A stretch of DNA of 63,627 bases, filler included, from Candidatus Woesearchaeota archaeon (GCA_023266675.1; 5 parts of 5 records of this genome joined end to end with filler, not necessarily neighbours in it); one strand, 5' to 3'; positions 1 to 63,627 are shown, counted from the first letter of the whole stretch. Translations and numbers: made by a program. Notes: generated by a model from the letters alone, not told the origin.

Positions 1-222
1 TTTAAAATGCTTTACTCCGCTTTTTTTTATATAAGAGACCATCCCTTTTTTTATCAGTTTGTCCAGGACAACATATATTTTTCCTGCAGACATTTTGTAA
101 TTGTTTAAAATTTTTCCTGTTTTTGACTCACCAAACTTTAGAAGTGCCAGGTATACTCCTATCTCATTTTCTGAGAGGCCTGTGTTTTCAAGCTTCAATT
201 TTAGTGTTTCAAAAATATCCAT
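1..222 (-). CDS. TrmB-like winged-HTH transcriptional regulator, 3' part outside window
   Basis: Not in the ORF track. Manual translation gives MDIFETLKLKLENTGLSENEIGVYLALLKFGESKTGKILNNYKMSAGKIYVVLDKLIKKGMVSYIKKSGVKHFK, the GLS..E..VYLALL...IY..L..L..KG.V pattern. SD GGAGGGAGTGAT lies upstream. Confidence 0.85.
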   Translation of the reverse strand, partial: MDIFETLKLKLENTGLSENEIGVYLALLKFGESKTGKILNNYKMSAGKIYVVLDKLIKKGMVSYIKKSGVKHFK

Positions 223-283
223 ATCACTCCCTCCTTGGGAGAAGGTTATATTTATAACCTTGCCACTACTCATAAGTAATAAT

Positions 284-1096
284 ATGGGAATAATTTATGA
301 AATCTTTTCAAGACGGATATTTTGGGGGCCTTTTAAGATAGTGTCATATTTCTTATTTTTTCTAATTATCATCTTTTATCCCTTTCATCCGGTATTTTCT
401 ACACTTTTGCTTTTTTCATATATTGCACTTTGGAGCAGAATTCCATGCATGGTATCTGACTGGACAAAAGACTTTGACATGATTGATTTTTTTGCCGTAC
501 TTATCGCAGTCAGCATGAAGACTCCTTTGTCAGGATTATATGCAGGGGTCTTTTCAGTGTTTGTCATGATGTTTTCAAGAATTCTTGGTCCTGATGAAGG
601 ACTTTGGATTACACTCACAGAATCAGTGGCATTCTTTTTTGCTGCACTATTCTCGCCATATGTGTTTCATTTTACCAATGGAAACTTGCTTTATACCTTA
701 TTCATATTTACTGCACAAAGATATATTTATGATATCATTATAGTTTATATATTTTTTAGGCCAATGATTTATCTGGCAATACTGTCCTTATTTTTTGGCG
801 TTCCAATAGCATACCTCATGAATAAGCTGATGGTAACCTTTCTTAGCCCTTTTTTCTCAACAGTATTTGATACAGGCTTAAGATTCAACTTCCCGCTTTT
901 TTCTTTTGCGCTGATACTAACTGTGTGTGTTCATTACCTTGATAAATATTTTTCAGGTCCGATTGGCAAAGTTCCTGACAAGTCAATATTTAACTTCAGC
1001 TTTAAAATTCCAAGAACAAAAAAACTGCATGAAAAAACAGGGACAGTTGCAGAGGATAATTACAATAATTATCCTGCGTTTTTTGAACATAGGTAA
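284..1096 (+). CDS. Multi-pass membrane protein of unknown function
   Basis: Several hydrophobic segments. Start moved to ATG 284 because the 101-283 extension overlaps the divergent TrmB gene. Confidence 0.7.
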   Translation: MGIIYEIFSRRIFWGPFKIVSYFLFFLIIIFYPFHPVFSTLLLFSYIALWSRIPCMVSDWTKDFDMIDFFAVLIAVSMKTPLSGLYAGVFSVFVMMFSRILGPDEGLWITLTESVAFFFAALFSPYVFHFTNGNLLYTLFIFTAQRYIYDIIIVYIFFRPMIYLAILSLFFGVPIAYLMNKLMVTFLSPFFSTVFDTGLRFNFPLFSFALILTVCVHYLDKYFSGPIGKVPDKSIFNFSFKIPRTKKLHEKTGTVAEDNYNNYPAFFEHR

Positions 1097-1128
1097 TATT
1101 TTTAAATAATCTTGTTTTCATCTTTGTT

Positions 1129-2112
1129 ATGATTGTTTTGGGAATAGAATCAACGGCGCATACGTTTGCAATTTCAATAGTTGACGGGGAAAAGAAAAAA
1201 GTATTGTCAAATGTAATTGACGGATTTACAACTGTCAGTGGTGGCATGATTCCTTCAAAAGTTGCCGATCATCACGTTGATGTATATGACAGGGTTCTTT
1301 CTGATGCGCTGCTAAAAGCAAACATAAAACTTTCTGATGTTGAATTGATATCCTTCTCTCAAGGTCCTGGTATGGGGCATTGTCTAAAAATCGGAGCATT
1401 TGCCGCAAAAACACTATCGCTAAAATTAAAAAAACCATTGATTGGTGTAAATCATTGCATTGCACACCTTGAAATTGGGAGAATGTTAACAGATGTAAAC
1501 GACCCCGTATTACTTTACGCATCAGGTGCAAATACACAGATAATAGCTTATGAAGGAGGAAAATACAGGGTATTTGGAGAAACACTTGACAATGGAATTG
1601 GTAACTTTGTAGATTCACTTGCTCGTGAAATGGGTCTTGGGTTTCCGGGTGGGCCAAAAATTTATGAGCTTTCATTGAAATCTAAAAATTACATTGAACT
1701 TCCATATACAGTAAAGGGTATGGATGTTTCATTCGGAGGACTTCTCACAAATCTAAAAAACAAATTAAAGCAAGGATACAAAAAAGAGGACCTAGCTTAC
1801 TCTGTTCAGGAAACAGTTTATGCAATGCTTGTTGAAGTTGCTGAGCGGGCCATGGCTCACACAGGAAAAACTGAGCTACTCCTTGGAGGAGGCGTTGCAT
1901 GCAATAAACGACTTATTGAGATGGCAAATATTATGTGCAAAGAGCGAGGCGCAAAGTGCTACTCACTTCCTAATGAATTTAACGTTGACAATGCAGCAAT
2001 GATTGCGTGGCTTGGATATGTTCAGTATAAATCAGGTATGAAAACAAAGATATCTGAAGCATATATCAAACCATATGAACGTACTGATGAAGTCAGGGTT
2101 ACATGGAGATAA
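1129..2112 (+). CDS. kae1: tRNA N6-threonylcarbamoyltransferase Kae1 (KEOPS), not fused to Bud32
   Basis: LGIESTAHT, GPG, VNHCIAH, SGANTQI, GETLD..IGN, GGVACN and DNAAMIA motifs. Confidence 0.96.
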   Translation: MIVLGIESTAHTFAISIVDGEKKKVLSNVIDGFTTVSGGMIPSKVADHHVDVYDRVLSDALLKANIKLSDVELISFSQGPGMGHCLKIGAFAAKTLSLKLKKPLIGVNHCIAHLEIGRMLTDVNDPVLLYASGANTQIIAYEGGKYRVFGETLDNGIGNFVDSLAREMGLGFPGGPKIYELSLKSKNYIELPYTVKGMDVSFGGLLTNLKNKLKQGYKKEDLAYSVQETVYAMLVEVAERAMAHTGKTELLLGGGVACNKRLIEMANIMCKERGAKCYSLPNEFNVDNAAMIAWLGYVQYKSGMKTKISEAYIKPYERTDEVRVTWR

Positions 2113-2204
2113 TTTTTTATAAGGCTTACATCACCTTTTTTATGTTGTCTTTTTATGATACTAACAATAATAAAATTTAAATATGTCACTCGTTTTGCTA
2201 TATC

Positions 2205-2621
2205 ATGCATATCACAAAACAAGTGCATTTAGGTATTTTAGTTGATTATTCTACTATAGAAGATGCGGTTACTAAAGCTGCAAATGATTTCAACTGGAGC
2301 ATGCATCTTGACGACAATCCAAACAGCAGGCATAAGATAACTGAAAAGCAGGAAGAACAATTTTATCTTTGGAAAACATTCAATCTAAAACACCTTAAGT
2401 TTATCCCAATGATAGACCTCTCATTATGCCAATCAGGAAATAACGATTATATCTATATTCATCAGCACTTTGCGCAATCATCTGATATTTTAAAATATAT
2501 CTCATCAGTAAAAACTTATCTTGGCATGTCAAAACCGGAAGAGTCTGCGCTTTCATCTTCTCTAGTTCAAAATGAATATTTGCAAAATCCAGGAATATTA
2601 TCATTTCCTAAATCATTTTAA
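2205..2621 (+). CDS. Hypothetical protein
   Basis: 138-aa ORF with TATA-like TTTAAATA upstream; no recognised motif. Confidence 0.6.
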   Translation: MHITKQVHLGILVDYSTIEDAVTKAANDFNWSMHLDDNPNSRHKITEKQEEQFYLWKTFNLKHLKFIPMIDLSLCQSGNNDYIYIHQHFAQSSDILKYISSVKTYLGMSKPEESALSSSLVQNEYLQNPGILSFPKSF

Positions 2622-2622
2622 C

Positions 2623-2664
2623 TCCTAATTCATCATAAATTAATCCTAATTCATCATAAATTAA
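2623..2664. repeat. Exact 21-bp tandem duplication TCCTAATTCATCATAAATTAA x2
   Basis: Read directly between two convergent genes. Confidence 0.9.
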
Positions 2665-2670
2665 CGGATT

Positions 2671-2898
2671 TTATCCAATGTATCTAAATCGAGGAATTTC
2701 CTTGCCGTTTACAGTTACTTTTTCAAGAAACATATTCTTTGGACGCACCCATAATGCTTTATTTCCAAATTCTTTTGAATCATAAAACGCGCGATACACC
2801 ACTAACTCTTCATGTGTTTCGCTGTGTCTTGCTACTCCTATAACTTCATAGAACTCTCCCTTGTAATGCTGGTATTTTCCGGGTTTTAATTTTGTCAT
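2671..2898 (-). CDS. DUF1653-family protein
   Basis: GKYQHYKG..YEV...ARHSET.E.LVVYRA...WVRP..MF...V....PRF signature. Confidence 0.9.
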   Translation of the reverse strand: MTKLKPGKYQHYKGEFYEVIGVARHSETHEELVVYRAFYDSKEFGNKALWVRPKNMFLEKVTVNGKEIPRFRYIG

Positions 2899-3068
2899 AA
2901 AATTTGAATATTAATTGATAATTAAAATGTTTATGTTTAATATCGTTTAACCCGGTTTATTTATCTTATTTTTGTCTGAATTCAGTATTTTCTTATAGTT
3001 CAAGCAAAGCATTATATACTAAATTCACCTAATAACCTCCATGTTTTTCCCGTAATGGGGGTGGAAAA

Positions 3069-3515
3069 ATGCAAAAAGTTTCTGACGTAATGCATGGCAT
3101 AATAACTATTGATGAGAATGAGTTTTTAAGGACTGCAGCAATAAAGATGATAAAAAACCATCGAGGGTCAGTCATAATAACAAACCATGAGAATAAGCAT
3201 TCAGGTATTCTTACTGAGCGGGATATCTTAAGGATTGTATCTGAAGGATTTGATCCTAAAATAACACTGATAAGGGAGCACTATACAAAAAACATCATTT
3301 CTGCAGATGAGAACGCTTCTCTTGATGAGGCATTTAAACTTATGGACTCAAACAGGATAAGACGGCTTCCCGTAACAAAAAACGGAACAATTGTCGGCAC
3401 AGTAAGCATAAGATCACTATTAAAGAATATGCGATACAGCCTTGCAGAAAGATTCTTCTCTGAAAATTTTCATCCGGGATTGTCTGCTGAGATGGAAGGA
3501 AGAAACTACAGATAA
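3069..3515 (+). CDS. Tandem CBS-domain protein
   Basis: V.DVM, GILTERDIL and IRRLPV...IVG.VS CBS pair. Confidence 0.92.
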   Translation: MQKVSDVMHGIITIDENEFLRTAAIKMIKNHRGSVIITNHENKHSGILTERDILRIVSEGFDPKITLIREHYTKNIISADENASLDEAFKLMDSNRIRRLPVTKNGTIVGTVSIRSLLKNMRYSLAERFFSENFHPGLSAEMEGRNYR

Positions 3516-3609
3516 AAATGAATCCTATTTTTTATATTCTATCCATATAATAATTTTTTTAGCAAACTATAAATATCTCACTAAATGACCGGTGATTTAG
3601 GGGAAAACT

Positions 3610-4965
3610 TTGAAAACAATAAAAATAGGAACTGACAAGATACTAAAAAAAGATGTGAAAAAATTAGTTTTTTCTCCAGACGAAATTCCAAGCACTCAGC
3701 TTTTTAATTCTGATGATGTCATAATCGGAAATCACTCATCACCACTTGCAATATGCTTTGTGTATACATGGCCTTCTGATCACCCTCCTGAAAACATAAA
3801 GCGTTTTGCGCAGAAGATTTCAAACTATGCAGCAATAACTGGTTTTTGGAGAACAACCAACGGTGGAAAATACGCATTCTCAAATATTCTTTCCAACCCA
3901 AACATAAATAAATTATTGATTCTTGTTTTTAATGCAAAAGATAATGCACATCTTCTTGCTGAAACGCTTTCAAACCTGTGGCAGAATGGTGTAAATGAAA
4001 AAGGAATAATAATCGGCTCAAGAGCTCCAAATCCTAAATTTGAACAGGTACCAAATGAAGCGCTTGAACACTTGAAAAAACAGGTAGATCTTCTCGTCTT
4101 AAAAAAGCTTAAAGAAACTGATTTTGAGATGATAGAAAAAGTAGTTAGCGCATGCATTCAGGAACCTGAGAACGCAGTAAAGGTTTCAGATTTTGAAGGG
4201 CTTGAATATTATTCAACGCTGATAAAGGAAAACCTGATATATGACGATGGTATAAGATTTGAAACTCCTTATATTCTAGACCTTTATTCAAGCGCAAAGA
4301 AAATGTCATATGACGAAAAATCTTTGGTTTCAAATGTCAGTCAATCAATACAGGCAGAAAACTTAAAAGATGCAAGTGAACGCGTAGCGTCATATGTATT
4401 CATGAACGGCGTAATGTTTAAGGATGAACGAGGTATACTTAATGTTGAGTCAAGAAGTTTTACACTAACAGTCATGAATCCGCTTGAGGTTATACCTCCT
4501 CATTTTGATGAGAACTATATAAAAAAATATGTTGATGAGTTCATGAACGGCAGCGGAGAGAACATTGAAGAACCAGCACACATTTGCCACGATAGAATTT
4601 TCAGGCGTTGGGGTAATCAGGTTGAAAAAGCAATAAGCTTATTAAAGAAAATGCCAAATACAAGACGCTGCTTAATATCGCTTTTGGACCAAACAAGCGA
4701 TATGGAAAATGCGACTGCACCATGTCTTGATTTTATATGGTTTATAATAAGACAGGACTCACTTGAGCTTCATGCAACGTACAGAAACAATCATCTTGCA
4801 ACAGTAAACAAAGACGGAAAACTGATAGACGGCGAAGGAGCGCTTGTACCAAACCTTTATGCTTTAGGAACATTGCAGAAGTTTGTCGCAGAAAAAACAG
4901 GGAAAAAAACAGGACTGCTGATACTAAATGATTTTTTAGGGCACTTATTTGTCAGCGGAGTTTAA
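3610..4965 (+). CDS. MtrA-like domain fused to a divergent thymidylate-synthase-fold domain
   Basis: N-terminus GN..SPLAIC, AAITG..RT.NG, NILSNPNI..L, AH...ETL..L.QNGV...IIGS.A resembles MtrA. C-terminus WGNQV, PNTRR.LISL, APCL, ATYR, PNLYAL resembles ThyA. TTG start. Confidence 0.8.
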   Translation: MKTIKIGTDKILKKDVKKLVFSPDEIPSTQLFNSDDVIIGNHSSPLAICFVYTWPSDHPPENIKRFAQKISNYAAITGFWRTTNGGKYAFSNILSNPNINKLLILVFNAKDNAHLLAETLSNLWQNGVNEKGIIIGSRAPNPKFEQVPNEALEHLKKQVDLLVLKKLKETDFEMIEKVVSACIQEPENAVKVSDFEGLEYYSTLIKENLIYDDGIRFETPYILDLYSSAKKMSYDEKSLVSNVSQSIQAENLKDASERVASYVFMNGVMFKDERGILNVESRSFTLTVMNPLEVIPPHFDENYIKKYVDEFMNGSGENIEEPAHICHDRIFRRWGNQVEKAISLLKKMPNTRRCLISLLDQTSDMENATAPCLDFIWFIIRQDSLELHATYRNNHLATVNKDGKLIDGEGALVPNLYALGTLQKFVAEKTGKKTGLLILNDFLGHLFVSGV

Positions 4966-5407
4966 ATTTTAAAAGTATCTCTTCTAACCGCTTATGCTCT
5001 TTTCTCAAATCAGATTTAATAAACATTAACGGTGTATAAAACGCATCAATTTTCGGGTGCATATTTAATTCAAATAACATCATCCTGTCATAACTTATCT
5101 GAGAATTCATGGATAATGGTAATATACCTCTATTATATAATGGCATTCTTGCTTGAAGTCTTTTCATTGATTCAATCATCATTCTTTCTTTGTCTTCTTT
5201 ATTTTCAGAAAGTGATGTCGTTTTTTCGTAAAAACCTCTCATCCTCCAAGTCATATTGTCGCAGATTAATCCGTTAATACCAACTCCATACCCTAATGAT
5301 GCATGAGGTTTAGGTAAAGAAGGAGTTTCATGCTGCACAAAATCCGGATGGATGTTTTCCCCATCAAGATATAATGCTATAGATTTAGGAATTTCTTTTA
5401 ATCTCAT
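4952..5407 (-). CDS. Hypothetical protein
   Basis: 151-aa ORF with TATA-like element upstream. Confidence 0.55.
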   Translation of the reverse strand: MRLKEIPKSIALYLDGENIHPDFVQHETPSLPKPHASLGYGVGINGLICDNMTWRMRGFYEKTTSLSENKEDKERMMIESMKRLQARMPLYNRGILPLSMNSQISYDRMMLFELNMHPKIDAFYTPLMFIKSDLRKEHKRLEEILLKFKLR

Positions 5408-5536
5408 AATATTAACTTATTAATTTCTTATTTAAATATTTTTATGCAACTAATGTTTCAACACAATAATTATTTCTGAAACAAAAGGCAAGGCTTATAA
5501 ATAATTAATTAAAAATCTTTCAGGGGTGTTGAACCG

Positions 5537-6403
5537 TTGAAAGCATATCTTGAAATTGTACAGAAAATTCTTGAGAAAGGAGTTTTTAAAAAAAGCAGAA
5601 CAGGAGTTGACACACTCGTAGTTCCTGGCATGATTTTTGAACATGATATGAAAGACGGCTTTCCGCTTTTAACAACAAAAACTGTGCCATTTAGACTTGT
5701 AGCGTCAGAACTTGAATTCTTCATCAAAGGAATTACCGACAAGAAATGGTTGCAGGACAAGAATAATCACATATGGGATGAGTGGTGTTCGCCAGATAAG
5801 GTTTCATACGCGCATGACGATGAAACAAAAAAAGCAATGGCATCCGAGCGAGAGCTTGGGCCAATCTATGGCTGGCAATGGAGAAATTTTGGAGCAAAAT
5901 ACCAGTCACTTAGTGAGAAACCAAAAGGAGAGGGAATAGACCAGCTGAAAAAACTTGTTGAAACAATTAAAGAAAATCCAGACGACAGACGTATGATAGT
6001 TATGGCTTGGAATCCTACTGACCTAAAACACATGGCGCTTCCGCCTTGCCATTATTCATTTCAGGTAACTGTTACTAATGGTTATCTTAATCTTTTGTGG
6101 AACCAGCGCTCAGTAGATGTGGCGCTCGGCCTTCCATTTAACATTGCAAGCTATGCTCTTTTGCTTCATCTGCTTGCTAAAGAGACAGGACTAAAAGAGG
6201 GAAGGCTAGTCGGATTTTTGGCAGACACACACATATATACAAATCATGTTGATGGACTAAAAGAGCAGCTAAAAAGGGAGCCTTATTCACTTTCAAAAAT
6301 AAAAACAAACAATTTCAAGTCGATATTCACATGGAAATATGAAGACACAGAAGTTGAAGAATACAAATATCATCCAAGAATAAAGTTTGAAATTGCAGTA
6401 TGA
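5537..6403 (+). CDS. thyA: Thymidylate synthase ThyA (bacterial-type)
   Basis: RTG..T, FPLLTTK, IWDEW, LGPIYG.QWR, RRMIV.AWNP, LPPCH, QRSVD..LG.PFNIASY and HIY.NH motifs. TTG start. Confidence 0.97.
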   Translation: MKAYLEIVQKILEKGVFKKSRTGVDTLVVPGMIFEHDMKDGFPLLTTKTVPFRLVASELEFFIKGITDKKWLQDKNNHIWDEWCSPDKVSYAHDDETKKAMASERELGPIYGWQWRNFGAKYQSLSEKPKGEGIDQLKKLVETIKENPDDRRMIVMAWNPTDLKHMALPPCHYSFQVTVTNGYLNLLWNQRSVDVALGLPFNIASYALLLHLLAKETGLKEGRLVGFLADTHIYTNHVDGLKEQLKREPYSLSKIKTNNFKSIFTWKYEDTEVEEYKYHPRIKFEIAV

Positions 6404-6430
6404 TAGCTTTAATATTATTGAGGTAATAAA

Positions 6431-6615
6431 ATGGCAGAAATAATAATAATTGCGGCAATAGCCAAAAACAAGGTAATAGGCAACAAAGGAGATATTCCAT
6501 GGAGAATCAAAGAGGATTTCCAGCATTTTAAGGAAGTCACGTTTGGGCACCCTTGTATTATGGGAGACAGAACCTATGAATCATTGCCTGTCAGGCCGCT
6601 ACCTGGGCGGGAAAA
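6431..6615 (+). CDS. folA: Dihydrofolate reductase, truncated by contig end
   Basis: IIAA...VIG....IPW....D..HFK..T.G.P.IMG..TYESL..RPLPGR; immediately downstream of thyA. Confidence 0.93.
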
Positions 6616-6715
6616 NNNNNNNNNNNNNNNNNNNNNNNNNNNNNNNNNNNNNNNNNNNNTTAATTAATTAANNNNNNNNNNNNNNNNNNNNNNNNNNNNN
6701 NNNNNNNNNNNNNNN
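6616..6715. other. Artificial contig linker (N44-TTAATTAATTAA-N44)
   Basis: Same 100-nt spacer with six-frame stops occurs four times. Confidence 0.98.
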
Positions 6716-6868
6716 TTATAATTAAGTACTTATTTGTATCAATTATTTTAATAAAATTAAGATAAACTAAACAAATATGATGTTCAATTTGATAATTTTA
6801 TCTTACTTCGCAAGTCTAATCTGTTTTCCAAAAAACTTATATAGTCATTAAATCAATAAACATATATA

Positions 6869-7018
6869 ATGGATTTTAAAGAATTAAATGATAAGTTGAA
6901 TGCTTGGCTTAATGAGTTTATAGACAGTTTAAAAAATCTGCCAACTGATGAGAAAATTTCTTACAGCGCCGTAGCGTGCGGTGTTGTTTTCATAATTATA
7001 GGGGCAGTTGTCTGGTAG
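6869..7018 (+). CDS. Small single-TM membrane protein (49 aa)
   Basis: Below the ORF-track cutoff. MDFKELNDKLNAWLNEFIDSLKNLPTDEKISYSAVACGVVFIIIGAVVW; TTATATA box about 30 nt upstream. Confidence 0.6.
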   Translation: MDFKELNDKLNAWLNEFIDSLKNLPTDEKISYSAVACGVVFIIIGAVVW

Positions 7019-7033
7019 AAATATAATTGCTTT

Positions 7034-7777
7034 TCATAAAAGCTGTATCTGGGATGTTGATACATAAGGCACAACATGAGCTATTAAAACTCCTCTGTTC
7101 TCTTTGACGTCTATTGTGAAATAATCTTTTATCTTATCAACAGAAAGTTTTTCTCTTAACTCGTCTTTTGCATGAGCGAATTTTGCCATCTCAACATACC
7201 TTGCCCTTTCAAGAGGATTCATTATCTTTAATGAATGTCCTTTTCCGTGTTCTTCTTTTAATCTTCTTCCATTATCCCAAATTCGCGCATCATCTATTCC
7301 ACTTGGTGCGTTTATTCTTCTTATCTCTGATATTGCGTAATCTGGGATTCTTCTTAATCTCATTTTCTCAATGGAATTGGAGACTGGGTCATAATATGTT
7401 AATGGATTTCCAAACATATCCAATAAATATGCTTCTGCGGTGCTTAAATTCACCATATTATGCCACCTCTTTTTTCCGCCTCCAGAAAATTCATACCGTC
7501 CTTCATCCTTTAGGTAGTTTCCATTATAACTTTCTGATGACTTGGGGAATATCACTCCTGTTGCTTCTCCTTTCTTTGAGTTTTCATCTATCCTTTTTTC
7601 AAGTGAGTCTGTGTGCTTTCTTTTTACTGGAGCAATTAAATTTATGGGTACTCCATTTATGTTACATTTTAGAATATCATCTTTTTGAGATTTATTATCT
7701 GCGATGAGTTTTGATGATAAATAATGCATTACCATAGAACTTACATCAGAATGCGTTAATTGAGATATTTTATTCAT
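7034..7777 (-). CDS. Hypothetical protein
   Basis: 247-aa ORF, 2 nt from the upstream gene, so probably co-transcribed. Confidence 0.7.
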   Translation of the reverse strand: MNKISQLTHSDVSSMVMHYLSSKLIADNKSQKDDILKCNINGVPINLIAPVKRKHTDSLEKRIDENSKKGEATGVIFPKSSESYNGNYLKDEGRYEFSGGGKKRWHNMVNLSTAEAYLLDMFGNPLTYYDPVSNSIEKMRLRRIPDYAISEIRRINAPSGIDDARIWDNGRRLKEEHGKGHSLKIMNPLERARYVEMAKFAHAKDELREKLSVDKIKDYFTIDVKENRGVLIAHVVPYVSTSQIQLL

Positions 7778-7779
7778 AA

Positions 7780-8232
7780 CTAATTCCTCAGATACTCTAT
7801 AAATAAATCTCTTTGTGCTTCATTTGCCCAAGGTAAATCTTTTTCACTAATGTTTGGCGGCGTTGTGTTAAAGAAAAGCGTTAAGCTTTGATAACTGGTT
7901 TTAGTATTAGATCCAAACAGGTCTGATGCCGGATAATCAACATCTGCCATAGGTGATGTATGTTTTTGTTTAAAATAAGATAGACTAACCTTTCCGCAGT
8001 TTTTACTGCCGTCACCTATGCTTTTGCATAATAGAATTGCCTCTAATTTACTTTCTCCTTTTTGAAAGGCTCCAAATTCAGGTGATACAGGAACATATAC
8101 TTGGAAATTTTTTTCTCTGTAAAAATCTCCAAATTTCCCAGTAATCTCGTCATACAGCTCTCTGGCGCTTCCTTCTTCAAGCTTAAATCTTATGCCTGTA
8201 TCTTTTACTCTTTCTATTGAATAACTTGCCAT
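7780..8232 (-). CDS. Hypothetical protein
   Basis: 150-aa ORF with TTTATAAA box upstream. Confidence 0.7.
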   Translation of the reverse strand: MASYSIERVKDTGIRFKLEEGSARELYDEITGKFGDFYREKNFQVYVPVSPEFGAFQKGESKLEAILLCKSIGDGSKNCGKVSLSYFKQKHTSPMADVDYPASDLFGSNTKTSYQSLTLFFNTTPPNISEKDLPWANEAQRDLFIEYLRN

Positions 8233-8514
8233 ATCTCTCTTGAAAGTCTTTTACTTTATAAATCTTTCGATTATTTTGTTACTTAATAGTGATAAATTAA
8301 TTTTTTAGAATATTGCGTATTCCTGTTAGTTTCTTTTTCCATGCGAAGTGGGATAAAATTTCGTCCCAAAAGTTTTTGAGTCAGCAGTCAATCTAGAAAG
8401 AAGTTCAATAAACTAATAAAGTTTAATAATTATCATATCTCCTTTTTATTGTCGCAATCTCAACTTTTATTTAGGATGTGAGTATTTATAAATAGTAACT
8501 TTCTTACTATTTCT

Positions 8515-8982
8515 ATGGAACTTTTTGGTGATGATTTTATTGAGGGTAGTGATTTCATTAGAATCTGTAGAGATTGGAGAATAGAGGAAGTTGAAAATGG
8601 TTATACTGCTAGAATTTCAACAACTTTTCCAGACTATAAAAAATTTAAAGAACAAATAACACGAGCAGTAAAAAATAGCGGAGCTGTTCAAATTAGTTCA
8701 AATCCTAAAACTCGTGGGATACTCAATGTTTGGGGTACCTTAGATACCTATTTATTACCTCTTGGGTTTGTAATTGAACTTGAGATAATGCATAACGATT
8801 TAACAGATAAAGAATTAGAACAGTTGTATAGAGAAACTGGTTCATTTTACAGAGATTCAGATAAATTACCAGGATATTGTCATATGAACGTATTTTCGAC
8901 AACCAAACAAGTCGAATCTGCAGAACAATTAGAAACGATATTAAGAAAAACTATTTCTTCAAATGCAAAGTATTTAAAATAA
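8515..8982 (+). CDS. Hypothetical protein bracketed by a 12-bp inverted repeat
   Basis: 155-aa ORF with TTTATAAATA box upstream. TTTTTGAGTCAG at 8373-8384 and CTGACTCAAAAA at 9018-9029. Confidence 0.7.
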   Translation: MELFGDDFIEGSDFIRICRDWRIEEVENGYTARISTTFPDYKKFKEQITRAVKNSGAVQISSNPKTRGILNVWGTLDTYLLPLGFVIELEIMHNDLTDKELEQLYRETGSFYRDSDKLPGYCHMNVFSTTKQVESAEQLETILRKTISSNAKYLK

Positions 8983-9095
8983 TACTAACTCCAATTCTTA
9001 GACTTTAGAAAAATAGACTGACTCAAAAATTGAAATTAATCATATATTAACTTCATATCAATAAAGAACTTAATTAAAAAAATATTTAGAAAAAA

Positions 9096-9476
9096 TTATT
9101 CGATTAATACTGCGTTGATTGTTCCTTCCTGGCCAGGCCTTGAAGTTATCCTTGCTTTTCCTTTGTCAGTGTCTATTATTGTGCCTTTTGTCATTATGTT
9201 TCGTCTGACATAGTTCTTGTTTGCAGGGTTGTCAACAACAGAGTTTATCTTTGCTTTGACACATTTCTTTGTTTTAGGATTCAATACATTTGCAATGTTT
9301 GACTCCATGATTTTAACTCGTTGACTTCCGCCAAGTGTTCTCTCTTTTTTTCTTTTAAGCTCTCCTACTTTTGAAAGTGTTGGAACTTGTCCAAGGTCGC
9401 ATTTTCTCTTCTTTCTAAAGTCGATGTATCTGCTTCCACTTGCTTTTAATCTGCTTCTTGATTGATCTATTGCCAT
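9096..9476 (-). CDS. rps8e: 30S ribosomal protein eS8
   Basis: RKKRK..LG..PT, RT.GG, V.DNPAN.NYVRRNI.TKG.II.T..G.A.ITSRPGQ.G.INA. Start set at MAIDQ. Confidence 0.96.
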   Translation of the reverse strand: MAIDQSRSRLKASGSRYIDFRKKRKCDLGQVPTLSKVGELKRKKERTLGGSQRVKIMESNIANVLNPKTKKCVKAKINSVVDNPANKNYVRRNIMTKGTIIDTDKGKARITSRPGQEGTINAVLIE

Positions 9477-9579
9477 TTTATATACTAGAAAAAGTCGGCT
9501 ATTTATAAGCTTTACGAAAATGCGTGCCGTCGCTAGTAAATAATTTATTAACACTTGCATAATCTGTATTATTAAAGAA

Positions 9580-9888
9580 CTATTTTTTATTGATATGATG
9601 CGATAACTTCTCTATCTGCTCCTTTTTTAGCCCTACCTTCATGAGTTTCTTAGTCATCTCATCATGATGCTCAGGTTCAATACTTTCTGGTTCTAAAAGG
9701 TTATCCATAACTTCAGGCGTTGACTCTTTTGGTTCTGCTTTTTTAGCTTTATCCAAAATATTCTTGGTTTTATATTCAATGATATACTGACTTATGTATC
9801 GCAGAATAAACAATATGAATATAACAAATAGCAATATGGAACCAACTTCTAAAATATACTTAAGATTTTGTGCTATCAAGAATTCCAT
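9580..9888 (-). CDS. Small membrane-anchored hypothetical protein
   Basis: N-terminal hydrophobic helix followed by a charged tail. Confidence 0.65.
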   Translation of the reverse strand: MEFLIAQNLKYILEVGSILLFVIFILFILRYISQYIIEYKTKNILDKAKKAEPKESTPEVMDNLLEPESIEPEHHDEMTKKLMKVGLKKEQIEKLSHHINKK

Positions 9889-9949
9889 ATTCCCTCTTTA
9901 CATTAAAAATTTATAAATGTTTTGCATAAATATAAAATTAATAAAAAAA

Positions 9950-12900
9950 TTATTTTTCTTCGTCGCTCTCAATAATCTCTTCCTCTTTATGATGTTTGTT
10001 GTGGTGCTGTTGTTTCTCAGTGGAAGACGTTTTTGGTTTATACTCGCTTTTGTTTGATATGATTACAGGTTCGTTTTTCTTTCCTCTATTGAAAAAGTAA
10101 AAACCTACTGCCAAGGCAACTATTGCTGCTCCAATTATCAACCATACCGCCTTACTATTACTCTTTTTAGTTGGTATATTCGGAGGTGTTTCTGTTACTG
10201 CAGGTGTTGTTGTTTTTGGTGTTTCTGCAGGTGTGGTTGTTGTTACAGGTGTTTCTGCTGGTGGTGTAGTTGTTGTAGCCACTGGAGTTACTACTGCGGC
10301 TTCTTTTACTCCGATTGCAAAGTATGAAAACCCTGGCGTTTCTGCGCTGAAATAATAATACTTTGAGTCATCAGTTGTTGCAGATGTTTTTAATTCAGTC
10401 CAAGCATTGTCTACATACCTGTAAAGCGTTATCTCTTCTGATTTTGCGTCTCTGCTTGTCATCCATGTCTTCTCAACTTTAAAGTTTAATTTTGCTGTCT
10501 TGAATTTTGAGTTGTCAATTGTTGGGTGACTAATCTCAATGTAACCATATACATCTTTAGCTGATGTTACATCTCCTACACCGCTTGGCTTTCCAAGCAG
10601 GCTAGTTGCAATTATTCTGACATTTGATGCTTCTTCATTCAATGTAAATTCAACATTTGTTACAGCAAGTCCTTCTTTTGAAAAACTCATCTCGGTTGCT
10701 GTGTCAGCTGCAACATTTGATTGCGATGTTGACTGCTCAACTGGTGTTGCTGACGTTGAACTTGTGCTTGTTGTTGAGGATTTTGCAGTTACTGTGTAGC
10801 TTACTGAAACTGATTTACTGTTTCCTGCTGCGTCAGTTACTGTGCACGTTGCTGTTTTAGAGCCTGCGGATGATGTGCTTAATGTTGTTGTGTGTGAAAC
10901 TGTGCCATCAACTGCGTCTGTTGCTGTACATGTAGCTGTCAATGAATCGCCGACATAAACTGTTCCTGTTTTTGACAGTGTGTATGTTGGTGTTCCAGGC
11001 GCCGTTGTATCGCTTTCTTCATAGGCAACAAAGCTTGTGAAGTGTTTTGTCCAGATTACTAAATCAGAGCCTACTGTATATTTACATTCGGTGTTAGCAG
11101 TTAAGTTATCATTTGTTGCCTGAGTGTCGTCAGTACAATTGTTTGTAATTTTTGTAAATGTTATTCCTCTTTGGTATCCTGCTAATTTATTTGCCATTCC
11201 AGGTAAAACTAATCTTACTGCTTTGTTAAATGTCAAGTTTGCGATACTGCTTCCAACTTCAACTACCATAAGTGATGTTGCGTTGTATCCTGTTGTTGCG
11301 TTTGGCGTAGATGAATTATCTTCCTTAACTTTTGGAAGAGTTAATGTTCCGTCCCATCCTGTTCCGTTGATTGTAATATTATTTGGGAATTTTATATCAA
11401 TAATTCCATCTGTTGTATTTACTGTCGCATTGATTGAACCACTAATTACAACTGTTATTCCTGATATCAACGAAGTGAAGTTAAGTGTAACTTCTGAGGC
11501 GTTTTGCGGCACTGTTATTGTAGCGTTCAAACCGCTTGTTGATGAATTGAAATCAAGCTGTGTGAAGTTTGATGTAATAACTGTTGTTGTGTTAAATGCT
11601 TGAGCAAGTCTTAGCAGTGCATATATTGTTGTTGATGAACCATTGTTTCCAAGTGAGTCGGTTGCGTAGTATGTCAATGTGTTGTTTCCATTTCCGCTAA
11701 TTGTAACGTTTATTAAACTTCCAGATGTAGTATTATAGGCGGCTCCATTTAATGAGTAACTAACGTTTGATACTGTTCCAATGTTAGCATCTGTTGCGTT
11801 TAGTACAACACTGAAAGCTGTTGTTAACCAGTTTGAACCAGGGTTGGTTGCACCTACTGTTGGTCCTGTTTTGTCAACTAATACTCTCACTGTTTTATTT
11901 GCTTCTCTGTTTCCAACGTTGTCTAAAGAGTAAAATATTATTGTGTGGTTTCCTGTTGTTGATACTGTTGTACTGTTTCCCTGCACAAATGTTCCGCTTG
12001 CGTTAGAGTAAGTAGTTAAAACTCCAGCGACAGCATCTGTTGAAGTAAAGTTTAATGTTACATCTGAAGCAGTCCATGTTAACGATGAGTTTCCGCTTAC
12101 TGTTGTTACTGGCGCTGTCGTGTCTACTGTAAAGTTTACTCTGCTTGAAGCATTAAGATTGTTTGCTGAGTCATTCGCGTATACTGTTACGTTGTTTAAG
12201 CCGCTTGTTACACCAACCATTGATGTAACGTTTGCGCATGATGCAATTGATATGTTATAGTATCCGCTTGAGTTTCCTAACTGGTACCAGCAATTGCTAA
12301 CGCCTGATAAGCTGTCTATTATTACATAATTTAATGCAACTGTTGCGTTGTATATTGTTGAATTTGCAGGACTTACAATGCTTATTGTTGGCGCTACTGT
12401 ATCAAGCAGCGGGTAAATCGTATGCGGACTTTCAACGTTATTTTGTGAGTCAACTGCGTAATATACTAATGTGTTATTTTGGCTTGTGTTAATTAAAACT
12501 GTTCCGTTGTTGCCACTTATTTGTCCTGATACACCATTAAGTGTGTAGTTAATATATGAAACACTGCTAATTCCTGTAGCGCTTAATGTTACGTTGAAGT
12601 CAGCGTTTTTCCATGTGAATGTTGGTGCTACTGCAGTAGCAGATATAACTGTAACGTTATTGGAGTCAAGTGTGACTGCTGTTTGCGCGAGCGCTCGTCC
12701 GTTTAATGTTGCGCCAGTCTGAATTACAATTGCTGTCATGTCTAAAATGTTTCCGTTGAAAACCGATGTTGTTCCAAGTGTTGTTTGTCCAGCTACCTGC
12801 CAGAATATGTTTTGTGCCTGACATCCACCAGTTAAGTTAACTCGTTTACCATTGCTGATACTAAGTGTTTGAGCTATCTGGAAGATGAATACTCCATTAG

Positions 12901-15900
12901 CGTCGCCTGAACAATTTAAAACAAGATCTGTTGGTATTGTTACGCCAGTCCCCCATTTGTAAAGACCTGGTGTAAGGTTCATTCCTCCAATATTTCCAGT
13001 TCCAAGTTCAGTATAATCTGGGGTTGCTCGTCCTGCTGCGTTAGTATATGCTGTTTGCATATCACTTATTGCAGTAGTCATATTAGCAGGGGTTGGTGAT
13101 GTATAGTCTGCTGCATAAATATTTCCTGTAACCAAAGATGATGTTGAAAATGTATTAGAGGCATCCATGATTAAATCAAATCCTGTGATAAACGTAGCTG
13201 CAGCAGGGCTAACTCCTATGTTGCCTGTAACTGTTGTAGTGCCTGTAGTTGATACTCCTGTTTTTGCAAGTATAACATAATTTCCTGCTGTTCCTAAATC
13301 TACAGCTTGGCTGTTTGTTGTTGGAATAATTGTTGTAACAGTTGTTGGTCCTGACCTGTCAACCAAAACATATATTGTGTTGTTTGCTTCCCTGTTTCCA
13401 ACGTTGTCTATTGAATAAAATATTACTGTGTGGTTTCCTGTTGTTGATATCGTTGTTGAGTTTGCGCTTGTAACGCTTCCTGAATCAACTTTAAAGTATG
13501 TTGCGTTAACAGTTAACCCATTTGTGTCTGATGCTGTGAATGTTAATGTTACGTTTGTAGCTACCCACACGTTTGATGTGTTTCCTGAAACAACTGTTAC
13601 TGGCGCTGCAGTGTCTACAGTAAATGTTATCATGCTCGATGTTCCAATATTACCTACTGAATCATTTGCATATACTGTTACGTTGTTTGAACCGCTTGTT
13701 ACGCCAACCATTGATGTAACGTTTGCGCATGATGCAATTGAGATGCTGTAGTATCCGCTTGAGTTTCCTAACCTGTACGAGCAATTGCTAATGCCAGATA
13801 AGCTGTCTGTTCTTATGTAATTTAATGAAACTGTGGTGTTATACACTCCGCTATTTACTGGTGCAGTAATATTTACTGTTGGTGCTACATTATCAACATT
13901 AAATGTTATGTTTGATGATGCTCTGTTTCCTGCTGCTCCACCAAAGTCTGTTGCGTTTACAATCAATGTGTGCTGTGTGTTTTGCGTGAAGTTGTATGAA
14001 AATGCACAGAAGTAAGCATCTGAACCAGTTGATATTTGGGAACAGTTGCTTAAGTTACCAATTAAACCGCCTACGCTGTCAATTATTAATACACTGCTTA
14101 ATGTTGTTCCTGTACCATTTATTGATATGTTAACAGTTTGCACAGATGTTGATGTGTTCATTGATTGTGTTGGGTTGATGAATGCTATTATTGGCGTTGA
14201 GTTATCTGTTACGTTGTATCCTGAGAATCCAGTAACGTTTATTGTCAGATTAACAGTTGATGTGTGTAATCCTGAATCATATCCATTTGAAACAAAACTG
14301 CTGCCTGAAAATTCGCTAGGAATATCTGCAATAACTGCTGGAAGTCTTGTGAATGGAAGGTAGAAGAATTTTATCACAGAGGTTGTGTTAAGTTCTGCAA
14401 ACGCAGTTGAATTGATATATATTCTTGCGTCTCCAAATTGATTAGGTGCAATTAGTGTAACACTCATTGCAGATTGTAATAAAGATAATTTTTGCGCCTG
14501 CTGCGGTGTTGAAAGATTTACTGATGTAAGGTTTAATATCATTACATCTCTAAAATTTGAATCAAGTCCTGGTATAAGACCCTGTGCCATGCATGAAAAG
14601 TTTGCCTGAATGTTTATGATAAAATTAACTGCTGCAAAATTTGTTGTAGTTGAAAAGTCAGTTGTTAAAGGTCCAAACTGCGTGCATGTTAGTGGTGAAG
14701 GCGATGGAGGTGTTGTCATATTGTATAATATGACTTGTGTCTGATTTACTCCTGTAAATGTAAAACTGTTTCCTGCATTATCTTTTGCATCAGTTATTGT
14801 TATATACGATACGTCAAAATTATGTGTTGATATAATACTTGAATTTAATGCTACTGACGTGTTAAATACTCCGCCGCCAATATCAGTTAAGTTTACAAGA
14901 CCTAGTCCGACTTGGCTGAAATTTGCAGTTATATATTTTATTCCTGCGGCTCCGTTATCAGCTGCATTGACACGGAGTGTTATAATATTATTTGGCGATG
15001 TTCCTGAAACAAACATGTCTGCTTCATTCAAATAAACAAAACTGATGTTAAGTGCTAAATTGTCAAATGTGACGTTGCTTCCGCCTGTTATTGATGTTAC
15101 CGGTGTTCCAATATTTCCTACAGTGTCGTTGAAGTTGATTGTGAAATTTACTTTTCCTAAAGCATCTGATGAATTCATAACTCTTAATGCTGTCCACGTT
15201 GTTAGAGAACTGTTTGTTGGAGTTGTAGCATATCCACCAATTGTTACTGTCGGTGTTCCAATTGTTTCGTTTGCAGTAAACGTCAAGTTTACTGTGTCAC
15301 CGTTTGTTGCAAGTGTTGTGTTTACGTTGTTTGAAGAAATGTTAACAAATGTTAAGACTGGGGATGCTGTATCAATAATTATTGCGTGTGCACCTGTGAA
15401 AGTTCCTGTTGCTGGCAAAAAATTTGTTGCATAATTACCTAAAATATCTTTAATACTATGTGTTCCATTATTAGTATTTAATGAAAACTGTGATGAGTAT
15501 CCTAAATCTGCACTATTTTCTCCAGACGCAACAGTGTACGTGAATGTCAATACAATAGATCCATTTCCGGCAGAATAAAATGCATAACCGCCTGAATTTA
15601 AAGTAATATTTGGTATACCAGTAACATATACTGATTCAGAAAAATTAACTGTGAAGTTAATTACGTCCCCTGCTTTGTAAGTTCCATCAGCTTTTGATGT
15701 GTTAACAAAGGTTATACCTGGTTCTAATGTGTCTATAGTATAATTAGTTGAAGTATTTCCTATAAGTGGAGCGTTGCCTGCATAATCATTCCAGCTTGTA
15801 CCAATGCTTAAATTGTTAAATTGTGATCCTTCATTAGTATCATATGGTGTAAGTACAGTAGTCCAAGTAATATTATCGGTAGTAGATACAGCTGATAATG

Positions 15901-16477
15901 TAGTAAAATTACTATTTATTATTATATCCGTATCATCAAAATTAAACACTGGTTCAGTAAAAGTGAAACTTACTAAACCTTTTTCTCCTCTATGAATTGA
16001 AGTATCATTTAAAGATATAACAACTGTTGGTCTATTTGCATCTATTGCGTCAGCAGCATTTGCGTCTACGTTTCCTGTGAATGCAGCATTTGATTCACCA
16101 ATTGTATTATTTAAAATTAGATTAGCAACAGGGATATTTGCTCCTGCTGCAACATTTGTTCCACCATTTGTAATTGTGAATGTTGCAGTATAAGATGTAG
16201 AACTTGATCTAGATAATCCACCTAATGTAAATCCTCCGATTGTTCCAGAGACTAATATGTATGGTTGATTATCTGCAGAATCATCAGCAACAGTGATTGT
16301 TGCTGTAACAACATCATTAACCTTCATTGCAACATTAGGTATACTAACTGATGAAACTGAGGGAGTTGCCATTACAGAGCTGACGCTAAGGACGAGTAGA
16401 AGGATTGTGAGGGTTGTTAGAATAATATATTTTGATGTCTTTAGCTTTGTATTACTGTATGTAGATGTTATTTTCAT
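9950..16477 (-). CDS. Giant cell-surface glycoprotein/adhesin: Ig-like repeats, DUF3494 ice-binding-type domain, PGF-pre-PGF domain, C-terminal TM
   Basis: Signal peptide; repeated D..GN/VD..AP Ig-like modules; many N-x-S/T sequons; VDLGTAGNYVILAKTG...LTPGLYKW...IFWQVAG...GRALAQTAVTLD block; TPGFSYFAIG; Thr/Pro linker; TM and basic tail. Confidence 0.9.
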   Translation of the reverse strand: MKITSTYSNTKLKTSKYIILTTLTILLLVLSVSSVMATPSVSSVSIPNVAMKVNDVVTATITVADDSADNQPYILVSGTIGGFTLGGLSRSSSTSYTATFTITNGGTNVAAGANIPVANLILNNTIGESNAAFTGNVDANAADAIDANRPTVVISLNDTSIHRGEKGLVSFTFTEPVFNFDDTDIIINSNFTTLSAVSTTDNITWTTVLTPYDTNEGSQFNNLSIGTSWNDYAGNAPLIGNTSTNYTIDTLEPGITFVNTSKADGTYKAGDVINFTVNFSESVYVTGIPNITLNSGGYAFYSAGNGSIVLTFTYTVASGENSADLGYSSQFSLNTNNGTHSIKDILGNYATNFLPATGTFTGAHAIIIDTASPVLTFVNISSNNVNTTLATNGDTVNLTFTANETIGTPTVTIGGYATTPTNSSLTTWTALRVMNSSDALGKVNFTINFNDTVGNIGTPVTSITGGSNVTFDNLALNISFVYLNEADMFVSGTSPNNIITLRVNAADNGAAGIKYITANFSQVGLGLVNLTDIGGGVFNTSVALNSSIISTHNFDVSYITITDAKDNAGNSFTFTGVNQTQVILYNMTTPPSPSPLTCTQFGPLTTDFSTTTNFAAVNFIINIQANFSCMAQGLIPGLDSNFRDVMILNLTSVNLSTPQQAQKLSLLQSAMSVTLIAPNQFGDARIYINSTAFAELNTTSVIKFFYLPFTRLPAVIADIPSEFSGSSFVSNGYDSGLHTSTVNLTINVTGFSGYNVTDNSTPIIAFINPTQSMNTSTSVQTVNISINGTGTTLSSVLIIDSVGGLIGNLSNCSQISTGSDAYFCAFSYNFTQNTQHTLIVNATDFGGAAGNRASSNITFNVDNVAPTVNITAPVNSGVYNTTVSLNYIRTDSLSGISNCSYRLGNSSGYYSISIASCANVTSMVGVTSGSNNVTVYANDSVGNIGTSSMITFTVDTAAPVTVVSGNTSNVWVATNVTLTFTASDTNGLTVNATYFKVDSGSVTSANSTTISTTGNHTVIFYSIDNVGNREANNTIYVLVDRSGPTTVTTIIPTTNSQAVDLGTAGNYVILAKTGVSTTGTTTVTGNIGVSPAAATFITGFDLIMDASNTFSTSSLVTGNIYAADYTSPTPANMTTAISDMQTAYTNAAGRATPDYTELGTGNIGGMNLTPGLYKWGTGVTIPTDLVLNCSGDANGVFIFQIAQTLSISNGKRVNLTGGCQAQNIFWQVAGQTTLGTTSVFNGNILDMTAIVIQTGATLNGRALAQTAVTLDSNNVTVISATAVAPTFTWKNADFNVTLSATGISSVSYINYTLNGVSGQISGNNGTVLINTSQNNTLVYYAVDSQNNVESPHTIYPLLDTVAPTISIVSPANSTIYNATVALNYVIIDSLSGVSNCWYQLGNSSGYYNISIASCANVTSMVGVTSGLNNVTVYANDSANNLNASSRVNFTVDTTAPVTTVSGNSSLTWTASDVTLNFTSTDAVAGVLTTYSNASGTFVQGNSTTVSTTGNHTIIFYSLDNVGNREANKTVRVLVDKTGPTVGATNPGSNWLTTAFSVVLNATDANIGTVSNVSYSLNGAAYNTTSGSLINVTISGNGNNTLTYYATDSLGNNGSSTTIYALLRLAQAFNTTTVITSNFTQLDFNSSTSGLNATITVPQNASEVTLNFTSLISGITVVISGSINATVNTTDGIIDIKFPNNITINGTGWDGTLTLPKVKEDNSSTPNATTGYNATSLMVVEVGSSIANLTFNKAVRLVLPGMANKLAGYQRGITFTKITNNCTDDTQATNDNLTANTECKYTVGSDLVIWTKHFTSFVAYEESDTTAPGTPTYTLSKTGTVYVGDSLTATCTATDAVDGTVSHTTTLSTSSAGSKTATCTVTDAAGNSKSVSVSYTVTAKSSTTSTSSTSATPVEQSTSQSNVAADTATEMSFSKEGLAVTNVEFTLNEEASNVRIIATSLLGKPSGVGDVTSAKDVYGYIEISHPTIDNSKFKTAKLNFKVEKTWMTSRDAKSEEITLYRYVDNAWTELKTSATTDDSKYYYFSAETPGFSYFAIGVKEAAVVTPVATTTTPPAETPVTTTTPAETPKTTTPAVTETPPNIPTKKSNSKAVWLIIGAAIVALAVGFYFFNRGKKNEPVIISNKSEYKPKTSSTEKQQHHNKHHKEEEIIESDEEK
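11870..13880 (-). repeat. Intragenic duplicated Ig-like module pair flanking the DUF3494 domain
   Basis: Cores 12180-12317 and 13671-13808 are about 90% identical at nucleotide level by manual count; both encode LGNSSGYY.ISIASCANVTSMVGVTSG.NNVTVYANDS. Confidence 0.85.
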
Positions 16478-16648
16478 TCGATCCCCCCGAATATCAATTA
16501 AAATTTTAGGTAAAAAATTAATCTTATGCTTGGGAATACCTTTAATATTTATAAAGGTTAGTCACCACTATTATTTGACAAAAACAACTTTTTTAGTTTA
16601 TATTTGTTTTTTTAAATTGTTTTTTTGCTGAGGAGAACTATTGTTTAT

Positions 16649-19600
16649 TTATTCATTTTTAGAATTTATTATTTCATTATCTTTGCTTTCAATTTTTATT
16701 TCTTTATTTGATGATACTTTAATATCATTTTTATTCTTCATTCTCATTGCGCTAGAAAAAATCATTATCAAAAATATCAGCACAGCAAACCTATAGTACC
16801 ATATCTTTTCAAGCTCAATATGTGGTAGGCTTCCTATAACGTTCCCGGTTAATAATGAAGGTTTATCTGAAGCATCGCTTTGTACTGTTTCATTTGTTTT
16901 AATAAGCGTTTCATTGTTATAAACTTGTGAATCTATTTTAATATTGACTTTCTGTTTTGCTGCAATTGCAAACACAGACATTCCTTTGCTTACGCTTTCA
17001 AATACGTAATTGTCAGCGTCTTCGCCTATTATTTTTGTTTCTAAACTTTCCCATGCACCGCTGGAAAATCTGTAAAGTGCAATCTCTTCCTGTTTTATAT
17101 TGTTGGCTGTAAACCATGATTTTTCGACTTTGAATTCTATTGCCGCAGACTTAATATCAGAATTATTCAGGTTTGGATGCTTTAGTTCCAAATATTTATA
17201 AACAGAGATTATCGTCTCTTTGTCTGTTTCAATTGATGGTATGCTATCAGGTTTTGACAAAAGCATTGATACACTAACGTCAGCGCTTTTTTCTCCGTTT
17301 AATAAAACAAGTGAAAGTTCTGTAATGGCGTCATTTGATTTTGAAAAAGAAATTTTTACAGTTTCTGTTGTGCTGGTTTCTAAATTATTTTGTGCAGTTT
17401 CTTGTGAAGTTGAAGCGCCTCTATCATTGCTGCCTTTTTTTGCACTAGTTGTTACCGGTCTTAAAATTACTGAATAATTCTTTTCAGCACTCACACTGTT
17501 TGAGGCGTCGTCGCTTGCAGTGCATTTTGCTGTGAATGTTCCAAGAGATGATGCAGACAGCCCGCTTATATTTCTTAAAACATTTGTGTCTATATTATCT
17601 GTGGCATCGCATACAGCGTTTAATGAATCATCCTTATATACTGTATCAGCTGAAAGATTAAATGAGTTTATTGTCGGAGGAGTTTTGTCAAAAACAACAA
17701 AACCAGAGTTAGTTGTTGAGTTGACACTTTGGCCGATATTTCCTGATGTGTCAGCAAAATCTATCGTGAAATTCAGCACCCCTTCATTATCAAGAGAAGT
17801 GAGATTGTATTTGCAAACATAATTATGGGTTGTTCCATTAATCAATTCAGGCGTGATATTTTTTTCATTTATTCTCACGTCTGGCAAGTTAAGCAAATCT
17901 TCTGACGCATTAAAATAAAGTGTTACTTCATCTCCAGTTTTCCCATATGACTTGTTTGTGCTGTTTGAAAAAATTGAAACGGCATTTAAAACAGGCGGCG
18001 TCTTGTCAAACACAACTTTCTTTCCTGAACTGTCGCTTGCAATCTGTGTGATAAAATTAAGCGCGATATCCGTGTAATTAACAGTGAAATTTACCTCTCC
18101 ATCGCTGTCATTTTGACTTAATGTGTAGTTTGTGCTCCAGTGTTTTAAATCAATCCCCTGTAAAACAGAAATATTTTTCCCATAAACAGTGATATTTGGG
18201 GTATTTATATCTTCATCAGTAATCATAATAAAACTAATTACTTCTCCTATTTTTGCTCTTGATTGGTTGGTGTTGTTTGTGAGCATCGTAATATTCTGAG
18301 GAGCATGCAGTATACCATCATAAATATTTACAATATCTGTCTGTTCAAGATTTCCATTTAAATAGGCGTCTTCTATGACACCAACATTTGCGAGTTCAAG
18401 TAGGTTTGTCCCGTTAACAAAGTTTTGTATCGCTCCATATATTATTATGTCTGCAGTGTCCTTAAAACCAAGATTTTCCACGCTTAACATGGTTTTGTTT
18501 CCAATGTTGCTTAGTACATCTTTTGATATTACAAAATCTGAAATTAATAATTGCGATAAATTTATCCTCTCGCTAAACGCAACTGTTATCGTTGTCGAAT
18601 TCTTTGTCTTTGCGCTGATTATTGTCGGTCCTGCCATATCAACTGAAGTTATGTTGTTAACTGATTCCATTAAATTACCTTTATCGTCAGCAATATTTCC
18701 TTTAATATAACTTAACAAGGGAGTGGCGCCAGTGTCAGGAAAGTCATTTTCAAGCATACTAAGATAAACAGTATTATTATTCTCGCTGTCAAGCACTGTG
18801 TTGTCAGAGCAGTCTGGGATTGTGCATACCTCAACAACATCATATCCGTTTACAGAAAATCCGCTTGGGTAGTCATCAGTAAATGTTTGAAAATCAAGCG
18901 TTTCGCTGAATATGATTTTTACGTTGTCTATGTACCCGTATGATTGGTAGTCTCCTGTTTCAATTCGTATTATCTTTGGTCCCTGTCTGTCGCTTATATT
19001 TTTTCCGCTAAAAGACGAAACCTCATTATCTGCGCTATCTTTGATTACCGCATAATTTGATGAATACTCAAAATCAGTTGCATTAAACGCTGTGTTGTTT
19101 ATATCTTCAACTTCCAATTCAACAATTGAGCCATTAACAAAAGCATTTAATGAAACTATACCTGTTGCTCTCCAGTCTCCTGACGCGCCAAAATTAAATG
19201 TTTCATTGTCCAGGTTTTCTGAAAAATTTAACATAATCCTGTTGCTAGCTGTTGCAGAGGCGCTTACAAAAACTGGTGAAGCTTCATCAATAAATGCTGC
19301 TTGGCTTTGCTCTTTTAACGCATCGTTTGTATTGCCGCGCCCGTCAACAAGTGAAAAATTGTTCTGTGTCGTAATTGAAACATTTTCAATGTGTGTTGCT
19401 GTAATATTTGATTCTGTTAAAAGCGTAATATCAACATTTGTAACGCCGCCGTATACGATGTTACTTAGGCTGTTTCCAAATGACGCGCCTATAATATTGC
19501 CATTAGAGCTAAATCTTAAATCATTCAGGCTCAAAAAGCTTGAGTTATCCAAACTTTCAGAAAAAAACAGTGTTAATGTATCAATTTTTCCGTTAGCATC

Positions 19601-20104
19601 AGTGTCTTTATATCTAAATGAGGATATCACCGGAGGCACGCTGTCAGCTGCGTTTGAAGGCAGAGCTGAACTGTTAAGCGTGCTTAAATTTGTTAAATAG
19701 TCTTTAAACCTGCTTGGGAAAAAAGTTACTCCTGGAGTTACCGAAGTATCAACTTCTGAATTTTCAGTTAAGTTATAATACAGTGTGTCTGTGGATATCC
19801 CGCTAACTGAAATAATGTCATATCCATCAACTGCAAGACCAGGATTTGAGTCAGCGCCAACTGCATAAACACCATTATCTGTGACTGCTTCTGAAAATGT
19901 AACCACAATCTTGTCAATTTTTCCGTTCTCATTATTGTCCAATGTGTAAACATTTGTTACTCTGGGAACGTTTGCAGAGGCATTATCTGATGATAATATC
20001 AATAATATGGTTAATATCGTCAAAGGTATTATTAATAATCTGGAATTTAAAGAGAAGTATCTATTAATATCTCTAAATATACCTAAACTAAACTCTTTTT
20101 TCAA
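16649..20104 (-). CDS. Large cell-surface protein with Ig-like repeats, PGF-pre-PGF-like domain and C-terminal TM
   Basis: Signal peptide, repeated D.N.NGKID and FSE.L modules, YKYLEL..F.VEKSW..LYR..W..L.T..SKGMSVFAI, TM. TTG start with GGAGTG SD. Confidence 0.85.
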   Translation of the reverse strand: MKKEFSLGIFRDINRYFSLNSRLLIIPLTILTILLILSSDNASANVPRVTNVYTLDNNENGKIDKIVVTFSEAVTDNGVYAVGADSNPGLAVDGYDIISVSGISTDTLYYNLTENSEVDTSVTPGVTFFPSRFKDYLTNLSTLNSSALPSNAADSVPPVISSFRYKDTDANGKIDTLTLFFSESLDNSSFLSLNDLRFSSNGNIIGASFGNSLSNIVYGGVTNVDITLLTESNITATHIENVSITTQNNFSLVDGRGNTNDALKEQSQAAFIDEASPVFVSASATASNRIMLNFSENLDNETFNFGASGDWRATGIVSLNAFVNGSIVELEVEDINNTAFNATDFEYSSNYAVIKDSADNEVSSFSGKNISDRQGPKIIRIETGDYQSYGYIDNVKIIFSETLDFQTFTDDYPSGFSVNGYDVVEVCTIPDCSDNTVLDSENNNTVYLSMLENDFPDTGATPLLSYIKGNIADDKGNLMESVNNITSVDMAGPTIISAKTKNSTTITVAFSERINLSQLLISDFVISKDVLSNIGNKTMLSVENLGFKDTADIIIYGAIQNFVNGTNLLELANVGVIEDAYLNGNLEQTDIVNIYDGILHAPQNITMLTNNTNQSRAKIGEVISFIMITDEDINTPNITVYGKNISVLQGIDLKHWSTNYTLSQNDSDGEVNFTVNYTDIALNFITQIASDSSGKKVVFDKTPPVLNAVSIFSNSTNKSYGKTGDEVTLYFNASEDLLNLPDVRINEKNITPELINGTTHNYVCKYNLTSLDNEGVLNFTIDFADTSGNIGQSVNSTTNSGFVVFDKTPPTINSFNLSADTVYKDDSLNAVCDATDNIDTNVLRNISGLSASSLGTFTAKCTASDDASNSVSAEKNYSVILRPVTTSAKKGSNDRGASTSQETAQNNLETSTTETVKISFSKSNDAITELSLVLLNGEKSADVSVSMLLSKPDSIPSIETDKETIISVYKYLELKHPNLNNSDIKSAAIEFKVEKSWFTANNIKQEEIALYRFSSGAWESLETKIIGEDADNYVFESVSKGMSVFAIAAKQKVNIKIDSQVYNNETLIKTNETVQSDASDKPSLLTGNVIGSLPHIELEKIWYYRFAVLIFLIMIFSSAMRMKNKNDIKVSSNKEIKIESKDNEIINSKNE

Positions 20105-20260
20105 TTCACTCCACCCAAACTATAATAATTTAATAATAAACATCAATAACTGCTTTCCCGATGATAATAGTCATATTCTGAATTTTCAAGTTTATAAATA
20201 TTGCCTCTAATGCCTGTCAATTTCATAATCTTTATAAGTATAAACAAAAAATGTTTTACT

Positions 20261-21094
20261 GTGGTTAAGAATAAAGAGAAATCCTTGAAACTTAAATCTG
20301 TAAAGAAGAACAGTCCAAGTAAAACTTTTCTTTCAAAGCTTTCTGACAGTTTTCGCTTAATAAAAAATAATAAATTTCTGTTTTCACTAACAGTGATTCT
20401 CACAATTATCTATGTCGCAGTTTCAGTTGCAATCATGGCGCATTACTGGGTTGAAGCGTCAGCACACCAGGAAGCAGTTTTTGGATATATTGACAGCATT
20501 CCGCTTGACGACCCTACAAAATCACCTCTTGGCAGCGACCCGTTAATGGTCTATAAGGAGATTGATGCAGCAAAAAATGCGCTAATCATGATGGGGTTGT
20601 TTATTCTTTTGGCAACATTTTTTATTGACGGCACAGCATGGCTTTTAGTAAAGTTCATGAGAAGCAAAGATGAAATCTTTGAGTTCTTAAAATCATATAT
20701 TGCTATCTTTTTTTTATTCATGGCATTGTTTGGTTCGCTAATTTATTTTACTTTTAAAATCGCTTTCTCAGATGCGTTAAGCAACTCGCCAAACAGGATT
20801 GTGAATATTATAGGATGGATTTTGCTTTTAATACTTTTATATCTTTATTTTATTGCAATGGCTCTTGTTACCAATTCAAAATTAAAAGAGATACCCTTAA
20901 AATTATTTAAGAATTCAATAAAACTCTTTACATCTGTGCCAACATATGCATTATCACTTTTTCTAATTATCTTTTTTGGATATTTTACTGTCTATTTCCT
21001 TGAAGGAAACCTATTTATGCTATCATTGTCAATAATCATGTTTTTTGTTTCGCTTGCATATTCCAAAGTTTTATTCTCTTCTCAATTTGAATAG
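20261..21094 (+). CDS. Multi-pass membrane protein
   Basis: About six hydrophobic helices. GTG 20261 preferred as start because it follows the TTTATAA box; start is uncertain. Confidence 0.7.
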   Translation: MVKNKEKSLKLKSVKKNSPSKTFLSKLSDSFRLIKNNKFLFSLTVILTIIYVAVSVAIMAHYWVEASAHQEAVFGYIDSIPLDDPTKSPLGSDPLMVYKEIDAAKNALIMMGLFILLATFFIDGTAWLLVKFMRSKDEIFEFLKSYIAIFFLFMALFGSLIYFTFKIAFSDALSNSPNRIVNIIGWILLLILLYLYFIAMALVTNSKLKEIPLKLFKNSIKLFTSVPTYALSLFLIIFFGYFTVYFLEGNLFMLSLSIIMFFVSLAYSKVLFSSQFE

Positions 21095-21157
21095 GATTTA
21101 TCTTGAATCTATATATTGAAGAATAGATTTATATATCTGTTTTGCCTAATAAGAGTC

Positions 21158-21352
21158 ATGGCCAAAGATGATGAGTCTGATGAGAACGAAGTTTATTCAA
21201 TGCTTGAGGAATTCATACGAAGAGAGTCAGAGAATGCAAAGTTTGAATCCAAGGATGAATCAAGTGATGACAATGATGAAGAGAAAAGACGTCTTTATCA
21301 GCGTGACGAGTCAAGCCAGAAAGAAGTTTATAGAAACAGGGATTCTTACTAA
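21158..21352 (+). CDS. Small acidic protein
   Basis: MAKDDESDENEVYSMLEEF...; TTTATATA box about 30 nt upstream. Confidence 0.6.
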   Translation: MAKDDESDENEVYSMLEEFIRRESENAKFESKDESSDDNDEEKRRLYQRDESSQKEVYRNRDSY

Positions 21353-21355
21353 GAA

Positions 21356-22255
21356 TTAATGATGCGCGCCTTCATGCTCAGCATGAGGGTTCTTGTATTT
21401 TAGACCTAACTGCTCAAGATGATCTTTATCAACATTATATTTTCCTTGAAGATGCATTTCATCAATCATCATTCTTACATTACTTATTCCCATCTTGTAA
21501 AATTTTGATTTATGGTCATCATCATGTTCAATATCATAACCCTCAAATCCAACTACTTTCTTCCCAAAATGATTTAATGCTTTAAGAGCTAATTTGTGGT
21601 TTTGATCATATTTTGACTTTCCTATTGTACTCACAAAATTTTGATTTACATGATATTTAGCGATTTCATTTTTAACATTTCCGGATAAATCATTAACGAC
21701 ACTAGTGTGCCTGGATTTATTTTTCTTTAATAAATTAGCCATGTGATAAAATGAACTATTCTCTTTGTCTTCTAAATTAAATCCTGCCTGCATAAACAAA
21801 CGCTGTATACTTCCCATTCTTTGACTTTCTTTGTTTTCTCCATCAAACTTCTCACTTTTATATGCTTCAACTTTGGCTTTTCCATGTTCACCCTGGTTAT
21901 GAATTAAAAAATCAGAAATATACGACTCAAGCAAATCATTAAGATGTTTATCTGATATATCTTTTCCTCTCTCAGCTAAAGGTTCATGATGATCATTTGC
22001 AAGCTCTTCAAATTTCTTTTTAAAAGCTGTATAGGCAACATCATGAGAATCTCCGGCCATATTCATAATATCCATATGATTATCTTTTGTGTTATGTTCT
22101 GCATATTTTTCTAAATCTTTCTCAAACGCCTTTTCAATGTCTTCAATTTTATCTTCTAGGTGCGCTAATTTAGGCTTGTGACCATAATGGCTATCATTTG
22201 CAGCTTCATGTTCATGACTATCCTCTTGTCTAACTGCATTTCCGTGTCCACTCAT
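21356..22255 (-). CDS. Histidine-rich hypothetical protein
   Basis: His/Asp/Glu-rich throughout, ends HAEHEGAHH. ATG 22255 preferred over GTG 22276. Confidence 0.7.
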   Translation of the reverse strand: MSGHGNAVRQEDSHEHEAANDSHYGHKPKLAHLEDKIEDIEKAFEKDLEKYAEHNTKDNHMDIMNMAGDSHDVAYTAFKKKFEELANDHHEPLAERGKDISDKHLNDLLESYISDFLIHNQGEHGKAKVEAYKSEKFDGENKESQRMGSIQRLFMQAGFNLEDKENSSFYHMANLLKKNKSRHTSVVNDLSGNVKNEIAKYHVNQNFVSTIGKSKYDQNHKLALKALNHFGKKVVGFEGYDIEHDDDHKSKFYKMGISNVRMMIDEMHLQGKYNVDKDHLEQLGLKYKNPHAEHEGAHH

Positions 22256-22423
22256 AATCTGTTTTGATGCATTCACGTATATATACCTTGCGATTTATTT
22301 TGTTTATAATCTTTCTCTATCTTTAAACCGTGTTCATTCTCTAAGGTTCATTACTTTATCCTCTTACTATCACTTAGTAATTACTTAAGAAAGCTTTAAA
22401 TATACTATTCATATTGTAATCTT

Positions 22424-22849
22424 ATGCTTAACATGACTCCAATACAAACAGATGGAGATAGGATGAATATTCCAAATAATCCTTATGCTGGACTTATGGA
22501 ATATGCATTGGGTTTGGATAACGCTGTTAAAGCCCACAAAGGTGCAGGAAGTCGCGCGTATATGACACTTTCAGATAATCCTTACATAAGCAGAATAAGG
22601 GAAACTGAGTTATCAAAATCTTCATTTTCAGGCGTTTCATCAATAGATTTACTTTTAAGGGATGCACCTACAAAGTTTCCACCAATGGGACGCCACAATT
22701 ATCTTGGAAACACACTTCCTGCAAATTCTATCTCACTTGGAAATAAAGATGCAGTATATTCAACAGGAATGAGCGATAAATATTCAAGGCCCACTTTGGA
22801 TTTAATGCTTAATTATTCACCAAAACAATCAAACTACAGATTGCATTAA
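22424..22849 (+). CDS. Hypothetical protein
   Basis: 141-aa ORF with TTTAAATA box upstream. Confidence 0.6.
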   Translation: MLNMTPIQTDGDRMNIPNNPYAGLMEYALGLDNAVKAHKGAGSRAYMTLSDNPYISRIRETELSKSSFSGVSSIDLLLRDAPTKFPPMGRHNYLGNTLPANSISLGNKDAVYSTGMSDKYSRPTLDLMLNYSPKQSNYRLH

Positions 22850-22907
22850 CTTCATTCTTATTTAATTTTAAAAAAGTTTTATAAACAACAAACATAACAC
22901 TAAGTTT

Positions 22908-23519
22908 ATGGTTGAGCTGAATTCGATTGTTGAAGAAGTTATCAACAAGCACGCAGGCGTTTCAATAAAGGAACTTAATAAAACAATTTCATACACCCTA
23001 GAAAACAGGCTATCATCATTCTCACTGACTAATCTAAAATATAAGGACGCAAAAAAGAGCTTTCAAAAGGCATATTTTCAGGAATTGCTCACGCTAAATC
23101 TTGGAAATATTTCAAAGGCTGCAAAAAAAGCAGGTCTTAATCGCCGTCAGATACACAGAATCTGCAGTGAGGTTGGAATTGACCAGAAAGATATACGGCG
23201 CCAGATGCTTAAACCATATAATTATCTAAAACAGAACATTCAGGAAATTATTGAAGAAAGAATTGAGTTTTCAAAAGACTCAATAAATAAGCTTAGTGTT
23301 GATAAAATCTATAAAAAAATGCCAAAAATTGCAGATAACATAACTGAATTCATTGAGGACAGAATTGAACCTTATGATGATGCAATACTCACATTTGAAA
23401 AGCATTATTTCCAGGAAATTCTGATAATTGCAAACAATTCGCCAAACAAAGCCGCGGAAATGGCAGGGCTCTCAAAGCGTTCAATTCTAAGACGGATGCA
23501 GACATTGGAAATTGCATAA
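22908..23519 (+). CDS. Protein with two Fis-type HTH domains
   Basis: FQKAYFQELL....GNISKAAKKAGLNRRQIHR and FEKHYFQEIL....NSPNKAAEMAGLSKRSILRRM. Confidence 0.8.
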   Translation: MVELNSIVEEVINKHAGVSIKELNKTISYTLENRLSSFSLTNLKYKDAKKSFQKAYFQELLTLNLGNISKAAKKAGLNRRQIHRICSEVGIDQKDIRRQMLKPYNYLKQNIQEIIEERIEFSKDSINKLSVDKIYKKMPKIADNITEFIEDRIEPYDDAILTFEKHYFQEILIIANNSPNKAAEMAGLSKRSILRRMQTLEIA

Positions 23520-23534
23520 TCACGTTTTTAGAAT

Positions 23535-24338
23535 TTATTTTCTTGTTTCAAGAAATTTTCTCATTCGCTCAACAAAGTCCTGCGCTTCCTTGAAGTACCG
23601 GTCGTATTCTTCGCCTTTTATCTCTCCAATCTCTCGCCTTGAAATCATTTTTTGGAGTTTGTAAAATGTGAGCATTATTGCCGCATATTTTTTTTCTATG
23701 TGTCCAGGCTTTACAAGCTTTTCCTGTATCATTTCAGAAACGTGCTCAGGCGACGGCGGCACTTCTCCAATCATCATTAAAGCTGCGTGAGCAGAGTCAA
23801 TTACCGCCCAGTAAAGGTCGAGTGTTGCCTGAAGTATATGCCACTTGGAATTATACAATGTTTTTGGGGCCTTTGTGTAATAAGTCCAAATTGACTCCTG
23901 TGTTGGCCGAATTCTTCCCTGGTATAAAAGTACCTGCATTGGTTCAAAAAAACCCGAATCAATTAATGGCACTCCCTCTTTTAGTATGTTTACTGCAATA
24001 GGGTCTGCTGCTCTCATGTATTCCCAGAACGTTGTAAACTTTAATGTTGTTATATGAAGCTTTAGTGAAACTTTTTTTATGACATTTGAAACAATTATTT
24101 TGTATGCTTCCATGAATTGCGGGTCAAGCACGTTTTTGGTGTCGTCAAGAATTAAAAGTATGTCTATGTCGTTTGAAACTGTTTTTTTTCTAGCGGACGA
24201 GCCAAACAGAACTATCGCTTTAAGATATTCTCCAAGTTCCTTGTATACTTGTGCTGAGAACTTGTATGCAATTCCAAGAGTCTCCTTCTGATACTTCTGC
24301 AAATTAGGATTCTCTCTTTCTGTAATTTTAGATTCCAA
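23535..24338 (-). CDS. Minimal nucleotidyltransferase fused to a HEPN-like helical domain
   Basis: IVLFGSSAR....NDIDIL.ILDD (GS..DxD) followed by LYWAVIDSAHAALM..G..PPSP helical domain. Confidence 0.8.
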   Translation of the reverse strand: MESKITERENPNLQKYQKETLGIAYKFSAQVYKELGEYLKAIVLFGSSARKKTVSNDIDILLILDDTKNVLDPQFMEAYKIIVSNVIKKVSLKLHITTLKFTTFWEYMRAADPIAVNILKEGVPLIDSGFFEPMQVLLYQGRIRPTQESIWTYYTKAPKTLYNSKWHILQATLDLYWAVIDSAHAALMMIGEVPPSPEHVSEMIQEKLVKPGHIEKKYAAIMLTFYKLQKMISRREIGEIKGEEYDRYFKEAQDFVERMRKFLETRK

Positions 24339-24410
24339 CTAATACACACCTCTCTTTTATAATTTTTAATATTTATCCTGATATATAATTGTTTCTTATT
24401 TTTCTAATAT

Positions 24411-26495
24411 TTACTCAAGCGGTGTTCCGCCGTAAAATGGCGCTCCTTTGTAGTCTTCGCTTGGCGCAAAATCTCCTATAATATATCTTGGGGCTTCTGT
24501 TCTACCAAAGTAGCTTTGGTGAAATCCGCCGACTATTCCGTCGCTCCACGTTTGCTCGACTAGTCCTGGTTTGAAAACTGAATATATAGGGCTTCCAAGA
24601 AAGTTCCATGCTCTAGGTAAAGCAGTAAGCGGATTGAAGCTTCCGCCTTCAACAATGAACTCGTCAATTCCAGCTTTTTTCACTATATCCAAGAATTCCT
24701 TTACAGGCGCGTTTCCGTCTCCAATTGTCAAGTGTTCATCGTGATAACCATAGTTGTCGGAGAGGTGTACGTGACCAAGTATTTTATTATCTGCAAGGTC
24801 TTTTGTTTTTTCAAGCGCCCAGTTCTGAAACCTCTTATCATAATGCTCCTGAGTTTCTCCTTCTTTTTTTACGTAGAATCTTTTCCAGAGGTTTAAGTGC
24901 CCTATATCAAGCGTTGCTCTAATGTGCTTTTGGGCTGTTTCTTCTGCTTTTTTGTGCGAGTACCCTCTTGTTTTTTCAAGCGTTTCAGCCATGTTTTTTC
25001 GCGCGTTTAAAACAAGCTTCTTCATCTCGTCAGGGTGTCCGCCGTAGGTGTCAGGAAGCCATGATTCAGGCGCGATAAAAAGCGGATTTTTCTCAATCAA
25101 TTTATCCCCTGCCCGTATTCTCTGCTCAGTTTTTTCAAGCGCGTACATCGCAGCTTCACCCATTGATTCTGATGCTCTTTCGCCAGCAAAATCCTCTGCT
25201 GAAACGAAGTCTTTTTGCTTTCCATTGTGAAACGTGTCTTTAAGATCAAAGTCACTCATAATCTCTAATGCTCTTCCTTTTCCAGACTTTACCATGTCCA
25301 TTGTAACTTCTAAATCAGATTCCAAATTCTTAAGACTTTTTGAAAGATATTCCAAAGGGTCTTTATCTTCAGGAATAATAAGATGATATTGCTGATGATC
25401 AAATTTGCCTTTCATCTTCTCCCATTCTTCAGCGGGTAGTTTATCTTTTAATTCTTTATAATAGTTGTAAGTTTTTTTCATTTTTTCATAATCTTTTATC
25501 TCTTTTTCATACCTTTGTTCATAGTTTCTTGCCATACCAAGTTGATACTGTATCTGCATTAGTGTCTGTCTTTTGTGAAAATCTATTGCCGCTTCTTTTG
25601 TTTCTTTTCTGAAAAAATCAGGCTCATATTTTTCTCTTAGTCTTAAAGCAACAGCGCTCTCTATCTTTGTAATTGCAGCAATTTTATCCTGCTCAGTTAA
25701 ATTTTTAGCATCAAGTTTTTTAAGTTCTCTTCTCTCATCGTCAGTGAGTACTTTAAGATTATTATCCATAAATTCAAGCTTATATTGTTTAAAATATTTT
25801 TCTTCAAGTTTTACTCCGCCTGTTTTCTCATCTTTTTCGTATTCATACAACTTTTCTCCTGTTAACTCATCATCTATGTCATTTCCATTCATATCTTTAA
25901 TTGTTATAGGATTTCCATTTTCATCAAGTTTTTTCACAGGCAAATACTGCTTTGTGTTTTCTCTGATTTCGCTTACCAATGCTTTTTGCCTTCTTGAAGC
26001 TATGTAGTGCTGTTCTTTTCCTGCTTCCTCTTTGTACATCTGAAATTCCCCATTAAACGTAGTATTCATGCTTCTTGGCGCTTCGCCTGTGTGAAAAACC
26101 ACTGCGCCGCCTGTTGACGCTTCTGACGCGAAATCTATAGCCCTTTTTAATTCGTCAATTGAGTTCTTTTTTTGCTCATCTGAGAACCTGTTCTGGTTGA
26201 ATCCTGACAGCCCGTTAATCCCAACGGATGCGTGTGTTGATGTTTTGACATTGTTGTAAGTTGCCAAATCTCTCATATCCTGTCTTTCAACTTTACCAAA
26301 TGATTCTGGTGAGGGGTTTTCCTTGTTTGATTTTCCTGAGCCAAAAAATGAGAATTCTATTACTGATGCACCGTGGAATATCCTTGCTTTTAGAGCTTCA
26401 GTTTGGTGCTGAAAAGGGTTAGTTGATGCTCCTATCTGATTCATTGGTATTGGAGCGTCGTCCCTGTCCATCGCATTATAATATCCGTAATCCAT
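24411..26495 (-). CDS. Xylose-isomerase/AP-endonuclease-like TIM-barrel metalloprotein with large helical insertion
   Basis: STHAS, AIDFA....GGAVVFHTGE, APE, TLDIGHLN, HVHLSDNYG..DEHL..GDG and IVE motifs, split by about 300 aa of charged helical sequence. Confidence 0.8.
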   Translation of the reverse strand: MDYGYYNAMDRDDAPIPMNQIGASTNPFQHQTEALKARIFHGASVIEFSFFGSGKSNKENPSPESFGKVERQDMRDLATYNNVKTSTHASVGINGLSGFNQNRFSDEQKKNSIDELKRAIDFASEASTGGAVVFHTGEAPRSMNTTFNGEFQMYKEEAGKEQHYIASRRQKALVSEIRENTKQYLPVKKLDENGNPITIKDMNGNDIDDELTGEKLYEYEKDEKTGGVKLEEKYFKQYKLEFMDNNLKVLTDDERRELKKLDAKNLTEQDKIAAITKIESAVALRLREKYEPDFFRKETKEAAIDFHKRQTLMQIQYQLGMARNYEQRYEKEIKDYEKMKKTYNYYKELKDKLPAEEWEKMKGKFDHQQYHLIIPEDKDPLEYLSKSLKNLESDLEVTMDMVKSGKGRALEIMSDFDLKDTFHNGKQKDFVSAEDFAGERASESMGEAAMYALEKTEQRIRAGDKLIEKNPLFIAPESWLPDTYGGHPDEMKKLVLNARKNMAETLEKTRGYSHKKAEETAQKHIRATLDIGHLNLWKRFYVKKEGETQEHYDKRFQNWALEKTKDLADNKILGHVHLSDNYGYHDEHLTIGDGNAPVKEFLDIVKKAGIDEFIVEGGSFNPLTALPRAWNFLGSPIYSVFKPGLVEQTWSDGIVGGFHQSYFGRTEAPRYIIGDFAPSEDYKGAPFYGGTPLE

Positions 26496-26498
26496 TCT

Positions 26499-28109
26499 CT
26501 ACCACGTCACCATCTTATGGGCTTTTTTGAAATTTCTTATTACAAGCCATCCTTCATCTTTTCCTTTCTTTTTGGCTTCTCCTTTGGATTTGCCTTCAAG
26601 ATAGCTGTCTTTTTTTGCTGTTTTGCTTCCAAATTTTATATCTTTAATTCCAAGAGCGCCAAACACTTCACCAAATCCGCTAAACACTGACAGGAATGGG
26701 TCCATTGCGCCTCCAAGTTTTGGTTTTTCCTTGGTTGCAGACACCATTCCCTTTGCTTTTTTTATTCCTTCGTCCATGTTTGGTACAATATTATTTGCAA
26801 GTAAATTTTTTGCAAGCTCATTGACTTTTTTCTCATCGTCAAAGACTTCGCCTTCCATTCCTAAATATTTTTTTAATTCGTCGCCAAGAGAGTCCATTGC
26901 TTCTCTAATTGACTCGTCAATTGCTGACAAAAGCGCGATGTCTTCCTCTTTTTTGTATTGTATATAATTATCGAGCTGTTTTTGGTCCCACGCATATATT
27001 CTTACCCTGGCTTCTGCCCGTCCGATATGTATAGGGCCTTTCTGTCCATAGTCATGCGGCTGGTGAATCAGCGTTTCAGGGCGTGATCTATACTGAAAAT
27101 TAAATAGTATGACTGCATAATGGTCTTTTACTTTCTTCTTGCCTATTATTTCAAGCTCTACAAATGCTCCTTCAAATGACTTTATTATTCTTGAGTCATT
27201 CTCATGCTTTTCAAGTTGCTGCATTCTTTTTGTGTATCTAAGATACGGTTTTATCCATGATATGTAAAGTTTTATTGTTTCGTAATGTTGCCTTAAATAT
27301 TTCAGTTCAAAATTTCTTCGCGTTTCAAGCTCCTTAAATGTCCTTTCCTTCCATTCATAATATTGTCTTAATTTTCTTTTTAATATCTCTTTTACTTTTT
27401 CATTGAATTGAAGTTCGTCAACTTTTCTGTCAACATCTTTTTTGCTGTCAATCTTCATCCTGAAAAACACGTCAGGCAGTATTGTGAAACCGACGTTTTG
27501 GGAGAGCCCGTATATTGAAGAAGGATTCTTTGTACCTCCCTCTACCTGGTCAACCCAAAGCCCTTTTAGGACAATTTCAGATGACAATGCGTTGTCATTA
27601 TGCTCATACGTGTCAATATAATATTGAAGTCTGTCATTTATTATCCTAACTTCTCTCACTATCTGGAAAAGTCCCTTTATCATATCACTTATTCCTTTTA
27701 AAAAGTTTGAGATGTTTCCCTGCTGTATTGAAAGCCTTTGCTGCATCATTCCAAAAAATGACGATGATTCGCTTGCAGCATATGTGTCTATAATTTTTTC
27801 AGCCTGATAGCCAAACTCAACAGTCAACTCGTGGTGAAGCCAGAAATACATCTCTTCAATATTGAGGTTTGGAGCTTCAAACGCCAGCCAGAATCTTTTG
27901 CACGGCTGAGGGTATTCTGTTGGCATAAAAACTTCAAGATACTCCTCTGCCCATTCTACATCAGCAAGCTCTTCGGCTTCTTTATCCAGCATGTTAATAA
28001 GCTTTTTTTCTCTTTCTGCCGGAGTAAGGTCGCTAAATTCTCCTGCCTTCTTATGGCTCTTGTTGATAAAGCCGTACTTTATTAGACGTTTATTTGGATT
28101 TGAAAGCAA
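26499..28109 (-). CDS. Helical hypothetical protein, first gene of a three-gene operon
   Basis: 536-aa ORF ending 3 nt before the TIM-barrel gene; TTG start. Confidence 0.75.
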   Translation of the reverse strand: MLSNPNKRLIKYGFINKSHKKAGEFSDLTPAEREKKLINMLDKEAEELADVEWAEEYLEVFMPTEYPQPCKRFWLAFEAPNLNIEEMYFWLHHELTVEFGYQAEKIIDTYAASESSSFFGMMQQRLSIQQGNISNFLKGISDMIKGLFQIVREVRIINDRLQYYIDTYEHNDNALSSEIVLKGLWVDQVEGGTKNPSSIYGLSQNVGFTILPDVFFRMKIDSKKDVDRKVDELQFNEKVKEILKRKLRQYYEWKERTFKELETRRNFELKYLRQHYETIKLYISWIKPYLRYTKRMQQLEKHENDSRIIKSFEGAFVELEIIGKKKVKDHYAVILFNFQYRSRPETLIHQPHDYGQKGPIHIGRAEARVRIYAWDQKQLDNYIQYKKEEDIALLSAIDESIREAMDSLGDELKKYLGMEGEVFDDEKKVNELAKNLLANNIVPNMDEGIKKAKGMVSATKEKPKLGGAMDPFLSVFSGFGEVFGALGIKDIKFGSKTAKKDSYLEGKSKGEAKKKGKDEGWLVIRNFKKAHKMVTW

Positions 28110-28202
28110 GCGGAAACCCTCTTTTTGATTTTATAAGCTGTTTATGAAGGTTTTACTTTATAAATTTATGGTACATAATAACTTTATCTTTTGTATGTAA
28201 CC

Positions 28203-28265
28203 GACCTTTTACGAAAAGCTCGAGTAAAATAGTGGGATTATTCAAAAAATGAATAATCCTCGGAT
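28203..28265 (+). repeat. Diverged, inverted copy of the palindromic repeat unit
   Basis: GACCTTTT-ACG-AAAAGCTCGAGTAAAATAGT-GGGATTATTCA-AAAAA-TGAATAATCC aligns with the reverse complement of 28631-28689. Confidence 0.65.
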
Positions 28266-28291
28266 TATCTACTTTCTATATTGAAGAAAAC

Positions 28292-28549
28292 CTATCTTTT
28301 GTATATAACCACATTAAATCCTATAAAATCAATGAGTTCTGAGTTTGTTTTCTCTATAATCTTTCTGACAATCTCTTTTTTGTCTTCATTTTCAAGCGCG
28401 CTCTTGTTTATTTTTATCTTTAGAAGCTTCTTTTTTTTAATTATTGTCTCTATCTGTTTAACAAGTGAGTCTGTCAGTCCGTTTTTCCCTATGTTTATCA
28501 TCGGCATAAGGTTTCTTGCTTTTCTTCGCAGTTCAATCTTTTCTTCCAT
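28292..28549 (-). CDS. yhbY: YhbY/CRM-domain RNA-binding protein
   Basis: LR.KA..L.P...IGKNGLT......I......LLKIK...IG..VVIY. Confidence 0.92.
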   Translation of the reverse strand: MEEKIELRRKARNLMPMINIGKNGLTDSLVKQIETIIKKKKLLKIKINKSALENEDKKEIVRKIIEKTNSELIDFIGFNVVIYKR

Positions 28550-28599
28550 TATATAACAAGGGTTAAGGCTTTTTTTATTAACTTAACTCTTTTGCCAGC

Positions 28600-28805
28600 A
28601 ACCGTTTCGTCCGTTGACGCTCGAGACTAAGGACTATCACAAAACGTGATAGTCCGAACTGTTTTGGTCAAACTTTTTTTAAAAGGTTGTAACCCTTTCG
28701 CCAGTTGTCAGCGAGGCTAAGGACTATCACAAAAAAGTAATAGTCCGAACTGTTTTGGTCAAACGCAAGAAAATGCAAAATCGCATTTTCTGCGCACAGA
28801 AAACT
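28600..28805. repeat. Tandem palindromic repeat units of about 91 nt, running into contig end
   Basis: Unit 1 is 28600-28690 and unit 2 starts at 28691. Shared AACC.TTTCG...CGAG.CTAAGGACTATCAC-loop-GT.ATAGTCCGAACTGTTTTGGTCAAAC. Confidence 0.9.
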
Positions 28806-28905
28806 NNNNNNNNNNNNNNNNNNNNNNNNNNNNNNNNNNNNNNNNNNNNTTAATTAATTAANNNNNNNNNNNNNNNNNNNNNNNNNNNNNNNNNNNNNNN
28901 NNNNN
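28806..28905. other. Artificial contig linker
   Basis: N44-TTAATTAATTAA-N44. Confidence 0.98.
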
Positions 28906-29251
28906 ACTTTTACATCGAACTAGGAGGATAAACCAATCAAATAAGTTTTATATTTTTTATTATAATTTTTGTTTTTATTTAATTCTCTTTATATTTTTAA
29001 ATTAGACTTGTGAAGTACTATTTTTAAAAGTTTTAGTATAGATAAATTAGATAAAGATGAGCTATAGCGGTATAATCATTCTAAAAGAAAAAAATAAGCT
29101 CTCAAATATCTCAATTGGGATATTAATTTCTAGAATAATCTGAATTATTAGGAAAAATCAAAAGAAATGTTCTTAAATAGTTATTTATACTTACATAATA
29201 AGTATTTTTTAGCAATATTTATATATTAGATACTTACATAGTAAGTAAAAG

Positions 29252-29824
29252 ATGGGGAGAAATACTGGCAGACATGAAGAAAATACAAATTTTAATACTG
29301 ATAACTCGCTAAATAGCATAAATAAGATATTAATCGACAAAGAATTCTCACAGCTTAAAACACTTATTAAATCACTCTCGATAAAATACAACATTTCTAA
29401 GGAGAAAATTACAGATATAGCTCAAAACGAAGAAGATATTGTTATCCCCACCTCAATATTCTCCGACGAAAAACTCTCAATGCTTGAAACTTCAGTAAAA
29501 TACCTTAAAGATGACCTAAATTTAAAATTTTCATCAATAGGGAAAATTCTTAATAGAGATGAAAGAACAATATGGACTACCTATCACAATTCTTGCAAAA
29601 AATCAAACTCGAAACTTCTTGTAGCTGAAGGTATATCACTCCCCATAAAAGTGCTTTCTGACAGAAGACACAGCATACTTGAGCAGGCAGTAGGATATCT
29701 GAAAGAAACGCATTCTATGAAGTTTTCAGAAATTGCAAGGCTCCTAAAACTTGATGACAGAACAATATGGACGTGTTACAACAGATTAAAAAAGAAGAGG
29801 GAGGGTGAAAATGAAGCAAGATAA
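29252..29824 (+). CDS. Protein with two tandem sigma-4/LuxR-like HTH repeats
   Basis: Internal duplication S.LE..V.YLK......KFS.I...L..D.RTIWT.Y. Confidence 0.8.
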   Translation: MGRNTGRHEENTNFNTDNSLNSINKILIDKEFSQLKTLIKSLSIKYNISKEKITDIAQNEEDIVIPTSIFSDEKLSMLETSVKYLKDDLNLKFSSIGKILNRDERTIWTTYHNSCKKSNSKLLVAEGISLPIKVLSDRRHSILEQAVGYLKETHSMKFSEIARLLKLDDRTIWTCYNRLKKKREGENEAR

Positions 29825-30536
29825 AACTATAGAAATTATGCTTTTGACACTCATCCTATTTGCACTTGTAATACCTATCTCATTTGGAGGAATACCTGCA
29901 AATCCTAACATGACATATAATTACACTGAGACTGTGTCTCCAAAACCTGCAGCTTACTTAACCACGACAGGAGGAACATTCACAACATTAGTACTGAATA
30001 TATCTGCACAGGATTATAAATGGAAAGCATATGTAGGTAACGCAACCGGAAAACTTGCACTTCAGGATCAGACTAACTATTCAATATATGACTGGAGATT
30101 ATCAACTATATCAGGAAATGTGTTTGTTTCACGAAATAACAGTATAGACTGGAGCAATATATCCTGTGCTAACAGAACATTAATTGAAAATGAAGACACA
30201 TACCTAAACTTAAATTCAAGCCGAAGTGACAGCATAAATATGACATTTAACTCATCGCAGCATAAAAGGTTCTATGCTGCAAGTAAGTTAATTACAAATA
30301 GCACCTGTCCAGCAATATCAACTTATATAGGCGGAACATCTCAAAGTAACGGCGAAGCAAACAAATTCCAGGAAGTCTTATTAAAAGATACTGCAAACAA
30401 CATGTTATACACAACAATGCTTGAGAATTCAGTGATAGGATTTGATAATAACAGATATGACTTCCAGATGATAGTTGCCGAAGACGAGACGAAACAAACA
30501 GGAACCACATATTACTTCTATCTGGAGTTAATATGA
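29811..30536 (+). CDS. Secreted protein, paralog A of a triplicated family
   Basis: Signal peptide; WKAYVGN.TG, YDW, SRN.S..W..C, TCP, FQE.LL.D, GFD...YDFQMIV.E and TYYFYLEL. SD GAGGGTG. Confidence 0.85.
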   Translation: MKQDKTIEIMLLTLILFALVIPISFGGIPANPNMTYNYTETVSPKPAAYLTTTGGTFTTLVLNISAQDYKWKAYVGNATGKLALQDQTNYSIYDWRLSTISGNVFVSRNNSIDWSNISCANRTLIENEDTYLNLNSSRSDSINMTFNSSQHKRFYAASKLITNSTCPAISTYIGGTSQSNGEANKFQEVLLKDTANNMLYTTMLENSVIGFDNNRYDFQMIVAEDETKQTGTTYYFYLELI

Positions 30537-30841
30537 GAAGAGTATGCGAATATACAAGACTTTTTTTAATTGATAATTTAATAGATGGATATGTTAACAT
30601 AACTAAATGTATATATTTGTAGCATTATACGCACATCATTAGTTATCTTAAGAATATTCCCATACTTCTCCAATAAGATAAGGATAGAATCTTATTTAGA
30701 GTGGGTTATTAAAAGCAAAGTTATTGGATGTTAAGATGAATTAATAATGAGATATTATCTAAAAGAAAGATTAGTAAGATAGTTTAAAAAACGAATTCTG
30801 CAGTTTTAAGCCTTTAAACATACTATTTCAGTTATTAATTA

Positions 30842-31016
30842 AGTACTGTAATTGTATAATAATATATAATATAATAGATTATTAAATAAAGTAGATTTAT
30901 ATATAACTTAAATATTGAAATAATTATAATAATTAATAAGTATAAATACTGAAGTAAAATAATACAATAATAAAGTTAATAAAAAAGATAATTAGTATTG
31001 TAATAGTATAATAATA
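30842..31016. promoter_or_regulatory. Imperfect 23-bp direct repeats in a very AT-rich intergenic region (candidate operator sites)
   Basis: AGTACTGTAATTGTATAATAATA (30842-30864) and AGTATTGTAATAGTATAATAATA (30994-31016) match at 21 of 23 positions. Confidence 0.4.
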
Positions 31017-31143
31017 AATTTAAATTATAGTCATAAAATAATTAAATAAATTAATATTAGATTTACAGTAGTTTAGTTAAATTCGAAACATTTATATATC
31101 AGTTGTGTCAAGAATATCACAATATACGATTTTGTATACTAAA

Positions 31144-31800
31144 ATGGACCAAGAAACTTTGTTTACAGCCTCGAAATGGGAGATATTGAAAAGCCTTAGT
31201 AATGGGCAAAAGTCTCCTTTAGAACTTGCCAGAGAAACAAAAACATCTATCGCCAACATTTCTCAGCAATTAAGGATGCTAGAGCTTGCAAACATCGTGA
31301 AGAGTGTGAGGGTGGGGAATAGAGAAAGAGGGGAACCTCGGCTTCTTTATTCCCTTATAGGTCCATTGTCATATATAATATCGGCGTCTCCAAACTTTGC
31401 AGAAAAAAAGCAATTAATCCTGACGCAATACAATGAAATAATATTTAGGATATGGTTTGTAAAAGATGAAAATGCACAGTATTATCTTCAGAAATTCTTC
31501 TGGGAAATAGAATCCAAGCTTGATAAAATAGAGATGATAATTGTAAAAAGCGAGTATGCTAAACTAAGAATGATAATAATAAGCGAAGACGCAGAATTAA
31601 AAAAAGAGATAAAAAGTAAAGATATCAAAAAATCAAAGAATGAATCAAGAAGAATAGATGTTAGTGTTCTTACAAAAAACGGGTTTCAAATTTCTTTAAA
31701 ACAGGAAGAAGAGTTTTCAGTCAATGATGAATTAAATGTAATTTATGACCCACTAAATTTGTTTAGTAAAATAAAAAAAGAGATGGAGAAGAAAGTATGA
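31144..31800 (+). CDS. ArsR-like winged-HTH regulator with C-terminal alpha/beta domain
   Basis: KWEILKSL....SPLELA......IANISQQLR.LE...IV.....G.PR.LYSL. Start set at MDQETL. Confidence 0.8.
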   Translation: MDQETLFTASKWEILKSLSNGQKSPLELARETKTSIANISQQLRMLELANIVKSVRVGNRERGEPRLLYSLIGPLSYIISASPNFAEKKQLILTQYNEIIFRIWFVKDENAQYYLQKFFWEIESKLDKIEMIIVKSEYAKLRMIIISEDAELKKEIKSKDIKKSKNESRRIDVSVLTKNGFQISLKQEEEFSVNDELNVIYDPLNLFSKIKKEMEKKV

Positions 31801-31840
31801 AAAATTTGATATTCACAAAAATGTGTAAGGAGGTGAAAAA

Positions 31841-32569
31841 ATGAGAAAGGGATTAATAGCAGTAATATTGGTAGTATTATGTGCTTTGTCGTCAGTGGTA
31901 ATTTATGCTGCACCAAGTGGGCCAACAAGTATTGGATTAGGTGCATCAAGCAGGTATTCTGGGGAATCAAATGGAGCATTAGTAAATGCGTTAGCAGGAA
32001 ACGTTACGCAACTTGACATAAACGGAACATCAATAACCCAAGGCTGGCAAGGTTACTTTGGTAATGTTTTAGGAACAATAGTATTAGGAAACAATAATAA
32101 CAAAACATTATACGATTGGAGTTTACTAGCGCCAAGTGGACAAGTTTATGCATCAAGAAACAGCTCCGTAAGTTGGACAACATTGAATTGTTCAAACCAA
32201 ACTGTAATGCAAAACGTTATAGCTGCAGAAGAAGCTGCTTTAAACTTTCCGGTAACAGCAAAGGATGGTATAAACGAAACGTTTACCTCAACAAGTTATC
32301 CAAGTTTTTTTGTTGGAAGTTTGAATATAACAGCAAACACTTGTTATAACACGAATCTGCATAACAGCTCAGGACAAAAAGATGCAACAAGATGGTATGA
32401 AATATTGTTAAGAGATAGTTCAAACGGACTTGTGTATACTTCATTACTAGAAAACAATGGAGTAGGATTTGATGGCAGCAGCTACGACTTTCAGATGATA
32501 GTCGCAGAAGATGGACACAATGGAGACACGTCAACAACGCCATACTACTTTTGGATAGAGCTACAGTAA
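31841..32569 (+). CDS. Secreted protein, paralog B (candidate major subunit)
   Basis: Strong SD AGGAGGTGA; signal peptide; WQGYFGN..G, LYDW, GFDG..YDFQMIVAEDGH...YYFWIELQ. Confidence 0.88.
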   Translation: MRKGLIAVILVVLCALSSVVIYAAPSGPTSIGLGASSRYSGESNGALVNALAGNVTQLDINGTSITQGWQGYFGNVLGTIVLGNNNNKTLYDWSLLAPSGQVYASRNSSVSWTTLNCSNQTVMQNVIAAEEAALNFPVTAKDGINETFTSTSYPSFFVGSLNITANTCYNTNLHNSSGQKDATRWYEILLRDSSNGLVYTSLLENNGVGFDGSSYDFQMIVAEDGHNGDTSTTPYYFWIELQ

Positions 32570-32580
32570 ATGTAAAAAAT

Positions 32581-32600
32581 GTTTTTTATTTTTTTATTTT
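32581..32600 (+). terminator. Oligo-T archaeal terminator candidate
   Basis: GTTTTTTATTTTTTTATTTT just after the stop codon of 31841-32569. Confidence 0.55.
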
Positions 32601-32664
32601 AAATTATTATTGGATAAGGAGAGTAAAGAGATACAGAAAATATAAAAAAATGTAAAGGAATAAA

Positions 32665-33405
32665 ATGGCAAATAAAAAAAATACACACATCAAAATGTTA
32701 ATATTAAGCTTAGCCTTGATAGTGATATTTTTAAGTGTAGAAGTTGTATCTGTACCTGTTGGGCCGACAATAACTTATGTCAAAAATGAAACATCTCCAA
32801 ATGCTGGTTTGGCAACAGCAAGGTCTGGTGACAGAGGAGGTTATATTACTACGGTGAATCTTAACGCTGCACAGCAAAACTATGCTTGGAAGGCGTATGT
32901 AGGAAATGTAACAGGTATAATGGTATTGGAAAATGCATTAAATTATTCAATATATGAATGGCCAGTATCACTTGGAAGCAGTCAGGAAGTGTATATATCA
33001 AGAAATAATTCAGTAATTTGGGCTTCTGTAAGCTGTTCAAACAGAAGCATTATACAAGCCGAAGACACATTTTTAAGTCTTAACTCATCACAGTCAAACA
33101 GTATAAACAGAACATTTAATGTCAGTACACATAGGAGTTTTAGTGTAGGTGCAGTACCTATATCAAACAGTACATGTCCTGCAATATCAACATTTTTAAA
33201 TGATGCCGCACAAAGCAGCGGTGAAGCAAATAAGTTCCAGGAGGTATTATTAAAAGACAGTACGTCAAATTTGATATATGCTTCACTGGTAGATCAAGAC
33301 CAGGCTGGATTTGATAATAGCTTGTATGACTTTCAAGCGATAGTTGGAGAAAATGAGGTAAGTGGAATACCGACTACATATTATTTCTATGTAGAATTAG
33401 GATAA
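32665..33405 (+). CDS. Secreted protein, paralog C
   Basis: Signal peptide; WKAYVGNVTG, NSTCPAISTF, GEANKFQEVLLKD, GFDN..YDFQ.IV.E and TYYFYVELG. Confidence 0.85.
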   Translation: MANKKNTHIKMLILSLALIVIFLSVEVVSVPVGPTITYVKNETSPNAGLATARSGDRGGYITTVNLNAAQQNYAWKAYVGNVTGIMVLENALNYSIYEWPVSLGSSQEVYISRNNSVIWASVSCSNRSIIQAEDTFLSLNSSQSNSINRTFNVSTHRSFSVGAVPISNSTCPAISTFLNDAAQSSGEANKFQEVLLKDSTSNLIYASLVDQDQAGFDNSLYDFQAIVGENEVSGIPTTYYFYVELG

Positions 33406-33536
33406 ATTCCTAGTCTAATTATTTATTATTTTTTTTATATTGATTAGTGTGTTTATAAAGATAAAACATGATATTAGCAGTAAAAAACAAAAAGTTATAT
33501 AAACAACTTCTTGCATAATTTAATTTTGGTGGGTGA

Positions 33537-35210
33537 ATGAAGAGTAAACTGTTAATTAATATTATATTTTTACTTGTTTTATCTGGTATAGCTAGCGCTG
33601 CAATAGAACAGGATAATGTTATAATAAATTCAAAAGAATGGAAAGATGTTTACTCATCAATGGTCTTTGCCAATCTTAATGGAAAAAAGTCTAGTTTCAT
33701 TTTATCAGCAAATTATGCCACTATTATTCTAAATAATATACCTAAAGGAGCTTCTGTACTTGCTATAAGCTCGAGAGGTTCACCATATATTAAGGGGTAT
33801 AAGACTATAATGGATTCAAATGGGTATCAAGGAGCAGAAATTGTAGTGGATAACGCTAATCTTGAACTTGCAACACGTCTTGATACAAGTATTACAAAGT
33901 TTATTATTATTGATGACAAATATGGATATAACGCAATTTCTGTGGCATCATATGCCGCTGTTAGCAAGTCTTATGTCCTTTTTGCAAATTCAGTAAATAT
34001 TAATGAAATAGTAAATTATCTTAATGGAAGAAAAATTGATAACATCATAATATTTGGGCAAGTTGATAGAGCAGTAAAAGATGCGCTTTCAACATTTAAT
34101 CCCGAAACTATCAATAAAGGAGACAGATTTGATAATAATCTTGCTATTACTGACAAATACCTTTTATATAAAGATGTGCATCAAGCAATTATGACTAATG
34201 GAGAATTTATTGAAGAATCGATAATGAATGGTGATAATCCAGTAATATTTATTGGAAAAAGCAATGTTCCTGACTCAGTAAAAGAATATATTAAGAAAAG
34301 TAATTTTCAAGTAGCTGTTCTTATTGGAAATGAACTTGTAGGGCCTGCGACTTCAATTAAAAGACAGCTTGGTATCAGTGTTTTTGTAAAATTTGCGCAG
34401 GGGGCAAGAAATCCTGCGGGTTCAATTGCCACAGTTGAGGATTTGGATAAATTTCCTATGCCAAAATATCAGGTTTCCATAAGTATTGCGGATATAAAGT
34501 ACAATACTGCAACAAAACAGCTTGAAGTAACGTATCAAAATGATCAGGACCTTGCAGCGTATATTTTACCTACATTAACTGTGAAGTTTGATAATGAAGA
34601 GCATATTGTTGATACAGGAGAAGAACCTTTCTTTTTAGATGGAAGAGAGGTAAGAACAATTCCATACTCATTTAATTTCACAAATGGTATTCCTGAAAAC
34701 GCTAATGTAACTCTTTATGTTCTTTTTGGTGAAGCTCCGAAGTCTTTGGAATTTGCTTATCAAGGAGAAAGAGAATTAAGTTTTGTGAATGTTATTGATG
34801 ATTCAGAGATACAAATCATTGGAGTGGTTTATGATAAAAGCAAGAAAAGATTCGAAGTTGAGATTGAGAATACAAAAGATATAGATACTTATGTTAGCGG
34901 CGAAGTGACAAATTTGCTGGTTAATGGAGAATACAAGAATTATGGTTCAGACACTATAACTCATTTATTACCTTTAAAAAAGGCAACAATTTATGTAAAA
35001 AGCCCTGATTTTGAAGAGGCGGATTTTGGCACCAATGAGATTATTAATGTTAGGATGTTTTATGGTCAGCGAGAAAGAAGTTTAATTAAAATTGTTGCAG
35101 GTGAATATAAATTTGTTTTGGCCAAAGGACAGTACTTGGTATATGGAATAATTGTGATACTCTTGATAATAATGATTTTATTGTTTGTATTAGGAAAAAA
35201 GAAACGATAA
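33537..35210 (+). CDS. Secreted, C-terminally membrane-anchored protein with cell-wall-binding-2-like repeats and beta-rich domains
   Basis: Signal peptide; three alpha/beta repeats (IIIFG.V...V...L...GDRFDNN; TNGEF.E...P...IG...VP..V..Y); TM plus KKKR. Confidence 0.7.
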   Translation: MKSKLLINIIFLLVLSGIASAAIEQDNVIINSKEWKDVYSSMVFANLNGKKSSFILSANYATIILNNIPKGASVLAISSRGSPYIKGYKTIMDSNGYQGAEIVVDNANLELATRLDTSITKFIIIDDKYGYNAISVASYAAVSKSYVLFANSVNINEIVNYLNGRKIDNIIIFGQVDRAVKDALSTFNPETINKGDRFDNNLAITDKYLLYKDVHQAIMTNGEFIEESIMNGDNPVIFIGKSNVPDSVKEYIKKSNFQVAVLIGNELVGPATSIKRQLGISVFVKFAQGARNPAGSIATVEDLDKFPMPKYQVSISIADIKYNTATKQLEVTYQNDQDLAAYILPTLTVKFDNEEHIVDTGEEPFFLDGREVRTIPYSFNFTNGIPENANVTLYVLFGEAPKSLEFAYQGERELSFVNVIDDSEIQIIGVVYDKSKKRFEVEIENTKDIDTYVSGEVTNLLVNGEYKNYGSDTITHLLPLKKATIYVKSPDFEEADFGTNEIINVRMFYGQRERSLIKIVAGEYKFVLAKGQYLVYGIIVILLIIMILLFVLGKKKR

Positions 35211-35297
35211 AATAGTTTTATTTTTTATAGAGGGAGTTGAATTGTCTTTATTTTTTGCAACACAAAGAAATGTTTTGCATTTCTTAGATACTCATGA

Positions 35298-35397
35298 NNN
35301 NNNNNNNNNNNNNNNNNNNNNNNNNNNNNNNNNNNNNNNNNTTAATTAATTAANNNNNNNNNNNNNNNNNNNNNNNNNNNNNNNNNNNNNNNNNNNN
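35298..35397. other. Artificial contig linker
   Basis: N44-TTAATTAATTAA-N44. Confidence 0.98.
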
Positions 35398-36003
35398 AAG
35401 GCTTCTCCATTTACTACAAAAAATGTTGTCTTCACTCACTAGTTCGCCGTCAACAATCTGGATGTCAAAAGCCATCTTTCGTATTTTGCCTTCATTTTTA
35501 TATTCTTTAGACATCTCTGAAACTGCTTTTAGCGCTTTTTTGGACACTCGAAGAAACCCTGTTCCTACAGACTCAACTTCCATAAGCCCGTTTTCGTCTA
35601 TGTTTATCCCTGTTTTAAGAGCCTTGACATTAAACATTGGAACGTCTGATTTTTTTGGAACAACGCCACCAACAACATCAACGTCATAATCTAATAATTT
35701 GAATATCCATGAAGGTTCCCACTCCTGGTCGCTATCCATGAAAATCAAGTCGTCACATTCAGACTCTAAAGCTATTGCTATCAGGTCATTTCTGGCCCGC
35801 TGAATCAACGCGTCATGGCAGATTTGGATAGGAATAATCTCTACTCCAAGTGTTAATCCAAGTTTTACCGTTTCTATCATTGAATACATGAAAAAACAGT
35901 CAACTTTGCCGTCATAAGAAGGCGTTCCGATGATTACTCTTCGTGTATTAGGGATAGTTTTGGATTTTGTTTCATTATTGCTTGTTTTGTGTGTTTTTAT
36001 CAT
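35398..36003 (-). CDS. GT-A-fold glycosyltransferase-like protein, truncated by contig end
   Basis: IGTPSY, I.RARN.L, LIFMDSD (DxD), VGTGFL.V and SED..FC..W. Confidence 0.8.
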
Positions 36004-36220
36004 GGTAGTTACAATCTTATTTCTTTAGATTATTTATTTGAAGAATATAATTTATGTTTAATAAATTAATCATCCAAGCAATGCTAGTCAGTCAATATTT
36101 ATATTTAAAACTTTGGTTAATGACTTCAAAAGTATTAATTGTGGGAGTATGAGTTTTAAATAGTATATGAATAAAATGGAAAACTTTAAATAAAAAATAC
36201 TACTTTAAAGTTAATATAAA

Positions 36221-36730
36221 ATGGACAAAGTATTCTCTCATGGAAAAGAATTGATAGATATAATTGAAAGTCAACACTGGCAGATTTATCAGGTGCCAAA
36301 TGACCCTTCAAAGATAATTGTAGGGGTTGACGAGCTGACAAAAAACGATCCTGCAAAAGAGATAGATAGTACCAGCAGCTACATGTTTATCCCAAGACCT
36401 CTAAACGGTGAAACTATTAAGTTCGCTTATATTACAAGATATGGTTATGGTCCATCATTAGTATTAGACGAAAACAAGCAACCGATAGATAAAACAATAA
36501 TTGGGAACCCGGATTCTAAACAGCTTATGTTTTTTAATAGACTATATTTTAAAGATGAATTTATTATAATTAGTAACTTAAACAACCCTGCTCGCCCAAC
36601 ACTAAATACATATGCTATACACGAAGAATTTGCTCTTGAGGTATTTAGATGTTCTTTTAGAGTTTTTACAATTGACGAACTTGTTTCAAATGGTGATGAT
36701 ATAGTTGTAAACAAAAGAAGATACCATTGA
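36221..36730 (+). CDS. Hypothetical protein
   Basis: 169-aa ORF with TTTAAATA box upstream. Confidence 0.65.
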   Translation: MDKVFSHGKELIDIIESQHWQIYQVPNDPSKIIVGVDELTKNDPAKEIDSTSSYMFIPRPLNGETIKFAYITRYGYGPSLVLDENKQPIDKTIIGNPDSKQLMFFNRLYFKDEFIIISNLNNPARPTLNTYAIHEEFALEVFRCSFRVFTIDELVSNGDDIVVNKRRYH

Positions 36731-36781
36731 GTCTTCTAATCAACGCATAGATTTATAAAAAAAGCTTCATTTTTAACTGTT

Positions 36782-37354
36782 ATGATAGACAAAAAAGAAT
36801 TTCAGGTTATGGCGTCAGAGATGTCAAACTTTGATGCTAAACGAGAAGTAATAATCAAGAATTCAAGGGATATTTTGAAGATGAGTAAGCAGGCGGTTTA
36901 TGATATCCATAGAGATGACTTAAATTATGCCAAGAAAAAAATTGATGACGCTGAGAATGAGATTAAGACACTCAGAAAAAGCATTTCAGAAACTCAAGGA
37001 CTTGATGTTGTCGGCGCATTCTACGACGCTGTTGAAGAGTGGGTTGAAGCAAAAACTTATTACGAGTTTGTGAAGAAAGGAAAAGTTTTGTCAAAAAAAG
37101 ACCTTGGTGTTGACACAGAAACATACCTTGGCGGACTCTCAGACCTGACAGGGGAATTGACACGGCGTGCAGTCATAAAAGCAACACTTGGAAAAAAGGA
37201 TGAAGTCAAAAAAATCAGGGATATTATTGATGAGATTCATGGTCAATTCCTAAAGTTTGATTTTAGAAACGGAGAACTCCGGAAAAAAGCAGACTCAATA
37301 AAATGGAATCTTAAAAAAGTTGAAGAAGTATTCTACGATTTGCAGAAAAGATAA
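36782..37354 (+). CDS. Translin/TRAX-family protein
   Basis: RE.IIK.SR.I...SK.A...IHR, EE.VEA, YLGGL.DLTGEL.R and LRKK.D. Confidence 0.9.
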   Translation: MIDKKEFQVMASEMSNFDAKREVIIKNSRDILKMSKQAVYDIHRDDLNYAKKKIDDAENEIKTLRKSISETQGLDVVGAFYDAVEEWVEAKTYYEFVKKGKVLSKKDLGVDTETYLGGLSDLTGELTRRAVIKATLGKKDEVKKIRDIIDEIHGQFLKFDFRNGELRKKADSIKWNLKKVEEVFYDLQKR

Positions 37355-37375
37355 TTTAAGAAAGTGAGTGATAAC

Positions 37376-38335
37376 ATGTCAACAATTGAAAAAGCGGTTA
37401 AGATAATATTTCAAAAATGTGTTCCTTTAAAGAAGTCTGAAAGCTGCCTTATAATTACTGATGAAAACAAGTTTTCCATTGGAAAAATGCTTTTCTTTGA
37501 AGCGCTAAAAATTTCAAAGAAGGTTGAGCTTCTTGAAATACCAATTGGAAAGATGCACGGAGAGGAGCCACCAAGAATTATCGCAGATAGAATGTTAAAA
37601 TATGACGTGATAATCTGCCCGACGACAAAATCATTGACGCACACAAACGCTGTGATTAAGGCAAGAAAAAACGGCGCAAAAGTTGCAACGCTTCCAGGCA
37701 TTACTGAGGAAGTTCTAAAAAGATGCATTGACGTTGACTATGTCGAAATGAAAAGATTGACCAACAAAATTGCCGACACGCTAGACAAAGGAAAAAGTGT
37801 TTTACTCACGACAAAAAGCGGGACAAAATTATCAATGGAAATCAGCGGTGTAAAGGCTCATGGACGCGAATGCGGCATGATAACAAAGAAAGGCGAGCTT
37901 ACAAATCTTCCTGAAGCAGAATGCTACCTTGCGCCATTATACGGAAAAACAAACGGAGTCTATGTTGTTGACGCATCGCAATCTGGTGTTGGAAAACTAA
38001 AAACCCCGATAAAAATAACCGTTGAAAACGGATTTGCAACAAAGATTGAAGGCGGCAATGACGCCATAAAGTTTGGGAAGATTCTTAAGAGTGTAAATAA
38101 CAAAAATGCATACAACATCGCAGAGTTTGGAATTGGAACAAATAAAAATGCAAAAATTACTGGTGTGATTCTTGAGGATGAGAAAGTCTACGGCACATGC
38201 CACATTGCACTAGGAAAGAATGATTCCTTTGGCGGGCGCGTGAATGTTCCAATACACGTTGACGGAGTAATCAATAAGCCAACAATAATTGTTGACGGAA
38301 AAGTTCTGATGAAAGACGGAAAAATTATAAGTTAA
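37376..38335 (+). CDS. Peptidase M29 (thermophilic metallo-aminopeptidase)
   Basis: GEEPP, SLTHT.A, NLP..E...AP, AEFGIGTN, EDEK..GTCHIALG and HVDG. Confidence 0.9.
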   Translation: MSTIEKAVKIIFQKCVPLKKSESCLIITDENKFSIGKMLFFEALKISKKVELLEIPIGKMHGEEPPRIIADRMLKYDVIICPTTKSLTHTNAVIKARKNGAKVATLPGITEEVLKRCIDVDYVEMKRLTNKIADTLDKGKSVLLTTKSGTKLSMEISGVKAHGRECGMITKKGELTNLPEAECYLAPLYGKTNGVYVVDASQSGVGKLKTPIKITVENGFATKIEGGNDAIKFGKILKSVNNKNAYNIAEFGIGTNKNAKITGVILEDEKVYGTCHIALGKNDSFGGRVNVPIHVDGVINKPTIIVDGKVLMKDGKIIS

Positions 38336-38351
38336 ATTATTCTGATGATAT

Positions 38352-38966
38352 TTATCTAAATTTCCCTGGATGAACATGAATCATTGCTTCGTCAGTCATG
38401 AATTTATAAATTAAAGGCGCTGCATCTGGATTACAGGAAGGAAGCTGATTTCTTTTAATATCAAAATCATAATATATTTCTTTACCATCAAATTCCCCAC
38501 ATTCCTCGCCAAAAGGTGCAGGATAAAAAGTATTAGTATGACCATCACGAGTAAAATCCTGAACTACTAAGAAGTATCTATCTAAATCAGCAAATTCACC
38601 TGCGTTGACAAATGCTTCAATTCCTTTAGCTTCATTTATATGTATTTTTACACCGACAATTAATTCAGAAACTGTTTTTCCATCGCTTTTATACGTTTCA
38701 CATTTTTGCGCATACATTTCAGCATAATCTCTTAATGTCTCTGAAGTTTTTGAATGGTATGGTTCTCTTGTTGCGAGAAATAAATCTAATTCAAGATGAC
38801 CAAGAGCATAAGATATATTTGATGTCCCTCTTCCAAGAAAATTAAGTAGATGATTTGGTACATCTTGCAGTTTATGTTGTGAATATATATCCAGCGCCCA
38901 AAGTAATCTATTTGAAGACTCTATCTTTCTTTTATACTCTTGTGACCTTTCAAAAAGAGGTTTCAT
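38352..38966 (-). CDS. Hypothetical protein
   Basis: 204-aa ORF; no recognised motif. Confidence 0.65.
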   Translation of the reverse strand: MKPLFERSQEYKRKIESSNRLLWALDIYSQHKLQDVPNHLLNFLGRGTSNISYALGHLELDLFLATREPYHSKTSETLRDYAEMYAQKCETYKSDGKTVSELIVGVKIHINEAKGIEAFVNAGEFADLDRYFLVVQDFTRDGHTNTFYPAPFGEECGEFDGKEIYYDFDIKRNQLPSCNPDAAPLIYKFMTDEAMIHVHPGKFR

Positions 38967-39071
38967 AATGAGAGAATAATTAAAGGGTTTTTAAATTTTA
39001 TTAAGTTATTTACTATATAGTGATGATATTATTTCAGAAGTCTTTTTAATTTAGTTATAAATACAAAATAT

Positions 39072-39839
39072 ATGAGAAGAATTTTTATAAAAGCAATAAG
39101 TTTATTTATGATACTTCTCTTCATAACTGGTTGCCAGAACAAAATTGAAAATAAAAATAATAGTGTAATAACTGAAGGTGAAAATATGCACGGATACAAA
39201 ATCAACGATGATTCAATGCTTTACTGGCTTGGCCACGACGGATTTAAAATAAAAACAAATGATAAAATAATTTATATTGACCCATTTGATATAAATGAGT
39301 CTGAAACTGCAGATATAGTATTGATTACGCATGCTCATTTTGATCACTGCTCAATAAAAGACCTGCAAAAGATAGTTGGCGACAAAACAACAATTCTTGC
39401 AACAGCTGATTGCACTTCTTCTTTTGCGGGAAAGATTGGTGGAAAAATGCAACTTGTAGCACCAAACAAGAAATTCAATGTCCAGGGAATAGAAATAGAA
39501 ACGGTGCCTGCTTATAACGTAAACAAGTTTCGCTCGCCAGGAGTTGTTTTTCACCCAAAAGAAAATGAGTGGGTTGGATATATAATTAATGTTTCAGGAA
39601 CAAGAGTTTACCATAGCGGCGACACAGACTTTATACCTGAAATGAAAAACATTAAAACCGACATTGCGCTTCTTCCTGTCAGCGGAACATATGTGATGAC
39701 GCCAAACGAAGCTGCAGAAGCATGCTCTGCAATCAACCCTAAAGTTGCAATACCAATGCATTACAACAAGATAGTTGGAACAATAGAATCAGCTGAGGAA
39801 TTTAAGCGACTTTCCAAATGCAAAGTTGAGATTATTTGA
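39072..39839 (+). CDS. Metallo-beta-lactamase-fold hydrolase
   Basis: WLGH.GF, IDP, THAHFDH, YHSGDT and AIPMHY. Alternative start ATG 39186 has a GGTGA SD. Confidence 0.92.
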   Translation: MRRIFIKAISLFMILLFITGCQNKIENKNNSVITEGENMHGYKINDDSMLYWLGHDGFKIKTNDKIIYIDPFDINESETADIVLITHAHFDHCSIKDLQKIVGDKTTILATADCTSSFAGKIGGKMQLVAPNKKFNVQGIEIETVPAYNVNKFRSPGVVFHPKENEWVGYIINVSGTRVYHSGDTDFIPEMKNIKTDIALLPVSGTYVMTPNEAAEACSAINPKVAIPMHYNKIVGTIESAEEFKRLSKCKVEII

Positions 39840-39865
39840 TTAATGAAGGCATCAGAAAAGATTGA

Positions 39866-40120
39866 TTACTTTCTGCGCCTAAGTGATGCGCCTAATTCAT
39901 CAGAAAACCCTGTATTTATGAGATTATGCATATTCATCTTTTCTATGGATGTATAATAATTATCAGTGATAAATCCAAAAGATATAGCGATTTTTCTTAA
40001 CTTTTCATTTTTATCTGAATCCTTCTTTTGTTTATCGGATTTTTTACCAGATATTTCAATCCCGATTAATTCTTCAATTGAATTTCCAGAACCATAAGTG
40101 CTTGCAGATTTCGCTTCCAT
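39866..40120 (-). CDS. Hypothetical protein
   Basis: 84-aa ORF with TATATAAG box upstream. Confidence 0.5.
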   Translation of the reverse strand: MEAKSASTYGSGNSIEELIGIEISGKKSDKQKKDSDKNEKLRKIAISFGFITDNYYTSIEKMNMHNLINTGFSDELGASLRRRK

Positions 40121-40183
40121 AATAAAAGGTATGTGCCGATAGCTTATATACTGGTGCTTTAGTCAAAAAAATGTGCTGTTAAT

Positions 40184-40531
40184 TTATCTTGAAGGCCGAT
40201 GCCCAAAGGAACCGCTGGACTCCTCAAATGTTCCACCTAACTCGTCCTCTTCGTCTTCTTTTTCTTTAGCAGAATAATAATTATTAGGTTTTATCCCAAG
40301 GTCAAGCGCATCTTCCTCGTCAAGAAGCTCTTTTTTCAGCTTTTTTTCAGTTCGCTTATATGAATCAGAAACGTTTAATTCAGACATTAACTCTTCAATG
40401 ACCTCCTCTTTATTTTCAGGTATTTTTACGCCAGTCATTTTCTGTTCCAAAGAAAGGTTGTCCTGTCTTGATTTAGGAATAACTCTCTTAACTGAGGTAT
40501 AATTTTTTCTGTTAATTATTTTTTTAGTCAT
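40184..40531 (-). CDS. Charged hypothetical protein with acidic C-terminus
   Basis: Start set at MTKKI; the longer start lies inside the adjacent structured element. Confidence 0.6.
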   Translation of the reverse strand: MTKKIINRKNYTSVKRVIPKSRQDNLSLEQKMTGVKIPENKEEVIEELMSELNVSDSYKRTEKKLKKELLDEEDALDLGIKPNNYYSAKEKEDEEDELGGTFEESSGSFGHRPSR

Positions 40532-40579
40532 CTTACAAAACCATATGCTGAGCGATATTAAATAGTTTTTGATAAAAGT

Positions 40580-40760
40580 GGCTCTGTCCGGAATTTCCGT
40601 CTGCGCCATTATTAGCTGTTATTTGCAAAGCAAATAATGGCTTGGCCAGACGTAACTGAATGAGCGTTTCGATGAAAATAAAATTTTCAGCGTGCCAAAA
40701 ATCTTTAATTTTTGTGCATTTTAGCGAATGAAGTGGAGTAGTGGAATTTCGGACAGAGCC
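40580..40760. repeat. 181-nt element with terminal inverted repeats and nested hairpins (MITE-like or structured ncRNA)
   Basis: GGCTCTGTCCG(GAATTTCC) pairs with (GGAATTT)CGGACAGAGCC. Internal stems CGTCTG/CAGACG, TTATTTGC/GCAAATAA, TGAAAAT/ATTTTCA and CAAAAAT/ATTTTTG. Confidence 0.7.
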
Positions 40761-40782
40761 GATAAAGATAGTAATGAATGTA

Positions 40783-41316
40783 TTAATGTTTTTCTTTGTG
40801 CCCAAAAGAAGGCTTATGCGAGAGATAGTTTGCAGCAGCGATAAGAAGTATGCCTATTGCAAGATATAAAATGCTCAAAGGCGTTTCAAATGTCATCATG
40901 ATGACCTGCTTAAAGAAATACACTATAAGTATTATGATTATTACTTTTGTAAGCACTCCTTTCAAATCCTCAAGGGAATGAAACGTGAGCCACTTAGGAA
41001 AAGGAAGCGATTTGTCATCAATAAAATCTATTTTGCTAATAAACAATTCATATATTCCAAGCGCAATTATTATAAGGATTATTCCAAGCAGGAACTCATC
41101 AATTGAAGCAATCAGATAAACTACGATAACATTTGTTTTTAGTGCAGTTCCATCTTCAAATGAGTGCTTTATCTCGTTGAATGCTTCCATATTGCTGTGA
41201 ACGCCAAGATAAAACGCTGCCAAAGATGATATCATCAGTGAGAAAATTGCTATTAGTATAATGAATCGAAAGCTCCATAATGATTTTTCAAACTTTTGCT
41301 CAATCTTTCCTGCCAT
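40783..41316 (-). CDS. YqhA/UPF0114-family membrane protein
   Basis: FE..LW..R, ID.FL.GI...I..LG.YELFISKID, WL...SL.DLK..L.KVI. Confidence 0.88.
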   Translation of the reverse strand: MAGKIEQKFEKSLWSFRFIILIAIFSLMISSLAAFYLGVHSNMEAFNEIKHSFEDGTALKTNVIVVYLIASIDEFLLGIILIIIALGIYELFISKIDFIDDKSLPFPKWLTFHSLEDLKGVLTKVIIIILIVYFFKQVIMMTFETPLSILYLAIGILLIAAANYLSHKPSFGHKEKH

Positions 41317-41438
41317 TAAAGTACATAAAGCGTGCTTATTAATAAAGGTTTATTTCAAAAAGGAGAAATAGAGCAATAAACAAGTGAAGACCTTATCCCA
41401 AAATATTTATAAATAACCTATGCGTCTAAAATTCTGAA

Positions 41439-43595
41439 ATGAAAATACTTGCAATGCATTCTGATTATATAACATTTGAGCCCACAAAAAAAGCCATAAA
41501 ATCCGCCGAGGACATAGTTGAAGAAAAAAAGAGAATCGAAGAATGTCTTGTAATCTTTACATCAGTTGAAGAGGATGACAGCAAAAACAGCGAGCTTGCT
41601 TCACAAAAATTAGTCGCTGAAGCAAAAAAGATTGCAGACTCCGTTAAAACAAAAAAAATTGTTCTATACCCTTACGCGCACCTCTCATCAAAACTTGCAA
41701 AGCCTGATGTGGCAATAGCTGTCATGAAGAAAGCTGAAGAGCTTTTGAAAAATGAAGATTATGAAGTTTCTCGAGCGCCTTTTGGATGGTACAAAGCTTT
41801 TGAAATTAAATGCAAAGGACACCCTCTCGCAGAACTCTCACGGCAGATAAATGTTGAGGAAGAAAAAAAAGAAGGAAAAGAAGAAGGATTCTTTGTAGAC
41901 TCAAAAAAACTAAATGACAAGGAGAAAGTCAACCTCACAACATCACTTGTTGTAGGAAAAGCGATAAAGGAATTGTTTCCTGAAGCAGAAATTGGGATAA
42001 TCGGGTTTTACCACGACTCATCATTTGTTGACGTTGCAGGCGTACGGCTAAAGACTGAGGACATACCAAGGATAGACGCCAAGGTAAAGAACATAATAAA
42101 CCACAGAGTAAAGATAACAAAAGCATCAAAAGAAGAGATTAAAGGAAAATACCAAAAATTAGTCAACGAAGAGACTGGCGCTGAAGGATACAAGATAGAC
42201 AACCTAACTGTCGCCCCATTGTTTTTGCACCCGTTCTGCGAAGACGCGTCAGAAATTCACTCATTCAAAGTTTTAAATCTTGCAAGCGCATACTGGAAAA
42301 ACAACTCAAAAAACCCGCAGCTTGTAAGAATCTATTCTGTAGGATTCAAGACGACACTAGAGATGGATGAGTATATTAAAAAACATGAAGAAGCAGAAAA
42401 AAGAGACCATCGAAACATCACTAAAGAGCTTGACTTGGTTTACTTTCACGAATATGCTCCTGGTGCACCATTCTTTTTAAAAAAAGGCACAATAATGTAT
42501 AATCTCCTTATCGAATTTATAAGAGAGGAATATGAAAAGAGAGGATATGATGAAGTCATAACGCCACAGATGTACAACAAGAAGCTTTGGGAGATAAGCG
42601 GACACTGGGACCATTACAAGGAAAACATGTTCATAATAAACGTTGAAGGTCAGGAGCACAGCCTAAAGCCTATGAACTGCCCGTCACACTGCCTAATCTA
42701 CAAGAGAGACATCAAAAGCTACAAAGACCTTCCTTTAAGAATTGCTGACTTTTGCAACCTCCACCGAAACGAGCTTTCAGGAACACTCGCTGGACTCACA
42801 CGTGTACGAAAATTTTCGCAGGATGACGGACACATATTCTGCCGTTTTGACCAGATAGAAAAAGAAGTCTTGGAAGTGCTTGAATTCATCAAGTATGTAT
42901 GGACGAAAGTGTTTGACTTTAAGCTAACTTATTATCTGTCAACACGACCAGAAAAGGCGCTTGGAACAAAGGAGCTCTGGGACAGCGCAGAAGAAATACT
43001 ATCAAACGCTTTAAAAAAAGCAGGTATACAATACCATCTAAAACCTGGGGACGGAGCATTCTACGGACCAAAAATAGACATGGACATTGAAGATGCTTTG
43101 GGTCGAAAATGGCAGTGCCCAACATGCCAGCTTGATTTTAACTTACCTAAAAGATTTGAACTAACGTATGAAGGCGAAGACGGCAAAAAACACGAACCTG
43201 TAATGATTCACCGTGCAGTTCTTGGGTCCTTGGAAAGATTCTTTGGAATGATGACAGAGCATTACTCAGGAAAATTTCCACTATGGCTCTCGCCAATACA
43301 GGTTGAGCTAGTCACGGTTACCGACAGAAACATAGACTTCGCAAATGAAGTAAAAGAAAAAATGAAGAAAAGAGGAATACGTGTGGAAGTTGACAGCCGG
43401 TCTGAGACAATAGGCAAGAAAGTGAGGGATGCTCAGGCTCTAAAAATAAATTATATTATTACAATTGGCGACAAAGAAGTTGAGAAAAAAACGCTTGCTG
43501 TAAGAAGCCGTGACAATGAAGTGCGTTTTGACGTCAATATTAATGAGTTCATAGATGAATTAATTTTAGAAATCAAAGAAAAAAGAATAAGATAA
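41439..43595 (+). CDS. thrS: Threonyl-tRNA synthetase: archaeal N-terminal editing domain, degenerate SAD-like domain and bacterial-type catalytic core
   Basis: YPYAHLS, RAPFGWYKAF and KGHPL; then AYWK.....QL.RIY, RDHR, LKPMNCP.H, HRNE.SG.L.GL.RVR.F.QDD.H, GAFYGPK.D and MIHRA.LGS.ERF. Confidence 0.97.
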   Translation: MKILAMHSDYITFEPTKKAIKSAEDIVEEKKRIEECLVIFTSVEEDDSKNSELASQKLVAEAKKIADSVKTKKIVLYPYAHLSSKLAKPDVAIAVMKKAEELLKNEDYEVSRAPFGWYKAFEIKCKGHPLAELSRQINVEEEKKEGKEEGFFVDSKKLNDKEKVNLTTSLVVGKAIKELFPEAEIGIIGFYHDSSFVDVAGVRLKTEDIPRIDAKVKNIINHRVKITKASKEEIKGKYQKLVNEETGAEGYKIDNLTVAPLFLHPFCEDASEIHSFKVLNLASAYWKNNSKNPQLVRIYSVGFKTTLEMDEYIKKHEEAEKRDHRNITKELDLVYFHEYAPGAPFFLKKGTIMYNLLIEFIREEYEKRGYDEVITPQMYNKKLWEISGHWDHYKENMFIINVEGQEHSLKPMNCPSHCLIYKRDIKSYKDLPLRIADFCNLHRNELSGTLAGLTRVRKFSQDDGHIFCRFDQIEKEVLEVLEFIKYVWTKVFDFKLTYYLSTRPEKALGTKELWDSAEEILSNALKKAGIQYHLKPGDGAFYGPKIDMDIEDALGRKWQCPTCQLDFNLPKRFELTYEGEDGKKHEPVMIHRAVLGSLERFFGMMTEHYSGKFPLWLSPIQVELVTVTDRNIDFANEVKEKMKKRGIRVEVDSRSETIGKKVRDAQALKINYIITIGDKEVEKKTLAVRSRDNEVRFDVNINEFIDELILEIKEKRIR

Positions 43596-43635
43596 ATGCG
43601 AGAGTAAACTAAAAAAAAGATAAAAGGTGGTATTT

Positions 43636-43818
43636 ATGGAACAAAATGTTGGAAAAGCAGATAAAATAACAAGAGCTGTCGTGGCGGTTATATTCTTAAT
43701 TTTAGGATACAGGCTTCACTGGGCATTTTATGCGCTGGCAGGAGTGATGATATTAGTTGCATTTACAGGTTTTTGCCCTATATATTCATTATTTAAGATG
43801 AATACGAATAAAAAATAA
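43636..43818 (+). CDS. DUF2892/YgaP-like membrane protein
   Basis: NVG..D...R, two TM helices, GFCP.Y..F..NT. Confidence 0.88.
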   Translation: MEQNVGKADKITRAVVAVIFLILGYRLHWAFYALAGVMILVAFTGFCPIYSLFKMNTNKK

Positions 43819-43914
43819 TTTTTTTTAATAATTTCTTTAATTTTATTTAAAAATATGATAAAGAAGATTATACCAATAGAAATCTTTAAAAACACTTCGT
43901 GATTTCTAAAATAC

Positions 43915-44211
43915 ATGCCAGAAAGAAAAGGTGGAAACAGAAGAAAAACGAGACAGAAGTTCTCAAAAAGTCTTCGAGAAAAGGGAAAGATCTCACTTAA
44001 GAACTACTTTCAGGAGTTTGAAACAGGGGATAAAGTCACATTACTTATTGAGCCTGCAATACAGAAAGGAATGTATCATCGAAAATTCTACTCAAAAACA
44101 GGCGACGTCAGTGGAAAACAGGGAGAATGTTACCTTGTTGAGATACTTGACGGAAAAATGAAGAAGAAAGTCATTGTTCACCCTGTTCATATGAAGAGGG
44201 TCAAAAAATGA
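43915..44211 (+). CDS. rpl21e: 50S ribosomal protein eL21
   Basis: G.RRKTR, F..GDKV, KGM.H..F...TG.V.G.QG..Y.V...DG...K..IVHPVH. Confidence 0.95.
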   Translation: MPERKGGNRRKTRQKFSKSLREKGKISLKNYFQEFETGDKVTLLIEPAIQKGMYHRKFYSKTGDVSGKQGECYLVEILDGKMKKKVIVHPVHMKRVKK

Positions 44212-44561
44212 ACCCTAAAATAATTTCTGAAGAGCCAATGAATATGGCAACTGTAAAAGTTGAACTTGAAAAAATCAGAAAAAGAGATACAGAACTTAAT
44301 ATGAGGGCCAATAAGACAGAAGAATATATCCATCAATGCTTTATTTTGAAAAAAAAGGAAGCTGAAGAGTTATACGAAAAAATAAATAAGATGGAGATAT
44401 CACGACTAAAGGATATTCACATTCATAAAATAATAGATATAATGCCTGCAACAGCCGAAGAGCTGAAATCACTTCTAACAGGATACACAATATCCTTGTC
44501 AGGCGAAAATCTGAAAAAGATTCTTGATGCGGTGGCTGAGTACCTCCCGCAAAAAAAATAA
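44208..44561 (+). CDS. rpo4: RNA polymerase subunit Rpo4 (RpoF)
   Basis: KIIDIMP....EL and the conserved rpl21e-rpoF-DUF655 gene order. Confidence 0.88.
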   Translation: MNPKIISEEPMNMATVKVELEKIRKRDTELNMRANKTEEYIHQCFILKKKEAEELYEKINKMEISRLKDIHIHKIIDIMPATAEELKSLLTGYTISLSGENLKKILDAVAEYLPQKK

Positions 44562-44644
44562 ATTCTTTAAAAAAACACGAAAAAATGGGTGTTTTACAAA
44601 AGGTTTATAAATTTAAAAGTTATTAATGATAACAGGGGGTTACA

Positions 44645-45214
44645 ATGCAAACAATACAAGCAAAGCAAAAAGAAGAATACACAATAATATTGGATTTTCT
44701 GCCAAACGGCTATCCTTTTGACAACACCCCTTCACACAGAAAAACATCAATAGCTCAGGCTTTAGGCGAAGAGCATTTTTCATTATTAGAACTTGTGCCA
44801 AAGAAAGATATTGCATTAACACAGCATCAGAGAGTATACATTGGCGAAGGAAAAAGGGATGAAATCCACCACATAAACGGAAAACTTCCACTTGACAAAC
44901 TGACAGGCGGCGCAAAAAGCGAGCTTGAATTCGTGCTTAACGACCTTGTAACAAAGAATGAAGGGAAATTTATTGAGTTCTTCAATAAGAGCCAACCACT
45001 CTCAACAAGAATGCATCAGCTTGAACTGCTGCCTGGCCTTGGAAAAAAGCACATGTGGGAGATAATTGAGGAAAGACGAGGCGAGCCTTTCAAAAGCTTT
45101 GAAGACTTGAAAACAAGAGTTAAACTCATGCCTGACCCTAGAAAAATGATAGTCAAAAGGATAATCATGGAAATTTCCGGCCAGGAAAAGCATAACCTGT
45201 TTGTAAGGGAATAA
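44645..45214 (+). CDS. DUF655 putative RNA-binding protein
   Basis: ILDFL..G, AQALG...F.LLEL, FFN.S.P...RMHQLELLPG.GKK HhH. Confidence 0.92.
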   Translation: MQTIQAKQKEEYTIILDFLPNGYPFDNTPSHRKTSIAQALGEEHFSLLELVPKKDIALTQHQRVYIGEGKRDEIHHINGKLPLDKLTGGAKSELEFVLNDLVTKNEGKFIEFFNKSQPLSTRMHQLELLPGLGKKHMWEIIEERRGEPFKSFEDLKTRVKLMPDPRKMIVKRIIMEISGQEKHNLFVRE

Positions 45215-45286
45215 TTTTATTAACTTTTTCTTTGTAATTAATATTATATCAATAAGTTTTTTAATAAATGATGAATTAGTGCTATT

Positions 45287-46441
45287 ATGGCCAAAGTGAT
45301 TTCATTAAAAAAAGAAAAAGACGTCTACATTGCAGAGTTTGACAACACTATTTTTAGGCCTGCAGGAGGCGGGCAGCCGTCAGACAAAGGACGTGTGCAA
45401 AACAGTGAATTCTTTGGTGAAATGATTGAAGTAGTAAAAGAAGGAGATAAATTTCTGCATAAAATAATATGCACAAAAGGAATACTTAACGTCAACGATG
45501 AAGTCGAACTAGTACTCAATGAAAAAAGGCGAAATCTCTTAACTAGGATGCATACAGCCGAACACCTGCTGTTTAAAAGCCTTCAGACTTTCATAAAAGA
45601 CCTAAAGCTTGACAAGATTTCGCTTGAGGAAAATGAAAGCAGCATTTTTGTATTCTCAGAGAATATAATGTGGGATAATCTGTTCAAAGCAGAAGAGCTT
45701 GCAAACAAAATAATAAAAGAGGACAGAAAGATAAGCGTTCATGTTTACACAAAGAATGACGTTGAAAATATTTCAGAGTTAAGGATAAAGCTTGACAGGA
45801 TAAAAGAGGAAACGGTAAGAGTGACTGAAATAGAAAACTTTGACTTAAGCGCGTGCTCAGGAACACACTGCCACACAACAAAAGAAATTGAAAATGTTCT
45901 CATATCCGGTTTTTATACAGCCAATGATGGCTATGAGATAAAATTTAAAGTTAATGTTATTGAAGAATTGTATGAATTGTCAAAACCTGCAAGAGAATTA
46001 AGAAAACTTCTTTCAACAAATGATAAGGTTGTGCAGACAGTAAAAAATCTGAAAGAAGAGAATGAGAAAATAAAGAAACAACTAAGAGAGATTATGAAAG
46101 CATCACTTGAGGGTATAGAACATGAAGTTATTAATGGAATCAAATTTTTTAAAATGGAATTCACTGATTATGAAATGGAGATATTAATTAAGAAAGCGGG
46201 TGAGTTAACTAATGAAAAATCAGTAGTGGTTTTTATCAATAAAACAAAGAAAACAAACCAACTGGTAATAACAGTAAGTAAAGACATTAATTACGATGCA
46301 TCATTGATATTGAAAGATATCACGTCAAGATATAACGGACGCGGCGGCGGAAAAAAAGAGTTTTCAATGGGAAGCTTTGAAGGTGACGCGAAACAGGTTT
46401 TTGAGGAAATAAAAAGAATAATAAAAATAGGAAATTATTAA
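45287..46441 (+). CDS. alaX: AlaX-family tRNA editing protein with C-Ala/DHHA1 domain
   Basis: T.F.P.GGGQPSD.G, RMHTAEHLL (HxxxH), ACSGTH (CxxxH) and GRGGGK. Confidence 0.9.
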   Translation: MAKVISLKKEKDVYIAEFDNTIFRPAGGGQPSDKGRVQNSEFFGEMIEVVKEGDKFLHKIICTKGILNVNDEVELVLNEKRRNLLTRMHTAEHLLFKSLQTFIKDLKLDKISLEENESSIFVFSENIMWDNLFKAEELANKIIKEDRKISVHVYTKNDVENISELRIKLDRIKEETVRVTEIENFDLSACSGTHCHTTKEIENVLISGFYTANDGYEIKFKVNVIEELYELSKPARELRKLLSTNDKVVQTVKNLKEENEKIKKQLREIMKASLEGIEHEVINGIKFFKMEFTDYEMEILIKKAGELTNEKSVVVFINKTKKTNQLVITVSKDINYDASLILKDITSRYNGRGGGKKEFSMGSFEGDAKQVFEEIKRIIKIGNY

Positions 46442-46471
46442 ATTATAAAGTCATATAAAAGAGAAGATAAA

Positions 46472-46630
46472 ATGAATAAAAAAACATGCAACAAAGATGA
46501 ATTATGCAGCGCAATTGAAGAAGTTATTAAAGAAAAGCCAAAAGAAGTATCCGAAGTTATTAAACGACAGAAAAGAAAGAAAGAGGAAGATGAAGAGATG
46601 TTTACAACAGATATTGGAGAAGATGATTAA
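46472..46630 (+). CDS. Small charged protein (52 aa)
   Basis: Below cutoff. MNKKTCNKDELCSAIEEVIKEKPKEVSEVIKRQKRKKEEDEEMFTTDIGEDD. Confidence 0.55.
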   Translation: MNKKTCNKDELCSAIEEVIKEKPKEVSEVIKRQKRKKEEDEEMFTTDIGEDD

Positions 46631-46716
46631 AAGCTATTTCTAAAATTAATATTTTTCATTAAACCTTATGTTTATATATCATAAAAACATATAATTACAT
46701 ATAGAGGGGGATAAAA

Positions 46717-46890
46717 ATGCAAGTCAAACTTGATGTTAAAAGAGAACTTGGCTTAGCCATCCAGAAAGTATTGGATGATGAGAAGATGAAAGAGGAATCC
46801 GTAAATTCCAAGAAACCTGTAAAAAGAAGAGGTCTTGAGGATGAGAATATAATCTTTACAAGTTACCCTGTTGGGAGCGAATCATCATAA
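46717..46890 (+). CDS. Small charged protein (57 aa)
   Basis: Below cutoff. TTTATATA box and SD GAGGGGG; MQVKLDVKRELGLAIQKVLDDEKMKEESVNSKKPVKRRGLEDENIIFTSYPVGSESS. Confidence 0.6.
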   Translation: MQVKLDVKRELGLAIQKVLDDEKMKEESVNSKKPVKRRGLEDENIIFTSYPVGSESS

Positions 46891-46902
46891 GAAGAAAGGT
46901 TA

Positions 46903-48345
46903 TTAATTAATCGTAAATCCGTTTAAGTTTATTGGTTTGTCTTGGATAAATGTAATTGAAGATTTTAGCGCAATTTCCGCCTTAAGAAGCTCCTGGGAAA
47001 CATAACCAAGATGGTCACTTCGTGAAAGAAGTCCAAGTTTTGCAATCTTTTGCATTAATACTCTTGCAGAAGTTCCTTTAAAACTCATCAAACTTTCACC
47101 ATTTGAATTTAATTCTGCAACAATATTATTCTCTTCAATCCATATGTTAATGTTTCCACGGGGGTCCATATCTTTTTTTTCATTAAAATAGTTCTTGTTT
47201 TCGAGGATATGAGAATTTATTATCTCCTCAGCGTCATTCCAATCTTCTTCATATATATGTGCTGAGTTTACCGTTATCATAAGTTTTCCAACTTGAAATC
47301 CTGTTGCCGTAGCGATATGTTTTTGCACGCCAATCAGCCCAAACACGTTAGGTATCCCTGCTTTAAAGATATCCTGAGATCTGAATGTGGCAAATAGATG
47401 AATCTTTTCGTCAGCAATAATCTGAATTTGGGTTAAACATGGCGGTGAACTAAGTGTTTCATCAATCGGTGGAAATATTGTTGTTGCAACTGCCCTCCTC
47501 GAATTGGAACAGCTTTTTATTTTTTCAATTAAAAATTGAATCTGATCAACAGATTCCGCAGGATATTTCCCGAGGCGCTGCCCATAAGTATATGAGGTTC
47601 CATCAGGGACATCTGTTTTTAGAAATTGTTTTTGGTATCTGTCAAGCATGTCTTTTTCAAGACCTATCTTTTTGCATAAATGTGAATTCCAATCTAGAAA
47701 TTCCATATCTGGCTCTTCAATCACCCATGATATTCCTTTAATTTCCTTCTGCATATTTCCGTACTCTGTCTTTTTTATATTACCATACCTGACTACTTTA
47801 ACAACTGTTTTAACCCACGAATCAAGAATATTTTCTCCTCTTACAACCCAGCCTATATCCTCGCTTGGAAAAGGAAGTTTTGTGTTTCTTTTAGGTTCAG
47901 GAAAACTTACTTGGTTCATGATTCCATCTCCATTTAATGGCCTGTCAAGCCCTTCATGAAGATTTTGCAGGGAATATGAAGAGATGTCGATAAGTTCAAC
48001 GTGTAGAATAAGTTTTTCCAAAGCGTCTTTATCAATCTCTTTTTGCACAGAAGAAAAGTCTCCTTCCCAAACTTTAAGAAGTGTTTTCCATCCCTGTTCA
48101 CCTATTGGTGTTTTGGATAAAGGATTATTTGACCAGACAAAAAGCTGCTTAACGTTCGGATTTAAAAACAAATTTCGCAATAGAATAGATACTCCTTCAA
48201 TGCTGTAAAGGCTGCTGATAATTGCGCATTTCTCAGTTAAAGTTGGATGAAGTTTTAGGATGGTATTAGGATCGCTCCAGCATGTACAAAGTGACTTGTC
48301 TCCTTTTCCTTCAATAACTGAATATTTCTGCGGTAGGTAAAGCAT
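46903..48345 (-). CDS. MtrA-like domain, thymidylate-synthase-fold domain and DUF4346-like C-terminal domain
   Basis: CT.W, AII.SLY...GV..LLRNL..NPNV; YTYGQRL, DQI, SRRA, PPCL, FRSQD....IPN, SAHIYE; DPRG...I, SR.DH.GY...EL.KAE.AL.....F.QD. Start is ATG 48345 or GTG 48366. Confidence 0.85.
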   Translation of the reverse strand: MLYLPQKYSVIEGKGDKSLCTCWSDPNTILKLHPTLTEKCAIISSLYSIEGVSILLRNLFLNPNVKQLFVWSNNPLSKTPIGEQGWKTLLKVWEGDFSSVQKEIDKDALEKLILHVELIDISSYSLQNLHEGLDRPLNGDGIMNQVSFPEPKRNTKLPFPSEDIGWVVRGENILDSWVKTVVKVVRYGNIKKTEYGNMQKEIKGISWVIEEPDMEFLDWNSHLCKKIGLEKDMLDRYQKQFLKTDVPDGTSYTYGQRLGKYPAESVDQIQFLIEKIKSCSNSRRAVATTIFPPIDETLSSPPCLTQIQIIADEKIHLFATFRSQDIFKAGIPNVFGLIGVQKHIATATGFQVGKLMITVNSAHIYEEDWNDAEEIINSHILENKNYFNEKKDMDPRGNINIWIEENNIVAELNSNGESLMSFKGTSARVLMQKIAKLGLLSRSDHLGYVSQELLKAEIALKSSITFIQDKPINLNGFTIN

Positions 48346-48428
48346 AGGAATAGAGTAGGAAAGCACGTATTTAAGATATGTGACATATATTCATTAAATT
48401 TATATATTATATCTTAATATTTGTCAGT

Positions 48429-49091
48429 ATGGACACAATTACAGATGAAGTCATTAATTATATTCTTAGAGATGTTTCCTTAAGAAGAAGTTTAACACGC
48501 GGATATATTAATACTAGAGCGCTTGCAAAGTATATTCAAACACAGCTGCATTTATCATGCAGCATTGATGCAGTAATAACAGCAATTAGAAGGTTTCAGG
48601 AAAAACACGAGTTCAAAGATGATATAAAAAATATTTACCGCCAGATTGCATGCGTAAAATTCACTTCTCGCTCAGGCATGTGTTCATTGCTGCTTAAAAA
48701 AACGAAAGATGTACGAGAGAATTTGGAAAACATTAATAATAAAGTTAATGTAAACAACGGTGAAGTCATACGCCATTTTGAAGTCAGCCAATACATAAAA
48801 ATAATTGTTGATATCTCAAATCTTACAAAGATTATAGAGTTCTTTAAGAAAACAGATATAATAAAAGTTGAAAAGAATCTTTGTGAAATCATCCTTATGT
48901 TTGAAAAGGATATAGGAGATACTCCCGGAATATTCGCGGTTCTTAGCAGTGAGTTTGCAATGAATCAGGTAAGCATTCGCGATACGCTTGTATGCGGAAG
49001 CGAGCAGATTATCTTGCTTGACCAGAAAAACCTTCTTGCATCGCTTCAGATACTAAACACAATCGTTGTGTGGGCAGAGAAGACAAAGTAA
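48429..49091 (+). CDS. ACT-domain protein with N-terminal helical/HTH-like region
   Basis: L..G.IN..ALA..I, AV..AIRR, TPG.FA.L...FA..QVSI and E..I.L. Confidence 0.8.
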   Translation: MDTITDEVINYILRDVSLRRSLTRGYINTRALAKYIQTQLHLSCSIDAVITAIRRFQEKHEFKDDIKNIYRQIACVKFTSRSGMCSLLLKKTKDVRENLENINNKVNVNNGEVIRHFEVSQYIKIIVDISNLTKIIEFFKKTDIIKVEKNLCEIILMFEKDIGDTPGIFAVLSSEFAMNQVSIRDTLVCGSEQIILLDQKNLLASLQILNTIVVWAEKTK

Positions 49092-49165
49092 AGATATCAA
49101 ACAAATAACCACTAGAATAAATTTAATAAATAGAAAATATTAAAAAAAATAAAAAATTAGAAGTT

Positions 49166-49744
49166 TTATTTAGCCATTCTGTCGCGAGCTCTGTTTGATG
49201 GTCTTATTTTTTCGGCGCCTTTTCCTTTATTCATTAGGCCTCTTGACCGTCTAGCTGCTGACGTTAATCCTCTAAATACTCTCTTTTCGTGCTGTGGCTG
49301 GCATATCCAGTTCAAATCTTTGTCTGCGATTATTGCAGGATGGAATTTGTCTACCATTATTACTTCAAACCATTTTTCCTGTCCGTCTTCTGCTACCCAG
49401 TATGAATTTAAGACTTCCATGTTTGGATACTTTACTGCTGCTCTTTCTTCAGCTATCTGCTGGTAATTTTTAGAAACGATTTTTTTTCTTCTTTGAGTCT
49501 TTGTTCTTCTTCCTTTGACGCCGGACTCCCTCATTCTGTGTGATACTGGAATTCTTTGTCGAACAATTATTATTCCTTCTTTTGCTTTGTAGCCGCAGCT
49601 TCTTGCTCGGTCAAGTCTTGTTGGCCGCTCAATTCTTACAGTTGTGTCTTCTTTTCTCCATTCAATCATTCGCTGCTTTAAAGCAACATCTACGCTGTCG
49701 TATGGTTTTTTCCACGCGTCTCTTATATGTTTGTATATTCCCAT
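49166..49744 (-). CDS. rpl15e: 50S ribosomal protein eL15
   Basis: WR.E....[23 protein letters not shown]...[14 protein letters not shown] and RVFRGLTSA. Start MGIYK. Confidence 0.97.
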
Positions 49745-49785
49745 TTTATTTGCCTCCGTTGTTAAGTTATGCAGTTTATGCATTT

Positions 49786-49815
49786 GGCTTCAGGCAAGCA
49801 ATCGCCCACATCGCC
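49786..49815 (-). promoter_or_regulatory. Candidate kink-turn hairpin in the rpl15e 5' leader
   Basis: Minus strand GGC-GAUGU-GGGCGA-UUGC-UUGCCU-GAA-GCC, with box C-like GCGAUGU and box D-like CUGA. Confidence 0.5.
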
Positions 49816-49929
49816 TATTACTTAAGAAATTTTGGTTCATTTATAAAGTTTTGCAGCAAAAATATCCAATAATAATGCTCTTGGCGTGATAAAGGAAACG
49901 TTTAAATATAGCCATATCATTACAACTTT

Positions 49930-50247
49930 ATGACAGATATTACGCTTGGCGGTAACATAAAACTTGTAGGATTTAGAGAAGTTGACCAAGCGTCAATGGT
50001 AATTCTAAAGAAAATAATAGGAAACTATGCACGAAAATTCTCTGACCACACACCTACTTTTCAGGCGCTTGAAGTCAGTTTAAAAACAATCCATAACACC
50101 ACTGAAGGTGCTCATCCAAAATTTGAGATTCATGTGAAAGCTATGATTGACGGTCATGCCAAATCATCTGAGTGCGTTGAAAGAAACCTTTTTGTAGGAG
50201 TTGACGAAACATTAAAGAAAGTTCTTCATATGGTTATACATAAGTAA
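49930..50247 (+). CDS. HPF/RaiA-like (S30AE-fold) ribosome hibernation factor candidate
   Basis: Beta-alpha-beta-beta-beta-alpha pattern ending in RNLFVGVDETLKKV; located among ribosomal protein genes. Confidence 0.6.
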   Translation: MTDITLGGNIKLVGFREVDQASMVILKKIIGNYARKFSDHTPTFQALEVSLKTIHNTTEGAHPKFEIHVKAMIDGHAKSSECVERNLFVGVDETLKKVLHMVIHK

Positions 50248-50340
50248 ATTAATTCTAAGAGTTCTTTATTAAGAATAAGTTTTAGGGATTATAAAAATAG
50301 ATTAAATTTTAAGAAATAATAGATAAAAAAATAGAAAGTT

Positions 50341-50718
50341 TTATTCGTCGTCTTTTTCAGACTTCTTAGGCTTTGCTTCTTTCTTTTCTGCTTTGTCTTC
50401 AGATTTCTTTGAGTCTTCTTTTGAAAGTTTTTCTTTTTTTGCTTTCAAAGTTTTCTCAGTTTCAACGCCGAATAGTTCTGCTGTTGCTACGCCTTTGTCG
50501 TCTGTTGTGACTGTTACCTTAAGCTTGTGAGGCGGATTTTTTATTCCTCTTTCCCACATTTTAAGATTGATGCTTGTTCCTATTCTGATTTCCTCAGTCT
50601 TCATATGCTTAACCAAGTACTCTCTTAGGACGTTTATTGCTTTTTTTGCTCGTCTATACATAGGCGCTTTTTGTGTGCCTTTTCTTAGAGGAACTATGAA
50701 TGTTTTTTCGTCAGCCAT
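50341..50718 (-). CDS. rpl31e: 50S ribosomal protein eL31
   Basis: VPLR, RRAKKAI..LRE...KHMK, IN...WERG...PP.K..V. Confidence 0.95.
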   Translation of the reverse strand: MADEKTFIVPLRKGTQKAPMYRRAKKAINVLREYLVKHMKTEEIRIGTSINLKMWERGIKNPPHKLKVTVTTDDKGVATAELFGVETEKTLKAKKEKLSKEDSKKSEDKAEKKEAKPKKSEKDDE

Positions 50719-50729
50719 GTTTTATCCCT

Positions 50730-50903
50730 TTATGCCTTTGATTTTGTTCTTCGCCAGCTTCTTTTGACAGCTGTGTGCCGTCCTGGGTGAACTCTTCTGC
50801 CTGTTCCGTATTTTTTTGGTACAGTCCAGAATGGCGCCCACTTAACTTGTTTTCCAAGCTTTGCAAGTCGCTGTTTTCTTGACGGGTGCTTAACTGTTGC
50901 CAT
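50730..50903 (-). CDS. rpl39e: 50S ribosomal protein eL39
   Basis: Missed by the ORF track. MATVKHPSRKQRLAKLGKQVKWAPFWTVPKKYGTGRRVHPGRHTAVKRSWRRTKSKA, between rps19e and rpl31e. Confidence 0.9.
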   Translation of the reverse strand: MATVKHPSRKQRLAKLGKQVKWAPFWTVPKKYGTGRRVHPGRHTAVKRSWRRTKSKA

Positions 50904-51452
50904 TTAATCTTCACCCTTCTTTGATTGTTTTGGTATTGATGCGTCTCTTCTTTTGTCTTTAGAAGCTACGTCAACTTTTGGCGCTTTCTGCTCTACAACT
51001 ATGACTTTTCTTACTTTTACAGTTGGATTAGCTTTCAAGTCTTTTGAAACTGATTCAAGGAATAATTTGCCTTCTTTAGTTAGTACTCTTCCTTTGTGCA
51101 CGCCGATTTCAGCTTTTTTTGTGTATCCTGCTGCGTCAAGCTGTTGAAGTACTTTTCTTATTACGTTTCCTGAGCCTTTCTTGAAGATTTCAGGTTTTAC
51201 TCCTCGGTTCTTCTTGCTTCCGTAGTAAGTTCTTAATTTTGAGACCCCTATTGGACCTTTTTTGTATATTTTAAGTAGTACTGCTGCGCTTCTTACCTGC
51301 CACCAGTCAGATCTCATAGGCGGTCTTTCTCTTGAGACTCCTGTTTTTGCGAATGCTGCCCAGTCTGGAGGTGTTATCTTGCTGTTAGTTTTTAACTTTG
51401 CAGCCACTCTCTCTACAAGTTCATTTTGTGGAACATCATATATTGTTGTCAT
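50904..51452 (-). CDS. rps19e: 30S ribosomal protein eS19
   Basis: MTTIYDVP, PPDWA.F.KTG..RERPP...DWW..R.A, GP.GV.KLR..YG and QQL..AG. Confidence 0.97.
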   Translation of the reverse strand: MTTIYDVPQNELVERVAAKLKTNSKITPPDWAAFAKTGVSRERPPMRSDWWQVRSAAVLLKIYKKGPIGVSKLRTYYGSKKNRGVKPEIFKKGSGNVIRKVLQQLDAAGYTKKAEIGVHKGRVLTKEGKLFLESVSKDLKANPTVKVRKVIVVEQKAPKVDVASKDKRRDASIPKQSKKGED

Positions 51453-51814
51453 TTTTTCCCTCTAAGATATTTTTTTTGTAACTCTTATTATATCCTCGAA
51501 ACCAATATGTGCAGAAATTGGCGGGTATTTAAAAATCTAGCGGTTTTTTACATTTGAATCTTACCCGCCAGATTTTTCATATCCCTTGCGGGATATTTAA
51601 AAACCTAACGATTTTTAATAGGTGCTTGAGATGATAGTTAAATATTGAGTAGTTACTCATAAACCGCAATACTTAAAAAGAATTCCTGATTTCATATTTT
51701 TTATTATGGGCTCACAGTTTGTGACCAATCTTTAATAAGATTGAACAAACACGGCGAATTCAAATAAAAAATATTTGAACTCACCTTGCCTTAAAAAAAT
51801 ATAAAAATTATATT

Positions 51815-51890
51815 GGGCTCATAGTCTAGTGGCTATGACGTCTCCCTTACACGGAGGAGGTCACCGGTTCGAATCCGGTTGGGCCCACCA
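51815..51890 (+). tRNA. tRNA-Val(TAC), CCA encoded
   Basis: Acceptor GGGCTCA/TGGGCCC, anticodon arm TCTCC-CTTACAC-GGAGG, T-arm ACCGG-TTCGAAT-CCGGT, ends ACCA. Confidence 0.97.
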
Positions 51891-51964
51891 TTTTTATTAG
51901 TGTATAAGCAGTGCGTTCAATTTATTGAACTCGCTCTCTTTTACTCGATTTTTTGTAAAAAATC

Positions 51965-52035
51965 GCGTCGGTGGTTGAATGGTACAATATGGCCTTGCCA
52001 AGGCTGTGGCCCGGGTTCGATTCCCGGTCGACGCA
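51965..52035 (+). tRNA. tRNA-Gly(GCC), CCA not encoded
   Basis: Acceptor GCGTCGG/TCGACGC, anticodon arm TGGCC-TTGCCAA-GGCTG, T-arm CCGGG-TTCGATT-CCCGG. Confidence 0.95.
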
Positions 52036-52090
52036 TTTTATCTATTTTCTGATGCGCTAAATAATGATAAGAAATATAATTTAAAAAAAC

Positions 52091-53548
52091 CTAACACTTC
52101 TCTACGCTGTGTGCGTTCTCTACGTCTTTAGGTTTCTTTGTGAAGAATTCAATTGATTCGCGCAGCTCTTCGTGTGTTTTTGCGTACTCGTTTATGTCAA
52201 TATTCTTTGTGTATGCTTCACATGACTGCACTAACGCCATTGCACCAGCTTTAGTGCCTTTTGGGTGCGCGTGACACCCTGCTCCCATCGTTGTTATAAA
52301 GTCAGTGCTTCCCATTATATCAATGAATGGTTTTAATAAAACTGGGTTTAGTCCTCCTGAGATTATTGGGCAGCATTTCTTCATGCCTCGCCAGCTGTCG
52401 TCAGAAAGTATAACGTGGTGCGCGAGGTCTTCGTGAACCAGTCTTATTGCGTCATCATCATTTTGCGGAATTGTTGACCACGCCTGTTCAAAAATGTGAC
52501 CTTTGCCTACAAATCTTAAAATATTATTTGCTGCGGTTATATCCTCTTCAGGTGTGCCTGCCATTTTTCCTACACCAGCGGTTCCTGTGTGGATTCCTGA
52601 TGCACCAGCTAATCTAGCAAATTTTGAAAGAACTAAAACAGAAAATCCTATCGGATTTTCAGGCCGTGTAAAAGCTCCATGACCTGCTCTGTGAAAATGC
52701 AAAAATACATCCGGATATTTTCGCCTGAGTGTCTGCACAGCCATCCATCCAGCTGTTATGCCATCGATTAAGAATGCGTAGCTTCCTTTTTCAAATCCTG
52801 CATTTCTTATTATCTCGCATCTGGATATCATTTCGTCGTAATCTGATGCTGAAACGTTGAATGAGTGAACTTTTTTTCGCGCCGTTTCTTTTACTGCTTT
52901 GTCCATTGCCTCCTTAACGTGATATACCATCTTGTCGTATGGACAGAAATCCTGGTTAGCCTGAGGCTCGTCATTTTTTACAAAATCTCCACCGCCTACC
53001 CAAAAGTCGTAGCACACTTCGGCGTATTCTGCTGATGTTAACCCTATTTTTGGCTTGATTATTGTTCCAAGTATTGGCCTGTCATAAACATTAAGGTATT
53101 TTCTCATGTCGTCAATGGTGTAGCTTGGGCCGTCGTACTGCTCAATCATAGTCTGCGGAAACCACACGTCAAGAAGCTTTAATGCAACTATCTCTTTCAT
53201 ACCAAGAACGTTTCCTACAATGTATGTTAGAATATTCTGCACGTTTCCGCGCCTGTCAAAAAGCCTCCATGGATACGCTATCCAGACAATGTTTTTCTCA
53301 ATGTCTGCCTTATAGACTAAAGCGTTCATTTCGCGTGAAAAAGCCGTTTCAGTATTCACTAGAAAGTTTGTTCCTGTAGATGACTCCGCGGCTATCTCTG
53401 CTGCTGCCTGAAGAATGTTTAAGCGGGGATTTGATATAAAATGAAAGGCTGCAAGCATGTACTCTCCATTTTTGAAATTTGTAAGATTTAGATTAACGTA
53501 CGCTTCCTGATGAGGATTTAAAGTGCTTAATAGGTCTTCAACTTTCAT
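52091..53548 (-). CDS. rbcL: RuBisCO large subunit, form II/III
   Basis: AAESSTGT, GTIIKPK.GL, GGDFVKNDE, HFHRAGHG, HTGT..VGKM, ISGG and an approximately 30-aa C-terminal-domain insertion typical of form II/III. Confidence 0.94.
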   Translation of the reverse strand: MKVEDLLSTLNPHQEAYVNLNLTNFKNGEYMLAAFHFISNPRLNILQAAAEIAAESSTGTNFLVNTETAFSREMNALVYKADIEKNIVWIAYPWRLFDRRGNVQNILTYIVGNVLGMKEIVALKLLDVWFPQTMIEQYDGPSYTIDDMRKYLNVYDRPILGTIIKPKIGLTSAEYAEVCYDFWVGGGDFVKNDEPQANQDFCPYDKMVYHVKEAMDKAVKETARKKVHSFNVSASDYDEMISRCEIIRNAGFEKGSYAFLIDGITAGWMAVQTLRRKYPDVFLHFHRAGHGAFTRPENPIGFSVLVLSKFARLAGASGIHTGTAGVGKMAGTPEEDITAANNILRFVGKGHIFEQAWSTIPQNDDDAIRLVHEDLAHHVILSDDSWRGMKKCCPIISGGLNPVLLKPFIDIMGSTDFITTMGAGCHAHPKGTKAGAMALVQSCEAYTKNIDINEYAKTHEELRESIEFFTKKPKDVENAHSVEKC

Positions 53549-53608
53549 GATATCACCGCTTTATTATATTCTCAATTTATGTGCTTTAAATATTTTTGCT
53601 AAACAGCA

Positions 53609-54397
53609 TTATTTTCCGACAAAAGCATCAATAAGTTCTGACAGCTCTTTAATGTTGTTTAAAATGATTACATGATCTGCTTTATCTATTACTACCAGTT
53701 CTGCATTTTTTAGTTTAGAATGCATTTCTTTTGCATGCTCTAAAAGAAAAATTGTGTCTGCGTTTCCATGAATCATTAGCACTGGTATATCTATTTTTTT
53801 TAATATGTCTTCTCCATTAAAATTAGAGATGTGCCTTAATGAATGAAAATGGCTGTGAAGCCCTGTGTTTGATACATCAGCATATATTCTTCTTAAATTC
53901 CAGTCACCTGTATCTTTGAAGTTTTTATAATCGACATGGTTTCCGTATTTTTTTAAGGAAAAGATATCCCCAATATAATAAAACGGTTTTACGACGCGGG
54001 AAATTATCCTTTTTGAAGGTGTATATGTTGAGCTTATGAATATTGCCGAAGAAACCGATTTCATATGTCTTTTTAAGAAGTTAAGCAGGATTATTGAACC
54101 AAATGAGTGTCCTACCATGATACACTTTGAAATTTTTTCATGCATTAATACTTTGTATATATCATCAGTAAATTTATTTAATTTGTAATTTTCCTGTCCT
54201 TTTGGCCGAAATGATTTTCCGTGCCCCCTCAAATCAATAGATAAAAGATTATATTTTTTCTCAAAGATTTTTTCATACGGAATCCATGCCGATGAACTGC
54301 CTGTTAGTCCATGGATGAAAACAATGGTCTTTCTTTTCTTGAAGAGGTTTTTTCGATAGAAGATTTCTTCTTTTCCTGGTAAATAGTACTCTTTCAT
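53609..54397 (-). CDS. Alpha/beta hydrolase
   Basis: FIHGL, DLRGHG.S, GHSFG nucleophile elbow, HG..D and terminal His (ADH). Confidence 0.92.
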   Translation of the reverse strand: MKEYYLPGKEEIFYRKNLFKKRKTIVFIHGLTGSSSAWIPYEKIFEKKYNLLSIDLRGHGKSFRPKGQENYKLNKFTDDIYKVLMHEKISKCIMVGHSFGSIILLNFLKRHMKSVSSAIFISSTYTPSKRIISRVVKPFYYIGDIFSLKKYGNHVDYKNFKDTGDWNLRRIYADVSNTGLHSHFHSLRHISNFNGEDILKKIDIPVLMIHGNADTIFLLEHAKEMHSKLKNAELVVIDKADHVIILNNIKELSELIDAFVGK

Positions 54398-54452
54398 TTT
54401 ATAATGTCAGTTTATGTATAGCTGATAATATCCTAACTTGTGCTATTAGAAT

Positions 54453-55220
54453 TTAAGCTTTTAGTTTTATCATAAATAAGCGTGCGATATATGGTCTAAA
54501 TGAGTGTATCTTTGACAGGGTTACCAGTAAAAAATAGAATAATAATGCAATTATCCATGGTATGACAAATTTTTCACTAAGAGAAAACATTATTAAGGCA
54601 ACAATAAAGCATGATGATTGTATATAAAATATCAGTTTTTTTGTGTAAAACCGTTCTTCATTTTTTTTCTTATTAAAGATTCCGTGGATAGTGACAGCGA
54701 TGCCAAATATCATAATATAAAATGCTGCTAAAAAAAGGATATCTGGTTTTGCACCGGCAAGTGTCATACCTAAGAATAATCTCATAGTATGTGTTGAACT
54801 AACAACAAGCAAATTCAGATAAACTGTCTTTTTTGCTTTGATATTATAAAAAATATTAAGAAGCAGGAAAATTAGAAATATAAAGAAGATATACCTGGAT
54901 AAGAAAAAATATGATAAAAATAAACCTGATAAAATAAGTATTATAGCAAATATTATTGCTGATTTGACGCTTACTTTTCCTGCTGGCAAAGGCCTGAATT
55001 TTTTTATTTTATCTTTTGAATCATCTTCCAGATCATTTATCGCATTGAAAGTATATATCCCTCCGTAAAGCAATATATTAAAGAAGACATAACAAAGAAT
55101 AATTGATTTTAACAGATGAAAATCAGGTATTTGTGAATATAAAAGCGCGCCAAGGATTACAGTAATGAAGGATATATGAAAATTGAATCTCATTAATTTC
55201 AGGTAATCTGCAAATCCCAT
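54453..55220 (-). CDS. UbiA-family prenyltransferase
   Basis: Y.FN.I.D...D....K..RPLP.G.VS motif and multiple TM helices. Confidence 0.85.
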   Translation of the reverse strand: MGFADYLKLMRFNFHISFITVILGALLYSQIPDFHLLKSIILCYVFFNILLYGGIYTFNAINDLEDDSKDKIKKFRPLPAGKVSVKSAIIFAIILILSGLFLSYFFLSRYIFFIFLIFLLLNIFYNIKAKKTVYLNLLVVSSTHTMRLFLGMTLAGAKPDILFLAAFYIMIFGIAVTIHGIFNKKKNEERFYTKKLIFYIQSSCFIVALIMFSLSEKFVIPWIIALLFYFLLVTLSKIHSFRPYIARLFMIKLKA

Positions 55221-55221
55221 A

Positions 55222-55668
55222 TTAAAAATTGGATATAATTAAGGAAATAATTATCCCAACTGCACCTCCAAATATGACATCCTGGATGAAATGATGCTTT
55301 AGCTTAACCCTGCTGTACCCCACAATAAATATCATAATTACAGATAGCAGGATAATAAAATAATTTTGATAAAAAACAGACAATGTTGTAAAACTGGATG
55401 CAATCCTTGCCGTATGTGCGCTTGGAAATGTTGATGCGTCATACTGGTCAAATATGGTTATCCTTTTTCTCGGAATAGGTCTGTCTGTTCTTGTGGCAAG
55501 CTTGATTATTGCGCATAATAGTTCAGTAATTAGTATTGAAATAATGAATTTAATTGCCAGATTGATATTTATAACCAATAAAAATAGAAACAATGGAATA
55601 TAAAAATGAGGCATCCCAATATAACTTGCTGCCTTGAGTATAAACTCAATTTTTTTTTCTTTAATCAT
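55222..55668 (-). CDS. PAP2-family lipid phosphate phosphatase
   Basis: K....RP, FPSAH and SRV....H...DV..G. Confidence 0.92.
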   Translation of the reverse strand: MIKEKKIEFILKAASYIGMPHFYIPLFLFLLVININLAIKFIISILITELLCAIIKLATRTDRPIPRKRITIFDQYDASTFPSAHTARIASSFTTLSVFYQNYFIILLSVIMIFIVGYSRVKLKHHFIQDVIFGGAVGIIISLIISNF

Positions 55669-55768
55669 CAGTTAACGATGCTTTGGATATTATTTAATCC
55701 TTTCGGTGTGATGGTAGTTATTGAAGCCTGAAAAGTTAGTAGGTAGATTTATATATTTTGATTTTAAC

Positions 55769-56959
55769 ATGAATTTTATGAGAATAGCGATTTTTACAGA
55801 TACATTTCTTCCAAATATTGACGGAGTTGTAACCACAATCACAAATCTTGCAAAAAACCTTGCAGATAGAGGACATAAGATATACATTATTGCTCCAAGA
55901 TATGATGATAAAGAATGCTTTTTTTATAGGAATGTCAAGGTGTTGAGGGTAAAGTCAATCCCTATTCCTTCATACCCTGATTATAAGATAACATCTTTTC
56001 TGAATTATACTATTTTAAAAAAGCTTAAGAAAGAAAAAATAGATTTAATCCATTCGCATTCCCCATTCACTTTTGGCATGCTTGGGTTGATAATTGCAAA
56101 ACTTCTAAAAGTGCCGGTGATAGGTAACTTCCATACGAATAATGCTGATCCTGATTATTTAAAACATATAAAGATGAATAATAGATTGATGCAAAATTCT
56201 GTTTTGGGTCTTCAAAGATTTTATTATAACAAGTGTGATCTGATAATCTGCCCTTCTAATTCAATTAAGAAAGACTTGGTGAAGAATGGATTTAAAAAAA
56301 ATATTTTGGTGATATCAAACGGAGTTGACCTTCAGCAGTTTAATAAGCACAAAAACAGGAAAAAAAGAATCAATAAAGAGAATAAGGTTTTGTTTATAGG
56401 AAGGATAGCCCATGAAAAGAATATATTGTATCTTATTGACTGTTTTTATTTAGTTTCAAGAAAGCTACCAAGAGTTAAGTTTATGATAATAGGGGATGGA
56501 CCGCAAAAGGATGAAGTTGAGAAAAAGATTGCATTACTTAAAATGAAGGATAAAATTCTGCTTCTTGGGAAGATGGAGCATGACAAACTCATAAAATCAC
56601 CAGTGTTTGATGAATGTAAGATATTTGCTACCGCGTCAATAACAGAAACACAGGGCATATCACTGCTTGAAGCACAGGCAAATGGAATTGTTGGTGTCGG
56701 AGTTGATGCTAATGGAACAAAAGATTTGATTAAAAATAATTATAATGGATTTCTAGTGCGATTAAACAATAAAAAACAGTTTGCAGAAAAGATAGTAACT
56801 CTTTTTTTAGACAAAAAAATTTATGAAAATATGAGAAAGAATACGTTAAAAGAAGTAAAAAAACATGAATTAGGAAACATAATAGAAGTGTATGAAAAAA
56901 CATATTATTCTCTTCTAGAAAAAAAGAATGGGAGGTACAATAATGGTAAAAATCATTAA
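55769..56959 (+). CDS. GT4 glycosyltransferase (glycolipid synthase-like)
   Basis: MRIAIFTDTFLP...GV, HSHSPF, FHT, GR...EKN, GDGP and ETQG..LLEA.A. Confidence 0.92.
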   Translation: MNFMRIAIFTDTFLPNIDGVVTTITNLAKNLADRGHKIYIIAPRYDDKECFFYRNVKVLRVKSIPIPSYPDYKITSFLNYTILKKLKKEKIDLIHSHSPFTFGMLGLIIAKLLKVPVIGNFHTNNADPDYLKHIKMNNRLMQNSVLGLQRFYYNKCDLIICPSNSIKKDLVKNGFKKNILVISNGVDLQQFNKHKNRKKRINKENKVLFIGRIAHEKNILYLIDCFYLVSRKLPRVKFMIIGDGPQKDEVEKKIALLKMKDKILLLGKMEHDKLIKSPVFDECKIFATASITETQGISLLEAQANGIVGVGVDANGTKDLIKNNYNGFLVRLNNKKQFAEKIVTLFLDKKIYENMRKNTLKEVKKHELGNIIEVYEKTYYSLLEKKNGRYNNGKNH

Positions 56960-57360
56960 TTTGTCATTTAAAGAGATAAAGAAAAATCCTTATTTAATGT
57001 TCAATCTTTTTTTAAGTATTGTTTTTATAAGTGCATCAGTTTATCGTATTTTTAATTTTAATGCAGGAATTATTGAATTTGATAGATTCGGGTTTTTAAC
57101 AGAGTATAGCGCGTTTTTTGTATTTTTTATAATAACGCTTGAATTATTTATTGCGGTTTTTATGCTTCTTGAAAGATATCAAAAGTACTCATTAAAGGCA
57201 GGACTGGTATTTTTGTCAGTTCCGATATTGATATCTTTTGTTAAATTTCCACAGGAATCATTTTCTAATTTGGACGTGTTATTCACGTTTAAGATAGAAC
57301 CAACTAGTTTTTTGTTACATATAATGTATATGCTGATTATGTTTGTGATGTTATTGAAGA
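56928..57360 (+). CDS. Membrane protein (DoxX/MauE-like), truncated by contig end
   Basis: Four hydrophobic segments; runs into the linker. Confidence 0.55.
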
Positions 57361-57460
57361 NNNNNNNNNNNNNNNNNNNNNNNNNNNNNNNNNNNNNNNN
57401 NNNNTTAATTAATTAANNNNNNNNNNNNNNNNNNNNNNNNNNNNNNNNNNNNNNNNNNNN
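57361..57460. other. Artificial contig linker
   Basis: N44-TTAATTAATTAA-N44. Confidence 0.98.
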
Positions 57461-57656
57461 TCGCCAGTTGTCAGCGAGGCTAAGGACTATCACAAAAAAG
57501 TAATAGTCCGAACTGTTTTGGTAAAACGCAAGAAAATGCAAAATCGCATTTTCTGCGCACAGAAAACTTTGTTTTCTTGTGCTTTTTCTTAAAAAGGTGA
57601 ACCGTTTCGTCAGTTGACGCTCGAGATTAAGGACTATTTTAGAAAATAGCCCGAAT
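57461..57656. repeat. Palindromic repeat units of the same family as 28600-28805, at contig start
   Basis: 57461-57568 equals 28698-28805 except one base. A further partial unit begins at 57600 (AACCGTTTCGTCAGTTGACGCTCGAGATTAAGGACTAT). Confidence 0.92.
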
Positions 57657-57697
57657 TATAATATTTTTCTCAAAGATTTTTAAAAGAAATAATCTTT

Positions 57698-60600
57698 TTA
57701 ACCTAAACAAACAGGACTAAAGAAAGAATTGTCATTCATCAAATCCTTTGTATTGTCACTAAACTGCATATTGCCTGCTGTGTCAACAGGTACAACGTAA
57801 AAGCAGATTTTTTTGCTTATGTCAAGACCTGATATTTCTGCTTCAAATTTATCATTATTAACCTGTATTGAGTTTGTATTATAATTGAGTGGAGTCATAT
57901 CTCCTTGTGTGTAATATATTTTATAATTACTTAATTCTCTATCTGCGTCAAAGTCTGAGCCGTCAATATTTTTTCTTGGCTTTGCTGCCCAGGTTATTTT
58001 TAATTTTTTATTGTCAATATCTTTTACGCCAAAAAAAGTGAATCCTAAAAGCGGATATGTTGCCGGAGGCAATGTGTCTTTGACATCAATTATCTTGAAA
58101 TTTGTCCTTCCTTTGTCAAAGTCTTCCATATTGACGTTTCCAAATCGGTCTATAGCCGCGATTGCAACGTAATATTTTTCACTTGTTAGGAAATTTATTC
58201 TAGCAAAATATTCATACAAATTTTCATTCTCATCCTCAATCTGGTACAAAGCACCTATTTTTGGAATTAATTTTCCAGACTTTTTTGTTTCAGATTCTAA
58301 GTAATTGTATTGAACTGTTATCTTGCTGTTTTCAAATGGTTTTTTTACTTCTGGTTTTTGAAGGTCAATTGATGATACGTCCTCTCTTTTTCCAATCTCA
58401 AACTCTTTTTTAGCTATGCCTGATGAAATATAATCTGACGCGTCAGACAGTTCTTTGTATGTTTTTCCTGTCAATACGTCTTTTGAGATAAAAACTGCGA
58501 ATTTTACAGTGTCGTCATCAGGGTATTCCTGGCTCCATTTGATAATGGCTTCCTTTTCAGATAATAATGAATCTGGCTGAGTTATATCCTGAATTATTGG
58601 AGGAGGAATTATATCCTTTAACGTGAATGCAAACTTGATATCTTTGCGAATATTTGCTACAGAGTTCTTATTTTTATCATACACGGGTATCAGTGTTTTT
58701 GTCTTTACACAAAGCTTAACTGTGTCTTTTTTTATTGAACACACTTCTTTTGGATTATTCAATGCCTCCTGTGATTTAACATTATAGTCCGAATCACTGA
58801 TAAATGAAATCATGCTGCCTGTTTTTTTAAGATAAAATGGTTTATCAAATTGAAGAGTATTATACATAAATTCTTTGGAATTTATTATTCCCTCTTTTGA
58901 AACTTTAAGTGAATAAGTAATATCATTTTTTTTGTCAAAAGACAATATCAAAACATCTTTCTTATCCAAAAATGTTCCTGCAAGACCAAGTTTATTATTT
59001 GAAAGCCTGACTATGTCAGCGTTGTCTTTTGACATTTTTACGTCATTAGTATCAGTTATTTCTATCCTAAATTCAGACTTTGAAGGGATATCATTTGGAA
59101 AATTTATCTTGCAGTAACAGCTTGTTTCAGTTGAATTTGCGCACAAAGAATAACTTTCTGCAAATGAATAGTATACCTTATTTTCAGGAATCTCACAATC
59201 TGTCTGCCAGTCAATATTTGGCTCTACTGACTTTGCGTTAGTTAATATGTTATCTGTAAAATCCTTTGGGTTTGTTGATGATAGGTAATTCTGGCTTAAT
59301 TTTTTTATTGCTGTAAAAATCTTATTATATATATCAAGATCAAAATTAAAGTCTGTCTTGAACGCTGGTGTAAAGGAATACTGTCCAATGCTGTCGTATA
59401 CTGCTGATGGTGATGAATAATCGTAAGAGCTTTTGGAAACCCCACTAGTGTCGTCTCCAGTAACACCACCTATCTGCCCGCATGCTGTGTTGTATATGTT
59501 ATAGACTCTTTGCGGATATTGAACACCGTATCCTGGATAATTGCATTTATCCTTGCCTTTAACGTCGTACCTGTAATAATCGTTTCCTTTTGGTACATCG
59601 GTTCTATAAATTTCTGTGCATCCTTTAAAGATTGCTTCATCAAGTTTGTATTGCCCTGACTTGTAATAATTGATAATTGTGGATATTGCCCCGCGGTTAT
59701 AGGAATACAATACAAGAGTTGTCTTGTCCTGCATTGATAATTCTTTTCCGTATTTTTCAACATCATTAAATTTCTGAAGATAAATTTTTATTCCTTCTTT
59801 TATCTGCGAATCCACATCAGGACATTTCTTTTGTCTTAAACATGCATCATCAACCTGCATTATCCCTCCATCTGCAGTGCTTTTTCCATTTGCTCTAAGC
59901 TCATCGGCATTCATGCAAGAAGATTCTGTTGAGACCAAAGACATTATCAATAATGGGTCAACGTCTAAATTGTATTGTTTGATGTATTTTTGGAATATGT
60001 CATAATACCTATAACAACCCTTTAGATTAGTATTTTGCATATTATTCAAATCTGCATTCTGGCATGATACTGCACCACTTGAAAGCGAAACTATTTTTTG
60101 TTCTGTAACCGAAGTTTGAGATGGTTTAGTATCTGGTTTTGTAGCAGCAGTTGCATCTGGGATTATTTCTTTCTGTTCTGGAAGCGAAAGTCCTTTCTGT
60201 TTATACACATCACAGAATTTTTTTGGAGCATCCTCTTTTTTTAAAGGAGAATGCAATGCATCAATCTGACTGCATGCCTTTGAAGAATAATCTATATCAA
60301 ACTGCGATAAATCAAAAAAACATGCAGGGTTAATTGCGAAATTTCCACCCGGTGTCCCCCTATAATTATATTCATAGGATATCTGCGAGTTTGTATCAGG
60401 GTCAATCATGAGGCTTTTTATTTTGTCGCTTATTACTTCAAGATGCAGATGAACGGAACCGTTAACTCTTTTTTTTGGATATCTTGCTCCAGCAATTCCT
60501 ATCTTATCTCCTTTTTTTACAACATCATTAACATTTACATTGATGCTGTCCATATGAAGAAAAGTTGTGTATAATCCGTTGCCGTGAAAGATTAATACTC

Positions 60601-61345
60601 TCCCCCAGCAGTCGCATCCTTCAGGATCTTTTTCAATAGCATCTTTATCTGAATATATGACTTTTCCATCTGCAACTGAATATACTTCTTTGCCGTTTTG
60701 TGTTGAAAAATCTATTCCTTCATACTCACTACTTGCCCCGGAACCTGCTTCACGGTATCCAAAACACGAAGTTATTTTGTTTGATATGGATGGGTTTCCA
60801 AAAAAGTTTCCTGGTGTTGCTATGTATTCTTGTTTTGGCTTCATATCTGTTATCGCAGTGCCTCCAATAGGAAGAATAACTTTATCCAAAGCTATCCCTT
60901 TAATTGTCTGATTTTCAGTCCATAAATCATATTGGCTGTTTATGTTATAAGTTTTAAACTGCGATAAATAACTGAGTAAAGAGCTTTGAAAATAACTCTC
61001 AAAATTTACGCTAACATCATCATTTTCAGGAATGCAATTTTTGTCTGCGCTTACTAGGAGCGTGCTTCCAAAATATTTTCCGCAATCACCGCGTCCGTCA
61101 GTTCCACCATTTTCTGCCAAGTTTTTTAACGAGTCATATGAAGCCTGCTTAGCTGATGAATCAATATAAAACAATATCTTTTCTGCATTATCATAAGTGT
61201 TGAGTAATTTATACTGAGTGTCTCCAAGCGGAAGTGTGTCATTTATTTTTTTGTAAAGCATAAGTCCAGCAGAAATGAAGATTATTATAGTGACTATAAC
61301 AAGCATTGCAGTTCCAAACTCTGTGGCTTTTTTTCCAAATTTCAC
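57698..61345 (-). CDS. Class III signal-peptide protein with M23 peptidase-like, lytic transglycosylase (SLT)-like and C-terminal FN3-like domains
   Basis: MKFGKKA/TEFG plus TM. M23: ITSCFGYR, YEGIDF, VYSVADGKV, TFLHM..I.V...D.VKKGD.IG..G, VHLHLEV, INP. SLT: VDPLLIMSLVSTESS, GGIMQV, YSYNRG. FN3: YYVAIAAIDRFGN, FYVVPVDTAGN. Confidence 0.88.
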   Translation of the reverse strand: MKFGKKATEFGTAMLVIVTIIIFISAGLMLYKKINDTLPLGDTQYKLLNTYDNAEKILFYIDSSAKQASYDSLKNLAENGGTDGRGDCGKYFGSTLLVSADKNCIPENDDVSVNFESYFQSSLLSYLSQFKTYNINSQYDLWTENQTIKGIALDKVILPIGGTAITDMKPKQEYIATPGNFFGNPSISNKITSCFGYREAGSGASSEYEGIDFSTQNGKEVYSVADGKVIYSDKDAIEKDPEGCDCWGRVLIFHGNGLYTTFLHMDSINVNVNDVVKKGDKIGIAGARYPKKRVNGSVHLHLEVISDKIKSLMIDPDTNSQISYEYNYRGTPGGNFAINPACFFDLSQFDIDYSSKACSQIDALHSPLKKEDAPKKFCDVYKQKGLSLPEQKEIIPDATAATKPDTKPSQTSVTEQKIVSLSSGAVSCQNADLNNMQNTNLKGCYRYYDIFQKYIKQYNLDVDPLLIMSLVSTESSCMNADELRANGKSTADGGIMQVDDACLRQKKCPDVDSQIKEGIKIYLQKFNDVEKYGKELSMQDKTTLVLYSYNRGAISTIINYYKSGQYKLDEAIFKGCTEIYRTDVPKGNDYYRYDVKGKDKCNYPGYGVQYPQRVYNIYNTACGQIGGVTGDDTSGVSKSSYDYSSPSAVYDSIGQYSFTPAFKTDFNFDLDIYNKIFTAIKKLSQNYLSSTNPKDFTDNILTNAKSVEPNIDWQTDCEIPENKVYYSFAESYSLCANSTETSCYCKINFPNDIPSKSEFRIEITDTNDVKMSKDNADIVRLSNNKLGLAGTFLDKKDVLILSFDKKNDITYSLKVSKEGIINSKEFMYNTLQFDKPFYLKKTGSMISFISDSDYNVKSQEALNNPKEVCSIKKDTVKLCVKTKTLIPVYDKNKNSVANIRKDIKFAFTLKDIIPPPIIQDITQPDSLLSEKEAIIKWSQEYPDDDTVKFAVFISKDVLTGKTYKELSDASDYISSGIAKKEFEIGKREDVSSIDLQKPEVKKPFENSKITVQYNYLESETKKSGKLIPKIGALYQIEDENENLYEYFARINFLTSEKYYVAIAAIDRFGNVNMEDFDKGRTNFKIIDVKDTLPPATYPLLGFTFFGVKDIDNKKLKITWAAKPRKNIDGSDFDADRELSNYKIYYTQGDMTPLNYNTNSIQVNNDKFEAEISGLDISKKICFYVVPVDTAGNMQFSDNTKDLMNDNSFFSPVCLG

Positions 61346-61818
61346 GTCGTCTCAAACCTCATGTCAATTGATTTCCCGTTAAATCCAGGCACTATTTCTG
61401 ATTCAGAAACTATTTGTTGTTTGGAAACACTTTCACAATTGTTACCTGATTCGATAATTTTAGTATTCGTTATAGTTATCTTCCAGCATATATTTTTATC
61501 AAACATATTCTTCATAAGTAAGTTTACACTATCAATTATTATTTGTTTCTCATTACTGTTTCCATCAAGATAGTATCTTGAAATAAGTTCATAAAGAGGC
61601 ATATTTGAGTTTTCATAACTTGTCTCTGATTTTAAGACACCAATCACAAAGATGTTGTTTCCAAGTTTTTCTTTTGTATTTTCAATTGAGTAAGAATTTC
61701 CTTTATTAAAATCAGAAAAAGTAAAAAATAATAGGATGATTATGATTACAAGAATAAACCCCATGAATATTATAAGAGGCTCTCCTAAAAGACCTTTTTT
61801 ATTTATTATTAGCTTCAT
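61342..61818 (-). CDS. Type IV pilin-like protein (class III signal peptide)
   Basis: MKLIINKKG/LLGE plus long hydrophobic helix; 4-nt overlaps with both neighbours. Confidence 0.75.
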   Translation of the reverse strand: MKLIINKKGLLGEPLIIFMGFILVIIIILLFFTFSDFNKGNSYSIENTKEKLGNNIFVIGVLKSETSYENSNMPLYELISRYYLDGNSNEKQIIIDSVNLLMKNMFDKNICWKITITNTKIIESGNNCESVSKQQIVSESEIVPGFNGKSIDMRFETT

Positions 61819-62348
61819 CTTTTCTTTGCCACCACGACTATTTCAAGAGTTGTTGATTCAATTTTATTGTTGAGGTAAACAAGGACTGGAAAAACTTTTA
61901 TTACTTTCTGGTATTTGCTTGAAAAAGTCAACGGCTCAATATCATCATAATCATCCTTGCTTATGTAAACAGGAGGATTGTTGTAAAGTGTTATTTTTAC
62001 TCCAAGTTTAGGCGTTAAGTTACCATCATTTGAATTTAGTATTACACAATTTTTTTTAAGGTATTCTTCATTATATTTTGTCTTGTCTATCTCGCCGGGA
62101 TAAATCCGAAAAACGTTGTCTTTCTCATTTTCATACACATCAATAAGTTCTGCTCTTGCAAGACAGTCCTTGCTGTTTATTATTCTTGCAGTGATAAGGT
62201 CAAGTTCAAGTGATTTTGTGTCAAGGTTTTTAGATATTGTTGAATTTACAAAAAAGACTAGCGCCACAATGACAATGATAATTAGAATTATACGAAATAT
62301 CCAAAACATCATATCATCGACTATGGCTTTTTTGTTCATTTTTATCAT
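61815..62348 (-). CDS. Type IV pilin-like protein (class III signal peptide)
   Basis: MNKKA/IVDD plus hydrophobic helix; one Cys pair. Confidence 0.75.
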   Translation of the reverse strand: MIKMNKKAIVDDMMFWIFRIILIIIVIVALVFFVNSTISKNLDTKSLELDLITARIINSKDCLARAELIDVYENEKDNVFRIYPGEIDKTKYNEEYLKKNCVILNSNDGNLTPKLGVKITLYNNPPVYISKDDYDDIEPLTFSSKYQKVIKVFPVLVYLNNKIESTTLEIVVVAKKR

Positions 62349-63406
62349 GAGTAATAACTCCTTATTGCGCTAATAAGCGAGTTCCCGATTTTTTCTATGT
62401 CTTGTCGATTTAATTTTTCAACATTTCCTATCTCAACAACAATTACAGGCTTTGATTCTGATATTTGCTCAACACTTAATATTAATGATGCATACATTCT
62501 TTTCATCTCTGTGTCGGAATAGGTTGGCTTTAAGTTTATGAGTGAAAGACCTGCAAGCTTCTGGGACTTCTTTCCAGACACATCATTTTTATCAGAATAA
62601 TAAACATCAATTGTTTCTTTGGTCTGTTTTTGTTCATTGACGTAAAGTATGACAATTAAATCAGAAGTCTCTGCCTGTTTTTTTCTGTCATTACTTGCCT
62701 GCGGATAAGTGCAGTCGTTTAACGAATATATTCCTTTGGAAACTGTAAGGTCTAATGTTCTGCATATATCCCTTAGCATTATTTTTCCGTCAATTGCAGA
62801 TTTAAAATCCTTATCTGATGGAGTGTAAAACATGTCAACATAAACGTGTGGCGTTTCAGCCCATTCAGAAACTTGCGTATTTATTATGCTTTTAAAATAG
62901 CTCTCATCGTTTTGTACTGGAATATTATTCTGGTTTGATGATGAAGATATTCCGTTTATGTTCTTTAAGAAAGATAATCGGTAAGAGTATGGCATATCTA
63001 CGCCGTTTTGATCTTTTTCAACTTTTGGCGCCGCAACAAAATCAGCAACTGGCATGTTTGACTGAAAAAGAAGAAATTTTGAAGTCTTTGAAGGCGAGAG
63101 GAGAGGCTCAACATTGTATGGGTTTGCCTGTACATAATTCTTGTTTATTGTTATCTTAAGCTCTTTTGCATGCTTGCTGTTCTCATCCGGGTAATTAAGC
63201 TGCACGTCGTATGGAGATGCCTGAAGCGATTCGATGACTAGGCCAATGTCTTTTGTAAGAAACTCGCGTTCAAAGTATGAGCTTTGCGCAACCGCATTCG
63301 TGAAACTAAGAAGTATTAAGAACACCGCGAAAACTATAATTAATGGAAACAGCGGCCCCAAAACTAATTCCTGAAAATTCCCTCTTTTTGTTGAGAATAA
63401 CCTCAT
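62345..63406 (-). CDS. Type IV pilin-like protein with a C-terminal degenerate N-acetylmuramoyl-L-alanine amidase-like domain
   Basis: MRLFSTKRG/NFQE plus TM; C-terminal DRKKQA...DLIVILYVN...VYYS...SQKLA...PVIVVEIGNV...IGNSL..AIRSY follows the Amidase_3 pattern. Confidence 0.65.
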   Translation of the reverse strand: MRLFSTKRGNFQELVLGPLFPLIIVFAVFLILLSFTNAVAQSSYFEREFLTKDIGLVIESLQASPYDVQLNYPDENSKHAKELKITINKNYVQANPYNVEPLLSPSKTSKFLLFQSNMPVADFVAAPKVEKDQNGVDMPYSYRLSFLKNINGISSSSNQNNIPVQNDESYFKSIINTQVSEWAETPHVYVDMFYTPSDKDFKSAIDGKIMLRDICRTLDLTVSKGIYSLNDCTYPQASNDRKKQAETSDLIVILYVNEQKQTKETIDVYYSDKNDVSGKKSQKLAGLSLINLKPTYSDTEMKRMYASLILSVEQISESKPVIVVEIGNVEKLNRQDIEKIGNSLISAIRSYYS

Positions 63407-63550
63407 TGACTTAATACTGCGTTTAGACGTTTAAATAGTTTACTAAAAGAAATACGATTGATCATTAAATTAATTAAAGAAAAATAAATTGTGAAAATTC
63501 ATAATCATTTGAAAAAAATATAAATAAAAATAATTTTAGAATAGATTATA

Positions 63551-63627
63551 TTATTTCTCAAATTTTGAGATTGGTTTTTCTGCGTTACTGAATGGAAAAG
63601 GTCTTTTGTTTGAAAGAAAAACCATGT
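63551..63627 (-). CDS. Possible 3' end of an upstream gene
   Basis: Open frame ...MVFLSNKRPFPFSNAEKPISKFEK* extends to the window edge. Confidence 0.35.
   Translation of the reverse strand, partial: MVFLSNKRPFPFSNAEKPISKFEK

Follow-up and report, generated by a model that had tools for sequence, protein, structure and literature searches.

Large extracellular proteins with a murein-transglycosylase domain (fam00969) have been described in DPANN archaea and proposed to bind or degrade the bacterial wall, implying bacterial hosts, according to the sections of two reports that deal with this family (Castelle et al. 2021, PMC8204110; PMC10936187). That some DPANN archaea live on bacteria is a hypothesis for which those sections offer, as support, the mere presence of such proteins. 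The same papers describe no operon partners, M23 or amidase folds, or cassette swapping; "pilin" and "pilus" occur zero times in PMC8204110, and "pili" zero times in PMC10936187. In bacteria, modular type IV pilins (PilB and PilC of S. sanguinis, ETEC CofB and GspK) combine a pilin front end with a grafted module that, in the parts of the report devoted to them, is probably exposed at the tip and often encoded beside small minor pilins (Raynaud et al. 2021, PMC8179133). These proteins have the canonical G/FTLIE site and match IPR012902, and the words "Archaea" and "peptidoglycan" occur zero times in that paper. Furthermore, the bindosome and other substrate-binding proteins of Sulfolobales are archaeal proteins that have class III leaders but are not pilins; their genes lie apart from those of the assembly machinery, and they have been proposed to add functions to the base of type IV filaments (T4F), as the relevant passages of PMC4471445 and PMC13705601 outline. 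Their cargo consists of solute-binding proteins for ABC uptake and not of enzymes; "peptidoglycan", "hydrolase" and "enzyme" are used zero times in PMC13705601. Secreted peptidoglycan hydrolases directed against bacteria, among them M23 and glycosidase enzymes with shuffled domains, are also known from archaea: Strock et al. (2025, PMC12352652) describe Woldo and Danwoldo of Halogranum and M23 homologues from four genomes of Nanoarchaeia. These enzymes are soluble, have Sec or Tat signals and contain PG_binding_1 domains; "pilin" and "transmembrane" occur zero times in that paper.

The locus analysed here lies in a window of 63,627 nucleotides, in which five contigs of a Woesearchaeota genome are joined by N44-TTAATTAATTAA-N44 linkers. 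It comprises four genes, A to D (Table 1). The D protein fits the descriptive features of fam00969 (Woese- or Pacearchaeota lineage, large size, extracellular location, transglycosylase domain), a comparison made by description only, and it would share the role proposed for that family in the sections cited above. Like modular pilins, A and D join a candidate pilin-type front end to a further module, but they match no pilin signature and their cargo consists of wall-hydrolase folds. Domain exchange is common to D and the archaeal hydrolases of Strock et al., whereas the soluble form, the Sec or Tat signals and the PG_binding_1 domains of the latter are not found in A to D. The earlier note on this DNA had overstated the novelty of the locus, since earlier publications cover both the transglycosylase proteins of such archaea and the idea of bacterial hosts. 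The leaders of pilin-like type, the operon arrangement and the exchange of enzyme cassettes nevertheless appear to be undescribed.

Table 1. Genes and sequence features of the four-gene locus, with positions counted from the first letter of the window.
Feature	Position	Strand	Remark
TATA-box-like TATTTAAA	63430..63437	-	centre ~27 nt upstream of gene A ATG; read from sequence
Gene A	62345-63406	-	353 aa
A, candidate leader MRLFSTKRG	63380-63406	-	
A, long N-terminal helix	residues 11-63, ~63218-63379	-	AlphaFold model
A, beta-rich head	residues 68-156	-	AlphaFold model
A, zinc-less Amidase_3 fold	residues 183-353, 62348-62860	-	Foldseek, family profile
Gene B	61815-62348	-	177 aa; AGGAG 9 nt before 62348 ATG
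B, candidate leader MIKMNKKA	within 61815..62348	-	hydrophobic helix next
Gene C	61342-61818	-	158 aa
C, candidate leader MKLIINKKG	within 61342..61818	-	hydrophobic helix next
Gene D	57698-61345	-	1215 aa, GTG start
D, candidate leader MKFGKKA and hydrophobic helix	residues 1-35, 61241..61345	-	K-K-[AG]-[TN]-E-[FY]-[GA] in 5/6 family members
D, conserved N-module	residues 36-175, 60821..61240, GDTQYKLLNTYDNAEK...	-	family alignment
D, Peptidase_M23/LytM domain	60398..60796	-	Tyr208 at HxxxD His; FLHMD, HLHLEV kept
D, GH23 (SLT/goose-lysozyme-like) domain	59651..60028	-	putative catalytic Glu474 in STESS, GIMQV, YNRG
D, conserved C-module	residues 640-1215, 57701..59428	-	GQYSFTPAF ... CFYVVPVD ... 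FFSPVC

The four minus-strand ORFs lie where the earlier note had put them, and the 4-nt stop/start overlaps that it described were recovered at all three junctions (ATGA, ATGA and GTGA). This layout supports a reading of the four genes as one tight operon of proteins with predicted class-III-like leaders. A database copy of B (P0079) is 174 aa long, with a start three codons further downstream; the overlapping start at 62348 is favoured by the AGGAG motif 9 nt upstream of its ATG. No Shine-Dalgarno motif was read between TATTTAAA and the gene A ATG, a layout that, in a contig of 67% A+T, is weakly suggestive of an archaeal leaderless promoter. An Rfam scan of the operon contig returned an S15-leader match below threshold (E 0.3), which was disregarded.

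It is important to consider that the operon is the sole occupant of the last piece of the window (57461-63627), which shows 6.2 kb of a source contig of 36,173 bp, and that binning and the taxonomy of relatives are what tie it to the archaeal contigs. Gram-positive conjugation systems have TM-LytM-SLT hydrolases, all three enzyme folds found here are typically bacterial, the visible piece has no taxonomic marker gene, and an artificial linker is all that joins it to the archaeal contigs. These points would suit a mis-binned fragment of a bacterium (e.g., Patescibacteria), a phage or a conjugative element, with D as an ordinary wall-remodelling or secretion-system hydrolase. We regard such an origin as scarcely probable, given that the Atlas feature neighbours of A (0.95, 0.93 and 0.93) are 100% Archaea and those of B (0.95 three times) 94 to 100% Archaea, in both cases mostly Woesearchaeota/Nanobdellota, as expected for the DPANN-like archaeon that had been proposed from the sequence. 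The A family, with 72 cluster representatives, is likewise archaeal. Searches with tblastn gave no match for D or A in 50,697 phage records and none for D in 72,556 plasmid records, and PHROGs matches covered only the M23 domain of D; a phage or plasmid origin was rejected on these grounds. Moreover, the G+C content of the operon piece (33.3%) falls within the 30.9 to 35.1% of the other pieces, and the leaders are unlike the bacterial GFTLIE type. Scans of a genome collection with the D-family alignment (135 pattern matches) and the A-family alignment (21 pattern matches) yielded 0 confirmed matches.

The four proteins have similar N-termini, with basic residues, Gly or Ala and a hydrophobic helix, as had been noticed at the outset. 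The candidate leaders measure 9 (A), 8 (B), 9 (C) and 7 (D) aa, end in KRG, KKA, KKG and KKA, and are followed by Asn, Ile, Leu and Thr, respectively; the only hydrophobic segment of each protein sits directly after the leader. All six frames of the window were scanned for ORFs of 80 aa or more in which an N-terminal [KR][KR][GA] precedes a hydrophobic stretch, and five ORFs emerged, namely genes A to D and 31841-32569. The latter was rejected as a fifth class-III-like leader because it resembles an ordinary Sec signal. Since four of the five window-wide matches are A to D, four such leaders in a row are not due to chance. Class III leaders have been defined as hydrophilic, 6 to 26 aa long and ending in Gly, with Ala tolerated in archaea (PMC4471445); the leaders of A to D have this size and end, and the site is kept in their families. 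In the A family, [KR][GA] stands directly before the helix in 68 to 69 of 73 members, with G (53) or A (16) at position -1 and K (61) at position -3, and an acidic residue occurs within +1 to +5 in 60 of 68 members. The mean column identity of this family is only 13%, and retention of [KR][GA] in spite of it indicates that the leader site is under selection. The same site was observed in 7/7 B-family and 5/6 D-family members, and Gly or Ala occupies the position in all B and D relatives with a complete N-terminus.

Assignment of these front ends to pilins is plausible from their sequences, and the evidence points in both directions. Directly behind the cleavage site, pilins are expected to have a mostly hydrophobic tract of about 21 residues, usually interrupted by Glu5, which is often absent in archaea, and their lollipop fold packs an alpha-1 helix of about 50 residues on a beta-meander head (Berry & Pelicic, PMC4471445). 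Acidic residues were found here at +4 (A), +3/+4 (B), +4 (C) and +2 (D), and none at +5. The AlphaFold model of A (pLDDT 89.7) has helices at residues 11-41 and 44-63, with a kink at 42-43, and then nine strands; this N-terminal helix of 53 residues far exceeds a membrane span, and the model resembles pilins in its helix of about 50 residues with a beta head. On the other side, polar (N, S, E, D, Q) or Thr residues at +1 count against the pilin assignment, and the core pattern of FlaFind would be matched at +1 only by B and C. In classical pilins the helix itself is the most conserved part, whereas the most conserved stretch of the A family, FE[KR]xFLxRDxAL, lies after the membrane helix. The absence of profile similarity between the N-module of D and A or B also counts against pilins. 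No pilin or class III HMM of Pfam or NCBIfam matched A to D, the 73 relatives of A or the 7 B-family members, and sequence profile searches matched no solved pilin. Likewise, no pilin structure occurs among the best 42 Foldseek matches of the A model listed (to rank 50), where the amidase fold dominates.

These nulls would be expected if the helices were uncleaved signal anchors and no pilus existed, so that four ectoproteins tethered to the archaeal membrane would attack a bacterium only at membrane-to-wall contact. One N-terminal helix preceded by Lys/Arg is what the positive-inside rule alone predicts. Genes such as PilB, TadC or PibD, which the earlier note named, did not appear in the visible sequence: no prepilin peptidase, ATPase or platform gene was found among 47 other ORFs scanned (57 kb of other contigs) or in the 6.2 kb of the operon piece. 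Furthermore, PMC13705601, in the portion that treats DPANN, describes T4F loci there as rare or lacking a fixed order. In favour of the pilin reading, the same paper finds DPANN pilin genes dispersed, at a distance from those for the ATPase and the platform protein, and counts 2,942 Nanobdellati genomes with T4F components. A plain anchor, moreover, needs no fixed small residue, and Gly or Ala is kept in 68 to 69 of the 73 A relatives, together with Lys at -3 and an acidic residue next; the 53-residue helix of the A model is also much longer than an anchor requires. We therefore consider simple anchors possible but rather unlikely.

The explanation that we favour, with modest confidence, is a DPANN operon of the Woesearchaeota/Nanobdellota kind for four surface proteins with type-IV-pilin-like front ends, which would assemble into a filament or tip and attack bacterial walls. 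Each front end would consist of the short basic leader with Gly/Ala at its end, an acidic residue no more than five positions further on and the long hydrophobic helix. On insertion, the N-terminus would stay in the cytoplasm and the remainder of the protein would lie outside, a class III signal peptidase would remove the leader, and the helices may drive assembly of a short type-IV-filament-like fibre, a tip complex or a bindosome-like layer, with the machinery encoded elsewhere.

The enzymatic part of this proposal depends mainly on D. Judging by its alignment, the members of the small D family demonstrably share an N-module and a C-module, both conserved, together with a cassette of peptidoglycan hydrolases that is exchangeable. 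The C-module (~570 aa) is the best-conserved part of the family and has no Pfam or PDB sequence match beyond a chance-level CofB_C hit (Pfam E 0.06, 13.6 bits vs. a cutoff of 27), which was rejected. An AlphaFold model of residues 1-180, built from 6 sequences, was unusable (pLDDT 50.6). Within the cassette, the presence of an SLT-like domain with a catalytic Glu (TES), GIMQV and YNRG had been proposed from the sequence and was borne out by the family profile. Although Pfam SLT gave no match on the D protein itself at E<0.1, it matches the homologue P0005 (E 4e-17), and the profile of the six family members matches six goose-type lysozyme chains of GH23 (E 2.6e-7 to 3e-5), with the Glu of T-E-S aligned to that of the lysozyme R-E-S. 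The family match, the catalytic Glu in E-S, G-[LI]-M-Q and Y-N-x-G are all present in D (STESS 472-476, GIMQV 494-498, YNRG 549-552). Thus, the GH23 domain, a putative lytic transglycosylase or lysozyme, looks catalytically intact.

The M23-like domain of D was confirmed as a family member by homology (PF01551, E 9.2e-17, residues 208-307; 24 PDB M23 chains), but its HxxxD motif reads YEGID, with Tyr208 (codon TAT) at the first zinc-binding His, so that its catalytic site is doubtful. The homologues P0002 and P0003 have His at the equivalent position. A comparable loss was found in the domain of A that had been recognised as amidase-like. The fold stood: although Pfam gave no match on A itself, the A-family profile matches Amidase_3 structures (E 2.9e-12), and the model matches AmiP, AmiC, Rv3717 and CwlV (Foldseek E 3.5e-6 and above; 7b3n at E 3.5e-6, TM 0.66 by target), as well as PDB 8c0j, AmiB bound to the EnvC LytM domain. 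The His/Glu/His zinc site did not: neither A nor its 9 closest relatives have the two zinc histidines; A has YVDMFYTP in place of IDPGHGG and ILYVNE in place of SLHxG, and retains the E of VVEIGN. Distant relatives of A retain GHGG and SLH. The N-module of this family occurs with varied C-terminal domains (Amidase_3 in 12 of 73 members, NAGPA in 1), and many of the members are only 100 to 170 aa long.

In bacteria, EnvC or NlpD with AmiA/B/C offers a parallel, in which a ligand-deficient LytM fold is encoded with an Amidase_3 fold, as in D and A. Here, unlike AmiA/B/C, the amidase has no zinc ligands, which makes activation of catalysis unlikely; any contact between A and D is speculation.

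Consequently, the idea that three enzymes cut three bond classes of peptidoglycan did not hold: with metal ligands lost from the amidase and M23 folds, only the GH23 bond class still looks open to catalysis. The missing ligands in two of the three hydrolase folds count against the explanation that we favour. They could also suit proteins directed at the envelope of the archaeon itself or at an archaeal host (for instance in division, or against a wall of pseudomurein or of a peptidoglycan-like kind), where degenerate amidase and M23 folds could be regulators and not weapons. Cultured DPANN known so far have archaeal hosts, according to the part of PMC8204110 concerned with hosts. Several observations make such a role very unlikely, however. 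The homologues of D exchange M23, NlpC/P60, a second SLT, M15-like and GDSL/SGNH esterase domains, a combination for which murein is the only sensible substrate and from which peptidoglycan emerges as a coherent target; the substrate of GH23 enzymes is bacterial murein, specifically its MurNAc-GlcNAc glycan; and no murein-synthesis gene was found among the 47 other ORFs scanned.

Under the favoured explanation, on contact with a bacterium the dead amidase fold of A would bind peptidoglycan, the M23 domain of D may bind as well, and the GH23 domain would cut glycan strands locally. In this way the archaeon could attach to a bacterial host or prey, or gain access to it, in line with earlier proposals that archaea of this type adhere to bacteria or feed on them. 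A more specific version, which we put forward tentatively and consider rather improbable, is a wall-breaching organelle in which the four subunits would prime a type-IV-filament machine or form its tip, with D as a modular pilin with exchangeable hydrolase cassettes and the dead amidase of its partner as a peptidoglycan grip. If true, it would rank as the first surface machine of archaea dedicated to the attack of bacteria, and as direct molecular evidence of some DPANN living on bacterial hosts.

To the question of bacterial hosts, the locus adds a testable anatomy, namely a conserved, probably processed, pilin-like front end on a hydrolase with three putatively co-transcribed partners, and an archaeal family, the A family with its 72 cluster representatives, in which the same front end is placed on Amidase_3 domains. 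Swapping of the D cassette between relatives is what would be expected of a host-range or arms-race determinant. The locus would also widen the concepts of "modular pilin" and "bindosome" to cover archaeal enzymes; the underlying idea is already known, and the pilus part is inferred. A to D supply defined constructs for cleavage, binding and lysis assays.

The two small genes differ in what could be recovered about them. No relatives of C were found, and its similarity to the A family is confined to the leader and helix (hhalign probability 68%). B matched no known family in Pfam, NCBIfam or profile searches; DUF7287 and DUF7288 were suggested by Atlas scores of 0.83 and 0.78, under the 0.9 line, and were rejected, as hmmscan at E up to 10 gave neither. 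The N-terminal 65 residues of B are homologous to the N-module of A (hhalign probability 95%, E 2e-8, 63 columns), and this profile alignment identifies B as a paralogue of the A front end. Homologues of B and D occur together on other contigs, being found on contigs of identical length (16,398 or 63,236 bp) and identical source.

Four minus-strand ORFs, A to D, fill the span from 57698 to 63406, and adjacent genes overlap by 4 nt (ATGA for A/B, ATGA for B/C, and GTGA for C/D). These overlaps, the leaders, and the domain matches described below confirmed the earlier note's observation of a four-gene operon encoding leader-bearing, hydrolase-like proteins. Upstream of gene A lies a TATTTAAA box centered approximately 27 nt before the ATG, and inspection of the sequence before this ATG revealed no ribosome-binding motif; genes B, C, and D have AGGAG- or GAGGT-like motifs 8 to 14 nt upstream of their starts. 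Archaeal operons usually look like this, with a leaderless gene in front and coupled genes behind it; in a contig with 67% A+T, this is weak evidence. Because the four identical linkers (44 N, TTAATTAATTAA, and 44 N) are artificial, the window represents five contigs of one bin placed end to end, and gene neighborhood across them is meaningless. The last piece carries no genes other than those of the operon, and the database copy of D is on a 36,173-bp contig, which extends past the end of the window by about 30 kb. At the contig end downstream of D, two copies of an approximately 50-nt element occur 146 to 147 nt apart, each with a hairpin (TCGNCAGTTG ... TAAGGACTAT) that ends in CCGAA, and with further small hairpins between them. 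The two copies, which had no match in Rfam, may represent an intergenic repeat or paired terminators.

Features of the operon and of the other pieces, with positions along the whole stretch
Feature	Position	Strand	Description
Gene A	62345-63406	-	353-aa ORF
Gene B	61815-62348	-	177-aa ORF
Gene C	61342-61818	-	158-aa ORF
Gene D	57698-61345	-	1215-aa ORF, GTG start
M23 HxxxD site of D	60707-60727		Tyr208 as first zinc ligand
C-terminal motif of D	57701-57720		F-[FY]-x-P-x-C
Piece carrying the operon	57461-63627		last piece
Contig end downstream of D	57461-57655		two approximately 50-nt elements
Linkers	6616-6715, 28806-28905, 35298-35397, 57361-57460		artificial
Leader-scan ORF	31841-32569	+	N terminus MRKG|LIAVILVV...
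Giant ORF	9950-16477	-	2175 aa, Ice-binding-like domain and Big_12
Giant ORF	16649-20104	-	1151 aa
RuBisCO large chain	52091-53548		
Thymidylate-synthase-like genes	5537-6403, 46903-48366		
MtrA-like-domain protein	3610-4965		451 aa

D contains a Pfam Peptidase_M23 domain (residues 208 to 307, E value of 9.2e-17), and all PDB, NCBIfam, and PHROGs matches to D fall within it, except for a chance-level NCBIfam BlaP match elsewhere. The first zinc ligand of its HxxxD motif is Tyr208 (TAT, one transition from CAT), a position occupied by His in P0002 and P0003, the two closest M23-bearing homologues; FLHMD and HLHLEV are intact. The domain may have been inactivated recently, or the Tyr may be specific to this strain or an error in sequencing. 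The SLT-like stretch was undetected in the single D sequence at an E value of <0.1, and its best PDB match was EtgA, a type III secretion transglycosylase (E value of 0.16). The profile of the six-member D family matched six chains of goose-type lysozymes (GH23; E values of 2.6e-7 to 3e-5). In this alignment, Glu474 of STESS corresponds to the glutamate of R-E-S, which we take to be the catalytic residue, GIMQV corresponds to GLMQV, and YNRG corresponds to YNAG.

Only five D relatives of comparable length were found among 5.8 billion clusters. The family shares an N-module (residues 1 to 175) and a strongly conserved C-module of approximately 570 aa (GEYSFTPAFE ... CFYVVPVD ... FFSPKC), and the GH23 domain is present in five of the six members; P0005 lacks it but carries a Pfam-significant SLT in the cassette, the variable region that separates the N-module from GH23. 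This region holds M23 in D and P0002, M23 with an M15_4-like domain and GDSL in P0003, NlpC/P60 with OSK/GDSL in P0004, and GDSL in P0006. Peptidoglycan de-O-acetylases occur among GDSL/SGNH esterases. Since all cassette domains act on murein, peptidoglycan is the coherent substrate for the family. The C-module of D has no sequence relative in Pfam or PDB, and the AlphaFold model of residues 1 to 180 (pLDDT of 50.6) was too low for use. All six proteins end, within a few residues, in F-[FY]-x-P-x-C, and at least eight cysteines are invariant (alignment A1); this conservation points to disulfide bonds or to a site of modification or attachment at the C terminus.

Protein A itself had no Pfam match. 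Its 72 relatives in a representative library of 1.84 billion proteins yielded a 73-sequence alignment with a mean column identity of 13%. Amidase_3 was recognized at the same C-terminal position in 12 of the 73 members (E value of ≤0.01, best 4.4e-17), in 15 of the 42 long members scanned at E values up to 0.05, and in none of the 9 closest relatives of A, and the family profile matched CwlV-type amidases (E value of 2.9e-12). The AlphaFold model built on this alignment was confident (pLDDT of 89.7), with helices at 11 to 41 and 44 to 63, nine strands between 68 and 156, and an alpha/beta domain at 188 to 352 that matches AmiP, AmiC, Rv3717, CwlV, and PlyPSA (E values of 3.5e-6 to 3e-4, TM by target of ≤0.67). 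A and its nine closest relatives keep the Glu of VVEIGN and have YVDMFYTP in place of IDPGHGG and ILYVNE in place of SLHxG, so A is a zinc-less amidase fold, more likely a module binding peptidoglycan or a partner than an enzyme. In the model, the 53-residue helix and beta head would resemble a pilin; no pilin structure was listed among the fold-search matches, a list dominated by the amidase domain. Distant relatives (P0030, P0024, and P0052) fuse the same N-module to other C-terminal domains, such as a NAGPA phosphodiester-glycosidase domain in P0030 (E value of 4e-5). Many matches span only 100 to 170 aa; some may be independent proteins of pilin size and others gene fragments.

Residues 1 to 65 of B are homologous to the N-module of A (hhalign probability of 95%, E value of 2e-8), although the membrane helix may inflate the score. 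Two of the six B relatives are on contigs matching those of the D homologues P0006 (16,398 bp) and P0003 (63,236 bp); judging from matching sizes and source, these contigs are presumably shared, and B and D probably travel together. The word-indexed search returned no relatives of C, which has only the leader and helix in common with the A family (hhalign probability of 68%), and profile comparison of D with A and with B revealed no similarity.

The leaders of A to D comprise 7 to 9 residues ending in K-[KR]-[GA], followed by the sole hydrophobic segment of each protein. When all six frames of the 63.6 kb were scanned for a basic-[GA] N terminus followed by a hydrophobic stretch, five ORFs of 80 aa or longer emerged: A to D and one more, which has no Pfam match and is more like a Sec signal peptide. 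The main rival explanation is that these N termini are plain uncleaved anchors. However, [KR][GA] directly precedes the helix in 69 of the 73 A-family sequences (68 under a stricter script), with G in 53 and A in 16 at position -1, K in 61 at -3, and an acidic residue within +1 to +5 in 60; the exceptions have KQG or KKS at the site or an apparent N-terminal truncation. The same site occurs in 7/7 B-family and 5/6 D-family members, the sixth beginning inside the helix. Such conservation far exceeds the needs of a membrane anchor. The available text of Berry and Pelicic (PMC4471445) defines class III signal peptides as a hydrophilic leader of 6 to 26 aa ending in Gly, followed by about 21 hydrophobic residues, with Glu5 often missing in archaea. 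In sequence terms the leaders fit this definition, which is not proof; against it, position +1 is polar and the acidic residue lies elsewhere than +5. No pilin HMM in Pfam or NCBIfam matched the four proteins, the A relatives, or the B family.

The best-supported reading of A to D is a surface-displayed peptidoglycan-binding and -cutting assembly of a DPANN archaeon, with pilin-like front ends as its putative scaffold. It is plausible that the leaders are cleaved and that A to D together make up the tip of a filament, because DPANN pilin genes are scattered and archaeal class III leaders occur on non-pilins. As far as its available text goes, a 2026 census of archaeal T4F (PMC13705601) places DPANN pilin genes away from those for the ATPase and platform and T4F components in 2,942 Nanobdellati genomes, and the bindosome provides archaeal non-pilin proteins with class III leaders (PMC4471445, PMC13705601). 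The enzymology is partly degenerate, with GH23 looking intact, M23 doubtful, and the amidase fold dead. The earlier note's interpretation is supported in part, and its proposal that three hydrolase classes attack three bond classes is not borne out for this copy; the family as a whole samples several.

The operon relates to two known kinds of system, the DPANN murein-transglycosylase giants and the modular pilins or class-III-leader proteins. Castelle et al. (PMC8204110) suggest attachment of these archaea to bacterial hosts, and PMC10936187 restates their transglycosylase point; the available text of Castelle et al. contains neither "pilin" nor "pilus." Strock et al. (2025; PMC12352652) describe bacteria killed by archaeal peptidoglycan hydrolases and M23 homologues in four Nanoarchaeia genomes, with "pilin" absent from the accessible portion. 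Modular pilins are established in bacteria (Raynaud et al. 2021; PMC8179133), in a text whose available part lacks "Archaea" and "peptidoglycan," as that of the T4F census (PMC13705601) lacks "peptidoglycan," "hydrolase," and "enzyme." A full-text search combining DPANN, lytic transglycosylase, and pilin did not return a paper on the arrangement among its 15 best matches, and the five of these that contain all three terms concern Patescibacteria. Pilin-like leaders on a hydrolase and its partners, the pilin-like front on Amidase_3 folds of the A family, and cassette swapping in the D family all appear undescribed in the searched literature, although supplements might list such proteins.

The nearest Atlas feature clusters (scores of 0.95, 0.93, and 0.93 for A and 0.95 three times for B) are 94 to 100% Archaea, chiefly "Candidatus Woesearchaeota" or Nanobdellota. 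Phage records had no match to D or A, and plasmid records had none to D. The G+C content of the operon piece is 33.3%, versus 30.9 to 35.1% for the other four, which are clearly archaeal (ribosomal proteins S8e, L15e, L31e, and S19e) and also encode an archaea-specific ThrRS editing domain, a Kae1-type TsaD, DUF655, and a RuBisCO large chain. Both scans of 185,579 species-representative genomes, for D- and A-family relatives, were empty, so the family is rare or absent among named representatives.

Another contig carries two giant ORFs, one with an Ice-binding-like domain (E value of 3.6e-78) and one without a Pfam match; both are likely to be additional surface or adhesion proteins of this small-genome archaeon. 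The window also encodes an MtrA-like-domain protein and two thymidylate-synthase-like genes, one fused to PterinBD-DUF4346; together with RuBisCO, these genes fit the nucleotide-salvage metabolism described for Pacearchaeota/Woesearchaeota.
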